A stretch of DNA of 64,000 nt from Yuukianura sp. NJ FZ-2021. Its lineage: Eukaryota. The notes under the pieces were generated by a model. That model was not told the origin of the DNA. It saw nothing but the letters and a program-made list of their open reading frames with translations, and searched no databases. How positions within the stretch are numbered: position 1 is the first letter of the stretch; each line of letters starts with the position of its first letter. Where the stretch lies: positions 11,718,001-11,782,000 of the forward strand of contig CM102290.1 of the NCBI GenBank assembly GCA_046563655.1, given 5' to 3'. The translations under genes were made by a program, and so were the position numbers. Below are positions 1 through 64,000 of this stretch, in pieces.

Positions 1-560
1 ATTTTTAGAAATTTTAAAAAGGTACCCTCAGATTTTGACCGAATTTCGAAAAAATCCATGGACTATAGTCCATGGTTTTTTTTTTCAAAATTTGACGAAA
101 AACTTGATCTTCGATTTTGGAGTTTTCAAAATGTCTAAAAATTCTTCATGTTTTTTGAAAGTCTCCCGCGAAGAGATTAGGTCTTTATCCCTTTCCATTC
201 ACGAGATATAAATTTTCAAACTTTCATTTTAATTTTCAAAAACTTTCAAAATTCATATCTCGGGAACGGAAAGTGATAGAGAGGTAAACTCTTCGCCCCT
301 GAATTATTCACAAAAATAAGTAGTGTTTTTAGAAATTTTAAAAATGTACCCTCAGATTTTGACCAAATTTCGAAAAAATTCATGGACTATAAGTCCATGT
401 TTTTCTTCAAAATTTGACGAAATACTTGATGTTCGATTTTGGAGTTTTCAATATTTGTTAAAGATTTTCTTATTTTTTGAAAGTTTTTCGTGAAGAAATT
501 AACTTTCTATCGCTTCCCGTTCTCAAGAAAAGATATAAATTTTCGATTTTTGGTGTGAAT
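1..560. repeat. Degenerate tandem ~325-bp repeat with internal palindromes (probable TE-derived repeat, likely intronic to the first gene; begins before the window)
   Basis: 1-~220 recurs at ~326-545 (tttttagaaattttaaaaa.gtaccctcagattttgacc..atttcgaaaaaat.catggactata.gtccatg). Perfect 20-bp palindrome CCATGGACTATAGTCCATGG at 56-75. Imperfect inverted pair ~184-222 / ~244-280. Confidence 0.8.
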
Positions 561-1109
561 TTCCGAAAGCTTTAAAAATTCATAGCTTTGGAATGTCCGG
601 GGAATTTCTGGGGAATTGTAAAGTTGAGTGGGAATTGAAACCGGAGATTATATAGAGCAAAGAGGTTCACTCCGTTTCTCTCAAATTCTCTTTTTCTGCT
701 GAAAGTGGACCAAACAGAAACTTTTGTAGGAATTGGGAACCTTTCTGAGATGTAGCGTACCCTGCTTGGTCCGATGCTCTCACAGAAAACCTGCTGCAGA
801 TCAATCCTACGAGGGAACACAACACATCTTCCTTGTACTGCTTTCTTTCAAAATTAAAAAAAAAAGAAACTACTTCATTGCTAATATGCTCATGCTCTCG
901 ATCGCAAAGTCCGTCACGACTGTTATAAAATGAGCTAAAGCATTTTTTTTGAAAGAATTAATTTCAAAAAGTTCAAACACGATGAGAGAGCCTTGACTTT
1001 TTCAGACGAAAAAACTTGGCTTACTATCTTTGTAGCTACTAGATATGTCTTTACAAACTTTTTCCAAAAATTTACATTTTGAGTTTATGTTTATATTGTT
1101 TTTATACAG

Positions 1110-2063
1110 GAAAACTTGCCAGTGAACTGAGCGTGCAGATTTTAGTGGATGCTGAATTCGTTTCTTGGAAAGAAGCGATAAATCTCTTGGCTCAATGCCT
1201 CATGGCTCGATACAATAGATCAGCACCGCGAGTTGGCAATACTACGCAAGCGTACCTCAAGGTTTGAATATCAACCGTGATTTGCACTAAAAGTACAGTG
1301 CTCATGCGTACAATGATCTTTTGGATTTTGTCCAACAGGGTGCCTTGACGACAGTAGCTAACGAGTGGGACTTGATGCAGAATGTACTGGGAGTACACTG
1401 GGCTGGAAAAGTTGTCCGTGGAGCATACATGGTACGTGAAAGTGAAATTGCCCGGCAACTTGGTCGCCCGTCTCCGGTTTGGTCCTCCTATGAAGAAACG
1501 AATCGCTCATACAACTCGTAATTTAAATCAACATAAAACTTCATTTCAGTTTTAATTTATGCCTTTTGGTTTTAGAATTATTGCTCACCTTTTGGAAAAA
1601 ATGGGAACGGACCAAGGAAAATTTAAACGTTCTCATCTTACAGTAGCTTCGCATAATGAGAGATCCATCCGATTGGCAGCACATCTCATCAAGCACTTCC
1701 ATCTTGATCCAGCGTCAAACTCCCGCCATCTTGTTTCATTTGCACAAATCTACGGCATGGCAGACTATTTGAGCACGCCTCTTGGTAAACTGTCTAATAC
1801 TTACTAAAAATACACATTCTAAACAAACAAATCAACATTAATTTCAACATTTATATAAAAACATCATTTTTCCTTCAGTTCGTAATGGTCATCCAGTCTA
1901 CAAGTCAACTCCGTATGGACCAATGGAAAGCGTCCTTCCGTATTTGAGTCGACGTGCTGTCGAGAATCGTTCAGTCATCCAAGGAGCACGACTGGAACTG
2001 GAAATGTTAACAAACGAACTGAAGTCAAGAATTCCCATTATCCGAAACTTTAAAAAAAGTTAA
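1110..2063 (+). CDS. PRODH2: Proline dehydrogenase family, hydroxyproline dehydrogenase (PRODH2)-like; 3' exons only, 5' part not resolved or outside the window
   Basis: Exons 1110-1261, 1339-1517, 1576-1784, 1879-2063 with GT-AG boundaries and consistent phases. Motifs [58 protein letters not shown]. Ser replaces Tyr in the KxxPYG motif, as in PRODH2. Confidence 0.85.
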
Positions 2064-2109
2064 ATTCAAAGAAGATGAAAACTGATCCAGGAACTACTGA
2101 GCCTAGATA

Positions 2110-2176
2110 ATTCCCGCCGACAGCCGGACAGACAGACAGACAATGTCAAACCATAAAGTAGCTTTCGCTACTTAAT
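2110..2176 (+). mobile_element. Possible Helentron/HINE-like terminal remnant: (GACA)n microsatellite followed by a stem-loop
   Basis: cggacagacagacagacaat at ~2125-2144, then hairpin AAGTAGC-TTTC-GCTACTT at 2156-2173, immediately after the PRODH2-like stop codon. Confidence 0.4.
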
Positions 2177-3066
2177 GATTAGCTAATTACATAAAACTAA
2201 TTCAGTCTATTTTCCTATTTTAGTTGGAATCACAGTCTTTATTACCAACCACAATCATTAATTAATTTCACCGCAAGTCTATTAAACGTTTTGTTCTAAA
2301 ATTAATAAGTAAATAAAGCCTATTTTTGGTAAATGTTAACGCAGTTTCGTAATAACGTTTTCACATCATGCTTTTCTAAATCCTATAGCTAGGACAAACC
2401 GGCAGCTAGGACAAACCAAGCTACGTTGACGACTAAAACAGTGTTATTACAGACAGTAAATTGCAAGATTTCGTATCTACTTTTGGAAAAATCTTCAATT
2501 TTCACGATATTCTAAAATAGTTACTCCAATATTTAAAATAAGAAGCATAACTTTTTCTAATCTAATTTAACAGCATCTCGAATGTTGTTCCGCGGAGTGA
2601 CAGTTTTTAAAATACTAAAAATTCTCTAAATTAACTAAATATTCCAATAGTTATCCTACTCATGTTCAAACGCTTTCTAAACGCTAACGGTTAATCCCAT
2701 TATAGACTAGGGCAGTTGAGTTTTAACGTAAATTGTTAAGTTAGTGGCATCACTTTAACCTTGTTGACGCCTCTCCAGCACTGACTATAATACTAAAACA
2801 AAAATGCGGGAAAAAAGTAATCCTGACAAGACGAAGGCTTCAACAAAGAAATACTTGACATGAGAGTCAAATCCAAAGGTCCGGTGACATTCGAGCTCTT
2901 ATATCATGTGACAGTCTTATCCATTCTCCAGAGACTCTATGTTGGGTGGGTTTAAGCAGAAGTCTAGATACGTAAACCGGTAAGCTAACGCCAGGACTCA
3001 CGAACTGACTGTTTAAGGAATTCTAAGATGTGTTAACCTGTAAGGAGTGGTTAGCGCAAAAAATTG

Positions 3067-5789
3067 TTACAGCCCTTGGTAGTTTCCGACTGGTTTGTAG
3101 TGTAGCTGGCCGCTGACCAAGCGACGTCTGAGTTCCTTGAAAATCAAGCGCCGTTCCTTTGCAATTTTCCCTAGGAAGCCACGGTTTTCTTGAGCTCTTC
3201 GAGACAAGTACGGAAGGACTTCAGTTACAGGCCCATAAGGTACGTATTTGTACACCGAGTATCCAGATTGGCCTAGAACACAAAACATCACCATCAACGT
3301 ATGACGACTTTCACTTAAAACATACAAATCACAGATTATTGTTTAAAACGTGTCTCACCTAGCGGAAAGGAAACCTGGTCACACATTCCATAGAGCTGAC
3401 CAAAACAAATCACGCGATCCATCGGCTCAATGCCGTATTCCTTCATCCTGAAAATAAACGTAAAAATGATGTTATAAAAAGTGAGGAGGAAAACTGGAAA
3501 CGAACGCGTAAAATTCAAATGTAGGGAAAACTAACTTTTGAATTGTGAATCGGACAGTGTTTTCGTTATGAGTGGCCGCCATGATAGCAATCTTCTTTGG
3601 TTCTCCAGTTGCTTTCAATTGTTGAATTCTTCGTAAAGATTCAAGCATGCAAGCTTGATACATTTCGGACGTTGCATCATAGCTCTCATTGATTGGATCT
3701 TCATATGAAAAGGCTTTAGCTCGCTCTCGTTCCTAAAAAAACAAATTATACGACTGTTGTACGAACACGCAAGGTGGAAAAAGTTTAGAAAAAGTAAGTT
3801 ACTAAATTTTGAGATTAAAGTTTAACCTGTTCCATGTAGGCACCGCGAACCAGTTTTGCTCCGAAGAAGAAGTTTTGTCTTTTGGCTTGTTCGTAGTCAG
3901 TGACAAGACTGTGAAGTGCTTCCTTCAAGTAGCATTGGTAAGTGTTAAAGACAATTGCCTTTTCCATGTTGTAGATTCGCATCATTTCCAAAGCAATTCT
4001 AGAAATTGCTGGTTGAAAATACGACTGTTCCGCATCAACCATGACTCGAACGTCATGCTTCGTGGCCGCCTGTAAACAAACGGAAAATGACTTTCCAATA
4101 CAGTTTGGTTTTGGCGAGGAAATCCGAATTCTTTGGAATATCAAACCTTGAAAATAGTATGAAGGCGTCGCATCATATTTCGGAACATTTCTTCCTCTTC
4201 GTCACTCAGCGGAGGAATCAAGTTCTCCATTTTTCCAGTTTCCAAATCCGGAAGTTTCATGACATCTCGGAGCTTCTGTTGGGCTTCCACTACGCCATGC
4301 CAAGGAAGAACATGAATAAGTCTGTTCCAAGTAAAAAAAATGGTTTAGCTTCCGTAAAAACAGGACATTGTACAACATGTTTTTGTTTTGAATAAAGTAA
4401 ATCTTACCCAGATGAGTCGTGAGTCATGTTGTGAAGCCAGGACTGAACGGTTGGGTCACTTAGAGCAGCCCGGTCGAACTTGCGTTGCAAATCTTCAGGT
4501 TTCAAATGCTGCTCCAAAACATTTCCGCGCCTTCCGGTGACTTGGCTGACATATTTCCGGACTCTGACGATTGCTTCCGAAAGTTGAAGCTGAAACCAAG
4601 AAAAGTTTGCCAGTTAAAACACTCCATTTTAGATAAGACCACAAGAAAAGAAGTTTCTTACCAAAAGTTGTGGTCGTCCCAGCGCTGTTACTTTAATGGC
4701 GGCAAATCCAGTGCCTCTGGTTGCGCCTGCCACACAAACATACACAGTAAGGAACCAAATCAGCATTAAGCAAAAGCATCGATAAACTGTTTTTGTACCT
4801 GATACAGCTTCAATTGATTTAATGAATGTTTCCATATTCCTTTCGCATTGGGCCTCATTCATGTAGAAGAAAGTTCGAGCAGACGAAACGCCCTCACGAC
4901 GATCAGCAAATTCAGCATGGACGTGATATTGCGTATATCCCTCTGTTGGATATCGTCACAAAAACAGAAATTAGAAGAATAAAAACAGAGTAGCAGCACA
5001 ACATTGTACAGAATTATTTTTTACCATTGGTTTTAAATGTCGACTGATCTCCTTTTGTCAATGGAACACTTGATCTGCAAACAAAAAGTACATTGATGTT
5101 ATTTCATGATCTTAAACACAAAGATGTCAAAGAAAGGCTCACTCAATTTCGATTTTGGCAGCATCTTCATGAGAAATATCTTCTTCTACAGAGTAATCTA
5201 AAATTGCCTTGACACCAAAATCCCAAAGCCTTTCTATTTTCGGTTGGATGGCAACTTGATCCGGACCTGCAACAAAGTGTCCATAGAACGTCATCTCCAT
5301 CAATCTCTCAAACAGTCTTTTTCCGAGTACTTTTTGTCCGAGACGCATCAACTAAAATTCAACAATCAAACAATATTAGGCATACTTAATTTGAATTTAA
5401 ACACAGTGATAAGTAAAACTAACCTTCATGTTGTTGTCTACCAAGTAGTTGATTGAGCACAGCTTAAAGACAGTATAAGCTCGAAGAAGTTCCAGCGTCG
5501 TTTTGGATTTGTACGCTGCCTCGGCATCTTCAAATGACAAGTCCAGCGTGTCAGCACGCCCTTTCGGTGTCACATCTTTGACGGGCGTTGACGTCGGGAC
5601 TTTGTGAACGGCACTGGCGACATGGGCAGACTTGTAGGCTCTTTGGGCATCAAGCCATGGCATGCGATTGACACGGGCAAATGGAACCAGGTTGAGACTT
5701 CCATGATTGAAGACAGATCGAGCAGGGAGTGAGGCGTAGGTTCTAGTAAGTGCGAAAGGAGAAGTGACAGAGGCCAGAAGTAGTTTCAT
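3067..5789 (-). CDS. PRODH: Proline dehydrogenase 1, mitochondrial (slgA-like), multi-exon
   Basis: Motifs [125 protein letters not shown]. The Arg/Ser-rich N-terminus from ATG 5789 resembles a mitochondrial presequence. Confidence 0.95.
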
Positions 5790-6073
5790 TCTTTCGGAAA
5801 AGTGTCCAGGAAGACTGGAATTGTCGAAGTCAATGGAACCAGAAGACAATTAGTGTTGTACTACAATCAGCAGTTCACAACGGGGCCCAAAGTTCTGCTA
5901 AATCGGAATTACATGTTGAGCTGGCTGTGGGGTATACTCACGCTTTGACCTTCAAATTGCCTGCAATTACACAGAGAAAAAATGGAATTTAGTGAGGTAT
6001 GCATATCCAGACAAAAAGAGAATAAATTACACATTACTAACCTATTGCAACCTGTCGGTGAATTATAAATTTC

Positions 6074-6855
6074 CGTAGCAGGTCATAACCGACAATCCAA
6101 AAATCGACAATCCAATAATCGACAATCAATAATCGACAATTTCAAAAATCGACAATCCTTTAAGCGACAATCCTAAAATCGACAATTTCAAAAATCGACA
6201 ATTTCAAAAATCGACAATTCCAAAATCGACAATTCTAAAATCGACAATGTCATAAATCGACAATCCCAAAACCGACAATTCCAATATTACTAGAAACCAG
6301 AAAGCAATCTAACGGAAAAATTTTACCATCGTCCGCGGTATGTTGAAGGTTGTATTCTATAAGTTTGGCTATAGTGACACAACTGGCAGTACTGATGAAG
6401 TATGGCTAGCTTAGCATGCGGTACCGCGCCGTAGGCGCGGCGATAGGTTTGGTAAAGCAGACAATAGTGATTACGTCTGTAGGGTTTATTGTCTACATAA
6501 GTCTGGGTTAGAAAAATTTCAAAATTTAAAAACATCATAACCATATGTTGTCTGGCGAAACTGCACAAATCTGATGGCATATTCGTGTTCAGCACCGCGG
6601 TAGTAAAATTTTTCCGTTAGACTGCTTTCTGGTTTCTATCAATATTGGAATTGTCGGTTTTGGGATTGTCGATTTATGACATTGTCGATTTTAGAATTGT
6701 CGATTTTGGAATTGTCGGTTTTTAAAATTGTCGATTTTTGAAATTGTCGATTTTAGGATTGTCGCTTAAAGGATTGTCGATTTTTGAAATTGTCGATTAT
6801 TGATTGTCGATTATTGGATTGTCGATTTTTGGATTGTCGGTTATGACCTGGAACC
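6074..6855. mobile_element. Non-autonomous foldback/MULE-like element with ~250-bp internally repetitive TIRs and a 9-bp TSD
   Basis: Left arm 6079-~6330 is the reverse complement of ~6600-6850. Each arm is built from ~14-15-bp AAAATCGACAATYY subrepeats. Direct repeat ATAAATTTC at 6065-6073 and 6856-6864. Confidence 0.9.
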
Positions 6856-7611
6856 ATAAATTTCTAATGTTAATGGCGTGAATTGACACGAAAGAATTTG
6901 GGTTCTCACTACACTGGACCAGAATTAAGGAAGAAATGAGTGACTGTGTGTGACAGTGGCAGTGTCACTTGTCAATTCTGGTTTTGAGGATTAAGAACGT
7001 AAGTGATACACAGCGTCCAGTAATTAACTTCCAGTATCCAACATGTCACGGCCAGACATGACATGCCACTCATCAATCTAACTACCACCTTCAATTGAGT
7101 AACAACTTTTAATGCCAATGTCAATGTCAGTCATCCTCACACAATGCATCTCAAAAATCTCATCTATAGCGGTCCTACTCAACTAAATTTTAATACTCCA
7201 CTCTCCACTCAAGGTCAAGTGGTAATTTTCACAGAAACGCATGACTGCTTGCTCTTGACCTTCATTTAGACTAAATAACGTTGAGTTACGTTACTTCCAC
7301 AAGTTTTTCAGTTTAGGAAGCAAAATGTAATCAAATGTAAAAACCAGTAATTACATAATGGGAAGCAAGTGCCGTTTACTCGTTCAATTAAAACTGGAAA
7401 AACGTGAAATGCGTCTTGAGAATCGGGATAAGCTCAATGCGTGTGTTTAGTAAACATGACCTTGGTGGGTTACACGCTAGGTCAACTGGATTGATCCAAG
7501 TTAGACTGGATTACACCTAAACTTTAGCTATAATTAACCCAAACCTTAAATTAAAACTCAAATGACTATTCTATTTAACTCTATCATATTCAAAGTCTAT
7601 TCGGTAATTAT

Positions 7612-8375
7612 CAGAGCCGCAAAACATATTTTTTTACATATTACATATTTTTATATTTTTAAAAAATATTTCCCGAAAAAAAATATAAAAAATATTTAAC
7701 AAAATATTCGCAGAATTTGACAAAAAAGAGGTATTTTCGGCGAATTTTGGACGATTTTCTAACATTTCAGGCCAATTTTGCCCAACCGGCGATTGAGTAG
7801 ACCAATATCAAGGTGTTTTACGTACATTTTCCCGCATTCAGCACTACATAGTATAGAGGGATATAGGTGGCAAAATTATTTTACAATTTCGCACTTTTAA
7901 AACAGTTCCTGTAATGAAAAATTACCCTTTTCGCGCATTATTTTCAACTTTTTTTTTCTAATTGCAGTAATTTCAAAAAAGTTTTGAACGCTAAACGCCT
8001 TTAAACGGCTAAGCGTACAGTCAATTTGTCGTACGTGTAAAAAGCCGCACGCTTAAACAAATGCATGTACGCTTCAAAACCAATTCCAGAAAAAAAAAAC
8101 TAGGTATAAGCGTACGGATGAATTAATGTACACTTATTCTGATGTACGCTGGACATGTGTTGGCTAATGTACGCCTAACATCCTCTCAAAAGCGTTTCTA
8201 ATTGGAATATCTGTTCTGTAAAACTCGCATCTAGGGTACAGTTTAGTAGTAATTTTGAGGAAATAGCTAAATATATCGTAAAATAAAAAATATTTTAGTA
8301 AATATTTCAGTGATTTTTAGTACATATTTACATACATATTTCACTGGTTTTAACAACATATTTTTTGCGGCTCTG
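7612..8375. mobile_element. hAT-like MITE
   Basis: TIRs CAGAGCCGCAAAA (from 7612) and TTTTGCGGCTCTG (ending 8375). 8-bp TSD GTAATTAT at 7604-7611 and 8376-8383. No ORF. Confidence 0.88.
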
Positions 8376-9956
8376 GTAATTATCAAAGTATAGTTATGTG
8401 AGTTGTCGTGTCCCGGGACGAAAAGACCATAAATAATACTAAAGCTTGATAAGGTTCATGTCATAGAGTCATCTGTCAAGATGCTGGAACTAATTGAATG
8501 TTTTAACACCAAATGTATGACCCCTCCTGAACCGTGTTACTGTTACATGATTAGTTAGTAAGAGGAGACTTATAATGTAGGGCAAGGCCAATTAAGTAAT
8601 CAAAGTGTTACTTGATTTAGTACCTCTCCTTCTCCAGCTGATCCGGTGTGCAAATTCCTTTTATCTCCTTATTACAGTGGCTTCTGGATGTTCGTGACCC
8701 TTGACCTGTCTGTTGATCTGTGAGGTGTCCAATGAGTAGTACTTTGTTGACGTAGGCAGCGGAACAGTGGAAGTGCAGTACGAATTAGTAATTCCAAAAC
8801 TGGGGAATGAGGCCAAGTGTAAACGAGAACCGAGAAACCCAGTGACAACGGCACGAGACTCCGATCCGACAACATACCCGCCGCACTCTCACACCTAAAA
8901 CCACAAGGACTTTTACGTTACGTCACACGACCGACATATAACCACGCGAATTATATTCGCAAATTGCGAATCGTATATTCCTAATATCATAACATGAACT
9001 TCTCCGTTCCAAGTGAAGTCCAAATGAATTCAATTCTAATGCTCATGATGGTGCCTTACTATGCTGTCATTACTAATGACTCATTAGTAATCCCTACATC
9101 AATCACTTCAACTTAATTTAACGAAATGGCAAGGTCAACACAAAGTCACCCGTCAAACTCATTTTTGCAACGGTTTTTTTTTTGTATTTCGCAACGATTT
9201 CTAATCTAAAAAACGGATTTGATTTTAGCTTGCTTGCAGTATCTCAAAGTATTTCAATTTTTCGGCACTACAAAAAACTATAATTGAATTACAGACTTAT
9301 AACCATTGAAAAGGTTATTTGGCTTCGGGGCTTACGGACATCAAAATGATTTGTTTTGCTGTGACTATGCATACTTCCTAAGTTGAATTGATAATATTAA
9401 TGTTAATAACAATATATTATAAAATGTTGTTTTCTTAAAGTTTTGTATAATTTAAATGAAAATTTGTTTCGTCTGCATAAGGCATAGCATTGAAGCGTCT
9501 CGGTTATGGCGGGATTTTTATATTTTCTTGCATGTATTTTTTTCTTACAAGTTTGAATGAATCAGCTGTTCGCCCTCACCGTGGGAATGGGATGACTTAA
9601 GTGTAATTTTAATTAATTTTAATTGTAAACCTCACGTTACTCTAGTCTTAGCTCTACCATTCAATTCAACCAATTCATCATCAACAGAACTACTGACCCT
9701 TGACCCTTGGGCGTGTACCGGCCACCAACCATCGCGACAAAAATTAACATAACACTGGAAGTTTCAAGAACGTCTTGGTAATAACATAAACAAACATCAT
9801 TCGATGGTAATATAGCGGTAAATAGTGGTTACGTTAAGCTATGCTGATTGTTTACTAATAAACTTAACTAAATTTGTTCCTTATTATTTGCAGCTAACCT
9901 TGTCATGATCGATTAAATCAAGGATCATTAGTTCGACTTTTTAATTCCGTGAGACA

Positions 9957-11192
9957 ATGGCTGGAGAACAAGACTTCAATATCCTCCGTCTTACCTTGTC
10001 CAAGGCCAAAACGCCTCCAGAACTTGATGTTTCTGTAGAGGAAATGACGCTCCGCCCTAAACGTCTACGACATAATTTAAAGGTGAACGAGCTTTTCCAA
10101 AGAGTTGACACAAGATTTACCGACAACTACACTTGATGCTAAGTCCAATGTGTGTTTTTTGTATGTCTCATTTTAGATCAACTGGACATCTTGGAATGAC
10201 AAGCAGCGTGTAGAATGGAAAAACAGTCGAGAAAGTAGACCTTATGTGGCACATCTTGTCTCACTGGACAAAGAGAAAGAGTCAGACACTGAAGACGAAG
10301 GTCATGCAAGGCTGAAGAACTTTGAGCGACTCGTGTATTGCCCTGTCATCCTTTGTGTGGATGGCTACTTTTTACCGGACTTCTTCGATAAGCTACATCT
10401 CGGAACATATGCACTACAGTTCTACGAGGCATATACAAAGAGACTTAACACGAACCAGGATGCCCAAGATTGCAGTAAGATCGTTTTCTCGGATCGGATG
10501 TCTGGAGGTCTGTTGTATTCCATCCTCATTTTCATGAAGCCTCCCGTCAAACACATCATGGACATAACCGGGTATTTAAAATCGTTAAAAATATCAAGAA
10601 TGTATTTGATAAATAAAATTAACTGAGGAAAATGCTTTTATGCAGAGGTCGATTGGCCAACTCGTTACTGCACGAACGACAAGACGTGGACTTTGCCCTC
10701 TCTTGGTTGTCTACTCTTGGCGGAGCCTTTTCTTCTTTAGGAGAAAAATCAACCTCTTGGGTAAAGTATAATCATGAACTAAGGCTTTAAACTGCAGAAA
10801 TCAATTCGTGCATGCAACGAATTACTTACAAGTTAACTTCCGATTTTTAGGCAATGAGTGCAGGCGAGATATCACTGAAGCAACTCAAACTGGCCATCAG
10901 ACTGCGGGATCCTTTAATCACATCTCGTTGCAAGATCTATTGGGCGCTGAGTTTAATTCAACGTGGATTTCTTCGTCGAGCTCGTCGTATCCTACTCGGA
11001 GAGTATCAATTTTATCAATCCTTACCGTCAGGGACTGACATTCGACTAGGAAGAATGATCCACGGAGTTTGGCACAAATTAAAATACGAATGGAATCTCC
11101 GCATTCACCAGAAGCATCAACGAAAACATCATGATGCTCCAGCCTCACCCAGTTCCTTCATCATCGACACCGCGTTTCCTGTATTGAATTGA
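9957..11192 (+). CDS. DUF4807-like (C. elegans F58A4.6-like) uncharacterised protein, 4 exons
   Basis: Spliced ORF contains FALSWLSTLGGAFSSLGE and AGEISLKQLKLAIRLRDPLITSRCKIYWALSLIQRG, matching my recollection of this family's conserved block. Confidence 0.75.
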
Positions 11193-11962
11193 TCATTCGA
11201 ACACACAATTTGGTACTTTTGTTTACTGATCTTATAATTATGTCGTTTACTAGTCCACATCTAAATTCTAAATTCCCAAGTAATGTTTGACTGTACGACG
11301 CCACTGTCATGCTGATTCTTTCGTTTCCCATTTAAAAACGAACTTTTCACTTTAAACTTCACCAGAAAACGTTTTGTATCGTAAATTGAGCTGAGGTAAA
11401 GTGTGATAATTGAAAAAGAATGAAATAACTCCAAACAAGAATTAAAATGCTCAATGCTTATAAAATGCTTGGATTAAAATGATAATTTGTTAATCAAGTA
11501 ATTAGTAATATAGTAATTAGGTTATTCTAAACAAAGCTTAATGCCAATTACGTAGTTACGAAATTAAGTTTAGTAGAGCAGTGCGGTGTAAGGTTAGTAC
11601 ACCAAGGTTAGTATTGTAAGGCGCTAAAATAAAGAGTATTGGCGCGAACATTCAAAAATGGATTTCCAAAGAAGAGGTTTTGGTTTTTCGATTTTTTTGT
11701 ATTGAAAAATACACTCGCTTTGCGGCCCTGTCGGTATTTCGTTACAGGAGTCCTTGTGTTGTAGTGTTTACAATAAGATTAATTTGTGATCACTAATTGC
11801 AATTAATTAACGTTAACATTGCTCTGCGTTAATATCTTTCTTATACCTTGTTGGAAGTTAAGTATTAGTATTCCAGGTCAGTAGTTAATCTTTTAGGCAA
11901 ATATCAACTGTCATTCGTTCGGATTCTTTGCTTCTTCATCCGTTCACCTCCATTTTGACAGA

Positions 11963-12652
11963 ATGAAGTTGGTAAAGTAAGTAACTGATGACCAATTAAA
12001 TTTTGTAATTTGTAACAATTTGCTAATTGTAATTTGTAGTAATTAGAAAAATGTAGCAATGAATCTGCTCGTACAAACTAATCTAATTGACTATAAAAAT
12101 CGGAATATTTGATTCTTTGTTTTCTTGCAGTTTCCTCATGAAGTTGAGCCACGAGACGGTAACGCTAGAACTGAAAAATGGCAGCACAGTTACCGGTACT
12201 TTGGCAGGTAGATGGTGCAGTTGAAAAGTTTACTGTTGTAGTTGATAGTGTTCTATGCTTAGCTAATCGTGTTTTGAACATTTTAGGTGTGGATGTCGCC
12301 ATGAATACTCACTTGAAACAAGTAAAAGTGACCTACAAGAACCGAGAAACGACACTTACGGACTCGATCACAATTCGTGGAAATAACATTCGTTACTACA
12401 TTTTGTCCGATGCACTACCCCTTGACTCTCTTCTGATCGATGAGTCCTCCAAGGCCAAACAGAAGAAGAAACAACAAGCAAAGGGTATGAATTTAATTCT
12501 TGTTGGAATGTTTCAGTGTTCGATTTAGCAATTGAAGTTTTTTTTTCGTTGCAGCATCGGTTCGAGGTGGTGGCAGGGGACGTGGACGCGGAGCTCCGCG
12601 TGGTGGACGAGGTGGGGCACGAGCGCCGCGTGGATCTCGAGGTGGCCGCTAG
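11963..12652 (+). CDS. SNRPD1: Small nuclear ribonucleoprotein Sm D1, 4 exons
   Basis: [52 protein letters not shown], and an RG-rich C-terminus. Confidence 0.95.
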
Positions 12653-12937
12653 TGTTATTCAACTAGAGTCAACTTTAAATTTTTTCTTTAAGAATTCTTT
12701 TTCACAAAATTCCAGAAGGACTAAAGTAATAAAAATTTCCTTTGTAAAAATTTATTCACTGCCGATTTGTGTAACACATCCAGTTTCTGTCTCCGTTGTA
12801 TCAACTTTTCAAAAAATTTGGAACAGCGAACCGTTCAACTCTATTCCTTTTCCACTATTGGATCTAAGCGCTTAGAATAATTGACTATGAGTTACGTAGA
12901 TTCAAGTCTTTTAGAAGTTCTTAAACATCGTCCAATA

Positions 12938-13444
12938 TCAAGGACCCGCCGGTGAAGAAGGGGGAGGCGGGGCAGTCGTAGTAGCATTTCTTCTTACTCT
13001 TGGAAAACTTGGTATACGAATCCCATTTTCACCGAAGATGTTGAGTTTAGGGAATGACGTTACATTTCCCAGAATCAAAACCACCCTCAAAAGTGCGATG
13101 ACCAGAACTGTCCATATTGGTATGAAAATGTAGTACAGTGGAATGGGCCATGACGACAACTTGAGACAAAGGAGAGTCTGCGTTGTCATCTTCAGCAGTA
13201 CTGTTCCAAGGACGTACACCTTCTTTCGAACATGAGGAACAGTACATAGTTGACGTGGATCGGACCTTAGACGACTGACGATGTAGAAGACGGAGTAGGT
13301 GAGCACGACCACATCAAAGAGCCATAATGGTATGAAAACGATGAACCAGTTCCAATTCGTACGCTGATCCAGTCTGATGACCAGGAGTATCAGAAAAATT
13401 AAACCGAGGAACCATGTAAGGAGGACACGGTGGAGGAAAGACAT
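12938..13444 (-). CDS. TMEM60: Transmembrane protein 60-like (single coding exon)
   Basis: HRVLLTWF..LIFLILLVIRLD..TNWNWFIVFIPLWLFD; four hydrophobic segments; C-terminal YYIFIPIW. Confidence 0.85.
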   Translation of the reverse strand: MSFLHRVLLTWFLGLIFLILLVIRLDQRTNWNWFIVFIPLWLFDVVVLTYSVFYIVSRLRSDPRQLCTVPHVRKKVYVLGTVLLKMTTQTLLCLKLSSWPIPLYYIFIPIWTVLVIALLRVVLILGNVTSFPKLNIFGENGIRIPSFPRVRRNATTTAPPPPSSPAGP

Positions 13445-14029
13445 TTAGCTACCGATACGGATTCTACCGATGAAAAGTGTATCCAATGATGTCAATGCTT
13501 TGCTGTACTGGTTTCCTGTCCAGCATGATACTCATGTCGTTATCGTCATCATTTTAGTGTACTTTCTGTCAATCTGGAATTAACAAGATTCAACTTCAGT
13601 AACTTCTATTAACAAGTTAGTTTGTGCTCGAAAAAGGCAAGTCGTAATAATAATGACCATACGATTTTACCTGTCTAGTCGCCTAACCAAGTTGTCCGTT
13701 TAATAATCGTTGTCCGTCGCTTTGATAACCTTGTCCAAGATTCCTTCACGTCAATCTAAGCCTTCCGACAAAACAACACGAGCAAACAGCGATTACTTGA
13801 TTTCATTCTTAAGATTGAAATCTGTGTGTAAACAACAAGAAATTTAAGCCCCAGAGGTGCAACTAATCCTGAGAATCCGCAGAAACATATGCAACATCCA
13901 AATGACAATTGCGATGCATTACGAAAGCCAAAAAAATTGGAAGATGCAGAGGCCCCAGCGATGCTGAAATTGCAGGGAATACTGGCAGTATGGTTGGAAA
14001 GCCGATGCAGTAAGGAAGTAACCCGAAGA

Positions 14030-14197
14030 ACGCTTCGATACCAAATGACGAAACGAAATGGAGCCCCAATAGACGCTGCAAAGGAATCGCTGACAATCTG
14101 GGAGGAAAACCCAATGGTTTGTCCCACGAACAAGTAGAGCCAAAGAGCCTTAGATACCAAAAGCTGAAGCCAAGGAAGAAAGATGGAGGACCAAAGA
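14030..14197 (+). repeat. ~125-bp dispersed/tandem repeat unit running into the assembly gap
   Basis: Clear similarity to 32400-32590 (ggaatcgctgaca..tgggaggaaaacccaatgg.ttgtcccacgaacaag...gataccaaa.gctgaagc). Confidence 0.8.
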
Positions 14198-14297
14198 NNN
14201 NNNNNNNNNNNNNNNNNNNNNNNNNNNNNNNNNNNNNNNNNNNNNNNNNNNNNNNNNNNNNNNNNNNNNNNNNNNNNNNNNNNNNNNNNNNNNNNNN
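14198..14297. other. Assembly gap (100 N)
   Basis: Run of n in the sequence. Confidence 1.
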
Positions 14298-17158
14298 GTT
14301 CCGGTATATCATGGGATAACCTTTTTAACGGAATTTTACTTTTGGTTGGGGCCTTTCCAGTCTAACTTTAGGATAGGAAAACCAGTTAACTGTGTATTAT
14401 CGTGAGTGCCGGTAGACTGTGGCTTATGCCAGACTAATTAGACAAAAAAGAGCACTGGGCACACTATCAATGTTATACTGGTTTACCCATCAACCACATT
14501 CAATTAATTGTGGATTTATTGTAATTAGTACAGGTCCGTAAAAACTTTTACTTCGGGAGTCGAGCAAACCAATATGAAACCTCATGCAATTCAACAAAAA
14601 AAATATAAGCAAGACTTTCATTCATTACAATTTGAATTTCCGATATTAGTTAAATTAAATCCGAATCTAAAAAATTATTAACCCAAGCTGCAAAAAAATA
14701 AATAAAAAATGTGTTTTTTTAACAAAGGAAACGATGACCTTGTCCAAATTAACGTCGCAACTTGCGACTCGCAAGCAGCTAAATTTTTGAGGACGACACA
14801 CACACGCCTTTCATTGTTTTAGCTTTTTACTCCTCAATTTGACATTTTAACATTTTGCTTAATTGTAAGTTACTAAAATATGAAGGGTGAAGGCAAAAGG
14901 TTAAAATGTCAAAGGTCAATCCACCCTACAGGAACGTCATATCTAAAAATTATTTGGACTTTACAGGATTTGAGTTGATGTCAAAGGTTAAAACAGTCTT
15001 AGGATGTTTATACACATAAATTAAGTTAGAATAGTCAATATTTGAACCTGTGACATCTTCACACTTTTAATCCATTCTAACAGTAACAAAAGGGCGGAGA
15101 CCAGGGATCGATTTTACGATAGAATCCCTCGAGTGCATTGCTCTTATACATTGTAGAATAGCTGTTCGTATACGGTAACTTATATAACACTGCTTTTCGG
15201 GGTTTCCCAAGTACTTTTTCTAAACAGAAATGCTAGAAATAGAACAGGACCACACCCCCAGAAGCCTTTAAGACGATTGGTCCTATGACGTACCATCCAT
15301 AAAAACGAATGCTAAAACAGCCTTTTTTCTTCGCCATAACAATAACAATTACCATCTAACTCTAACCATAGTTAAAACACAATTAGACAATAAGAGGCGT
15401 GACTGCCTTTGGTTGTCTGGGTTAACTTACGTATCTCTTCCCTGGTTTTTCTGTAGAAACTGGCCATTAACTGTTTTAACTTGATTTCTTGAGTTGAACA
15501 GTATGCGTGGTACGATTAACAACGTTTCTTCAATTGATGATGATAAAGATTCTGGAAACGGCGTTTCTGGAGTAGTGTCCACTTTCAATTGATATCTTTT
15601 GTGGAAGTGTGAACTTTGTTTACAAAACAAGTGTGGTTTGGTGGGGTAACAACAATAGGTGCAGTACTTTTCCACTTAGTGGGTGTTTGGGCGTTCAGCG
15701 TCTGAATTTACATACAATAGCACTGTTCTGTACAGAAAGTGTCCAGAAGACGACGCAAATTGTAGATTCAATTACAAATTGAATTGGATTAATTAAGAGT
15801 GTGGGGATTAGCACTCCCTAGGATGACTTCCAGACAGAGACTGAGCTGGTAGGAGTCGCAGTGTCGTGTCTTATATGTGGGAATACCGCTATACACTGCC
15901 TCTCATACAGCGCTGCTTCTCGGGCTGGCTTCGTCTTCCAGAAAACTTTAGTAGCGCTAATGTACTAAAAAGTAAAATTAAAGATTTAATAAGTAAATGT
16001 AAATTTAAAAGTGTAAATTTGACGCGTTAATGGCACAATTAAAGTTATTTCAGATAATTTAACTCTACATGACTAATTTCGTGATGGAATAACTACTACA
16101 GTGCGTGACCTGAAATGTCATTGCCTTGGAATAACCATAACCTAAAGTTAACTTAAAGATCTTTAGCCTATGTTAAACAAATTGAGATGACGTCCAGAAC
16201 TTGGCAATTTCCAAATAGCCTATTGTTTCAGCATTGCTAAACCTTTGGTACATATAAGATGAATCCAGTATTTTCTTAATTTGAGCATAATTTTCATACA
16301 TGTGCTATTTGCTCAAGGTCATCAATAGAAAGGATGGGCTACTACTAGGTTGAATTATGAATTACATTAGGTTAGGCTAAAATTGGTTAAGGTTAGTATG
16401 GACGTAGGAAAGAAGATGCAATTGCATTGCATCAGAAATTTAGTAATGAGCGAACGTTTTCTGACGCCAAAGAGTCACGGGACGCTACGGACTTTTATGT
16501 TCATAAAATTAATTCACGTGAGTCCGGAACTTAGATACTGCATGTTACGTGTGAAATTCATGCATTTTGTACAAATAAGAAGACAATTAAGTGTTAAGGA
16601 CATAACGTGTAGTGCATGTATGCACCAAATGCAAGGTCATGTTAGGTTAAGTGCAGAAACGTCAAACTGGGTGGAGTACGTGAAATTATGCACGCTGAAC
16701 ATTACGGCTTTAGCCAAAGGTTAAGTACGTTATAAAAGTGCAACTTTTGAACTAATTACAGTTAATCAAGTGGTTTATTAAAGTTAACTTTGATTGACAT
16801 TTATTTGCGGAACGATTTGCAGAGCTTCTCACTTTTTGTACAAAATGTTTTGTACTAGTAGGGTCACTTTGCAATTTTCTTTGACAAATCTTGTGTGTAT
16901 GCAGAAACTGGTTTTTAGATTTCGCATGTTTTTCGCACAACAACAAAGCCATTTGAGTGTAATGTTTATGGTTATGGCTTTGGCGTTAATCAAGTAATGC
17001 TAACAATGTATACACATTGACATAAAAGTCAAACAGGACATATAAAAATACATGTATAAAAAAACTTTAATGTGTACAATTTCCCAAATTGCTAGTTTTA
17101 AGCATTGAATTTTTCAACAAAATCACCCATTACGCCCAAAGACAAATTTTGGTGGAAA

Positions 17159-17201
17159 ATTTTTAATTGTTATTACAATAATTGTAATAACAATTAAAAA
17201 T
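17159..17201. repeat. Perfect AT-rich palindrome (21-bp arms, 1-nt spacer)
   Basis: ATTTTTAATTGTTATTACAAT-A-ATTGTAATAACAATTAAAAAT. Confidence 0.9.
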
Positions 17202-19279
17202 CACTGTGATCTTGCGGATATTAGAACAGGAATTTAATGTTAAAGTTGAAAGTGAAGTAATGACCTATGCACTGATTCCCTTTGAATGAAGCACATTTTG
17301 TGATGAATGTCATTTTAGTTCCTTGGTGACCAACCTTTGTCCTTGTTTTGATCGACTCGTTGTCTGTCTCCCGGTGGCATGTCAAAGGTCAAGAATCCTC
17401 ATAACTCAAACTGAACTCCAGTTACTGGAGACATTGACACTAAACTAAACCTCGTGCATTAAGTTTTTGGGAATAATGCTGAACTTCATTAGTAATTTTC
17501 TTTTAAAGTTGTTAATCCACCCAGCACGCCTTAATTTTAAAACCGTTCATAAATCACAAGTTGTTTGTGTGAATTATTTGCAAAAACAACTTTATCTCAG
17601 GAAATATCCAGAAGTCATTCAACGCTGGGAAACTGAGAAGTGACAGTGACACTTTGAGATTCCAAGAGTCCAAAGGTCATCGTGTCTTGAACTTTTCCGT
17701 GAATAAGAAAAATGCGTTGGTTGCAATCAGAGATCCAGTGATCGATAAGTACCACGCAAGGAGGTGCTGATGAGTGATGACAGACACCCACCCCCTTGAC
17801 CTATTCAAGGACATCCACCAACAAAATACAATGTTTCTGGAAGCTCTTTTAGAACAAATTACGAATGACTAATTAAGGTGCAAAAGTAACATTCAAGTTG
17901 CGGTTAAAAATACTTTGCAAAGTTGGTTAACGACGCTAGCGCCGCGAATCAGTTTGATTAGAGTAATTTTTACGGCGTTTTACGCTTTTTATTAGGGAAA
18001 AAACTACTTTTTAGACGTTTTGGAAGTTAATGTCAACTGCGGCAGCCGTTCAGGTATTGAACATAGCTAATCAATTAGTCGACGTAGTCATTACGTAAAA
18101 TTCGGGTATCGTAAATTCGGGTATCAGAGTCTAACAAAACCGCGTGCTTTGAGGCGAAATAGTCGTAACGCGGTAAAACGCCCCGCGCATTCTTTTGCAG
18201 CATTTCTTTCTAAATTGGATTTCGAGAAAGCACGTGGCGAGACAAGGACAAGAGTGAGAAGAGAGAGGAGAAGTGTTCCTGCTTATTCATGTATCGTGAT
18301 TCGTGATCTTCCATTAATCGTTCAACTACTAATTGAAGACTGATTCAATTAATTCATCAACCGGTACTACTATCTATACATTCATTGGCCTTCCCTCTGC
18401 ATTCAACACATCGGTAACGAAGGGACATCCGATTTGGTTCCGGAACCAGATGTAATGGCGGTAAAAATTTGATAACAAGAGGCTCTTGTTAAGAGCGTTT
18501 ACGTTATTGTAGTGACGGACAACGTGGGAATGTGACATCTTCTTGCGACATGACATGACATTCTTATAACATATCGTAGCTCATTGATTACTTCTACATT
18601 GTTGTTTTTGTTTTGTTTGAATTAGATAATTCACAACTGCGATTAACACATCAAAGAGGACGACGACACGACAAGCCTAAATTTTTTACCGCCGTCTATG
18701 CTGATCCACGTCTTTCGTCCTTGTGTCACAAAAACAATTTCTTCAGTAATTTGTGGTCAGACGACTGTTTGCTTCTTCCAGAAAACTCTAAAAGGAAAAG
18801 GACAACGACAAGTCATATGATCCGCACGATTAATTCATCCATCAAACCCACAGTCTCTCCTCGAATGTTTGTTCATCACACGGGAGACTGGAAGTTGATG
18901 ACTCACTCGGTTCAATTGTGTTAAAATAATACAAACGACAGGATAACATTTCACCCTCCACTCCTAAATTTTTTGTTAAGACAAGTCCACTTCAGATGCA
19001 ATTAGTCATCAACTAGCCGTTGTAAACTGTAAGTTGCATTTAATAACTTAATATACTCTTGGACGGCTCGTCGGTCACTATATATAAACTTTACTTTTTA
19101 GGATTCGGCATTTCAGGTTTCCCGTAGCTGTTCTCATTCTTGGACTTGTTCTTGGAAGTACGTTCCTCATACATCATGATGATTAATTTAAAATTTTCTT
19201 AAATAAGTGGCATCATGATATTTATAACGTTAATTTTGTGAATTTTGATTTAGGCATTTTGGTTGAATCGAAGACAGTA

Positions 19280-20360
19280 ATGGATCCTACTGCCGAGGAC
19301 AGTTTCGCGCCTGACACGCTGTTGATCGAAGGTAGAACTCCATATGCCCTTCTGACAGAGGTTGTAAGCCATAATAAAATACTGCCGAGACCAGTGTTTA
19401 CTGTTTCTGGGCCTAACAACAGCCAGTTGTTTACGTGCACCATTACGTTCTTGTTTTTGGAAAACGGGCACCAGTTTTCAGGTACCAATAACACCGATTA
19501 AGAAGTTAATCAAGTAGTTAATTAAGCTAATCAGCAAGAATTAATGGGTGATGAACTACTCAGGATTTTTGTTTTGTAGTCACTGGACCTCCCGGTTCGG
19601 GAAAGAAGGCTGCGCAGCACTCAGCCGCTGTAAGGAAAGTTTATTGTTTTGGCTATCAGTAGTATAAATCAACTCCTATAAATATTTGTAGATCACTGCG
19701 TTCAATTATATCGGGATTGGACCTGCTTGGATTGAAACGCGTAATACTTCCGGAAGCCATATGAAATGGCTCCTTGAAGGTGACAAGTTTAGTCGCCTGG
19801 TGGGATCCACTTTTGTTGCTCCGGATGCTGGCCTACGAACTCAATGTTCGACGGATTCGACTGGAAACGAGACGGAAGCAGCGGAGAAATGGATCTTGAA
19901 GTTGAAGATGTTCGCTGATGAAAAGAATTTTGAGCAGCCGGAGTTTGTGGTAAACTTTATTTTAATTTCAGTCGTTCTACTCGCAAACATAAGTGAAAAC
20001 TACATAACTTACATTTCTCTGAGCAGCTTTTGCATACCAAACCGCCATCACATCAACCGACGTTCACGATGGCATGTAGTGTCAAGGACGAAAACGACGG
20101 CAACATAATTCAAGTTGAAATGAAAGCTATGACGAACAAGAAGCAGCTCAAGAGAATGATTTCTCAGAAACTGTTGATGCAACTGTATCCACTCAGAGGA
20201 TTAGATTGGGTAAACATTGCAGAAAATTACAATTTAAATTTCTTTTTCGCTAACAATAATTATGAAAAATTGATCTTAGGATGGACCTCCAATGCCACCA
20301 GGAGAAATTTTCGAGTCAGAAGACTCGGGACGGGATGACGTAACGCCTACATGTCAATAA
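19280..20360 (+). CDS. Small protein (~257 aa) with two divergent double-stranded RNA-binding motifs (R2D2/Loqs/TRBP-like architecture)
   Basis: Exons 19280-19481, 19580-19629, 19692-19949, 20027-20209, 20280-20360 splice in frame (774 nt). dsRBD1: TPYALLTE..LPRPVFTVSGP..LFTCTITF..GSGKKAAQHSAA. dsRBD2: WILKLKMFA..FEQPEF..PPSHQPTFTMACSV..TNKKQLKRMISQKLL. Confidence 0.75.
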
Positions 20361-21289
20361 CTTTGAGGTCACCAGAAGCTTCCGGTTTGATCCGTTTTAC
20401 AAGAAAACATTGGAACTACTAATTACTATTCAAAATGATCAATCTTAATTTCTGTTGACACATGATTAGTAGTAATACTTGCGGAGCTGATTATCACAAC
20501 GAATTAGCGGGGAAGAACGTCTGATAATTGTGATATTAACTTCTAATTAATAATTTAAGTGTTGATGAATTAAAAAGTTTATTTGAATTTTGTAATTCCT
20601 TTAGTTGTAATTATCATTTAAACACGAAAGAAATCAATGAACAACTGGAGTTTGCAATGCTTTGGATTGCGTTTTCTGTTTTAATTTACCTTAATTTATA
20701 CTGATGATAATGATTAATTTAGTGTAATTTATTAATAATTTGCCGTTTTGATTCTCATGTACTTCTTCAACGGAGTCAGCCGCGAACTGTTTAAAATTCT
20801 CCACTTACAAACCGCATGAATCGAAGGGCTCCACTTTCTTCTTTGAACTTCACGAAGTAAATACACAGGTCAGGTCAAAAGGTCGCTTGAAAATTCGGAA
20901 TTCAGAAGTTGTTGATTATCAGCTACACACACTACTGGCCGCGTTTGGTGTCGAATACTGGTAATTTTTACAATTTTTACATACCTGTTTCTCCATATGC
21001 ATCATTTGCATGGACCAAGTGCATGATGTAAAAGTAAATGTCAAGTTAACATTGTTAACTGAATTGGATGCTGTAAAAGTTACGGGCTGTCGAAAGTTAT
21101 TGCTAGTGACAAGTTGACATTTTTGTACGACGCAATTAATAATTTCATGTATTTTCTGGATTTTAGTGCCGACGTGGGCTAACCGAGAAGTTGCATTGGA
21201 GATTGGAAAAGGTCCGTCTGGGTCTGACGCCAGTAAATAGTACTGCAAACGAGTAGCCACTGAAACAAACCCCCCACTAACGGAGCATC

Positions 21290-23162
21290 ATGAGTACGAT
21301 ACTGGAAAAGATTGCTCAAATCGAGGCAGAGGTAATTGGTTGAACGAAGATTAGTTTAACCAAAATAAACTTTCCAGAGAATTTTTTCTTATAACAATTT
21401 TAATAATGCTTCTAGATGGCCCGGACGCAGAAGAACAAAGCGACAGCGGGTCACTTGGGGTTACTGAAGGCCAGACTTGCCAAACTCCGGCGAGAACTGA
21501 TTACTCCGAAAGGAGGTGGCGCCGTAGCAGGAGATGGTTTTGACGTTGCTAAGACTGGAGATGCTCGTATTGGTTTTGTTGGTAAGTTTTGACCTAATAC
21601 GCAATTGAAATCTCGTGTGGTGTCAAGCCTTAAACTAACGAATATTTTTTATTATGCCTAGGGTTTCCTTCTGTTGGGAAATCTACGCTGCTGAGTAACT
21701 TAGCCGGCGTCTATTCCGAAGTTGCAGCCTATGAATTCACGTAAATCCTTCATCATTCAGTATCATCTGAACCTTTTTTAGCCTAATCAACGAGAAACGA
21801 AGGTTTAAAAGTTCTGTTGTATTTTTATATCTGAAGCTCGGATATTTTATTACAGAACATTGACAACTGTTCCAGGATGTATCAAGTACAAGGGAGCTAA
21901 AATCCAGGTATGGCAGGAAAGAAAGTAATCGTAACAGTTAACCAATCAATTGCCCTAAGTTTAGCAACAATTTTTGATCTAACTTGTGCATTGTGTTTTT
22001 GGCAGTTACTGGATCTTCCTGGAATTATTGAGGGTGCCAAGGACGGAAAAGGTCGAGGAAGACAAGTTATTGCTGTGGCACGAACTTGCAGCTTAATTTT
22101 TATCGTGTTGGATGTACTCAAGCCGCTTGTCCATAAGAGACTCATTGAGAAAGAACTGGAAGGATTCGGGTAACTTATCCAAAATTTTATCCAATTGTTA
22201 TCGAATATCTTACAATTCTATAAACAATTAGTGTTAACCAATTTCCCTGTACTAATTACAGCCTGCGTCTAAACAAGCAGCCACCAAACATCGTATTCCG
22301 GAAAAAAGAGAAAGGTGGAATCAATCTCCAAACAATGGTAAGTCCAAAGTAATTAAGTCGGTATGAATGTTTCCGGTTTAATAAGTTCTTCGTATCGTAC
22401 AATCGTAATTCAAACGCCATAACTGCCACATGCTACGATAAACTTAATTTAAGTTATTCAGTTATTTTGTACATCAAGCATTCGAAAGATTCAAACCTTC
22501 CAAGTCAAATTACTTTCTGTCTTAATTTACTTCTTAATTAATAACATTATATTATACTTTATCTGATTTGTACTTGTTTTAAAATTACATTTTTGTTTTA
22601 AAGGTTACATTTTTTTAAAATCATGAACTGTTTACAGGTGACTCAATCAGAACTGGATTTAGACACAGTACGGACAATTTTAGGCGAGTACAAGATACAC
22701 AATGCGGACATCACTCTTCGCTACGACGCAAACGCCGATGACTTGATTGACGTCGTCGAGGGCAACCGTGTCTACGTCCCCTGCATCTACCTTCTGAACA
22801 AGATTGATCAAATCAGCATTGAAGAACTGGACGTAATTTACAAGATTCCCCATTGTGTTCCCATATCCGCTCATCATAAATGGAACTTTGACGATTTACT
22901 GGAGAAGATGTGGGAGTATTTGAAACTGGTCCGAGTGTACACGAAACCCAAAGGTCAACTTCCAGACTACAACTCTCCCGTTGTCCTGTCATCTGATCAC
23001 TGCTCCATGGAAGACTTTTGTAATAAACTCCATCGCTCCATCATCAAGGAGTTCAAGTACGCTTTGGTATGGGGGTCTTCTGTGAAGCATCAACCACAAA
23101 AAGTTGGTAAGGAACATGTAGTTGCCGATGAAGACGTCGTTCAAATCGTTAAGAAAATCTAA
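21290..23162 (+). CDS. DRG1: Developmentally regulated GTP-binding protein 1 (128up)
   Basis: [75 protein letters not shown], and a TGS domain ending [11 protein letters not shown]. Confidence 0.97.
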
Positions 23163-23396
23163 ACGGCAATCAGACATGTTCGAAACGACGGAATTTTTAA
23201 ATAACAGCTTAATTCTGCGAGGGAAAACGTTTGACGTGATAATAACAATTATAAAAGCTCAACTGGAATTCAAAATTTCCGACTTTTTAAATTGGAAAAT
23301 TTAATATAACTGGGTTTGGCTGTTTTCTGTTTATTGCGGTTGAGCAAAAACTTTAAAAAGTGAAAATTAAAATCATAAGATCAACTCTTTTCTTTT

Positions 23397-26300
23397 TCAT
23401 CTTACCTCAGCTACTGCTCCAGTAAGGCCTTCTCCGCTGCCTACTAATGCAGTGGCAGTTGCTTTTCTTCCGACATCTTTTAGCTTGAACCCAAGTTTTC
23501 TTGGATTTCCAGTAGCAACTTGTCGTATGCTCATTTCCCAGTTATTTAGTACTTCTGTTACGGTAAACTTTTCGGAAAAGTTGAGCATCCTGCTTTTGAG
23601 TCCTTGCGCAATTGACCTCAAAAGTTTTGTCGAACCTACAGAAAAACAAACGAAATACATTCCACTTTCGTATCAATTTAACTATGAATTCCAAAATTTT
23701 AAGATGTGCTGCCATTTAGTACTTACTGTAATCTTTCACTAATCCGACTATCCTTGGATTTATATCCGGATACTCCGGTGCTACTTGGATTCGAAGTGGA
23801 GGAACCGTTGGCAAATTACGGTCAAGCAAAATACAATGTAGTTTTCCCGTTTCAGACTCGAATTTCACCTAAGACAAAGTTCAAATATAATTACTTTTAC
23901 TAGTATGTTCAATTTTAACAACCTAAAGATTTATTGTTAACATTGAATTTTAGTTGCTCTTACCTTGAACTTGATTGAATTAAGCAGTTGTATTTCTTTG
24001 TGAAGTACCCAGGGAGACGGTCCTTCGTCATCATCTGTATCATCACTCTCGTCTTCTGTTCGAATCTCCTCAAATCTAGCAATTTGAAGTTCATTCCAAA
24101 ACACTACGCTCAGGCTTTGTGGTTAAGTTAAGTTACAAATCAGCTTACAAAAAGGAGTGACCAAAGAAGGCGTCCATGGCTGGCTGAATAGTTCGTTTCC
24201 AGGTATGACCGGCAGACGGTACTTTGTTCATTGTTTGGACCGACTCAAAGAATTGAGTAAACGGAGACGTCTGGTCCTTCCCTGGAGTTTGTTGTGGTAC
24301 GGATCCCGGACCTGCGTCGGTCTAAAATCCACAAAAAAACGAATTAGTAATTGATTTGAAACTGTAACACTATTTTGGAAAAGTTGGTGAAACGGTATTA
24401 CCCTCTCCATCTTCTTCAGTGCAGCTTCACACTTGATAAGCAGGTCCATGGACACGCTGGACCGTGGATTGGTAAGGATGTCCAGCAACTTCTTCATTTT
24501 GCTTGATTTCTCCGAATCTGAAAAAAAAACAGAGATTCAGAACTCGCTTCCGTGTCGGAATGCACTTTTAAATTGTTGAGCTAAATGCTTACCATCGTTT
24601 CCAATTTTGGCGAGCATCTTCTGCAGGAGGTCAGTGTACTTGCGAAGTTCTCGAATCTTCTCCATACATGCAATGTCTTCGGAATTTCTAGGACTGGGAG
24701 TAGGGGCAACCATCATTGGTGTGTTCAGTGAAGATCCAGGCGAAGGCACCATGTCTAACACAGAAAACAAAACGAATCCAGTGACATCTACGCAGTTTTA
24801 AAGAAAGCATATCCTCACGAAAAAAGTTTTCTTACAAGGCCTCAGTCCAGTGGCTGTTGCTGGACTATGAATCATTCCGCCACCAACAGCACTTGCTGGA
24901 GAACTACCGTAAGGAGGCGCCGGACTACAACAAACAAAACGATGGACTTACGTTTTTAAGTAACACAAAATACTACCAGTATTTTCACAAATACTAAAAC
25001 GAGTAATCAAATTCGAAGTAAATGTTACCCAGGGCCCATGGCTTGTGGCGACGGACTTGCGCCCATTCCCATCCCTTGCTGTGAATTGGGAGACATGAAC
25101 TGATTTGGAGTCATTGGTCGCTGGATCGGTCCTCCGCCGGGACTATAATTTGTGTGTAACCCGTCTACCTGGTAAGAGTAATTGCAAAAAGTGAATGTCA
25201 ATCAAAAATTCAAAAATCAAAAATCCATCCATGCCGAGAATCCACAAGAAGTAAAGTTAGGGGAAACATGGATGAACTTTTGATTGAAAATTGATGAACT
25301 TACACTTCGTTGTTGAGCCATTCTTGTTAATTGGTTAGCCATATTTTGTTGTGGCAGCATCATCTGTCGATTCGCCATCATCTGTTGAGGGTTAGCCATG
25401 CCTCCTCTTCCTACCATCACTACAAATCATACCAACCACAATAAGTCAAACTGCGTTCAAAATTCGTAAAATCTTGGGAAGATTTTGGTAAAATCTTGGA
25501 AACGTACTTGGTTGTTGTGGACCTGGGGACGACATCATGCCTTGCATATGATGTGCCTGGAGCTGTGGGTTCTGCTGCATTTGGGCATTCTGGACCCCTT
25601 GCTGCTGTTGCTGATTATGCATTTGTTGAGCATTTTGAATTTGCTGTTGCTGTTGCTGCTGTAAAAACGAATTCTGCTGGTTCATCATTTGAACCTGTTG
25701 GGTATTTGATTGTTGCTGCTGCTGCATTTGATGCTGTTGTTGTTGCTGTAGCTGAAGTTGTTGCTGCAGCTGAGCATTGCCTTGCATCATCTGACCTTGC
25801 CCTCCCTGCATTTGGCCCTGTTGAACTTGGATTCCGTAATTTTGTTGCGGGGTCATCATGGAATTCAATCCTCCCATTCCAACGTTGTTGGACATTGGAT
25901 TAATTTGGTTCATCATCTGCATGTTATTTTGAACTCCCATCATTTGCCCCACAGGAACATGACCTTGCTGACCTGTAAACAAGGAGATCGTTTAAACTTT
26001 TGAATCTGTAGGATGCTAAATCTGAGTCTGTGATACAATCACAGACTTCTTGAATATTCATTACAAACGTGTTACATTTACGAACCTTGCTGTTGTAGTA
26101 CATTTTGTTGCGTTACAACTCCAGCTGCTTTGTTCTTCATGTCCTTAATATGTATTATCAATCGAGCCACAAAGCCAAGATACTCGTCCTAAACAACAAT
26201 AGTAATAATACATATACTCCATTTAAGCAATCACAGGGTAAATTCGTTTTTGCGAAAACTAACCTTGCTTTTAGCTTTGGAAAATACTTGGCCCTCCATT

Positions 26301-26530
26301 TCTACAGCATTTTTGGAAGTGGGAGAACCACATAGCAGAATGGCTTCGTCACTGGAGAAGATAACGAAAACCCGATTAGTATTTAGGTAGTCCGTAAAGT
26401 AAAAAGCGGTATCTCGACATACTTTTGTGAGGTACATGGTGGATAACAAAACTTACATTTTAGTGACCATGTTTTGACGAAAGTTAGGTGTCTTCCATGT
26501 ATCATCAGTGACGGACGCAGATGTCATCAT
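23397..26530 (-). CDS. MED15: Mediator subunit 15 (KIX domain, Q/M-rich region, C-terminal domain)
   Basis: N-terminal DDTWKTPNFRQNMVTKI..EAI..KNAVEMEGQVFSKAKSK. Poly-Q region at 25506-25970. EKIRELRKY..KMKKLLDILTNP..DLLIKCEAALKK. C-terminal FTVTEVLNNWEMSIRQ. Confidence 0.88.
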
Positions 26531-26997
26531 CGTATTTCCCGTTTGAACGTTCATTGCTTCGCTGATTTGTTGATTACGAGTGTCAACCAGTCAATTATTG
26601 TCAGAATACCTGGAAAAAACAAAACTTTAATAACCTAATCTATTTCTCTAAACTATTCAGTAACATAACTTAAGGTCAATGATTGAACTTCGGTCAATAT
26701 TAGTAAGCGTTCGAACCTTAAGGAAGTGCTAATGTGTGTTGTCGACAGTGACAATGTGAATCATTCTGACACCAGTGCACACTTTTACTTAAAAAATAAC
26801 TCAATTGATTAGATTAGAATAAGTACTTATATAAATGCTGCAGAGTTTTACAAATTGACAAGTGGAGTCTGGAGTGGAGGTTGAAATTTCAGATTGACAT
26901 GCCTATGACACAAAGGATTTGAAAAAAAAAAAGTGCTTTGAAACTTTTGAGTTTGTTCGAATTGAAGAAATTCGAAAGAAAAATTTATAACTCAAAG

Positions 26998-27012
26998 TTC
27001 AAATTTTGGCGC
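26998..27012 (-). promoter_or_regulatory. E2F/CDE + CHR (DREAM-type) composite site upstream of MED15
   Basis: Minus strand reads GCGCCAAAATTTGAA. Confidence 0.5.
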
Positions 27013-27015
27013 TGC

Positions 27016-27308
27016 AAAGCTTTTTTTTTACAGCAGTAGCATTTTCGTTTTTGTTTAAGTTAGTTTATTTGTTAACCTAACCTAACATGTAACCTAACCT
27101 AACAATTTTATCAGTCTGACGTATTTCTTTAGTACTAAAACGAACTACCTAAAAGTTTAAAGTCAAAGCAACCAAATTGTATCTTAATATCAGGCCTTTA
27201 AAACGTCAAATTAACGTGAAAACTCTTGCGCCTCATCGTTACCATAATTTTCAGCACGCCGTTCATAAAAAATGCCCATTTTTTTTACTACTGCTTAAAT
27301 AAAACTTT
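27016..27308. mobile_element. Possible degraded MITE with internal (CCTAA)n tracts
   Basis: Imperfect inverted ends aaagctttttttttacagcagtag / ctactgcttaaataaaacttt; aacctaacctaac occurs twice at ~27074-27103. Confidence 0.3.
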
Positions 27309-27959
27309 ACTATGATTTGTTAATGCTAATATAGTTTACAAAGTGTTTTATGAAGCATTTTGAGGTCACAATTTGACAACTAAAAGATGTTAAACGGGAA
27401 ACATAACATAACCTTCTATTGATTACTCAATCTTATGAATTGCATTTAAATTGTAAATTGCAATGTAAGCGGAGAGACATAGAGTCATGGTTATTACGCG
27501 TTAATCCTAATTCACGATTACTCTCGATTTAGTTTTTGTACTTGCTAAACATAAACGAAATTTAGTCTACTTTTGGTACCTAATAGTTAAAAACCACTTA
27601 CCTCCTAACCACCTAAACCTCACTTCATGTAATCTTTAATTAACTAACATTTGATTAATTATCCGGTGCCTCTTCACAATTTACAAAAGCATTTCTGCGT
27701 AACCACATTTCATAAAAGTGCTCATTTTAGCAAAAAGAAAAAAATTTTGACGTCCATTATAGACTTTGCATAACTCTTTAGTCGTAACTCGTGATGTGCC
27801 TAGTGCAAAAAGTAGGAATTTCCGTGACACTGACATTGTCATCAAGTTATTCCTAAATTACGAATTCTGTATCAGTGTGGTTAGTACACTATTAGTATCA
27901 GTGTACTATTCAAGCTGTATTCGTTGGTGAAGCAGAAGTCACTTTGAACTTTGAGGTTG

Positions 27960-27974
27960 AAGGTCATTGACCTT
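27960..27974. promoter_or_regulatory. Perfect IR1 nuclear-receptor palindrome (EcRE consensus)
   Basis: A-AGGTCA-T-TGACCT-T in the divergent MED15/SPHK intergenic region. Confidence 0.5.
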
Positions 27975-29966
27975 GAATCCTTAGTTTAGCATTTAAATTT
28001 TAACAAGCCGTGAATAAAGAGTTGTGCTAAAACAGTCGTAAGTGAAAATTGACGAAATTTTGAGCATTTCGACTCCACAAGGACATAAGTGAACCGTGGA
28101 CTCGGGAGTTTCTGCAAACGACATTGTAAAATCAATTGTTCCTGTAATGCAGTGCCTGCTTGTTTCTAATTTTAGTTTCTTGTGATTAATCTCCACCTAC
28201 TTGACCTTCTTAAGGCATCAATTTGGCAAAACGTGCAAATTCGAGTTACTTTTGGCAACAACATCTAAAGTTCTGGCTATAGACGTGGTGAATCTTCGTC
28301 TTCTAAAACTATGGCTTCACAGGCAAATGGAATTTCAGTAGCAAAATATCGTAAGTCTATGAAATATCGTTTTCAGTTAAAAATTTAGAGTGCACTGATA
28401 GACACGCCATCGTTACGCAAAGTTCAGCTTATTATCATCGTTCATTGTTTCGGGTTCAAGAGTAAAACATCAGTTAAACTTGAATTCACATTGGATCAGG
28501 TAACGCTCTGCGTCCTAGTTGTGGTCTACATGTGTAATTGTTGATTTAATTGTATCTTACATTAGCAAACTTTACTAAAAATCAGAATCTAACGTTTAAA
28601 TATGAAAGTCGTATCGTAATGAAAAAATTTCAAATTGCATGCTACAAACTATTAATGCCTTACACGTATTAAAATTTCCATGATTTCCAAATAAACCATA
28701 ATGATTGCGCTTTGAAAGATAGCGAAGGCTAAATTAATATTTAGAACAATCGGTTTGACGTAATACTTAAATTACATCACACTATACACTTTCTAGTCTA
28801 TAGATTAATATCCAAGAAATTAATTGCGATTAATGTGACCATGGAATAGTCCGAAAATGCTCAAGTTTGTATTTTGCGTTGAATTTTTCTTTGTGAATTC
28901 AAGGTCACTGCAAGTTATAAGGCTTCATGGGCTTCTATTAAATGTCAACCCAATTTCAAATCGATTTCCGATTTTGTGGGAAAAAAAATGTGTTTCTGCT
29001 TCCATATGGCAAAATGTTGTGCCAAAAGTTTCCATGTTTTTACCAAAAACGTGCATACCAAAGTACCAAACACAACACAACCCTACTATAAACGCAACCA
29101 TAATAACATATCCTTCACTTTCTTGAGAACCTTCAAAACAAAATTGGAAGAAACCACATCAGGCAGTCGAATAAACAAAAACAAGTCTCACACAAGATCA
29201 AGTTTTAAGGTTGTTGACTTGCTTACTGATTATTTTAAGAGTTAGGTACTCTTAATCAGCATATCTTGAGGTATTACAGTGCTATACAGTTACCAATAGG
29301 TACTGCAAGTACTTCATATGGTAGGTAGTACAATTACCAAAACGTGTTTTTAGTGTTGTTGGTGAGGCGTTGAGGGTTTGACAATTGACAGGTTTATCAT
29401 TTATGGACTACACTACAGACTACAGGGGCAGGCGCAGGGGTTGCAACGATTCGCCAATTTTTTGCCAATTACCACAGGCGAGAGGATTTCATTGTTTTTA
29501 AGTTGAGCGACAACAATTCGTGCTCTCTGTGAATCGTTGAGTTATTCCGTCACTTGCCCACTATGAAGATCTAAACCTAGAAGACAATCTGATTCCGAAT
29601 TGCTCAAAGTGTCAATTTAAGATCTCTGTCTCTCTGTGCTACCGATTAGTACGATTTCAGTCAATTTTATATCGCTGCTATGTCAATTCTATATCGGTGC
29701 TGCTAAGGACATCGCCAAGGCTTATCAAATTACTTTAGTTTCGTGTCCATTCAAAGTCAAGTTAGTTATCGTTCAACGCACTGTGATTAAAAATATCACA
29801 GTTTAATTATAGTTACTCTCAGTAATGAAATTGTTTCTACTCGGATACACCAAACATCATAGACTTCCGATCTACCGATTATCCTAATTCTTCTGGATCA
29901 AATTACCCAATTTTGACAGCTATTAGCATTGTATAAAAAAACGTGTTTACGAGTTGATCACACAGT

Positions 29967-32089
29967 ATGCTTTGTAGCCACACTCGGAGTCCTGTAATTT
30001 TGGAAGGCGGAAATGGTTTGTTTTAAGAATAATTAATGGAAATTGTCATGCTAATGTTTAATCGTTTATTTGAATATTTCTTACAGGAGTGCAAACAGCA
30101 GATCCCACGGCTTCGCTAACTTCACCGGTCAACGTCGGCCAGTCCCTGCAGCATGCTGGCAGCATTTTCAAGGAAGACACACTCGAATGCTACTCAAGGA
30201 ACAGGACGGCGTATCATCTAGTGCTAACGGATATTGAACTCTACTTCCAGGCTGCAAAGGACCCTGAACAAGTAGAACGATATGCTCTGCGGGACTTATT
30301 CGGAGTGCAGACGTACCGACACAAGAAGAAGAGCAGCGAAGGAAATGGAAAAGTTCTTGGATTTGCAGCAGCTTACTTATGCTTCACATTTTATCCCCGA
30401 ATTAAGCGCGGACTCATGTCGTCCAGTAAGGTCAGGGAGAAGATTCAAGTCGTCTTTCAGATCCAGAAGCCAGGATGTACATTTGAAGAGAATTTGAACG
30501 AGGCTTCGTCTTGGAAAGACACTGCCCTGGCACTTCTCAGATCAAAGTTATCCAAGTGGCAGCTTGACAAACTGTACAAAGAGACGTCAAATGGTGGACG
30601 ACGGCAGGGAGAAGCCACAGACAAGTATTCAGAACCTGACTGGATGTCAAATGAAAAAGGGAGTATTGACGATACCAATGCCAGTACACATGAGTTGGCC
30701 ATTTCCCTCTCCAGCCAATCGCTGCTGCTGAGAAAATTTCTTGTCATCGTTAATCCAAAAAGCGGACAGGGCAAAACTCTTACTATTTTTAAGGTAAAAC
30801 TACAAATATTGTCAAGTTTTTTTGGTAATTGGAACCAATACGTTAACGTTTTATGGTGTTTTAGGAATTTGTCTACCCAATTCTTTGTGAAAGTGGTATC
30901 AAGGTCATCCTGCTGGTTACTACACATGCGGGACATGCCCAAAATCTGGCGTTTTCAAAAGACCTGTCTGAATTTGGAGGAATTGTGACCGTAGGTGGAG
31001 ATGGATTGCTGTATGAAGTTGTAAATGGTCTCCGCTCACGTCCGGATGCTCATACTGTCTCCGACGTAAGATCGATTCTCTATTCAACTGTCAAAATTGT
31101 TATTCCTTTGTTTTTAATACAATTTTTTGTACTATTTTTTATTTAGATTCCAGTTGGCGTAATTGCTGGTGGTTCTGGGAACGGCCTTGCTCGTTCCATT
31201 GCGTCCTACTCCGGAGAGAGCGAAGACTACTTCAAAAATCCAGTGCTCACCACTACGTTAGCCGTAGCTCGAGGTCAAGTACTTGCAGTAAATTTGGTAA
31301 GTTTTTCTAAACCTACTGAATTTTCTAGTATTTCAAAATTTTGACAAATGACTTTTGTAGTTGGAGGTTGACGTTGATACCCGAAGAATCTTCGCGTTTC
31401 TATCCGTTGGCTGGGGAATATTGTCCGACATTGACATAGAAAGGTAAGACAATGTTTTCGTCACTTACTGCTACGTGCAACGCTGAAATTGACATTCTCC
31501 ACTAACCCTCACTGAAATTCATCAATGATTATCCGTGCTTTTTTTGTTACAGTGAAGTCATTCGTCCCATTGGAGAAAGTAGATTTACTCTTTGGTCGCT
31601 TCTGAGGTTGGCCAAGTTGAGGACTTACAATGCCCTGGTCAAGTACTCCGTCAAGTTTGGAGACGCTCCGACAGTGATAGATGGAGACTTTGTGAGTGTC
31701 TATGCATCATGCCAGTCACACATTGGGTCAGACATCATCTTTGCTCCACATGCTACTCCAAATGATGGATACATTCATCTCACAATTGCAAAGGGAGACA
31801 TCGGCAGAGCCCGAGCGGCACAGTTTCTGCTTGGGTTGGCTAAAGGTTAGTTTAGTCAGTGTTCAAAACTAATCAACAGTATTTAATCAAATCAGCTAGC
31901 ATTCTGCTTTAATTTCTTATAGGCACACATATTGATGTTCCTGGAGTAGACTACGTTGTGGTGAAAGAGTTCTCAATTTATTCTGCAGGAGGAATACAAG
32001 GCTACTTGACTTTGGACGGAGAAAGAATTGCTGGTCAAACTGTCACTGCTCGAATCGCTTCCAAACCGCTCAATTGCTTCGCATTGTAG
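29967..32089 (+). CDS. SPHK: Sphingosine kinase (DAGK-type catalytic domain), multi-exon
   Basis: FLVIVNPKSGQGK, VGGDGLLYEVVNGL, IAGGSGNGLA, FLSVGWGILSDIDIESE..R.IGESRFT, FAPHA..NDGYIHL, GYLTLDGE. The start exon 29967-30015 is less certain. Confidence 0.9.
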
Positions 32090-32389
32090 TCTTCTATTAT
32101 TCAGCATTTAGGAGAAGCTTCCGTTCATATGTGCAGGCGTGTTTGTACACAGCGAGGGACGCAACAATTTTAAAGTGAAATAATTTTAAACTGTGTTTTT
32201 AATTTTTTTTAGATCAGTGTAATTTGATACTTATGTAATCTCGCAAAAATAGAAATGACAACTAGTATTAAACAATTATTGAACTATCAAACTTTTCTGC
32301 TTATCTAGAAAATGTCTCTTCGCGTAGTTAATGCCTAGAATTGGAGTCTGTCTGAACCCAATTCAAAAACTTTTCGAAATTGAAACAAG

Positions 32390-32590
32390 AATTGCAGGCA
32401 ATGTGGGAGGAAAACCCAATGGCTTGTCCCACGAACAAGGAGAACCAGGAGCTTTTGATACCAAATGCTGAAGCGTAGGAACAACAAGATGGATGACAAA
32501 GACGCTGGAATGGAATCGCTGACAGTGTGGGAGGAAAACCCAATGGTTTTTCCCACGAAAGCAAAGATGGAAGAAAAGAAGCTGAACAAA
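32390..32590 (+). repeat. ~1.5 tandem copies of the ~125-bp repeat also seen at 14030-14197
   Basis: gtgggaggaaaacccaatgg..t.tcccacgaa occurs at ~32403 and ~32527. Confidence 0.8.
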
Positions 32591-32878
32591 AGACAGAAAA
32601 TATTTTGATGCTATTGTTTATTAATAGAAAATTACTACGATTGTATGTACATTCTAACATGAAATACTAAATAACTACTCATAAACCTACAGCTTCATAA
32701 CGAGCGCACAAATAACTATGTACAGTATACATAAAATAGTAGGAAATACTACGGACAAAAGACTGGCTCAGAAGGAGCATACAAGTGTAAAGTCAGCTAG
32801 TAGTAGAAAAAGTAGAAAACTAGAACGTAGAAAATGGCGAGGCTGAAGATGAAGCGTCCGGAAGGCGGCAGTCGGAGT

Positions 32879-35800
32879 TCAGAGGAAGTGCAGCAGGTTC
32901 TGGAGAGAGGCGTTCGGTGTTGCTCCCAGTGCGATTCCAACCAAGTAGGCGAGCTTGTGGGCGTATTGACACGGTGCAGGGACTGCTACGGTGCCAGACC
33001 AGTTGAAGTAGAGGTGGCACATCTTGTACGTCAGTCGCTGGATCTTGTCGGCATCGAGGCTGGACGTGTCGTGGATGATGGTGTAGGAGCAGGGACTCAC
33101 GGTGCCTTGGCGAGCAGTGGCAGCAACCAGATAGAAGTCGTACCTGCAAAGAAACAGCATCTGATTAGAAAAACTTGTCCAGCACAAGAATCAGTGTTGA
33201 ATTCCTGGAAATAAGCGAAGAACTTACCTGTATGGCAAGGTGACGACTGTGTCTACAACAGTTCCTGGAGGAGGATTCTCGGTTCGGGCGCCGCCAGTGA
33301 AGAGTCGCGTGTTGATTTTCTTGGTAACGATGATGTAGGTGAATTTGGGCTTCTCCTGTCCAGTGGCAGAGTAGAGCGTAGTCAGCGTAGCGATGATTGG
33401 CAGAACTTCCTGCATGTTGACTTGGTACATCTGACCCTCGCCCACTCCATCACGAAACATCACGATTCTGTCCGGAAGGCAGTTGTTCACCGCTTGGTAT
33501 GCTCGGATGGCTTCTGCAAAATAAAAAAAAAGAGTGGACTTTAGAAATATGAAAATCAAAATGAACAACCAGAAAAATTATAGTATTTTTTTTTTCAACT
33601 TACTAGAGACTCCAACGCTGAGGTTGCAGGAAAGCTCGTCTTGAGTGGAGTGGAAAGTGACATCGCTGAAGTAAGAAGCAAAGTTGTTTGACGTTGTTGC
33701 CACCAGAGCTCCAACTGATTTGGAATTCCCTCTTCCACCGTGGTAAACATCGAATCCCATGAACATCGTTTTCTGCAAGAAAAAATATAAATCACAATTA
33801 GGAATCATTCAGTGGAAAAATAATAGTTTAGTCCAGCGGAGTAGTCTCGTACCTTCATTGGAAGCTGGATTGACCAGGGATGGCCGCCGAGCTTCGCGTT
33901 GATTTGAATGACAACCTTCGTGCAAATGGACATCACTTGTTTCCCCTGCATGTTCTTGGCCAAAAAGCATTGCGACGGAACTGGAAATCAAAAAAAGATA
34001 ACCAGAATTAGGTTTTGAAAAAATATTTTAAAGATTCTACTCTAGATTTAAAAAAAGCAACTTACTTCCAAAGTCAACCGAGAGACGTCGCTTGACAATG
34101 GCGTAGAGTTGAGGTTTGTTGTTTGGAAGTACGACGAACATCAGCTGAAGTTTGCCACCATGCTGACGAAAGACTTTTTCCACCGTCTGTGTGTAGGTGA
34201 TGGGCCGCAAGTCGGTGAGCTTGATGATCTCCAGTGGCTGCTTGACGGTCATTCCGAGTGGGGCTGCAACTCTTCCCATCGTCTTAACGACGTTGTCAGC
34301 ATCTCCGAAGTTCATTTGAGGAACGATCATCACCCAGCGTTCGAGGTGGACAGCAGACAGCATCTGACGCTTCCGGAAGGCCATGGACCAGTCTTCTTTG
34401 TCATCAGGATTCTCGGGGCGATCTCCAGCGAAGATGATTCCTTCTCTTGGCAGCACACGGCCCTTCAAAGTGGTCAGAGTGGTGGCAAAGTCCATTTCCC
34501 AGTTGTCCAGCACGACCCGATTCTGCAAAAGAACAAAAAGAAAACACAAATTAATTTCCCAAGTCTTGAACCCAGGTTAGAAAATTAAACCAAAAAGTGA
34601 TAGCTGCATGCTTACCTCTGGATTGGTGGTGAGTCGCTTGATGAACTGCGTCAATGTGCTCACTCTTTCGGCTGCTCCTGCATGAAGATGTTTGCCCAAG
34701 TCCTTCATCAGCGTAAAGTTGGCTCGCATGGCATCGGTGAGTCCAGTCATCTGACAAGTCTCCGGAAGCAAGTGGATGGTCGTCGGGGTGTCGAAGTTTC
34801 CTCGGTGGAAATCCTTGTTGCGTGGCTCCACGACGAGAAGTGGTTGATCCATGTCCTTGATGGTCACCGAGTGACGTGCTTGGTAGAAGTCGGCGTACGT
34901 CGTCTGGACTCCTTTGTGGTCGAACGTTGACTTTGGGCTGAGGTCCCAAGCGATGTCCGTGATCTTGTACGTCTTCTTGTTGTAGCTAGTCATCACGATG
35001 GCGTTGAGCAGCTCGTCCGTGGCTGTCGCTCGAAAGTCCCGGGAGTTCTTCCAGCCGTTGATCTGCGAAAGGACGTTGTCCAGACGAAGGACCTTGTGAG
35101 TGACTTCAGCGCAGAGCAGCGTCTCCTTCTCGTGTCTTCGGATTGACGTGGCGAATCCAGGCCACAACTCCAGACGATGACTCGGGATCTTGACGGCAGC
35201 TCCGCTGTCGAAGAAGTTTCTGCCCATCAGCTCGAACTTGAGTCCGTAGAGACATTTCCGCAAGACGAGGTTGAAGAAGGATAGGTACATCGTGTCTTCG
35301 GGCAGCAGTGTTCCAGCCAGTCGAATTCGAATCTGCACTGGACTGTCGTCTTCCTTCCGTAGAGTCACCAGCTCCAGATCTCCATGTTGACAAAGCTCCC
35401 GTTGAGAGTAGAGCGCAGTTCCATCGAAGATGTAGCTCCCGAGTGTCTCCGCGTGGCGTGCGATGAAGGCCTTGGCATGACGAACGTTGTCTTCGTGTGG
35501 AGTCATCTCGACAGAGTACTGGTAGAGGGCCCAGGTTGGCCGCTTGACAACCGTGAAGTAGTTGGCCAGAAGCTGGATGGCAGTTCCGGAAGTTCCTTCC
35601 TTGCCCAGCATCTGCGGTGGCTTGAGGTCTTCTTCTGGCTGCATGACGTAGCGGTGTCCTCCTCGAAGAGTTCCTCGGCGTCCGATTGGTCGACTAGGCG
35701 ATGTGTCCTTGCCTTCAAACCGAAGTTGGGACTGCAGCTCATCTCCCAGCATGAGTCCTCGCATTTTGTCCAAGAAGGAGGTGGATGCTTCTGGGCTGGT

Positions 35801-35950
35801 GGGGCTGTCCAGTCCTCCAGGAAGTCCGTCGGGGTCATCCTTCGAGCGTCCAATCATGCGTCGTCCTCTTCCTCGTGCCCTCATCGGTAGCTTTGGAGAT
35901 CCAACCTTTCCTCCGCGGTACTCCGACGAGAAGGTCTCCTGTTCATCCAT
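32879..35950 (-). CDS. piwi: PIWI-clade Argonaute (Piwi/Aubergine-like), ~879 aa, 6 exons
   Basis: Exons 35950-34616, 34522-34066, 33980-33853, 33772-33604, 33513-33228, 33143-32879 total 2640 nt in frame. N-terminal RARGRGR; GTSG..LLANYF; LELWPGFATSI; PAZ (YNKKTYKITDIAWD..P.STF); TGLTDAMRANF.LMK; GFDVYH, QDEL, FRDGVGEG, CQYAHKLA; ends LHFL. Confidence 0.95.
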
Positions 35951-36161
35951 GGCTGCAGTCGGTGGTTGAAGTCTCCGCTGAGTGTTGAGGTTGTCTTCTT
36001 GTGGTCGAAGTCTCCGCTGTGGTCTTGGTCCTCTGCTGGAGTCGAGTGGAGTTTGGCAGAGTCTTCTTCGGTGATAGTAGTAGTAGTTGTAGTCTCCGCT
36101 GTGTGGTGGGTCTCCGGTGGGGCTTCCTTCCTTCGGTGGGTTGGTTGGAGAGAGTCTTCCT

Positions 36162-36300
36162 GGAGCTCCTTCTTCCTCGAAGTCTGGCGATGGAATGAAG
36201 TCTTCTCCTGGTTTCACCAAGAATGAAACCTCGGTTCCTTTGTTCTTCTTTGTTCTGCTCTCGACCAATCAGAGTAAAGGAATTTCCCCTTTCCTTTGTT
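36162..36300 (-). promoter_or_regulatory. Putative PIWI core/proximal promoter
   Basis: Inr-like TCATTC at 36198-36193. AACCGAGGTTTC at 36236-36225. GAAGGAGCTCC at 36172-36162. CCAATCA at 36265. AACAAAG on the minus strand three times (36238, 36248, 36294). Similar to 47816-47985. Confidence 0.65.
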
Positions 36301-36385
36301 CGCAGGGGCAGGTAGATGGACTTTGCCCTCCACGCATCCCTTTCGTGATCCCCAAGGTGAATTCAATGTCAAACGACCCTAGTTT

Positions 36386-36527
36386 CCCCCAGCAACCGAA
36401 TTTGACGGTCACTTGAAGGTCAAAGGACGGTGGCGTCCCCAGCAACCGAATTTGACGGTCATTCGAAGGTCAAAGGACGCTGGCGGCCCCCAGCAACCGA
36501 ATTTGACGGTCATTTGAAGGTCAAAGG
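36386..36527. repeat. Three tandem copies of a 50-51-bp unit upstream of PIWI
   Basis: ccccagcaaccgaatttgacggtca.t.gaaggtcaaagg; AGCAACC starts at 36391, 36441 and 36492. Confidence 0.92.
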
Positions 36528-36648
36528 CTAAAATATATTGTATTACATATTCTATATCATATTACATATTATATTATATTACAATAAATTGCATATGCTA
36601 AAATGCGAAAACGTGAATCATAAATAATAAAAAAAAAAATAAAATGAA

Positions 36649-36663
36649 GGCGGGAAATTTAAA
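36649..36663 (+). promoter_or_regulatory. E2F + CHR-like (DREAM-type) site upstream of PIWI
   Basis: GGCGGGAAATTTAAA. Confidence 0.45.
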
Positions 36664-39600
36664 TTCAATTTGCAACATGTAGTCATTTTCGGTCCAACTG
36701 CTCACACAAGTCAAAATGTCAATTAAATTCAACCAGATTTCTTCTACAACGACTTTCTAACTAAATTGTTTTGTAAAAGGTATTAGGACTAACTATAGCT
36801 AGCCAGCATTTTCAATTAAAACTTTTTTTTAAAACTTACATTTAAAACTTAAAGCTAAAATTCAACCCTTATTAGCTAATTTCTATGATCAAGAAATTTA
36901 CAAAGAACCAAAACCAATATCTCAAGCGAGGGGACATCTAAATTGGAATTCTGCGTCAAGGACTGTAGACACACAAAATTCGGTGACGACTCATGATAAT
37001 TGTTCTAAAACGTGAATCGTAGTTCGTAGAGTCGTAGACTTCTAGCATAGCGACACTTGCGCGTTAATAATAGGATTGACTTTTTAAAATTCAACCACCG
37101 ATCCATACTAAACATCATTACATCGTTATCGTTGTACTCTAAAACGTCAAGTAGGTTAGGCCATACCGGTGTAATCTAGGTCAACGTCAAAGCATCACAC
37201 ATCAACTATTATAATACTTATTCCTTCAATAACTAAATTTAAGTAACACCGCATTAAGTATTACGCATTAGCCGACTTCGCAAATTTCTGTGTGACCTTT
37301 GACCCGCACCCTTGACATCGGACGATTCAGAGCTGAATCTACATAGTAATGGAAGAAAATGACGAAAAAGTTACACCTCCCCAGCGTTTCCGCATGGCAA
37401 ATGGCCGTTGAAGGCTTCATGGTTTTTAGGTTTATTAGTGTTTTAATCTAGAGTTGCAGCGATCTGTTGTAAGAACTTGGAGAGCGGAGCAGACTGGTGT
37501 GGACGAGGTGAGCGTAACCAGCGTAAACTGCCTTCCAGTCCTCCAGTGCCTTCTGCTGAAGTCAGTTTCTAAAATAGACCAAAGGACATTAGACTCTGAA
37601 GTGATTAGAAGAAGTAGTGCGTGGAGGGGAGGTCCAGATGCTGCCAAGTTAACAGCGGGGAGTAATTAGTCAACTAATCAAGGATTAAGTGGGCACGACA
37701 GCTGTAGAGCCTCTTAGCAACTGACACACCTCCATTGCAGTCCTAAGATGTCTCCCTGTGACCTCCATGGATTGGACACACTGGACGGAACAAACCTAAA
37801 CAGTGCTCAAAGTGTTCAGGATGCTCAGTTTGTACTACTTGGACAGCCAGAAGGAATTCCATGACATCCTGGACATTTTGAATGTTCATAATGCCGAATT
37901 GGATGCTTCCAGAACTTGGCCGGACAAATTTTCCAGTCTGGATGACATCAATTCCAAAAAGTTTTCTTTGTTGACAAACAATTCCTTGGATCATCCCCTG
38001 CTCTGAACCAACCCCCGCCAAAAACAAAGATGTGCGTAGTACGCGCATGGTAAACAAGCTCAAGTGTAACCAAAAGTCACTCCAGATCAGTTCAAAGGTC
38101 AATTTAGCATCAGAAAAGCTGGAGAGTTATGAAAAAGCCCACCAATTTAAAACAAAGCTGCTCCAATTGTAGTAAAAGTATACTGTTGGATTCAGCCCCA
38201 TTTTAAAAGTGACTTTGGCATGTACTCAAAATTTGTCTAAAGAGGATGGACCACTTCTGGTTTGTCTTTTTTGAAAACAATGGTTCGTTTTCTAGAAAAC
38301 AAAACAAAAGAAAGTTCAGTCCAGTTTTGAAAACCAAAACCAAACAGCGTCACTTTTCATTTCCATTCATTCCCAAAATAAACCAAAACTTTTCCGTTTA
38401 CTTTCGCAACTGGCCAAATTTCAAACTTCAAAACGGCTTCTTTCCAACTAATTCTACCAAATTTTGATTCTGTTCTGAAAAAAGAACGAAGAAATGTAAT
38501 GATAATATGAAATTTGAAAGCATCGTAAGAATCGAAACATTTATAGCTGCTTTTAAACCAACGTTGGACCTAAACTTGATAAGGTCGCACTTTGCCCCTA
38601 CCAAATCCCATTTCCCAATTGAAAAAAAAATGACGTCTCTGGTAATTTTTGTTTTTGAATTTGGAAGAAACCCGTATGAACTCGGAATCGATTCCTGAAA
38701 AGTCCAGTTTCCTTGACGACTTCCATGGATCCACGGTAATCTCGAACTAAGGTTCATAATTACTTTTGCGTTTCTCATTAGAAAGACAATTCATAGTAAC
38801 AATGTTATTGTTTCCACAGAAAATGCTTCAAAAGATTTGCTACTTGTATGAATTTCAACGGGATGACCCATATTTCAGGTCAACTTGAATATGAAACTTC
38901 CATAGAAAACAAAAACACTTCAATATTTCCTTAGTTACAAGTGACACCTCCTCCAGCCCAAATAGATTTCGTAATCTACTGCCACCATTAGGAATGCTTC
39001 CAAGCATTCTAAATTAATAGTCGTGTGGGATTTTCCAATTTTGTTCACGTTTTACGTCACCAAGCTAATACTTGGAAAATCCGCCCAAGGATCCACCCAC
39101 GACATACTGTGTTTGGCACACACACCTTCCTGTCATGTCACTTGAACTTCAATTTCTCGTTTTTGCTATGCAGAAATAGTTTTCGGGGAATCTAAATTGA
39201 AAAATGGGAAGGTCAAAAGTATATCATAGGTCGAAGGTCAAACGTAAACTGCGCGTCAGGTCACCGGAGATACGAATCCTGAATGATCGAAATACGATAT
39301 CTGTTCCGGGCTGATGATTGAGTTACAGGACGATGCGAAACCTGATGCACCTTCTTGTTTTTTGTGTCATGGACATCCGAATTCAAGCGTTATTCTCCTG
39401 CCAGAGTCCTGGCAGATGCAAAATTTTGTGCATGACTCACAATATTCACATAGCGCTTGGTTAGTAAAAAGACGCTGATGGAATTGGCTGGGGCCCAATT
39501 CATTGTTGTCCTTCCAGACGGCCTGGTCACGTCCATCTCAGCGGACGGCGACATTTCTGGAAGGAAAGCAAAAAATTGGCCATTACTAGTCGTTAGTTGT

Positions 39601-41709
39601 CCATCTTCAAAAAATTTCCGGTAAGGAAAATTTAGCGAAAAGCTTATTATATTGGTTATTGTTGTGTTGTGTCTTTGGGATTTGTATTCCTCCTGTGACC
39701 TTGCTTTGAAAAAGTGTCCTTCCTCCGCAGAAAGTTGGTTAACACTTGCCTATGCCATTGACTTTGCTTTTGTTACCAACTACTATACTTATAAGAACGA
39801 GGATTAATTGCTTTCGCTCAAATTCTACTGACGTACTTTTGGAATTAACTAACAAAAAAAACATGGATTAAAGTAAACAATTTCATATTTTAGTTTTTTT
39901 GTCGCTTACAAAGTGCCCCACCCACTCCGAATGCCGTCCAGTTTGCGTAGAACAGACGATGTAAACTGCGTTGTAGTTTACAGGGTTGACCAATAACGTC
40001 ATCGCAGCATCCCGACGTTAATCCGGTGCAGGGCAAAGATCGCCTAAAAATAGAACATTAATCCTTCAATTAGTTTAATTTCTACTCGGGCATGGAACAT
40101 TATGTCTTTAGTGGTTCCGGCATTTTAACAAATCGGTGAGCTTTTTTGATCAATGTCTTTGATATCCGATGCTTCAGACAGAGACAAAAGTTTATCGATA
40201 TGTTTTGGCAACTATCCATTTCTGACACAAAATACACCACACCAACAGCATATAGCTTTAGATGTGTTTTTTCACACTTATGTCACACTATCATTGGCAC
40301 TGACAAGACTCTGGCACTTGGCCCATACACAGCATTACAACCTGCGTAAATTTGGACTATTGAAAGTCGGTCACGCCGGAAACCAACTTTGTGACAAACG
40401 GGGTTCAATTTTTATGGCAGTGGGGCGGTTTAAATGGAGGTTGGCCAAGACTTATAGGCTTAACACTTCCCGTCTTCCCACCGGCGAGGTCAATCACCTG
40501 TCCCGGGCCTTCCCCAAACGTTTTTCTCAGTATTTCCGACGATTACGATGATTGGACATGACGATTGATCTGATTTATGAAAAAACAAAAACATGAATCA
40601 GTGAAAAACCAAAGTTGACAACCATGCCCCAACATATCTATTTAAAATTGATACTTCGTCTGTTGCTTACTAATTAACTGATGTCTCTCCTTAACTTGTA
40701 GGCTGCAACTTAACAGTTCAACTCAAATGAACTCTAATGCATTCCTCGAACACTCCGTGACCGTTCACCCCCGCATATCCCACGTCCTGGAAGTATGATT
40801 TAGTTAGTACTTAAGTACAAAAATAGTAAGATTTAGATTCACTTACTCGGAACTAATGGACTCCATACTGGTGGGTGATCATCCTATTGTCGTTTTATGT
40901 TCCAAATGGATGAAGATGAGCAAACAAAAGAAGTCCAGAGATCAAGATGTCCAAGATGAGGAGGAACAGGACACAGGAGGTAGAGTGACATGTCATGCTG
41001 ATGCTGGGGAGAAGCCATTTAGAAACTAATTATCGTAAGATAGCCGCCTTTCAATTACTCAACACTTACTAAGGACTCCCTCCAGAAACTCTCCGTTCAG
41101 TTTCCATCCAACCTCTGTCTGATCTGTTTCTCTTCTCTTTCTCTTGTTGTACGGAATAAACATCACTTACTTCACTACTGTTGCTACTGTCCCAACATAC
41201 TGAAACAATTGATAAAGTAATTAGTTGCTTACAAACAGTAACAGCAAACATAAGAGCATGAGCCTTAATTGTTAAACAGTATCTAAAGTCACAGTGATTG
41301 TTTAGGTATAAAGCCGGCTCCGCTCCAATTGGACAATCTTCTAGCGGCTAAAATTTAGCGTCTCCAGGACTTGTGAGACTGGAAACGTTACCGCTGGTGA
41401 TTGTTGCTAACTTACCCTGTTTTAGTTTTGTGATTAACTATGAGAGCTTTGGGTGTCCGATTGTTGTGTTGTAGCTCTCATTTGTGTCAAATCCCATTAT
41501 CGTCAATCTATTCCGAAATAGAAAGAACTAAATCTACAGTTGAGGAACAGTGCTTGATTTTTAACCCACTTTAACCCTTCAAAGGTCAATCGGATTGACC
41601 CGGCAGGTTTTCGGGCAGATCAAAATCAAACTACTAACTTCTAAATCCATTTAAGGAATTGGTGGACGACAGTCGTCGTGATAAGGTGTGAAGTGCGGAT
41701 AAGTAGAGA

Positions 41710-44590
41710 ATGGAACAAGTTCTGCCAATTCCGCCGGACGTTCCGACGCTAGTTGAGGTTGACCCGATTTTTAGTACGGAAAATACATATCGCTTCTATG
41801 GTGAAACAATTGCGTTCAGTGTCCTCCTCGTCCTTGGATTCATTACGAATGGCCCACTTCTAGTCATCTACTTTCGGTCCAAACACATTCGGTCCATTGT
41901 TGACAAGTAAGTTTTCGCTCTTTTTGACACTTTTAACTTACCACAGTTTCATTGAATTGGTACTTTGAGGTGTGCCAAACCGTTTCTAAAAAGTTGCTTT
42001 CAACAGTTCATTGCGCAACAAAATTTCAATTTTGAGAAATTTGAAAATTTGGGCTGAGGCTGACCTTGGGGGAGGGGGTAGAAATCCATCAGATTTCTTG
42101 TAACTTTCTGAAATAAGGTCTAAAACTAAATTTTTGGAAATGTACAAGGCCTATTCTAGGTGAATTTTTAATTTTGAACAATAATCGTAACTTTAACTTT
42201 ATGTTTTTAAAAAAAAAAAACAACAACAAAACAAACGCTTAGAAGCTACGGACAGAGTCACCACATGACCTTATGTAGGTGGAGGGGGCGCAAGAGCGTA
42301 TCTGTTCTGGTCTGCTTTCACAAGAACGTTCCGGTTTGAGCTACTATCGGCCTTGGCTGAAGGATTTTGTATTTGGAAATGGGATATGGCTTCCATGTGG
42401 CAAAAGTTAGTTGACTTCTGTCCAGATTAAAGTTAATCCAGTTAAGTATAGTTATAGGACGCTGTCCCCTTGTAACTGGCCTACTACGGGGTCATGGGAA
42501 CCTAAATGACGCCGTTCTAAGCACCATGTCAATCTAGAACCAAAAGTCCACGGAAAAGTTGGACTCTACACGTGTAATTCGTCTATTGTTGGGCAATTGA
42601 CACCAATTTTGAACACTGATTCTATTTTTTGTGTTTTTGATTCAGGCTTCTGTTCAATATGCTCATTGCTGATGCGCTGTGTGTCCTCGTTCTCCTTCCT
42701 ACGATACTCATTGACTTGATATTTCCGGAAGAAGGATCTGGTGTTAGTGGCCTCGACGTAGCAGAGTATCTGGTGACCACAGGGTCTGGTACTGCCATTC
42801 CAGTGCCAGTTATGGGATCGTCCAATGCTGCATCACCACTCAGTATTAGCAACAGGAACCTCATGGAGGCTTCAGCCGTTGTGATTCTGGGCAGTACAGG
42901 GAGACCTAGTTGGGCATGCGCCTTCAAGAAGTGTCTTCTGTCCGGAGTCTCAACGGCGTCCATCTTGGCCTCATTGGAAATAGCCGTAGAGAGGTTTCTG
43001 GCAGTCGTCAACCCCCTACACTACCATGAATTTGTGACCAAGACGGGCGTTATGCTCACATCTTCAGTTGGAAGTACCATTGCCATCGGTAAGATAACTT
43101 CCGCAGTTTAGTGGCTCACTTTTATCAATGAAAGTAACTCGGTGGCGCCTTTGTTATGACTTAAGATGAGTCAAACAATAACAAATGTGGACCTTAACTT
43201 CTATGATTTTGTAGTTTCAGCAATTCTGTCGTCACTTGACCCGTGCCAACCCGTGTTCCCTGGCTGTGTGAAGAACATGAGCTCTGTGTCAGACTCGTTT
43301 TGGTGGCCTTGTTACACCCTGGTCCATGTCACTCTCTTCTTCATCCTGCCAATCATTCTCATGACCTTCATTTATATCAAGATTTGGTGGGAGGCGAGGA
43401 GACAGAGAGCCAAGATGAGTCACCAATACAAAAGACCATTCTTCGTCAACGTTCCAAACTATGGTCATCATCCAGACGACGGGTTGAATGTCCATGAAGC
43501 CGGTAAGTCCACAGTTCATGGGAAGTGTTTATTTTTAAGACAAGCGGCCATGACATTTGGGCATGTTTGTATATCTAGCTGTCGAGGAAACGAAGCGAGG
43601 GAAGCGATTCTACATCCACCCAATCCTATTGCGATTCAAGTTGATTGAACGCTTGGTGGCTCCAAGGATGGACCGAGCAGCGCGGGTTGCCATTTGTACT
43701 CTGTGTGTCACAATTCTGTGTTGGGGTCCCTTCTACTTTGTTGAAACGTCGCATGCACTTATGTCGCTTTTGGTAAGTTTTTGAATTATGAAGAATCCAG
43801 GAATCGAGAAGTTAAATTTTACTTTGAAATTTTTGTGGAAAAACTAACAATTTGATTCAATCTTCGTTTTTAGGAGAACAAGTCTGGAATCAAAGCTTGG
43901 CGCCATTTGGAAACAGTCATTCCTCTATTTTTTGCAAGTCTTCATGCCATTATCGCCCCGTTCTTTTATGCCTACCGCTACAAACGAGTACGACACGAGG
44001 CACTGAAGATGTCCGGTTTTGAGCTGTGTTTCCATGGAACCAAATGCATGGACCCTCTCTCTCCACGCAAATCCATTGTCCTTGACTACCATGACATTCA
44101 CCTCAACTCCGCTGCCTCAAAGACCAATCAAATTCTGACTCCAGTTAACTCCGAAGTCGGACTGCATATGAACCTTACAGACCAACATCTCAATCCTCCC
44201 GACCAATCACAATCCTACCACTCTCCGCCAAATACTCCCACCCTCCCGAGATTCCACATCGGAGAGATTCCACATGGACCAATCGGAATGGAGAACGCAG
44301 ACGATAGCTCCTCCTCCAACAACATTCCTCTTCAGGGGCACAATGAATCTCACGTCAGTTTGACTATAAGCGAACCGCCAACGAAGAAGCATTTTCTGGA
44401 TGTTGGTGCATTTTTGCACGGTGTGTCGGCTTGGATTCGATCCTACTCGGAACGCTGGGGAAGTCACCGTGAATCTGTTACCAGCAACTCCTCAATTCTC
44501 ATGCTGCTCAACAACGGTCAAGTTCCGCCAAACCCACTGCCAATCCCTGCCATTCGAATCACTTCGGACCTCCCAATGGCTCAAGTCTGA
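41710..44590 (+). CDS. Orphan rhodopsin-like (class A) GPCR, 5 exons
   Basis: TM1 LGFITNGPLL; TM2 NMLIADALC; TM3 IAVERFLAVVNPLHY; TM5 FFILPIILMTFIYIKI; TM6 CWGPF; TM7 IIAPFFYAYR; long C-terminal tail. Confidence 0.85.
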
Positions 44591-45120
44591 ACAAAATTTA
44601 CACGGAAACGTATCAAACCCACCGCCATTTTCTAATTTTTGGTCTAAATTTTTACCTAAGTTATACCGGATGCTGTTTTAGACTATTTTATGAAAACTGA
44701 ATTTTTCTAAGTTCCAAACCAGCCATGACCAGGGTTTTGTGTATCATGAGCTTAAAAGTGTCTAAATGAACTTGATGCAAAATAAAAGTTGAACACAAAA
44801 ACGTTTTGAATACTGGAAATGAAAATTGAATAAATTGTTATTCCGAGGTAAGTTAGACGATACAACACAACAAGTGTAATCGAACTTAAGGTATGAAATA
44901 ATATATGAGTTAACATAACAAAAGTTAACTAACTTAACACATACGCTTATCGAAATGGAGACTTAAGGGCTAAATGTTTCCTAAATCTATGCGTAATTCT
45001 ATAGGTTCTTCGTTGTCAGTCCGCTAAGAGGCTCCAAGGCGATGAGCGATGGGTTCCCGCGTCGACGTCCAAAAATTCAGCTGCTGAGACAGACGAGACT
45101 CCCCCCTTGGTCCATCTTCA

Positions 45121-45221
45121 AGCGATCCAGCATCCGTCCATGGTCCACGTCGAAGAAAAGTTCCAGCGATCCAGCATCCGTCCATGCTCCAGGTCGAAGA
45201 AAAGTTCCAGCGATCCAGCAT
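45121..45221. repeat. 44-bp tandem repeat (~2.3 copies) in the NHL gene 3' region
   Basis: agcgatccagcat starts at 45121, 45165 and 45209. Confidence 0.85.
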
Positions 45222-45271
45222 TCAGCTACGATCCAGGTCGATTGGGCTGATGAGACGGTCCACCTCGTAGA

Positions 45272-47737
45272 TCAGCCAATGAGACGAATGCGCATCCCGC
45301 CACGGTCCACGATACAGATGAGGTCGTCACAGGTACAGGCGAATACTGGCATCTCCAGCTTGATGTCGTGTCCCAGTTTCCGCTCCAGAGTGTCCAGCAG
45401 TTCTCCAGAAGGATTGACATATCGAATGGCATTTCGTCTCGAGTCGCAGATAAGCAAGTTCCCCGTGCGTTGTTCCAGTGTGATTCCTTGTGGGCGTACG
45501 GTGATTTCTCCTGGTCCAAACTTCTTGTGGAAACTGAGGTTGAGGTCCAGCTCCAACGTGACAGCCAAGTTGAAGTCCGTGACGAAGATCCGAGTTCCTG
45601 AGAGCCAAAATTAAAAAAAAACTATTAGTACAGTTGAAGTGAACTTAATAAAATCCCTGAAATTTAATTTAAAATTATGTTCAAGCAGCTAGACAACAAC
45701 TTTTCAATTTCGAATTGTTGAATTTAGTATAAAAAGAAACTTACCGGTAGAGTCAAAGGCGATTCCACGAGGTTGGTCAAACTGCTTCCGAAACTCGTAA
45801 GGATTCTTCTCAAAAATGGAGTACTTGCGCAGAAACGTTCCGTCTGCTCTGAAGAGTTGGACACGATGATTTTTGGAGTCAGCGACAGCAATGAGTTCTC
45901 CGTTAGGCGACGCAGCGATTCCCCACGGAAACGAAAATTGTCCATCCTGACAACAACAAAAATTAAAAAATTGTTAAACGAACCTTGGCCAAATAATCAA
46001 AAAAAAAAAAAAACATTCGCATAGACTTGGCCATATTTTTCTTAAGTTTTACCTGGTAGCCAAATTGTCCAAATTGCTTCAAAACGGATCCATCCAGAGA
46101 GTAGATGATGACAATGTGGTTTCCTTTGTCCGTGACGTACAGACGCTGTTGAACGGAGTCCAGAGCAATGCCTGTTGGGTGGTACGTCTCCATTGGTGGA
46201 TTTGGAAATGGCCATCCCCAGCGATCCGTCAGCGTCAACTCCTTGTTGTGTACAGTGAAGATCAGGATTTCTGCACCTTGTCGATCCGCCGTGAAGAGCT
46301 GTTCAAAAACAAAATTCAAAATTAGCAACTTCCAACATAAAAAGAACTAAAATTTTTCATTATTTTTGGAATTACCTGTCTAGTGGCAGAATTGTAAGCC
46401 ATTCCCCATAGCTTGAACTTGGACAGCATAAAAGATGAGCTGTAGGTCGACGGTTGTAGTTGCGTTCCAAATGGAGTTGAGGTGTCGTCCTGCGCATGTG
46501 TTGGATCCATTGATACTTCGATAGGGAACGGACTTCCATCGATGTTCTTCTCGAACTCAGACAGTACTACTGCGACTTCGTACACCTCCGGGCAGTCTGC
46601 CCAGAAGGAACACACGATTCGGATCTGCGGCTTGTTCCGGTCCTTGCTCAGCCGAACAGTGACCGAATTCCCGCTGCTGTTGGAGACGATGACATTGAAG
46701 GCAGCAGGATTCGTGATTCCATGCGGTTGCTTCGAAGCGATGAAGAAGATGACTTCGCGATGCATGACCTGGGCTGGGCAGGATGGATAGGTCACGTAGT
46801 CTTTCGGTCCTCGTTGAAATGCATCCGTACTCCAGTCGTCCTTCAATGGTTCCCCGGTGGCCAAGTTTCCCATTGGAGGTGCCGATGGACACGGATACTG
46901 CTCAACGTGACTGATGTTGCCGCTTCCAAAGTAGTTGAAGTTGCTGAATCCGTACTGCGCAGGCTTGATCTTGTTCATTGGAGGAGCAGCAGGCTGGAGG
47001 GCAGAGCTGAAGGTTTGCGATTGCGTCTTCTTGAGTCCTGGTGCCCTGTCGAACAGTTGAGTGCTGTTGGTCTTCGGTGGACCTGAAGACGGCGGAGTAC
47101 TGCCCGAAACAGCTCCAGAGAAGCCTCGATATCCAGTGCTGACAGCGTTTGAAACGGGTGGGGCTGACCAATCCAATCCAGTCGTTGCAGATCCAAACCA
47201 TCCATAGGTGGAAGCAGGAGCAGCGGGAGGTTGAGGTGACATCCAGCTGAGGAATCGCTGTGATTGGTTCATCTTGTCCTTGTGTGATGGGGAGTCCGAC
47301 GGGCTCATCGTTGCAGGAGTGTTGGTTGTCCGACGTGGGTAGAATCCCGAGGAAGTGACTGAAGCCAGAGTTGAAAATTGTTCGACGACGGTGTCTTCTG
47401 TGCCAGCGTTGCTGATGTCCACGTCGTCCATGACAGCAAGACCTGCCAGAGTGCCAAAACGATCCGGCAGTGGAAGTGAGTAGTCATCGTTGCTGGAGCT
47501 GGAACACGGAGTTGAGGAGCTGCTGCTGTCGTTGCCGTGGAGTGGTGGAAATCCTGGTGGAGGCGACGTCTGCTCAGCATAGAAGGCCTGGAAGTAGTTG
47601 AGTCCTCCTCGTGTAGACCTTGTCCAGGGGCTGCTCTCCTTCAGTGCAGTTGAAGCCCAGGGGCTGCTGTCCTTCAGTGAAGTCTCGGAGTCCTGCCCGT
47701 CCCCGCTTCCAGTCCTCGCGTTGAACGAAGAAGTCAT
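45272..47737 (-). CDS. Filamin-repeat + NHL beta-propeller protein with a disordered N-terminus (TRIM-NHL-like, no RING/B-box), 4 exons
   Basis: Exons 47737-46376, 46298-46053, 45946-45745, 45597-45272. Filamin-like segment ends YEVAV..IDGSPFPIEV. NHL repeats HPTGIALD..LYVTDKGNHIV, FSFPWGIAASP..VADSKNHRVQLF, FDQPRGIAFD..IFVTD, RPQGIT..LICDSRRNAI. The ORF is open to ATG 47866; ATG 47737 is preferred because of its Kozak context and the putative Inr. Confidence 0.85.
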
Positions 47738-47815
47738 GGCGGTGTTCCTCCGGACCTCGATGTGGTGTAGCCTGATGTCGTGCAGTCCGTCGTCTTCTTC
47801 TCCAGTTGGTAGAGA

Positions 47816-47985
47816 GGAGCTCCTTCCAGGTCGAGCTCCGGAATTGGAATGACAACTTTTTTCCATTTCACTTAGAAAGAAACCTCGGTTTAGGCGGTTT
47901 TTGGAACAAAGAAGATCTCATCAGCCAATCACAAGCGAGCTCCTTTGTTTCCCATCAGCCAATCAGAAAGGAGCTTCTTTGTTCC
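47816..47985 (-). promoter_or_regulatory. Putative core/proximal promoter of the NHL gene
   Basis: TCATTC at 47852-47847. AACCGAGGTTTC at 47890-47879. GAAGGAGCTCC at 47826-47816. A duplicated 34-bp unit carries CCAATCA (47925, 47959) and CTTTGTT (47943, 47977). AACAAAG at 47905. Confidence 0.65.
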
Positions 47986-48076
47986 GTTTAGGAGGCAACA
48001 TTCCTGACATTCCATTATCACTCACTCCCCTCATGGGTCATGCGTGGGGCTCTGCATGCTCTTTACCTGAAATATG

Positions 48077-48282
48077 GGTTGGAGTAAACCCAAATTGCAC
48101 TGTTTGTAACCACAGTGCTGCAACAGACGCCATTTTTGCAACCACTGATTGGTTACAATGGAATTGTTAGGTAAGGTGTTTCCTTTTGCAACCACCTTAA
48201 TGTAACCATAGAATGGCTACAAAAATTCCGTCAGTGGTTACATTGTGTGGTTATAATAGATGCATTTAGGTTTACTTCAACC
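48077..48282. mobile_element. Degenerate palindromic MITE-like element
   Basis: ggttggagtaaacccaaattgca (48077-48099) is an imperfect inverse of tgcatttaggtttacttcaacc (48261-48282); internal gtaacca/ggttaca subrepeats; no TSD resolved. Confidence 0.45.
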
Positions 48283-49026
48283 GAAAACAGATCAATATTA
48301 TTTAACAATAAATATTTAGGATATTCAAAAATTATTTTTAAATGATTCAAAATTAAAATAAAATTGAAATACCTTCATAATTATTTTTTGAAAACAGTTT
48401 CTAATTAAATTATTTACGAGCACATTTACTTCAAGAGCTCTCGCTACAGTATCTTTGTGCTCTCAGAAATGTGTTGCTCCGCCAGCATATCGCTGAATTC
48501 TAGCAGCGCTGAATTCTTAGTTGAGTTAATGATCACATAAGCAAACGTTTATTTTCAGGTGGAAGTAGAGACGGCTCATGTTGTCCAGCACTTACTCAAT
48601 AGCACAATTTAGTTGAATAGAATGGTAATATCATATTTAGTTAAAGTAGTTACGCATTACAACTTAAAAGCAAATGTTAAGTAGATTCCATGATTCAAGT
48701 TACGAATTGAATTATGAAAAGATTTCAGATAAGCTCAAAGAAAATTAAGCAGAGACGCGTTACGTGAAAATTCGGTACGAAAAGAATGATTGAGTTATGA
48801 CAGGGAATGTAAGATCAAATCAAAATGACAAAATACTAGTGAAAGCACTAAAATATGCTTTTAAAACGAAATTAAGATTTTTAAGTTTAAACTTTCAGAT
48901 TTTGTAAGATTGAGATTTGTAATGAGAAAAAAAAATACTTCCCAGCATTCTGGGCTAAGTTCATAATTTAGTTGCTCGAGGTTTGGCTTGGTATGATTAG
49001 TTAGATTCTTTGTTGAGGTTCACAGG

Positions 49027-52000
49027 TTAGGATTGATCACCACGGTAGTCCTCTTCACTCACACTCTGGCGAAGATACTCCGCGTACATTGCTTTCTAGC
49101 CAAAGGAAGTTGACAATTAATCATAAATATATTAAAATTACTTCAATTAACGTCTGTTGCTGCTGGAAGTCCAAGGCATTGACTTACTTTACGTTCAATG
49201 GTATCATTAAGGACTTGAGATGCTTCTTTGAATGACTTGAGTTGGCGAGGTGGTAGAGTCTTTTCAAGCGGGTAACAACGTGGAATGATGAGGCAGGCGG
49301 CTGAGAGAATAACACAGGCGATCACAACTTCAAGGTGGTAAGCTTGCGGCATCAACGTCCAAATTGCTGCAATTTGCACCTAGATAAATTGCGTAAATTT
49401 TATGAAATTGAGTTGGTACGTCTGAGAAAAATTGATGAAAATGTTGCTTACAAGGAACTGACGGACATATGGCGCATACACTCCAAAAGTAACCAAGTTT
49501 TGGGTCATGGATTCTTGAGAAAAGTTGGCTGCCAGGATACTGGTGAACAGAATTAGCGGAATCAAGATTCCAACGAAACTGGAAATGGTACCTGGAGAAA
49601 GTCATAAACATAAATCAACGTTCATAGCACAGTGCATATGCTTTTCCTAACACAAAAAAAATTGAAAACTGGAAAAACTGAAAAGCCACATCTCAAAAAA
49701 ACCTCGAAAAATAAAGAAAAAAATGTGACCTGAGCCTACTCTTTACGAGTGCTGCAGTTTATGTCAAGATATGAACGAATGCTAAAGGATACAGAAAATT
49801 AGCAGAAAACAAGTTGCGTAATCTATTCATATTTGTCGTTCCAATGTTAACTAAAAACTGTACGAATTCCTTCATAAACAGAAGAGCAACAACTCAGTTC
49901 CGTTTGTTTGACCTACCTCGAATGGTACGTTGCTTATTTCGAGTACGTGCTGCTAGGTCAGAGGCGATAAGATCCTCGAGTTTGATGCTCAAGCTGCTTG
50001 AATAAGTCTCCAGGGTATTCAGTGCATTTTGAACTGTGCTATCGATGCATTTGGAAATTTCAGTACATGTGTCATCAATCTGATTGGCACAGCGTGTAGG
50101 CTTGATCAAAACGAAAAAAAAAGTTTAACGAAACTCTGGCGTTCGGTTTAAATCTTTAAAAGTTGTTTTTGTAAAAGTCTTACCTTGGAAGAGAAAACGT
50201 CCGGCAGATAAATCGTTGGCATGTCAAACCCACTTCTGTTCAGTCCTTGTCTCTTGCAAAGTTCCTGCACAATCTGCATCAGGACCCTTAAAAAGACAAA
50301 AGAAAATGAAAACACAAGCATGAAGGCTCATTTTGTCAAAATTCTCAACTTGTAAGGCGTATCAGTCCGTTGCATACCCGTGTAATCTAAATACACACTA
50401 CTACTACTATTTCCAAGTACTTTTAACTTTTAAGTTGAGTCATTTCCAAAGGAAAGACCCTGTCTTTAGCCATAAAGGAAAGACAATGAATGGATGAATC
50501 AATTGATCCAATTACTCTGACTTCCTCTCCTTACTTTTGCCGGTCAGTCTCAGTCCCTGCTTCATCTGCCTTGGCCAAGTACAGACGCATCTTGTCACTA
50601 TGGTTCCCCCACATCTTCTCCACAATGTTCAGCGTCCGTTTGCACAAAGCTTGGCCCATGGGATCAAAAAACACAAAAACCAGATCAGCAATCTCACCTG
50701 TAAAAAACAACAAATTCGTTTTATTAGTTTAAAATTTATGTTAAAACGCATTCATTTCGTTTCTAAAATCTTTTTTCGCGTTACCAAGCCACAAAAGCGT
50801 TTCGTTGACATCAAATGGATAGTGCATGTCACCGTCCACAAGTCCAGGAGTGTCGATGAACGTGACCATGTTAAAGTTCTTGGCTCGAGAAGTACTGATT
50901 TCCGTAGCCAAGAAATCCATCACACCTAAAACCATTGTTAAAATCATGAAAAATCGAAATCATTCATAGTAGAAGTCATAACATAAAAATCGTCCAGACA
51001 AGCTTAGACCCAACGTAAAAAATATGACATGAGGAATGTAAATTTTTGGTTAAACAAGGACAACGACGACATTAAACCTGGGCCAACTCCTTAAGGAGGC
51101 CATCCAGGAAGGAAAACCAAAGTAAAAAGACATTTTAAATCTGAGAACAGAGGAAAAGGTAGTGGTAGGAATGGTCACCGGTGGAAAACCGAAGTGAGAC
51201 GTAGTAATACATTTTCATTTTCCCAGAAATTGTTAAAATCAGTCAAAAAAGAGAGTCAACTTCCTTGTTGTACATGTCTGATAAACTGCCTACAAGAAAA
51301 AATTAAAAAAAAAAAAAGCAAAAGCGTCTGGGGTAACAAAAAATCTAAAATTTTAAAAAATCGGTTCTAAAACAGCGATGTTTTTTAGCACTTTTGAGAT
51401 TATGACTTGTCCCACCTGCATAAAACCACTACAAAAGCTACACACCACATCACCCAAACCCAAATGCTGGCCATGCCTTGGCGATTGTGGGAAAACGATT
51501 GGTTGAAAGAACCACAGAAATAGAAGCATGGAGCAAAGTGTGAGAGTAAAAGTGATGAGACATGGCATAATAGTGGACTTGGACAGTAGTAGTTACATGT
51601 TGTCTGGGAAGACGTTGTCACTTGGACAAGTTTAAGATGAGTCCTTGGTCCTTGGCTCTCCCGGTGCGGTGGGTTCTTATTAATAAATGTTGTCCTATTA
51701 TCAGTTTACACCAGATGTTTCTGAGGTTTTGTCTCTTTATCGAATGAGCTACTTTAAGACACAAGGGAACTCAAATACCGTAAAACCTCTAATACAAGCC
51801 CCGGCTACTATTTTAATACCTCCAGACCCGGCCTACAATGGATACACAGGACCTGCATTAGATACCCAGCCTGTATTTGATACACGGCCTGTACTAGATA
51901 CTAGCCAGGATTGGGTACCCAGTCACGATTGGGTAGCCGTCCTGGATTGGGTACCAGCCCAGGATTCGGTACACGGCCTGTATTGAAAACCCGCCATGTC

Positions 52001-53935
52001 TGTATGGTAGATCCGACCTGTATTGTATTCGTAGACCCGGCTGGTATTGGAGATCGGCTTGTATTAGAAGTTTCACGGTAATAAAAATTCATGTTTAGCA
52101 GAAAGACACAACGAAAGAGAGAAATAAAAAATGAAAAAGCAAAACCACTACATCCCTCCTGGAGGAAGTGTGAAAAGTTTAAGGAACCCTTTATAAGTCA
52201 AGCGAACTCAACAGGCTTCAGTCAGTCTAAGAACTGGACAAGCTACAAGCAGTCAAGTTCAAGCAAGCATTAGCGTCACCACCGCAGCTTAAGCCTCCCA
52301 TTTAGTGCAGAATAATTAAAAAGCAGTGGCCAAGCTATCTGCTACTAATTAATCATTAATTACAGGCCTCTGGCTAAGTCAAGCAGGACACGAGCGGCGT
52401 CAAGCAGAAATTTGGCGACATTACCCTCACCATGCAGTTCTTTATAGGGCACTTTGCATTTCTTTTTGACAAGTAAGCTGCCCTTTAAAGGGCTATATGT
52501 GTGAGCGGAAATTCAACAAACCTGGAAAGTCCTGGAGTGGCTTAAGATGTGGGTAGAGTTGAAGAGTGGCAAGTCCCTGCAGGTAACAAATCAAACTTGA
52601 CCTCTGACATTCAATAGTAAATGATAAAGCAAAAGTAATTGAAAAGTTACCTTCAAAGTATCTCGTCGCTTTCCTGAAGTGACAATGGAAAATCCTTGAG
52701 TTTCAATTGCTACACCAGTCTTTAAGATTGTTTGCTCAATGTACCTGAAATTAATTAATAGTTCATTATTTAGGGAGTAGACAGGAATAGGAAAAAGATT
52801 GATTTGGAAATGGAACGAACCAGTTGATGAAGCTTGATTTGCCGGCAGAGTGGTTTCCAAGCAACAGTACCGTGATTTTCCGGCGTGGCATTGGAATGTC
52901 ATAGCCAACCATCTCTCCAATTTTGCAAAGGCCTGCAACATTCACAATACATTTCAGATCAGTGATTTGTTCCAGTACCCACAAATGCGAGAATGGATAA
53001 ATGCGCCTCGTGGTTTCTAAGTTGTCATGTGCAGCGTTTCTTTAATCATTGTTTCATTTTAGCATGCGGAGCCGCTGTAACAGTCTTAGAAAAAAGAGGA
53101 ATCAATTTCTCAGAATTTATTCCATAGAAATATAGATAAATTGAACGTGGTTCTTTTGTACTTATCAGAAAATAAAGAGAGCCGATTAGAACTTGGGATT
53201 ATCCGCCAAACCGCAACTAACTTAACTAGACGGAACCCGTGATGTTTACACATCACGATGACATGGAGCAAGAGGATTTTTAACATTTTGTCAAAAATCC
53301 CCTAGCTCTTTCGTTTGACCCAACGATGCATCACGGGTTTCTGGCTAGTTGAATAGAAAATGCATTGTCGAGGCTGGGGGGCAAGCCCCCCAGACCCCCT
53401 GCTTCTGAGTTGAGATGGAATTTTTGGAAGTCTGTGCTTGTAGGAGTAATGGAAAAGGGACACCCCTGAATCTTTCCACTCTTCCACACAGAGAGTTCTT
53501 TGCACATATAGTTTGCATGGTCATGCTATTAACATTGGGACGGAGCAACGCTCGTCAATTAGAGTATGATAATAGAGACTAGAGAGAACGGAGAATAACG
53601 GAGGTTTTATACTATAATGTATGATATGTTCCGTTGGTTGCTGAAACTTATTAACGTTCACATGATACATACAACGCGCATGTCGTCTAAGTACTTGGAC
53701 CCGATCTCATTTGAGAAAAGAAACGCTGAAGATTTAGCGCGGACAGAGACTTACCATAGTCTTTGGCAGTGTAGAATGCTGCCACATCAGCCAGAATTCT
53801 TTCATTTGTGTCCAACGGTGCTTCTGTATTGGCTCGAATAACTCCGACACTGCGCGCATTACCATTCGCGTCACTGCCAACCCCTGGTCCACTGGCAAGG
53901 TTGATCGCCCGTCTACGCATGGTTACTTCTGACAT
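49027..53935 (-). CDS. Uncharacterised EHD/dynamin-superfamily P-loop GTPase with C-terminal hydrophobic segments, multi-exon
   Basis: G1 LLGNHSAGKSSFINW; TGVAIETQGF; G3 FIDTPGLVDG; VFVFFDP; G4 LAKADE; hydrophobic exons at ~49190-49590; final exon KAMYAEYLRQSVSEEDYRGDQS*. Confidence 0.85.
51778..52078. mobile_element. Tc1/mariner (pogo-type) MITE in a GTPase intron
   Basis: TA|CCGTAAAACCTCTAATACAAGCC ... GGCTTGTATTAGAAGTTTCACGG|TA; internal 18-bp subrepeats (ggcctgtattagatacac-like). Confidence 0.88.
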
Positions 53936-54419
53936 CACCTCCGACTTGAATCCACAAGAACAAATGTTTCAATTCCTAGAATATCAAAAAAGTCAGTTTA
54001 CTACGATTGAAATACGAAGTTGGACTGTTACAAACACACATGAAACGACGACAACGAAAATGAAACGTTTGCGACCGTTTTGGTATGAGTTGTTACCTTT
54101 ACAATGAGACACTGGACAAGTTGCAGATAGGATATGAATTGACAGCGGCTAGAAGACAACTGGAACTAGAGGAAGGGTCCAACGTACGCCAACGTCCAAC
54201 AGGAAGTGAAGATTAAGTAGAATCAATTACGATTGAATTGGAGATTCGTTTCAATTAACTTTTGTCTGTTGTTGGCTTTTGGTTTTCTGTTTATATGGAG
54301 ATTAGGAGATTCATGAAGAAAAAAGGAGAAAAAGACGATAAATGTCTCCCCGCCATTCACTCTCGCTGCACTGTTGCCGAATTGCTCTCTAGTCTCCTCT
54401 TGTATTGTTCCACGTTACG

Positions 54420-54890
54420 AATTACTTCATTAACATCAATTAATTAATTCACTTAACTAATTCCATTTTATAAATGTACTTAATTGCTTTTAATCTTAAA
54501 ATCCTGACCTAACCATTATTATTATTCTCGGTATTGTTATTATCCTCTGTAAGCCCATATGTATATACATGGTATATTTTCAAAACGGTAATTCGAACGA
54601 AACTCTTTATCCGACCCGCGGGAAATTTTTGGACTGAGGAATTTTAAAAATTTATTTCGTTTTCTTTATAGCTTTATCTTCCCAATTACTTTCATTAACA
54701 TCAATTAATTAGTTTATTTAATTCATTACTTCGTATAAGTGTAATCATCTTGAATGTTAAAATTAGTTCTAAACTAAAGATTATTGTAACGTCTTATATG
54801 CCCATATATCGTGCTTAAGCGGTAATTCACACTACAGAATAACCTTTGTCCGACTCGCGGGAAATTTTTGAGTTCGGGAATTTAAAAAAA
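54420..54890. repeat. Degenerate tandem duplication (~240-260 bp) in the divergent GTPase/GTF3C1 intergenic region; each copy carries an E2F-type site
   Basis: aattact(t)tcattaacatcaattaatta at ~54420 and ~54684; gcccatat..cggtaattc..tccgac.cgcgggaaattttt at ~54610 and ~54849. Confidence 0.7.
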
Positions 54891-55124
54891 AAGTGCAAAT
54901 ATAAACAAGACCACACAAGAGTTTTTTTGTTCCTGTTCTTCTATGTTCTATCGTCTCAAATGTACCTGCTGCGTGGGAACACGAACAGCTGATTGACGTT
55001 GTTTTTTTTTGAGTGAACGTTAGAAGTAATTGTTCTCTTGAGAGTAATCGATTAACTCGTTAAAGTCATATTCACAGGAGGGTATTGTATCTGGTAACAT
55101 CAATCTGCCTTTGTATATAACAGA

Positions 55125-58100
55125 ATGCCACGGAAGCGATTGCCTGTAGGGCCCGGCGGGTAAGATGGATAAATTTCTGTTTCTTCTCGCTCCTTACTTC
55201 ATGTTTTATTTAACTGTGGATGGAGGAATTTGTAAAGTTAACGATGAATACAAGAACACTATTGTTTGAAACTGGGCATAGGGAAGTACTGATTTTGTTG
55301 TCTATGTCTTTATCCTTATTCTTTTAGAACCAGTCTGGCAAAGCCTGAGTTGTTCCGTGCTCAAGCCCGAAACTTGGACTTGGCGTCGTGTATAATGGAG
55401 GAAGTAGCTCTCGAGGGACTCGATGGTATCACCTTTCAAGGTACATTTCATTCCGTTTCAACATATGAGCACAACCTGGTGCTAACACTTTGAGAAATGT
55501 GAAATTAATGATATCGTCCATGATTTGAATTTAGCCTTACTTGTCAGACTCGCTGCACGTCCGAAGTTTCATTTCAAGATTACTGAAAAAACCAAAGGTT
55601 ACGTTTGGGAAGTGGCCAAAAGACAGCGGCACTTAACAGCGTATTTGTTGGAGGAGAGTAGAGCAGACTTGGTGCTGTTTGACCGACGGAATTCCGTTGA
55701 TGAGCGTGGAAATATGTATGAACCGGTATGTAATGGGGTGGGGGAACTTGGACAACGAGAAATTTAACTACACGTCTTGTTACAGATCTCTGCACCAGAA
55801 GATATTTACCCGTATCATCCTATCTATGACCAGAAGGCCGGAATACGCGGATCCTGTAAAGAATATTATACTCGTAGACCATACACTTCCGTTGCTCGTC
55901 GGATGAAATATGAGACGGTGCAAGAGAAGTATGTCTTTACATCCTTGTGCGATTCCATTCTCGTACACCAAGGTTTATAATAATTTCGCGGTTTGATTTT
56001 TCTTAGGTGTGGAAACCGATTAGTGTTCGTTGCTCCCCAGCAGCTTCGTGAGAAAATGTTTATGTCAGATGATGCTGGCGTTGATCTCGGGGAATTAACA
56101 ATCATCCAGTATTGCATTGTGGAGAGAGTTGCAAGGTGGGCTGCCTAACTTAGACTATTAGGCATAACCCAGGATTAGCAAAAACCTAAAGTCTGTGAAT
56201 TTAACTTCTAGAGCTCGATATCTTGGTGAGGGGACAAGGGGGAAGGTTAGCCTGGCGTCAATGAAGATCGATCCAAAGTCTTCCTTTTACCAGCGAAAGT
56301 TGCTTTTGAAGAAGAACCTTATTACCAAACAGGTAGAACCTCCTAAATTTAGTAGTAATTTAGCATATAGACAATGCTAAATAGGTAGTCCTTGGTTTTG
56401 CTTACACATTTTTTTTATCTTCAGACTCTGACGATGAAGTTCGGGCCAACCCATGTGACCGCTGGAGTTTCTATTCTTCACCTTCCAAAGTTTTTCACCT
56501 ACTACGAAACTGTTCTAAAAAGTACAGTTAGCAAGGCCATCAAATCAATTGTTTCTACGCCAAACAACATGATAGAGATGTCACAACTTCGCGCTGCTCT
56601 TGGAAAACACCAAGTTCAAAATCTACTTTCGCCCGAGTGTCTTCAGATTTTCGAAGAAGTAGTAAGTGACACGGTGTGACAAGCATTAGTTTTTAGCTTA
56701 GTAGCTAAATCTAATAATTCATTTGTGTTTGAAGTCACTTCCTTACCATGAAGCTCATACATCAGCAGAATATCAAATGGATGCTGGTCCCGAGAAGAAG
56801 GTGAAGATAAGTCAGAGAGTCGTTAAGTACATGAAACTTCGCGATCCTCGAATTACCCCAGCGAACTTCAGTAATCTGCTCAGTAAAGGTGGAGATGAAA
56901 AGGAGGAAATTGAGGATACTTCTGATGCGTACTTGCCAGTTCGTAAGTTGCTTTGTTTCTGATGTAACACATATTTCCTAAGTAACTTTTGTTTTATTGT
57001 TTTAAGGATTCCATACTACCCAGTCGTCCATTCTACATAGGTTCATGCATTTTATTTTCGAGTCCAAGGCTCGTGGCCTCTCTATAGCTGAATTGAGTGA
57101 GAAAGCTGATGTAACTCAACTGGATGCTCGTAGTGCTGTTCGTTTTTTTCAAAGGCACAAGATAGCGATTCCCATCCTTGAAGACAAGAAAAAGACAAAG
57201 CAACATCGGTTAGAACAAGCAATAATTCCAACACTTTCATAATAGATAATAATGTTAAAATTTTGTTTGTAGCTATGTCTACTATAAATTCAAGGAAGCA
57301 AATCGCAATTATCAGACTATAGAAGCCTCGGAGGTTCAAGATCCCTCATATCCTGGGCCATCAAATGCTTCTCAAATCCCCCTGTTAGATCTCGAACCGG
57401 TAATTTGACATTCCTTATAAATATTATAAATTTTGAAAATCAAAACGTTTTTATTAAAATAAGAAACGAAAAACATTTCATTGGCAATTTTAGGACCAGG
57501 AGGCACTGGAAGGTGAAATAATTTGGACCGTTGGTGATTTGGAAATTGCTTCGGCAGGGCGAGCTCTTGGAACGGCAGAGGAAAACGTTGAGGTAGTTCG
57601 CAAAGCATCCAGTACTACAACAAAGAATGGACGAATTAGGAAAAGCGTGTTGGCACGATCTAAGTTGCCAAAGAAGAAGCGAAGTACACTCAGCTACAAG
57701 GACGCGGACGACGGAGCTACTGTTAGCCTAAGACTGACTGCTCAAGTTCGTCAACTCATGGAAACTTTTCCAGCGAACTGTGACCCTGACACTGAGGAAT
57801 TCAGTGATACTGCGGCTGAATTCGAAAACCGTTTCAACCAGTCTGAGGAGAAAGATTTTATTCCTATTCGAGAAGCAGACAAGTCCAGAACATTGATGTG
57901 TGTTAATCCAGCGGGTTGGCAAATTCTTGCGGAATGGGCCATCTTGCGACCGGTGTAAGTCAGTTTTAATTACTTAACACTGATTGTTTTAAATCTACGT
58001 TTGTATATGTAAGGTTTCTTAAATTCTTGTTCCAGTTTTGGCAGGCTACCTTCCTTTGCGACGACAAGAACAACGGAAAGAGCAAACTACATTTTGGAAC

Positions 58101-61100
58101 TTATTTACACATGCCGTGTCATTATTGGATTTCAACACATTCTCAGAGTAAGATGAAAAAATTAAGTCACTTTTAACTTAAACGTTTTAAGTTGAAATTG
58201 CTTTAGTGTTACTGCTAATGCTGATTTTCGTTTTTTGTATCCTAGGCGGTGAGACAACACGAAATATCACAGTTGAAATCTACATCAGAACGATCGGACG
58301 TCGACAGAAGAACGTTGTATAGGATTTTGGGGCAGCTCCATTCCATGCAATTTATTCAGATCTACAAAGTTCGTGTTCAGAAAGACAATATCATCAAGGC
58401 ATGCGCACTCTTTACGCCTTACTCGGTTAGTATGGGTAAGAGAATTTCGAATCATTTGATCTTGCTAATACTGAGTCACTGCGATGAGGAGTTTGATACA
58501 TGTGACATGTTTCTACAGAGAGCAAATTGGTGTTATCCAGCATCGATTTCATAATTGCGTCTACTGAGGCCAGAGCTCGCAAAACCCTTGAAGAAAAAAA
58601 AGCACACAACGCAAGGAATCGCTTAATTCGACGACATACTGCAAGGAAATGGATTCCAAGTGGTTGCATAGAAAAGACAACAGTGCGAGCAAAGCCTGGA
58701 ACCAAACCTGGCTCAAAGATTCTAAGGAAAGTGGTCAGAGGGGTCAGATACGCAAATAAGGCAAAAGTCATCCCCAAGCCAAGAGTAAGTTGCAATCATG
58801 ATATAAGTAACACAAGTTTGTTGGGAGAAACCTAATGTTATTGCTAATTTTTTTTTGAAATTTTCAGAAACGGTTTGATCAGATAGATATGGATGCTCTG
58901 GCTCGCATCAAAAGGGCGTAAGGCATTTTTACCACAAAATGATACAGATTAAGCTATTTTTTGACAATTTAGTTTAAAACTTTGTTCTAAATTGCAGGAG
59001 AGTTGACTGGAGCTCTATGGAGGACCGATTTGTTATGGCTAGCTTTCTTGCAAGCGTTCTTTTCCTACCGCGTTATAATCACCAAAGAATTATCATGTTC
59101 AACGCTCATCAAATTCGTGATCTATTTCATGCCAAAGTGGATCTTGTACGAATTATGTTATTTTTTAAACTTTCTCTGTTTCTGATTTGAGTTGAACATT
59201 TGACTTTTCATTTTTGATAGGAAAGAATCAAGACCTCTTTGGCAATTCGGCGAAGACTCCACTTCCTGATGAAGAAGCACGAATTTTATAGTCGCTATCG
59301 TTATTATCTTTCAGAAGCCTTGCAAGACCCTGTTCTGTACAATAGACATTTGGTAAGTCTCGATACTCGGAAGTGTTCTACTTTTGAGTTTCATAAATGT
59401 GCTTGGTACAACGTCAGTGACAATGTTTTGTATTTTTTGTTTTGTAGAAAGCCTTTCAAGAGAAAACGGCGGGTAAGGTTTTTGCCCGGATTCCGACTAG
59501 AAGTCTAGTTGCAGTAATTGAGTACCTCCAAGGAAAGTTTCGAAAATTAAGCATCGATCCGACAGTGATAGCAAGAGACGAGCTGGAGGATAGCGATGGC
59601 GACAATACAATGGATTTCAATCCTGCCGCTCAGATTTCAGCAGATGAAGAACAGGACATTAGTCCTGAGCGACGAATCAAGTGAGGCATAAGCAATATCT
59701 TAAATTTAAATTTAGGAATTGTTATTTTATTCTATAATTTTTATTTGCAGTATTGCCATGCAACACTCGGGGAAATGCATAATAGTAGACGCTCTTGATA
59801 CTCCGTTTGACTTTAACTCAATCGAAGTATGGACAGCCCGAACAGCTGTTTTGAGTTTGGTTATGCGCGGAGACGAAGTTGAAAATGTGCATCGGTTCCT
59901 TGAGACAATCAGTGATGAAGTTTTGTCCTTCACGATCAATTCCATGAGAGATGTCGGTCTTACTACTTGGCAGAAGGAAACATCTAGATTCGGACCATCT
60001 ATGGTGTGAGTTTGAAAATAATAATTTCAATTTAAAGAGAATGGTGATTCGACCTTTTTTTTTGATTTTCGAAAATATTTTTGCAGGTTGAAGAGGAAAC
60101 TTCAAGCTGGTTTGGATCCAGAAAAATACTTAGAATGTTCAACGTTCCTTGAGGAATTCAATCAGGACATGAGAAAGAGCTTTACATTCAATGGCGATGA
60201 CCAAGCAACTGTAGGAATTTTTTGTATTCTCTGTGAACTGAACTCTCTGAATCTGGTAAGTTCTAATAAGAAAACACGTAGCTTTTCTATTCCATAATTC
60301 CATGTGTATTTACTGTTTTAATTGCAATTTCAGGTTGATTTTAACATTACGTTGCCAGATCCTATCGCTACGATTAATCCAGAATGGTACGAAACATTTC
60401 GTGCAATTTCTGAAGGAGTAAGTCCATTTAACATGAATTTGAGAAAAAACTACCGATTGCTTGCTTGCATTCTAAATATGGGTTGCACTATTAGGTTGGA
60501 AATTGTGGCATTGAGGACAATGATGATGATGACGACGGCAGGTACGCACTCAAGAATAAGGACATCCGTTATAGAAAGCGATTGGCAGCAGCGTTAAGTT
60601 CCGGTCCATCTAGAAAGGAAAGTTTGCCAAGTGCAAGTAAAAAAAGAAAGGTGGAGCGTGATGGAAATGGTCCTCCGTCGGGCATCGATTCAGACGATGA
60701 AGTAACGGTGACACAATTGGAATTTAACATTGGTTACTTCTCAACCATTTTGTTGTAATTATGAAACTGCTTTGGAACAGGTTGATCCATACCATCCAAC
60801 TCAGTTTCAGAATATACTGGGTTTGGAGCCTAACACGGCTCTAAAATTATCCAACAAGGCAATGAGCATTGTTCGTTCTCAAATCAATGCACACAAATCA
60901 GGGGACTTTGTGGAACGTCATTTCTTCAATGTGAACTTACCCGGAGTGGAGACTGTGGGTGAACGTGACGGATTTGAACAAATTATTAACCGAGGAGCTC
61001 AACCTAAATTGACCTTGAAGGAAATCAAAACGCATCTCATAAAGTGAGTCTACTCGAAATTTTTGTTCCAGAAGATATTAAGAACTAATTAGTTTTGATT

Positions 61101-62209
61101 TTTCAGAGTCATTCCGTATCATAGACTGGGTTTGACTGAAACCTACGAACCTATAGCAAAACCGGCTAATTTGGGAAGATGGGAGCAACTGTATAATTAT
61201 ATTGCTTCCACCAGGGAAATCGGCATCTCTCTTCCGTTTCTCCAGGTAAATATTTAATGTTTCAATTACTACTTTCGAATTTTTTGCTTCAGTGGAATTA
61301 CGGTTTGAATTTCTGCCTTACTTTCTCTAGACCAAGTTCACGAGAAGGACGCTGAACGACGGCCTGAGGTCGCTAATTATTAAGAATGCCATTTTCTTGG
61401 TTGGGGTCACCTACAGGAAGTAAGTAATTCACAACGTTTTTGTTAAAATTGTATGTATTCCGTGTTTAAATTGGTTTTGTTTCTAGATTTGTTGCCGTCG
61501 AATACGTTGAGAGTTGGACAATGCCTGTCGTCCATGACAAAGGCTGTCCGGTTGTGCAGAAGTATTATAACTTTATGTCTGAAAAGCATTATGCAGTTAT
61601 AACTTCAATTGAAAGGGATCTTGTTTTGAACAGAGTCGTGTTTCGACCATGGATCACGAGCAATGGAGGCATCCAATGGAGTATAATTGATCAAACTATG
61701 TCGTGTGTCCTGGGTTACGTTGGTCTCTATCCGGAATCTACAGTGGAAGCACTCTGTGCACATTTCAGGCCAACTTTGTCTCCAGTCGAAACTATGATGA
61801 TCATTGACGTGAGAAACATTGATTGGAAGGACGTTGAACATTGATTGTGATTCAAACCTTTTACTGTGACTTTTTTCGTCTATTTTCAGGCATTGGTGGG
61901 CTTTGAATTCTTCAATTTGTACGCCCTGGAAAGGAAAGGTGGATCGACGTCAGCTTTCTCCGCGTCATCACTTGTGTCTAAAAGTAAGTTGTAATAACCT
62001 GTTATTATTTGTCATTTTGTTTGTTTGTTATTGATAATTGAGCGTTGTACTCGTCCGATATAGATTATTCAGTGGACACATTCCTGGACATGGAGTCACT
62101 CCATATTGAACTCAACTCCCTCACCACCTCGAGGTATACGAAGCTCCAGCAACTATTTGTGGCAGAAGAGAAGCTAGAACAGAGGCAACAAGAAGCCAAC
62201 AACGCCTAA
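55125..62209 (+). CDS. GTF3C1: General transcription factor IIIC subunit 1 (B-box binding subunit), many short exons
   Basis: N-terminal IMEEVALEGLDGITF; GIRGSCKEYYTR; LVFVAPQQLR; QYCIVERVARARYLGE; IDPKSSFYQRK.L; VDRRTLYRIL; C-terminal RPWITSNG..VLGYV..YP. The internal exon structure was only partly traced. Confidence 0.88.
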
Positions 62210-64000
62210 TCAGATTAGCACACAAAAAAAGTATTTTGTCATTTCTAAAATAAGAAAATCATTTACAGATTAGGTTAGCAGGAATTTTCCTAACTTGCAA
62301 AATTTTTATGGAGCTGACAAATTGCTCAATTTTGTTGTCACTCGTGCTTTTCGACATCAATGTGTTCCTGAAAGTTGTAATGTAAAGGACGTACGGCGTA
62401 TTTTTCCCCCAATGTACCACGCACTTTCCATAAGTTTTTCTGCTTCATCGCATTCGCAATTTCGCACCGCAGCGGAGTAATTACCATAAGTTAATTAATC
62501 TTGGGCGTACCCCTCGGTGATACCGAAATTTTCACACACAAAAAAAAATCCCGGCACTGTGGGTTACGCCGCCGGTACTCGCATTTCGAGTCCGCTGTAT
62601 GCCCACTTGTGTGGTGGTACGACAAAAAACATTAAGTTTGGGAATTTGTATGGACATAAGTGCTACATTTCTCCATACTTCATGTGTCAAAGGTCATTAG
62701 TAATTGACCCAACCCGTAATTCACTCTGGAACAAGTACTATTTGGTGGATAGACTTAAAATGCCATTGTTGTGTTCACAACAATGGAGTGTACCACTTCA
62801 ACTCACTGTTGCCAATTTTATCAAGCGATGAAAAAATAAAGTCTTCAAAAAAATATTTAAAACAGTGTTTAGTAGGCTTCAAACTTACGTTAGTATACCA
62901 ATAATTAACTTGGTATTAAAATAGTTCATAATTGTTATTTTCTATTATATTTATATTTATCTAAATTATTATTGTTAGTTGATCGTTTACCCATCGATTA
63001 AATAAAAATAAAAAAAAAACAGGAGTTTATAGTACAAATTTTCTCTTCGTTTCGTACGAAATAATATTTTTGAGAAACGACTATGCAGCTGCAATCGTTT
63101 TATTATAGTCGGTATAATTTATATATTACATTAACAAGACAAAGTTATTGTTTTTAACTTATGTCAGGATTAGTCTGAAAAAAATTTACTAGTTGATACA
63201 TTAGATGTTAAATAATAATCTAGGGAATAACAATTAAGCGACTAACTATAAGTTAGGCTAAGATTAGTCGTTTAGGTTATTAACCTAACAGGGATATAGT
63301 GCTCTACTATGGTTGTCAACAGTGTGTAAAGTAGTGGTGGTTATGCGGATTGGAATGCCACCCTCTCCCTTGACTCCTCTGCATCTCTTCCCGTTGCCTC
63401 CAGTCAGAACAAAACAAGTTGTAGACGGAGGAGGTTGGAGGCTACACTACTGTCTGCTCTCCGCTCATCATACACAGATCATTTACAAAGTGTCAATTTA
63501 AAACCAACAATTGAAGTGCTAATTCTGCAACAGCACAAGCCTACCCTTCACTTTCCAGTTCAACACCAACCGATTTGTCAAGTTCCACATCGTCAACTAA
63601 GGAGGCATAATCAGGTAATTGCAGTAATTTGACAAATCTTAATTACTTCAGTACAACACGACCATGTTTGAAACTTTTTTGAGGAGATCAGATGAGGGAG
63701 TGACTCTCGTCTACTCCACCCTTGTTTAGTTTTCATACAGATAGAGTCGGTGACCTGTAGGATGTTGACCCTGTACAAATTGAAGTTATAGATCAGTTTT
63801 TAGGTTTGTGTCCTCATGTCATCGTCATAGTGTCTGCCGTGTCGGAATTTTTATCATTTGGAGGTTCTCGTCGATTCAGAAGGTGAGCAAGAGAGTTAAA
63901 TAGAAAGTGCACAGATCATTGGGGCTATATGAGTCATGGATAATATTTCGTTTCCAAGATGTGTTTTGGGTTTTTAGATTTCCGTTCCGTCGTGCAGACA

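Follow-up and report, generated by a model that had tools for sequence, protein, structure and literature searches.

Genes downstream of the two block copies

In this study, the window, i.e., the whole stretch of 64,000 nt that was analysed, was found to carry a PIWI gene and a filamin-NHL gene, both on the minus strand and both preceded by a copy of the same 75-bp block. The PIWI gene lies at 32882..35950, with the first coding exon running from the ATG at 35950 to approximately 34580 and the Piwi-domain exons at 32882-33808. Its product has PAZ (1.7e-28), ArgoN and ArgoL1 domains, as well as a Piwi domain distributed across three ORFs, and its closest named relatives are Collembola proteins and insect Aub/Siwi (43-44%).

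The filamin-NHL gene occupies 45272..47737, and the exons assigned by eye (47737-46376, 46298-46053, 45946-45745, and 45597-45272) give 711 codons plus a stop. NHL repeats are present, and the best solved relatives are TRIM71, Thin, TRIM2/3, and Brat. Pfam assigned exon 1 to no family even at E <= 10, and neither RING nor B-box was detected in it. A word-based homologue search with exon 1 returned no relatives among 8000 candidates; an exhaustive search returned two, P0208 (on a 6.1 kb contig) and P0209 (on a 16.1 kb contig). Residues 310-455 of exon 1 align to P0209, which bears a Filamin repeat (27.9 bits against a cut-off of 26.9).

Upstream of the gene, no RING or B-box was found in any of 50 small ORFs or in larger minus-strand ORFs (47.9-56.3 kb). 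Both relatives of exon 1 begin with M and end at the same exon boundary; together with the lack of an upstream RING/B-box exon, this places the second copy of the block ahead of the first coding exon. The arrangement of TRIM-NHL proteins, with RING, B-box, and coiled coil before the filamin and NHL domains, was not found, and the filamin and NHL parts are present. The gene is therefore described as encoding a filamin-NHL protein that resembles TRIM71 and has no recognisable TRIM module. The first-pass annotation had named it a filamin-NHL gene, and its relatives and the NHL/Filamin matches bear this out and place it with TRIM71/Thin/Brat.

A 75-bp block shared by the two genes and by a PIWI locus of another species

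The copy upstream of the PIWI gene (W1, 36162..36236) and that upstream of the filamin-NHL gene (W2, 47816..47890), both on the minus strand and covering -40 to +35 relative to a proposed start, align without gaps at an offset of 11654 and are identical at 53 of 75 positions, exactly the figures that the first-pass annotation had obtained by manual count. A repeat search grouped the two as family D3 (71%). The block is non-coding, lying 246 nt (PIWI) and 113 nt (filamin-NHL) upstream of the first ATG. A coding reading was rejected, as the codon phase of the block differs between the two downstream frames and its conservation has no three-base rhythm; the frames are open upstream of both ATGs solely because the 5′UTRs are poor in T.

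The window was compared with itself in direct orientation, using ungapped windows of 75 nt. Seven offsets, including that of W1/W2, reached at least 52/75, the other six being local repeats or one dispersed repeat, and the maximum at the remaining offsets was at most 45/75. The earlier remark that identity is concentrated in discrete motifs was borne out, the 22 mismatches between W1 and W2 falling into 9 runs against 15.7 ± 1.8 expected (P = 0.00039, 100,000 permutations). This is a footprint pattern, not uniform decay. Identity breaks off sharply at -40 and +35. None is left in the spacers between the motifs, and recent gene conversion was rejected for that reason. No third copy was found in the window, in line with the earlier failure to notice the block at other genes there; the next best site, on either strand, had 29 of the 53 shared positions.

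A third copy was found on L001, a metagenome contig with a PIWI first exon whose product is identical to the window PIWI at 224 of 427 residues. The block (L001:544-618) stands upstream of the ATG in the same register as W1 and W2, matching W1 at 45/75 and W2 at 41/75, and 34 of 75 positions are invariant across the three sequences that make up the cross-copy support. Among 80 PIWI loci fetched, only L001 contained the block (34/53 shared positions, with at most 29 in the other 79), and its local alignment score was 46, compared with 30 for the next best and a median of 22 (320 comparisons). The L001 gene could be a paralogue, not an orthologue, of the window PIWI.

In a further comparison, anchored on the initiator (Inr), the 7 Inr bases were omitted, leaving 68 positions, and 948 Inr-like sites served as background (mean 17.2, sd 4.1). 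W1 and W2 matched at 46/68, W1 and L001 at 38/68, and W2 and L001 at 34/68 (z = 4.05), with next best scores of 31, 29, and 30, respectively. Beyond the three-way set, W1 and W2 share 19 positions, W1 and L001 11, and W2 and L001 7 (chi-square P = 0.048). W1 and L001 are collinear up to -58, and the flanks past -60 and +50 cannot be aligned. At four-fold sites, the window PIWI and L001 genes are identical at 28/66, against 25.5% for random sequence, corresponding to approximately 1.1 substitutions per neutral site (Jukes-Cantor estimate from 28/66).

Chance similarity of W1 and W2 would be conceivable for the single short motifs, which are not rare (two or more matches in 8 of 100 shuffles for the 12-mer, and likewise for the 11-mer). 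However, it was rejected by the background maximum of 45 against 53/75, by the clustering of mismatches, and by the third copy, which keeps the register in another species, and its probability is regarded as negligible.

A transposon or dispersed-repeat fragment lying by accident upstream of both genes was also considered, since the window does contain dispersed repeats, e.g., 14020-14197 versus 32330-32630. However, no other copy of the block exists in either the 64-kb window or the 80 loci (273.5 kb), its ends show by eye no terminal inverted repeats or target-site duplications, conservation is motif-wise and not uniform, and Rfam at gathering thresholds gave no match in the whole window. 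Furthermore, the block occupies the same place upstream of the L001 PIWI gene, at the neutral divergence given above, which points to selection rather than to a random fragment or one derived from a transposon. Such an origin is thus considered quite improbable.

The 34-position consensus was run over 663,036 positions (the window plus the 80 loci), with no further instance and a next best of 23/34. A 22-base spaced pattern from the upstream half of the block had no match in a metagenome scan, and a PIWI scan of prokaryote genome contigs for contaminating arthropod DNA gave 23 pattern matches, none of them a relative.

Core-promoter motifs and proposed start sites

With A+1 set at 36196 (W1) and 47850 (W2), both window copies have AACCGAGGTTTC at -40..-29, GTGAAA at -21..-16, TCATTCCA across +1, TCGA at +17..+20, and GAAGGAGCTCC at +25..+35 (11/11 match), and all the motif positions given by the first-pass annotation were verified. 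The Inr-like TCATTCC, at 36192..36198 and 47846..47852 on the minus strand, is invariant in all three copies. The arthropod Inr is TCAKTY, which TCATTC fits. From the Drosophila form TCAGTY given in the available portion of PMC5580651, TCATTC of W1, W2, and L001 departs at +2.

Upstream, an element at -37..-24 (minus strand 36220..36233 in W1, where it reads CGAGnTTTCnTTnT, and 47874..47887 in W2) has 11 of 14 positions invariant in W1, W2, and L001. It occupies the slot of the BRE and TATA box, and its common form, CGAGnTTTCnTT, matches no motif known to us. Neither TATAAA nor TATAWAW was found within -500..+130 of W1, W2, and L001 (to +260 in W1).

For the downstream half, the available text of PMC5580651 gives the MTE as CGANC at +18..+22 with CGG at +27..+29, and the DPE as RGWYV(T) at +28..+32(33). 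At +18..+22, a slot overlapped by the shared TCGA, CGAGG of W1 (minus strand 36175..36179) matches 3 of the 4 specified bases of CGANC, CGACC of W2 (47829..47833) matches 4/4, and TGGAC of L001 matches 2/4; at +27..+29, all three have AGG against the CGG of this short and degenerate consensus. The DPE slot at +28..+33 reads GGAGCT in W1 (minus strand 36164..36169, inside GAAGGAGCTCC) and in W2 (47818..47823), each 4/5 against RGWYV with G instead of Y at +31, and GGATCT in L001 (6/6 against RGWYVT); AAGGAnCTC is common to the three. Because the MTE and DPE consensuses are short and degenerate, matches to them alone are weak evidence. The block had been proposed to be TATA-less and DPE-less; the former stands, and the latter is unsupported because the shared downstream motifs fall in the MTE and DPE slots. 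By its motifs, the downstream half of the block would be of a known kind of arthropod core promoter, and only the half at -40..-16 is without a name.

The proposed 5′UTR of the PIWI gene is 246 nt long (35951..36196, minus strand), has no ATG, and consists of 34% A, 35% C, 20% G, and 11% T, with GCAGCCATGG as start context. That of the filamin-NHL gene is 113 nt long (47738..47850, minus strand), with no ATG, 14% T, and ACCGCCATGA as start context; an ATG occurs at -16 and none from +1 to 47737. The ATGs at 35950 and 47737 are indeed the first ones downstream of the Inr, as previously annotated. For the three genes together, no ATG was found in the 482 nt from the proposed +1 to the start codon, compared with 24 in the upstream 1200 nt, and the T content falls from 26-27% to 11-15% exactly at the proposed +1 (27% to 11% at 36196 for PIWI). 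We infer that transcription starts at the A of TCATTCC, with which three independent features agree, namely the MTE/DPE slots, the loss of ATGs, and the switch in composition.

This agreement also bears on an alternative, in which the block is an ordinary cluster of transcription-factor sites (CATTCC of the TEAD type together with palindromic sites) belonging to a proximal promoter or to an enhancer in the 5′UTR, and the true starts lie elsewhere. CATTCC is presumably also a TEAD/Scalloped site, so the TCATTCC anchor could be an ordinary factor site, and CATTCC, AACCnnGGTT, and GGAGCTCC resemble what we take to be sites of factors binding as dimers. In addition to the three features agreeing on +1, however, the block covers the conventional extent of a core promoter, and this alternative is judged unlikely. 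An element acting in the RNA, as a 5′UTR structure or as a regulatory site of the transcript, is still less probable and can nearly be dismissed. W1 has a somewhat better fold than shuffled versions of itself (z = -2.43); however, the three copies fold differently, without a common structure, W2 (z = -0.26) and L001 (z = -0.22) fold no better than shuffles, one half of the conserved block precedes the likely start, and Rfam gave no match.

Further upstream, CCAATCA occurs on the plus strand at 36265..36271 (-75..-69 of PIWI), in a GACCAATCAG context that presumably fits the NF-Y consensus, and at 47925-47931 and 47959-47965 (-81..-75 and -115..-109 of the filamin-NHL gene). The latter two boxes are 34 bp apart, inside a 34-bp tandem duplication (47916-47983, repeat family D11). 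Relative to both genes, these are reverse CCAAT boxes, with ATTGG at -73 (W1), -79 (W2), and -85 (L001), and the range for CCAAT in promoters of the NF-Y type is approximately 60-100 bp upstream of the start. Both sequence features of an NF-Y-dependent TATA-less promoter, the CCAAT pentamer and the absence of a TATA box, were found in W1, W2, and L001.

Three sense AACAAAG sites lie at -48, -58, and -104 of PIWI (36238..36300, minus strand), L001 likewise having one at -58, and three AACAAAG/CTTTGTT sites lie upstream of the filamin-NHL gene (47905..47983; sense at -99 and -133, antisense at -61). These 142 nt hold 6 of the 27 such sites in the window against 0.06 expected (P = 6e-11, post hoc). 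CCAATCA at about -70 to -80 and several AACAAAG/CTTTGTT sites had been annotated upstream of both genes, consistent with the positions found here.

Origin of the block and comparison with known promoters

The shared block is probably a selected promoter common to the PIWI and filamin-NHL genes. The reading that we favour, with some confidence, is that it represents a TATA-less core promoter of the Inr/MTE/DPE type, old at PIWI and present as a second copy at the filamin-NHL gene. Such a promoter would consist of the TCATTCC initiator with downstream contacts in the arthropod MTE (+18..+22) and DPE (+28..+33) slots, and CGAGnTTTCnTT would stand in the place of the BRE/TATA box. The reverse CCAAT boxes at -69 to -85 would presumably be bound by NF-Y, and clusters of AACAAAG (HMG/Sox-type) sites would lie upstream. 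That the L001 PIWI gene, from another species, has it in an unchanged register is the reason for regarding the architecture as old at PIWI.

The filamin-NHL gene, 11.6 kb away, would hold the second copy, derived either by copying of approximately 75-95 bp of the PIWI promoter or through membership of both genes in a wider promoter class. The neutral spacers of this copy would have decayed, with the factor-contact positions retained by selection. Both genes may be expected to share their initiation machinery and their upstream factors, and co-regulation of the two would follow. What the sequences show is the similarity with its statistics, the conservation across species, the motif registers, and the change in ATG content and composition at the proposed +1; the start site, the binding factors, the co-expression, and any germline role are putative. 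Retention of the block across approximately one substitution per neutral site is to be set against the fast evolution reported for germline piRNA-factor promoters in Drosophila and other insects (available portion of PMC11229233), which would make deep conservation unexpected and counts against this reading.

As a tentative alternative, the two copies could be instances of a wider dedicated promoter class, e.g., a germline/stem-cell set whose common grammar (-40..+35) a specialised factor or initiation complex would read, their likeness being due to shared constraint and not to local copying. The sharp limits of W1/W2 identity, in contrast to the collinearity of W1 and L001 to -58, favour such a class, as do the 34/68 matches between the filamin-NHL copy and the foreign PIWI copy and the spacers devoid of identity. 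Gene networks with one motif are also known, such as those of TCT (ribosomal-protein genes) and DPE (Hox genes), according to the available part of PMC5580651. However, just two of approximately 12 window genes carry the block, the scan of 663,036 positions came no closer than 23/34, and the excess of positions shared by W1 and W2 (19 against 11 and 7) tends to favour a closer shared origin, or concerted change, in this genome.

The first-pass annotation had proposed an undescribed promoter class or a duplicated cassette; recurrence of the block at the L001 PIWI gene speaks in favour of this proposal, and it is only partly supported, since the downstream half would be of the known Inr/MTE/DPE kind. 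In its strongest form, the block would define an undescribed dedicated core-promoter class in springtail-like hexapods, in which CGAGnTTTCnTT (-37..-24), locked to TCATTCC and to an extended AAGGAnCTC in the DPE slot, is read by a specialised initiation factor and wires PIWI together with a TRIM71-like RNA regulator, possibly within a larger germline set. We regard this form as possible and rather doubtful.

The motifs by which core promoters are usually defined are short and degenerate. The 34 of 75 positions fixed across two unrelated genes and two species would indicate a much tighter constraint and a factor reading the -37..-24 element. If the starts and co-expression are confirmed, the favoured Inr/MTE/DPE-type promoter would be a compact one, amenable to testing, for the PIWI-expressing (probably germline) cells of a hexapod that is not an insect. 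In that event, it would also be a case in which a piRNA effector shares its promoter with a TRIM71-like RNA regulator, and it would run counter to the fast turnover reported for the promoters of piRNA factors. If there is only a local copy, without a wider class, it would still be a clean case of a copied core promoter with the contact positions kept.

The known systems are compared here as they are described in the available portions of the papers cited. In the Ovo/A-MYB system, Ovo (CNGTTA) and A-MYB control piRNA-pathway genes through a promoter motif shared by these genes and conserved across animals (PMC11789646), a sharing resembling that of the block. An Ovo-type promoter was rejected for the window genes, since CNGTTA/TAACNG is absent from -500..+260 of W1 and from -500..+130 of W2; L001 has one TAACNG at -361.

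A precedent for the favoured reading is the promoter of mouse Miwi (Piwil1), which is TATA-less, requires a CCAAT box bound by NF-Y (-97/-93), and also has a USF E-box (PMC3355075). The window PIWI is similar in being a PIWI-family gene, TATA-less, with CCAAT less than 100 bp from the start proposed here; the window genes differ in having no E-box (CACGTG), reverse CCAAT boxes, and HMG-type AACAAAG sites. With the TCT/ribosomal-protein and DPE/Hox networks (PMC5580651), the block would have in common one precise core-promoter grammar at functionally linked genes. It differs in extent, here comprising two genes and one foreign PIWI gene only.

Closest in layout are the Drosophila-type TATA-less core promoters with Inr and MTE/DPE, which are read by TFIID and are TRF2-dependent (PMC5580651). 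The block is like them in having an Inr-like TCATTCC at the proposed +1, conserved candidate contacts at the strict +18..+22 and +28..+33, no TATA box, and the size of a focused promoter. It is different from them in having TCATTC, not TCAGTY, and G, not Y, at +31 of W1 and W2, in a shared downstream motif, GAAGGAGCTCC, far longer than the consensus, and in the conserved nameless element at -37..-24.

Genes and repeats of the window

Genes of the window were mapped by Pfam scans of 214 six-frame ORFs of at least 70 residues. They included 1) two tail-to-tail copies of proline dehydrogenase (1043-2060, plus strand, and 3070-4201, minus strand); 2) DUF4807, LSM, a DRG GTPase, a DAGK-like kinase, a rhodopsin-type receptor and a TFIIIC subunit on the plus strand (approximately 10851, 12175, 21901-23159, 30074-31847, 42641-43645 and 56168-58551, respectively); and 3) Tmemb_185A, Med15, PIWI and an NHL-repeat gene on the minus strand (approximately 12941-13444, 23400-26452, 32882-35950 and 45272-47737, respectively). 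A DRG exon showed 88-90% identity to springtail proteins, which makes a springtail-like hexapod the probable source. PAZ, ArgoN and ArgoL1 were present in the first exon of PIWI (ATG at 35950), and its closest named relatives were springtail and insect Aub/Siwi (43-44% identity).

The filamin-NHL gene had four exons, with boundaries read by eye, and its NHL exons best matched TRIM71, Thin, TRIM2/3 and Brat. In exon 1, residues 300-455 had only 2 relatives, P0208 and P0209, among 1.84 billion representatives; judging from such sequence matches, the gene appears confined to a narrow lineage. Filamin repeat scored above the Pfam cut-off in P0209, and both relatives were without a TRIM module. Both have an initial M and end at an exon boundary shared with exon 1, and RING/B-box was found neither in exon 1 nor in minus-strand ORFs up to 56.3 kb. 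Thus the blocks described below precede first coding exons, with block-to-ATG distances of 246 nt (PIWI) and 113 nt (NHL gene).

Several repeats were observed. The window starts with a roughly 324-nt tandem repeat (2-587). A 15-nt unit, CGACAATCCAAAAAT, is arrayed at 6090-6284 and again at 6645-6842, with about 12.7 copies per array; the two arrays are mutual reverse complements about 360 nt apart in a foldback-like structure. A dispersed repeat approximately 120 nt long (14020-14197, 32330-32460 and 32450-32630) has a conserved core, GGGAGGAAAACCCAATGG, then a near-conserved tail ending CCCACGAA, and its ends can pair; one copy adjoins an N run (14198-14297) and two lie directly 3' of the last PIWI exon.

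A 75-bp block at three loci

The ungapped match claimed in the first-pass annotation, between minus-strand blocks upstream of PIWI (W1, 36236..36162) and the filamin-NHL gene (W2, 47890..47816), was confirmed at 53/75 identity, and every motif position given there was right with the A of TCATTCC as +1 (36196 and 47850). The pair was also recovered as family D3 in a repeat search of the window. Identity was at background level immediately beyond either block end, and the sole gain from gapped alignment was a short CTCTCTnCCAAC match past an 8-nt gap. The 22 mismatches fell in 9 runs (15.7 ± 1.8 expected; permutation P = 0.00039), and match runs of 12, 11 and at least 8 occurred jointly in 0.2% of permutations.

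When the whole window was compared with itself in direct orientation (75-nt windows), only seven offsets reached at least 52/75. One was W1/W2, and the other six trace to local repeats (2-587; 54408/54673) or to a single dispersed repeat; all remaining offsets peaked at 45 or less. The annotation had not noticed the block at other genes of the window, and the window has no third copy: the runner-up matched 29 of the 53 shared positions, and the 12-mer at -40..-29 and the 11-mer at +25..+35 occurred nowhere else in the window with up to one mismatch. A transposon fragment is an unlikely origin.

A PIWI alignment scanned over metagenome contigs gave 265 pattern matches and 224 relatives, from which 80 loci were kept. 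When both strands of these loci were searched for the 53 shared positions, the single outlier was contig L001 (positions 544-618), with 34/53 vs 29 or fewer elsewhere; in local alignment of the block it scored 46 (next best, 30; median, 22). In this contig, 3073 nt long, an ORF of 471 codons opens at ATG 707 and encodes the PIWI N-terminus in a single exon. Its PIWI exon was identical to that of the window at 224/427 aligned residues and at 28/66 four-fold sites (random expectation 25.5%), the latter giving a Jukes-Cantor estimate of about 1.1 substitutions per site. Whether the L001 gene is orthologous or paralogous to the window PIWI, its block, judged by sequence, is an independent copy upstream of a PIWI gene.

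Anchored on TCATTCC (-40..+35), identities were 53/75 for W1-W2, 45/75 for W1-L001 and 41/75 for W2-L001 (46/68, 38/68 and 34/68 without the 7 Inr bases), and the background from 948 Inr-like sites of the window and loci was 17.2 ± 4.1 of 68 (next best 31, 29 and 30). W1 and L001 have AACAAAG at -58 in common and are collinear that far, whereas W1-W2 identity ends at -40. Chance similarity was excluded by the window self-comparison, the outlying position of L001 among the 80 loci and the Inr-anchored background. The block similarity is real, and is strengthened by the cross-species copy.

The three copies were identical at 34/75 positions, namely A -40, CGAG -37..-34, TTTC -32..-29, TT -27 and -26, T -24, A -10 and A -7 upstream; TCATTCC -2..+5 at the Inr; CC +10 and +11, GA +13 and +14 and G +19 downstream; and AAGGA +26..+30 and CTC +32..+34 in the DPE-slot region. 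No further instance of this pattern was found in 663,036 scanned positions (next best, 23/34). A coding reading was rejected, block phases differing between the two genes and conservation having no three-base rhythm. RNA structure was not supported, with W1, W2 and L001 folding differently (z = -2.43, -0.26 and -0.22); Rfam gave no match.

At the 41 other positions, W1 and W2 agreed at 19, W1 and L001 at 11, W2 and L001 at 7, and none at 4 (19/11/7 vs equal shares, chi-square P = 0.048), indicating that W1 is somewhat nearer to W2 than to the L001 PIWI copy. The W1-W2-only matches include the 6-nt run GTGAAA (-21..-16). Two readings fit this closeness: the core promoter may have been copied within the lineage, or sites for the same factors may have changed in concert. 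The inter-motif spacers of W1 and W2 are mostly mismatched throughout, which favours selection on sites and disfavours a recent copy; on three sequences, a local copy would be indistinguishable from a wider class.

Core-promoter slots and proposed start site

The Drosophila consensus sequences, in the portions of PMC5580651 consulted, are TCA+1GTY for Inr, RGWYV(T) at a strict +28..+32(33) for DPE, and CGANC at +18..+22 plus CGG at +27..+29 for MTE. At +18..+22, W1 reads CGAGG, W2 CGACC and L001 TGGAC; all three have AGG at +27..+29; and +28..+33 reads GGAGCT in W1 and W2 and GGATCT in L001, a full DPE match in L001 and one base off in W1 and W2. By these readings the shared TCGA and GAAGGAGCTCC motifs sit in the MTE and DPE slots, and the label "DPE-less" proposed earlier is not supported. 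No TATA box was found at W1, W2 or L001. After the DPE slot comes CTCTCT (GAGAG on the opposite strand), at +43, +35 and +32 in W1, W2 and L001, respectively. To our knowledge, the element at -37..-24 matches no known core-promoter motif. At -21..-15, W1 (36211-36217) and W2 read GTGAAA(C/T), and L001 (564-568) has GTTTC at -20..-16, the reverse complement of GAAAC; this may be a site with flipped orientation. In W1 the -21..-15 sequence and GGTTTCA at -34..-28 form an inverted repeat.

No ATG occurred between the proposed +1 and the start codon (246, 113 and 123 nt in W1, W2 and L001), vs 24 in 1200 nt upstream in the three copies, including one at -16 in W2. Across +1, T content fell from 26-27% to 11-15% and C content rose from 20-23% to 29-35%; the ATG loss is in part due to the T-poor composition. 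These features fit a start at the proposed +1. Alternatively, the block may be a cluster of ordinary factor sites and transcription may begin at another place; the CATTCC within the Inr-like TCATTCC is also a TEAD-type site. The best reading of these sequences is a putative selected, TATA-less, NF-Y-assisted core promoter of Inr/MTE/DPE type with an unnamed upstream element. Such a promoter would be old at PIWI, with a second occurrence at the TRIM71-like filamin-NHL gene.

Upstream sites and known promoters

The CCAAT boxes and several AACAAAG/CTTTGTT sites noted earlier upstream of both blocks were borne out by site counts. CCAAT boxes in general are bound by NF-Y; a reverse CCAAT (ATTGG) lies at -73 in W1, -79 in W2 and -85 in L001, and W2 has a second one 34 bp further upstream, within a 34-bp tandem duplication. 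AACAAAG is an HMG/Sox-type site; 6 of the 27 AACAAAG/CTTTGTT sites of the window lie within 142 nt upstream of W1/W2 (P = 6e-11, post hoc), as do 3 of its 8 RRCCAATCA sites (P = 9e-7).

At about -190..-330 of PIWI, a 50-bp tandem repeat (36386-36527; 2.8 copies, 92% matches) carries TGACCTT three times on the sense strand, about 50 nt apart and about one per unit; its complement, AAGGTCA, is a nuclear-receptor half-site, and the repeat may be an upstream regulatory array. The proposed PIWI 5'UTR (35962-36112) has three copies of a repeat of about 30 nt with core CAGCGGAGACTTC/CAGCGGAGACTAC (family D4). A 44-bp tandem repeat (45117-45241; 2.4-2.8 copies, 88-95% matches) immediately 3' of the NHL-gene stop codon is probably within the 3'UTR.

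CNGTTA, an Ovo motif that PMC11789646 reports for promoters of the piRNA pathway, is absent from the PIWI and NHL-gene promoters of the window, which differ in this from the Ovo-type promoters. Mouse Miwi is a precedent for NF-Y at a TATA-less PIWI-family promoter (PMC3355075); the window PIWI is likewise TATA-less with CCAAT, a predicted NF-Y site. Promoters of germline piRNA factors in insects are reported to evolve fast (PMC11229233), and the conservation seen here therefore deserves follow-up.
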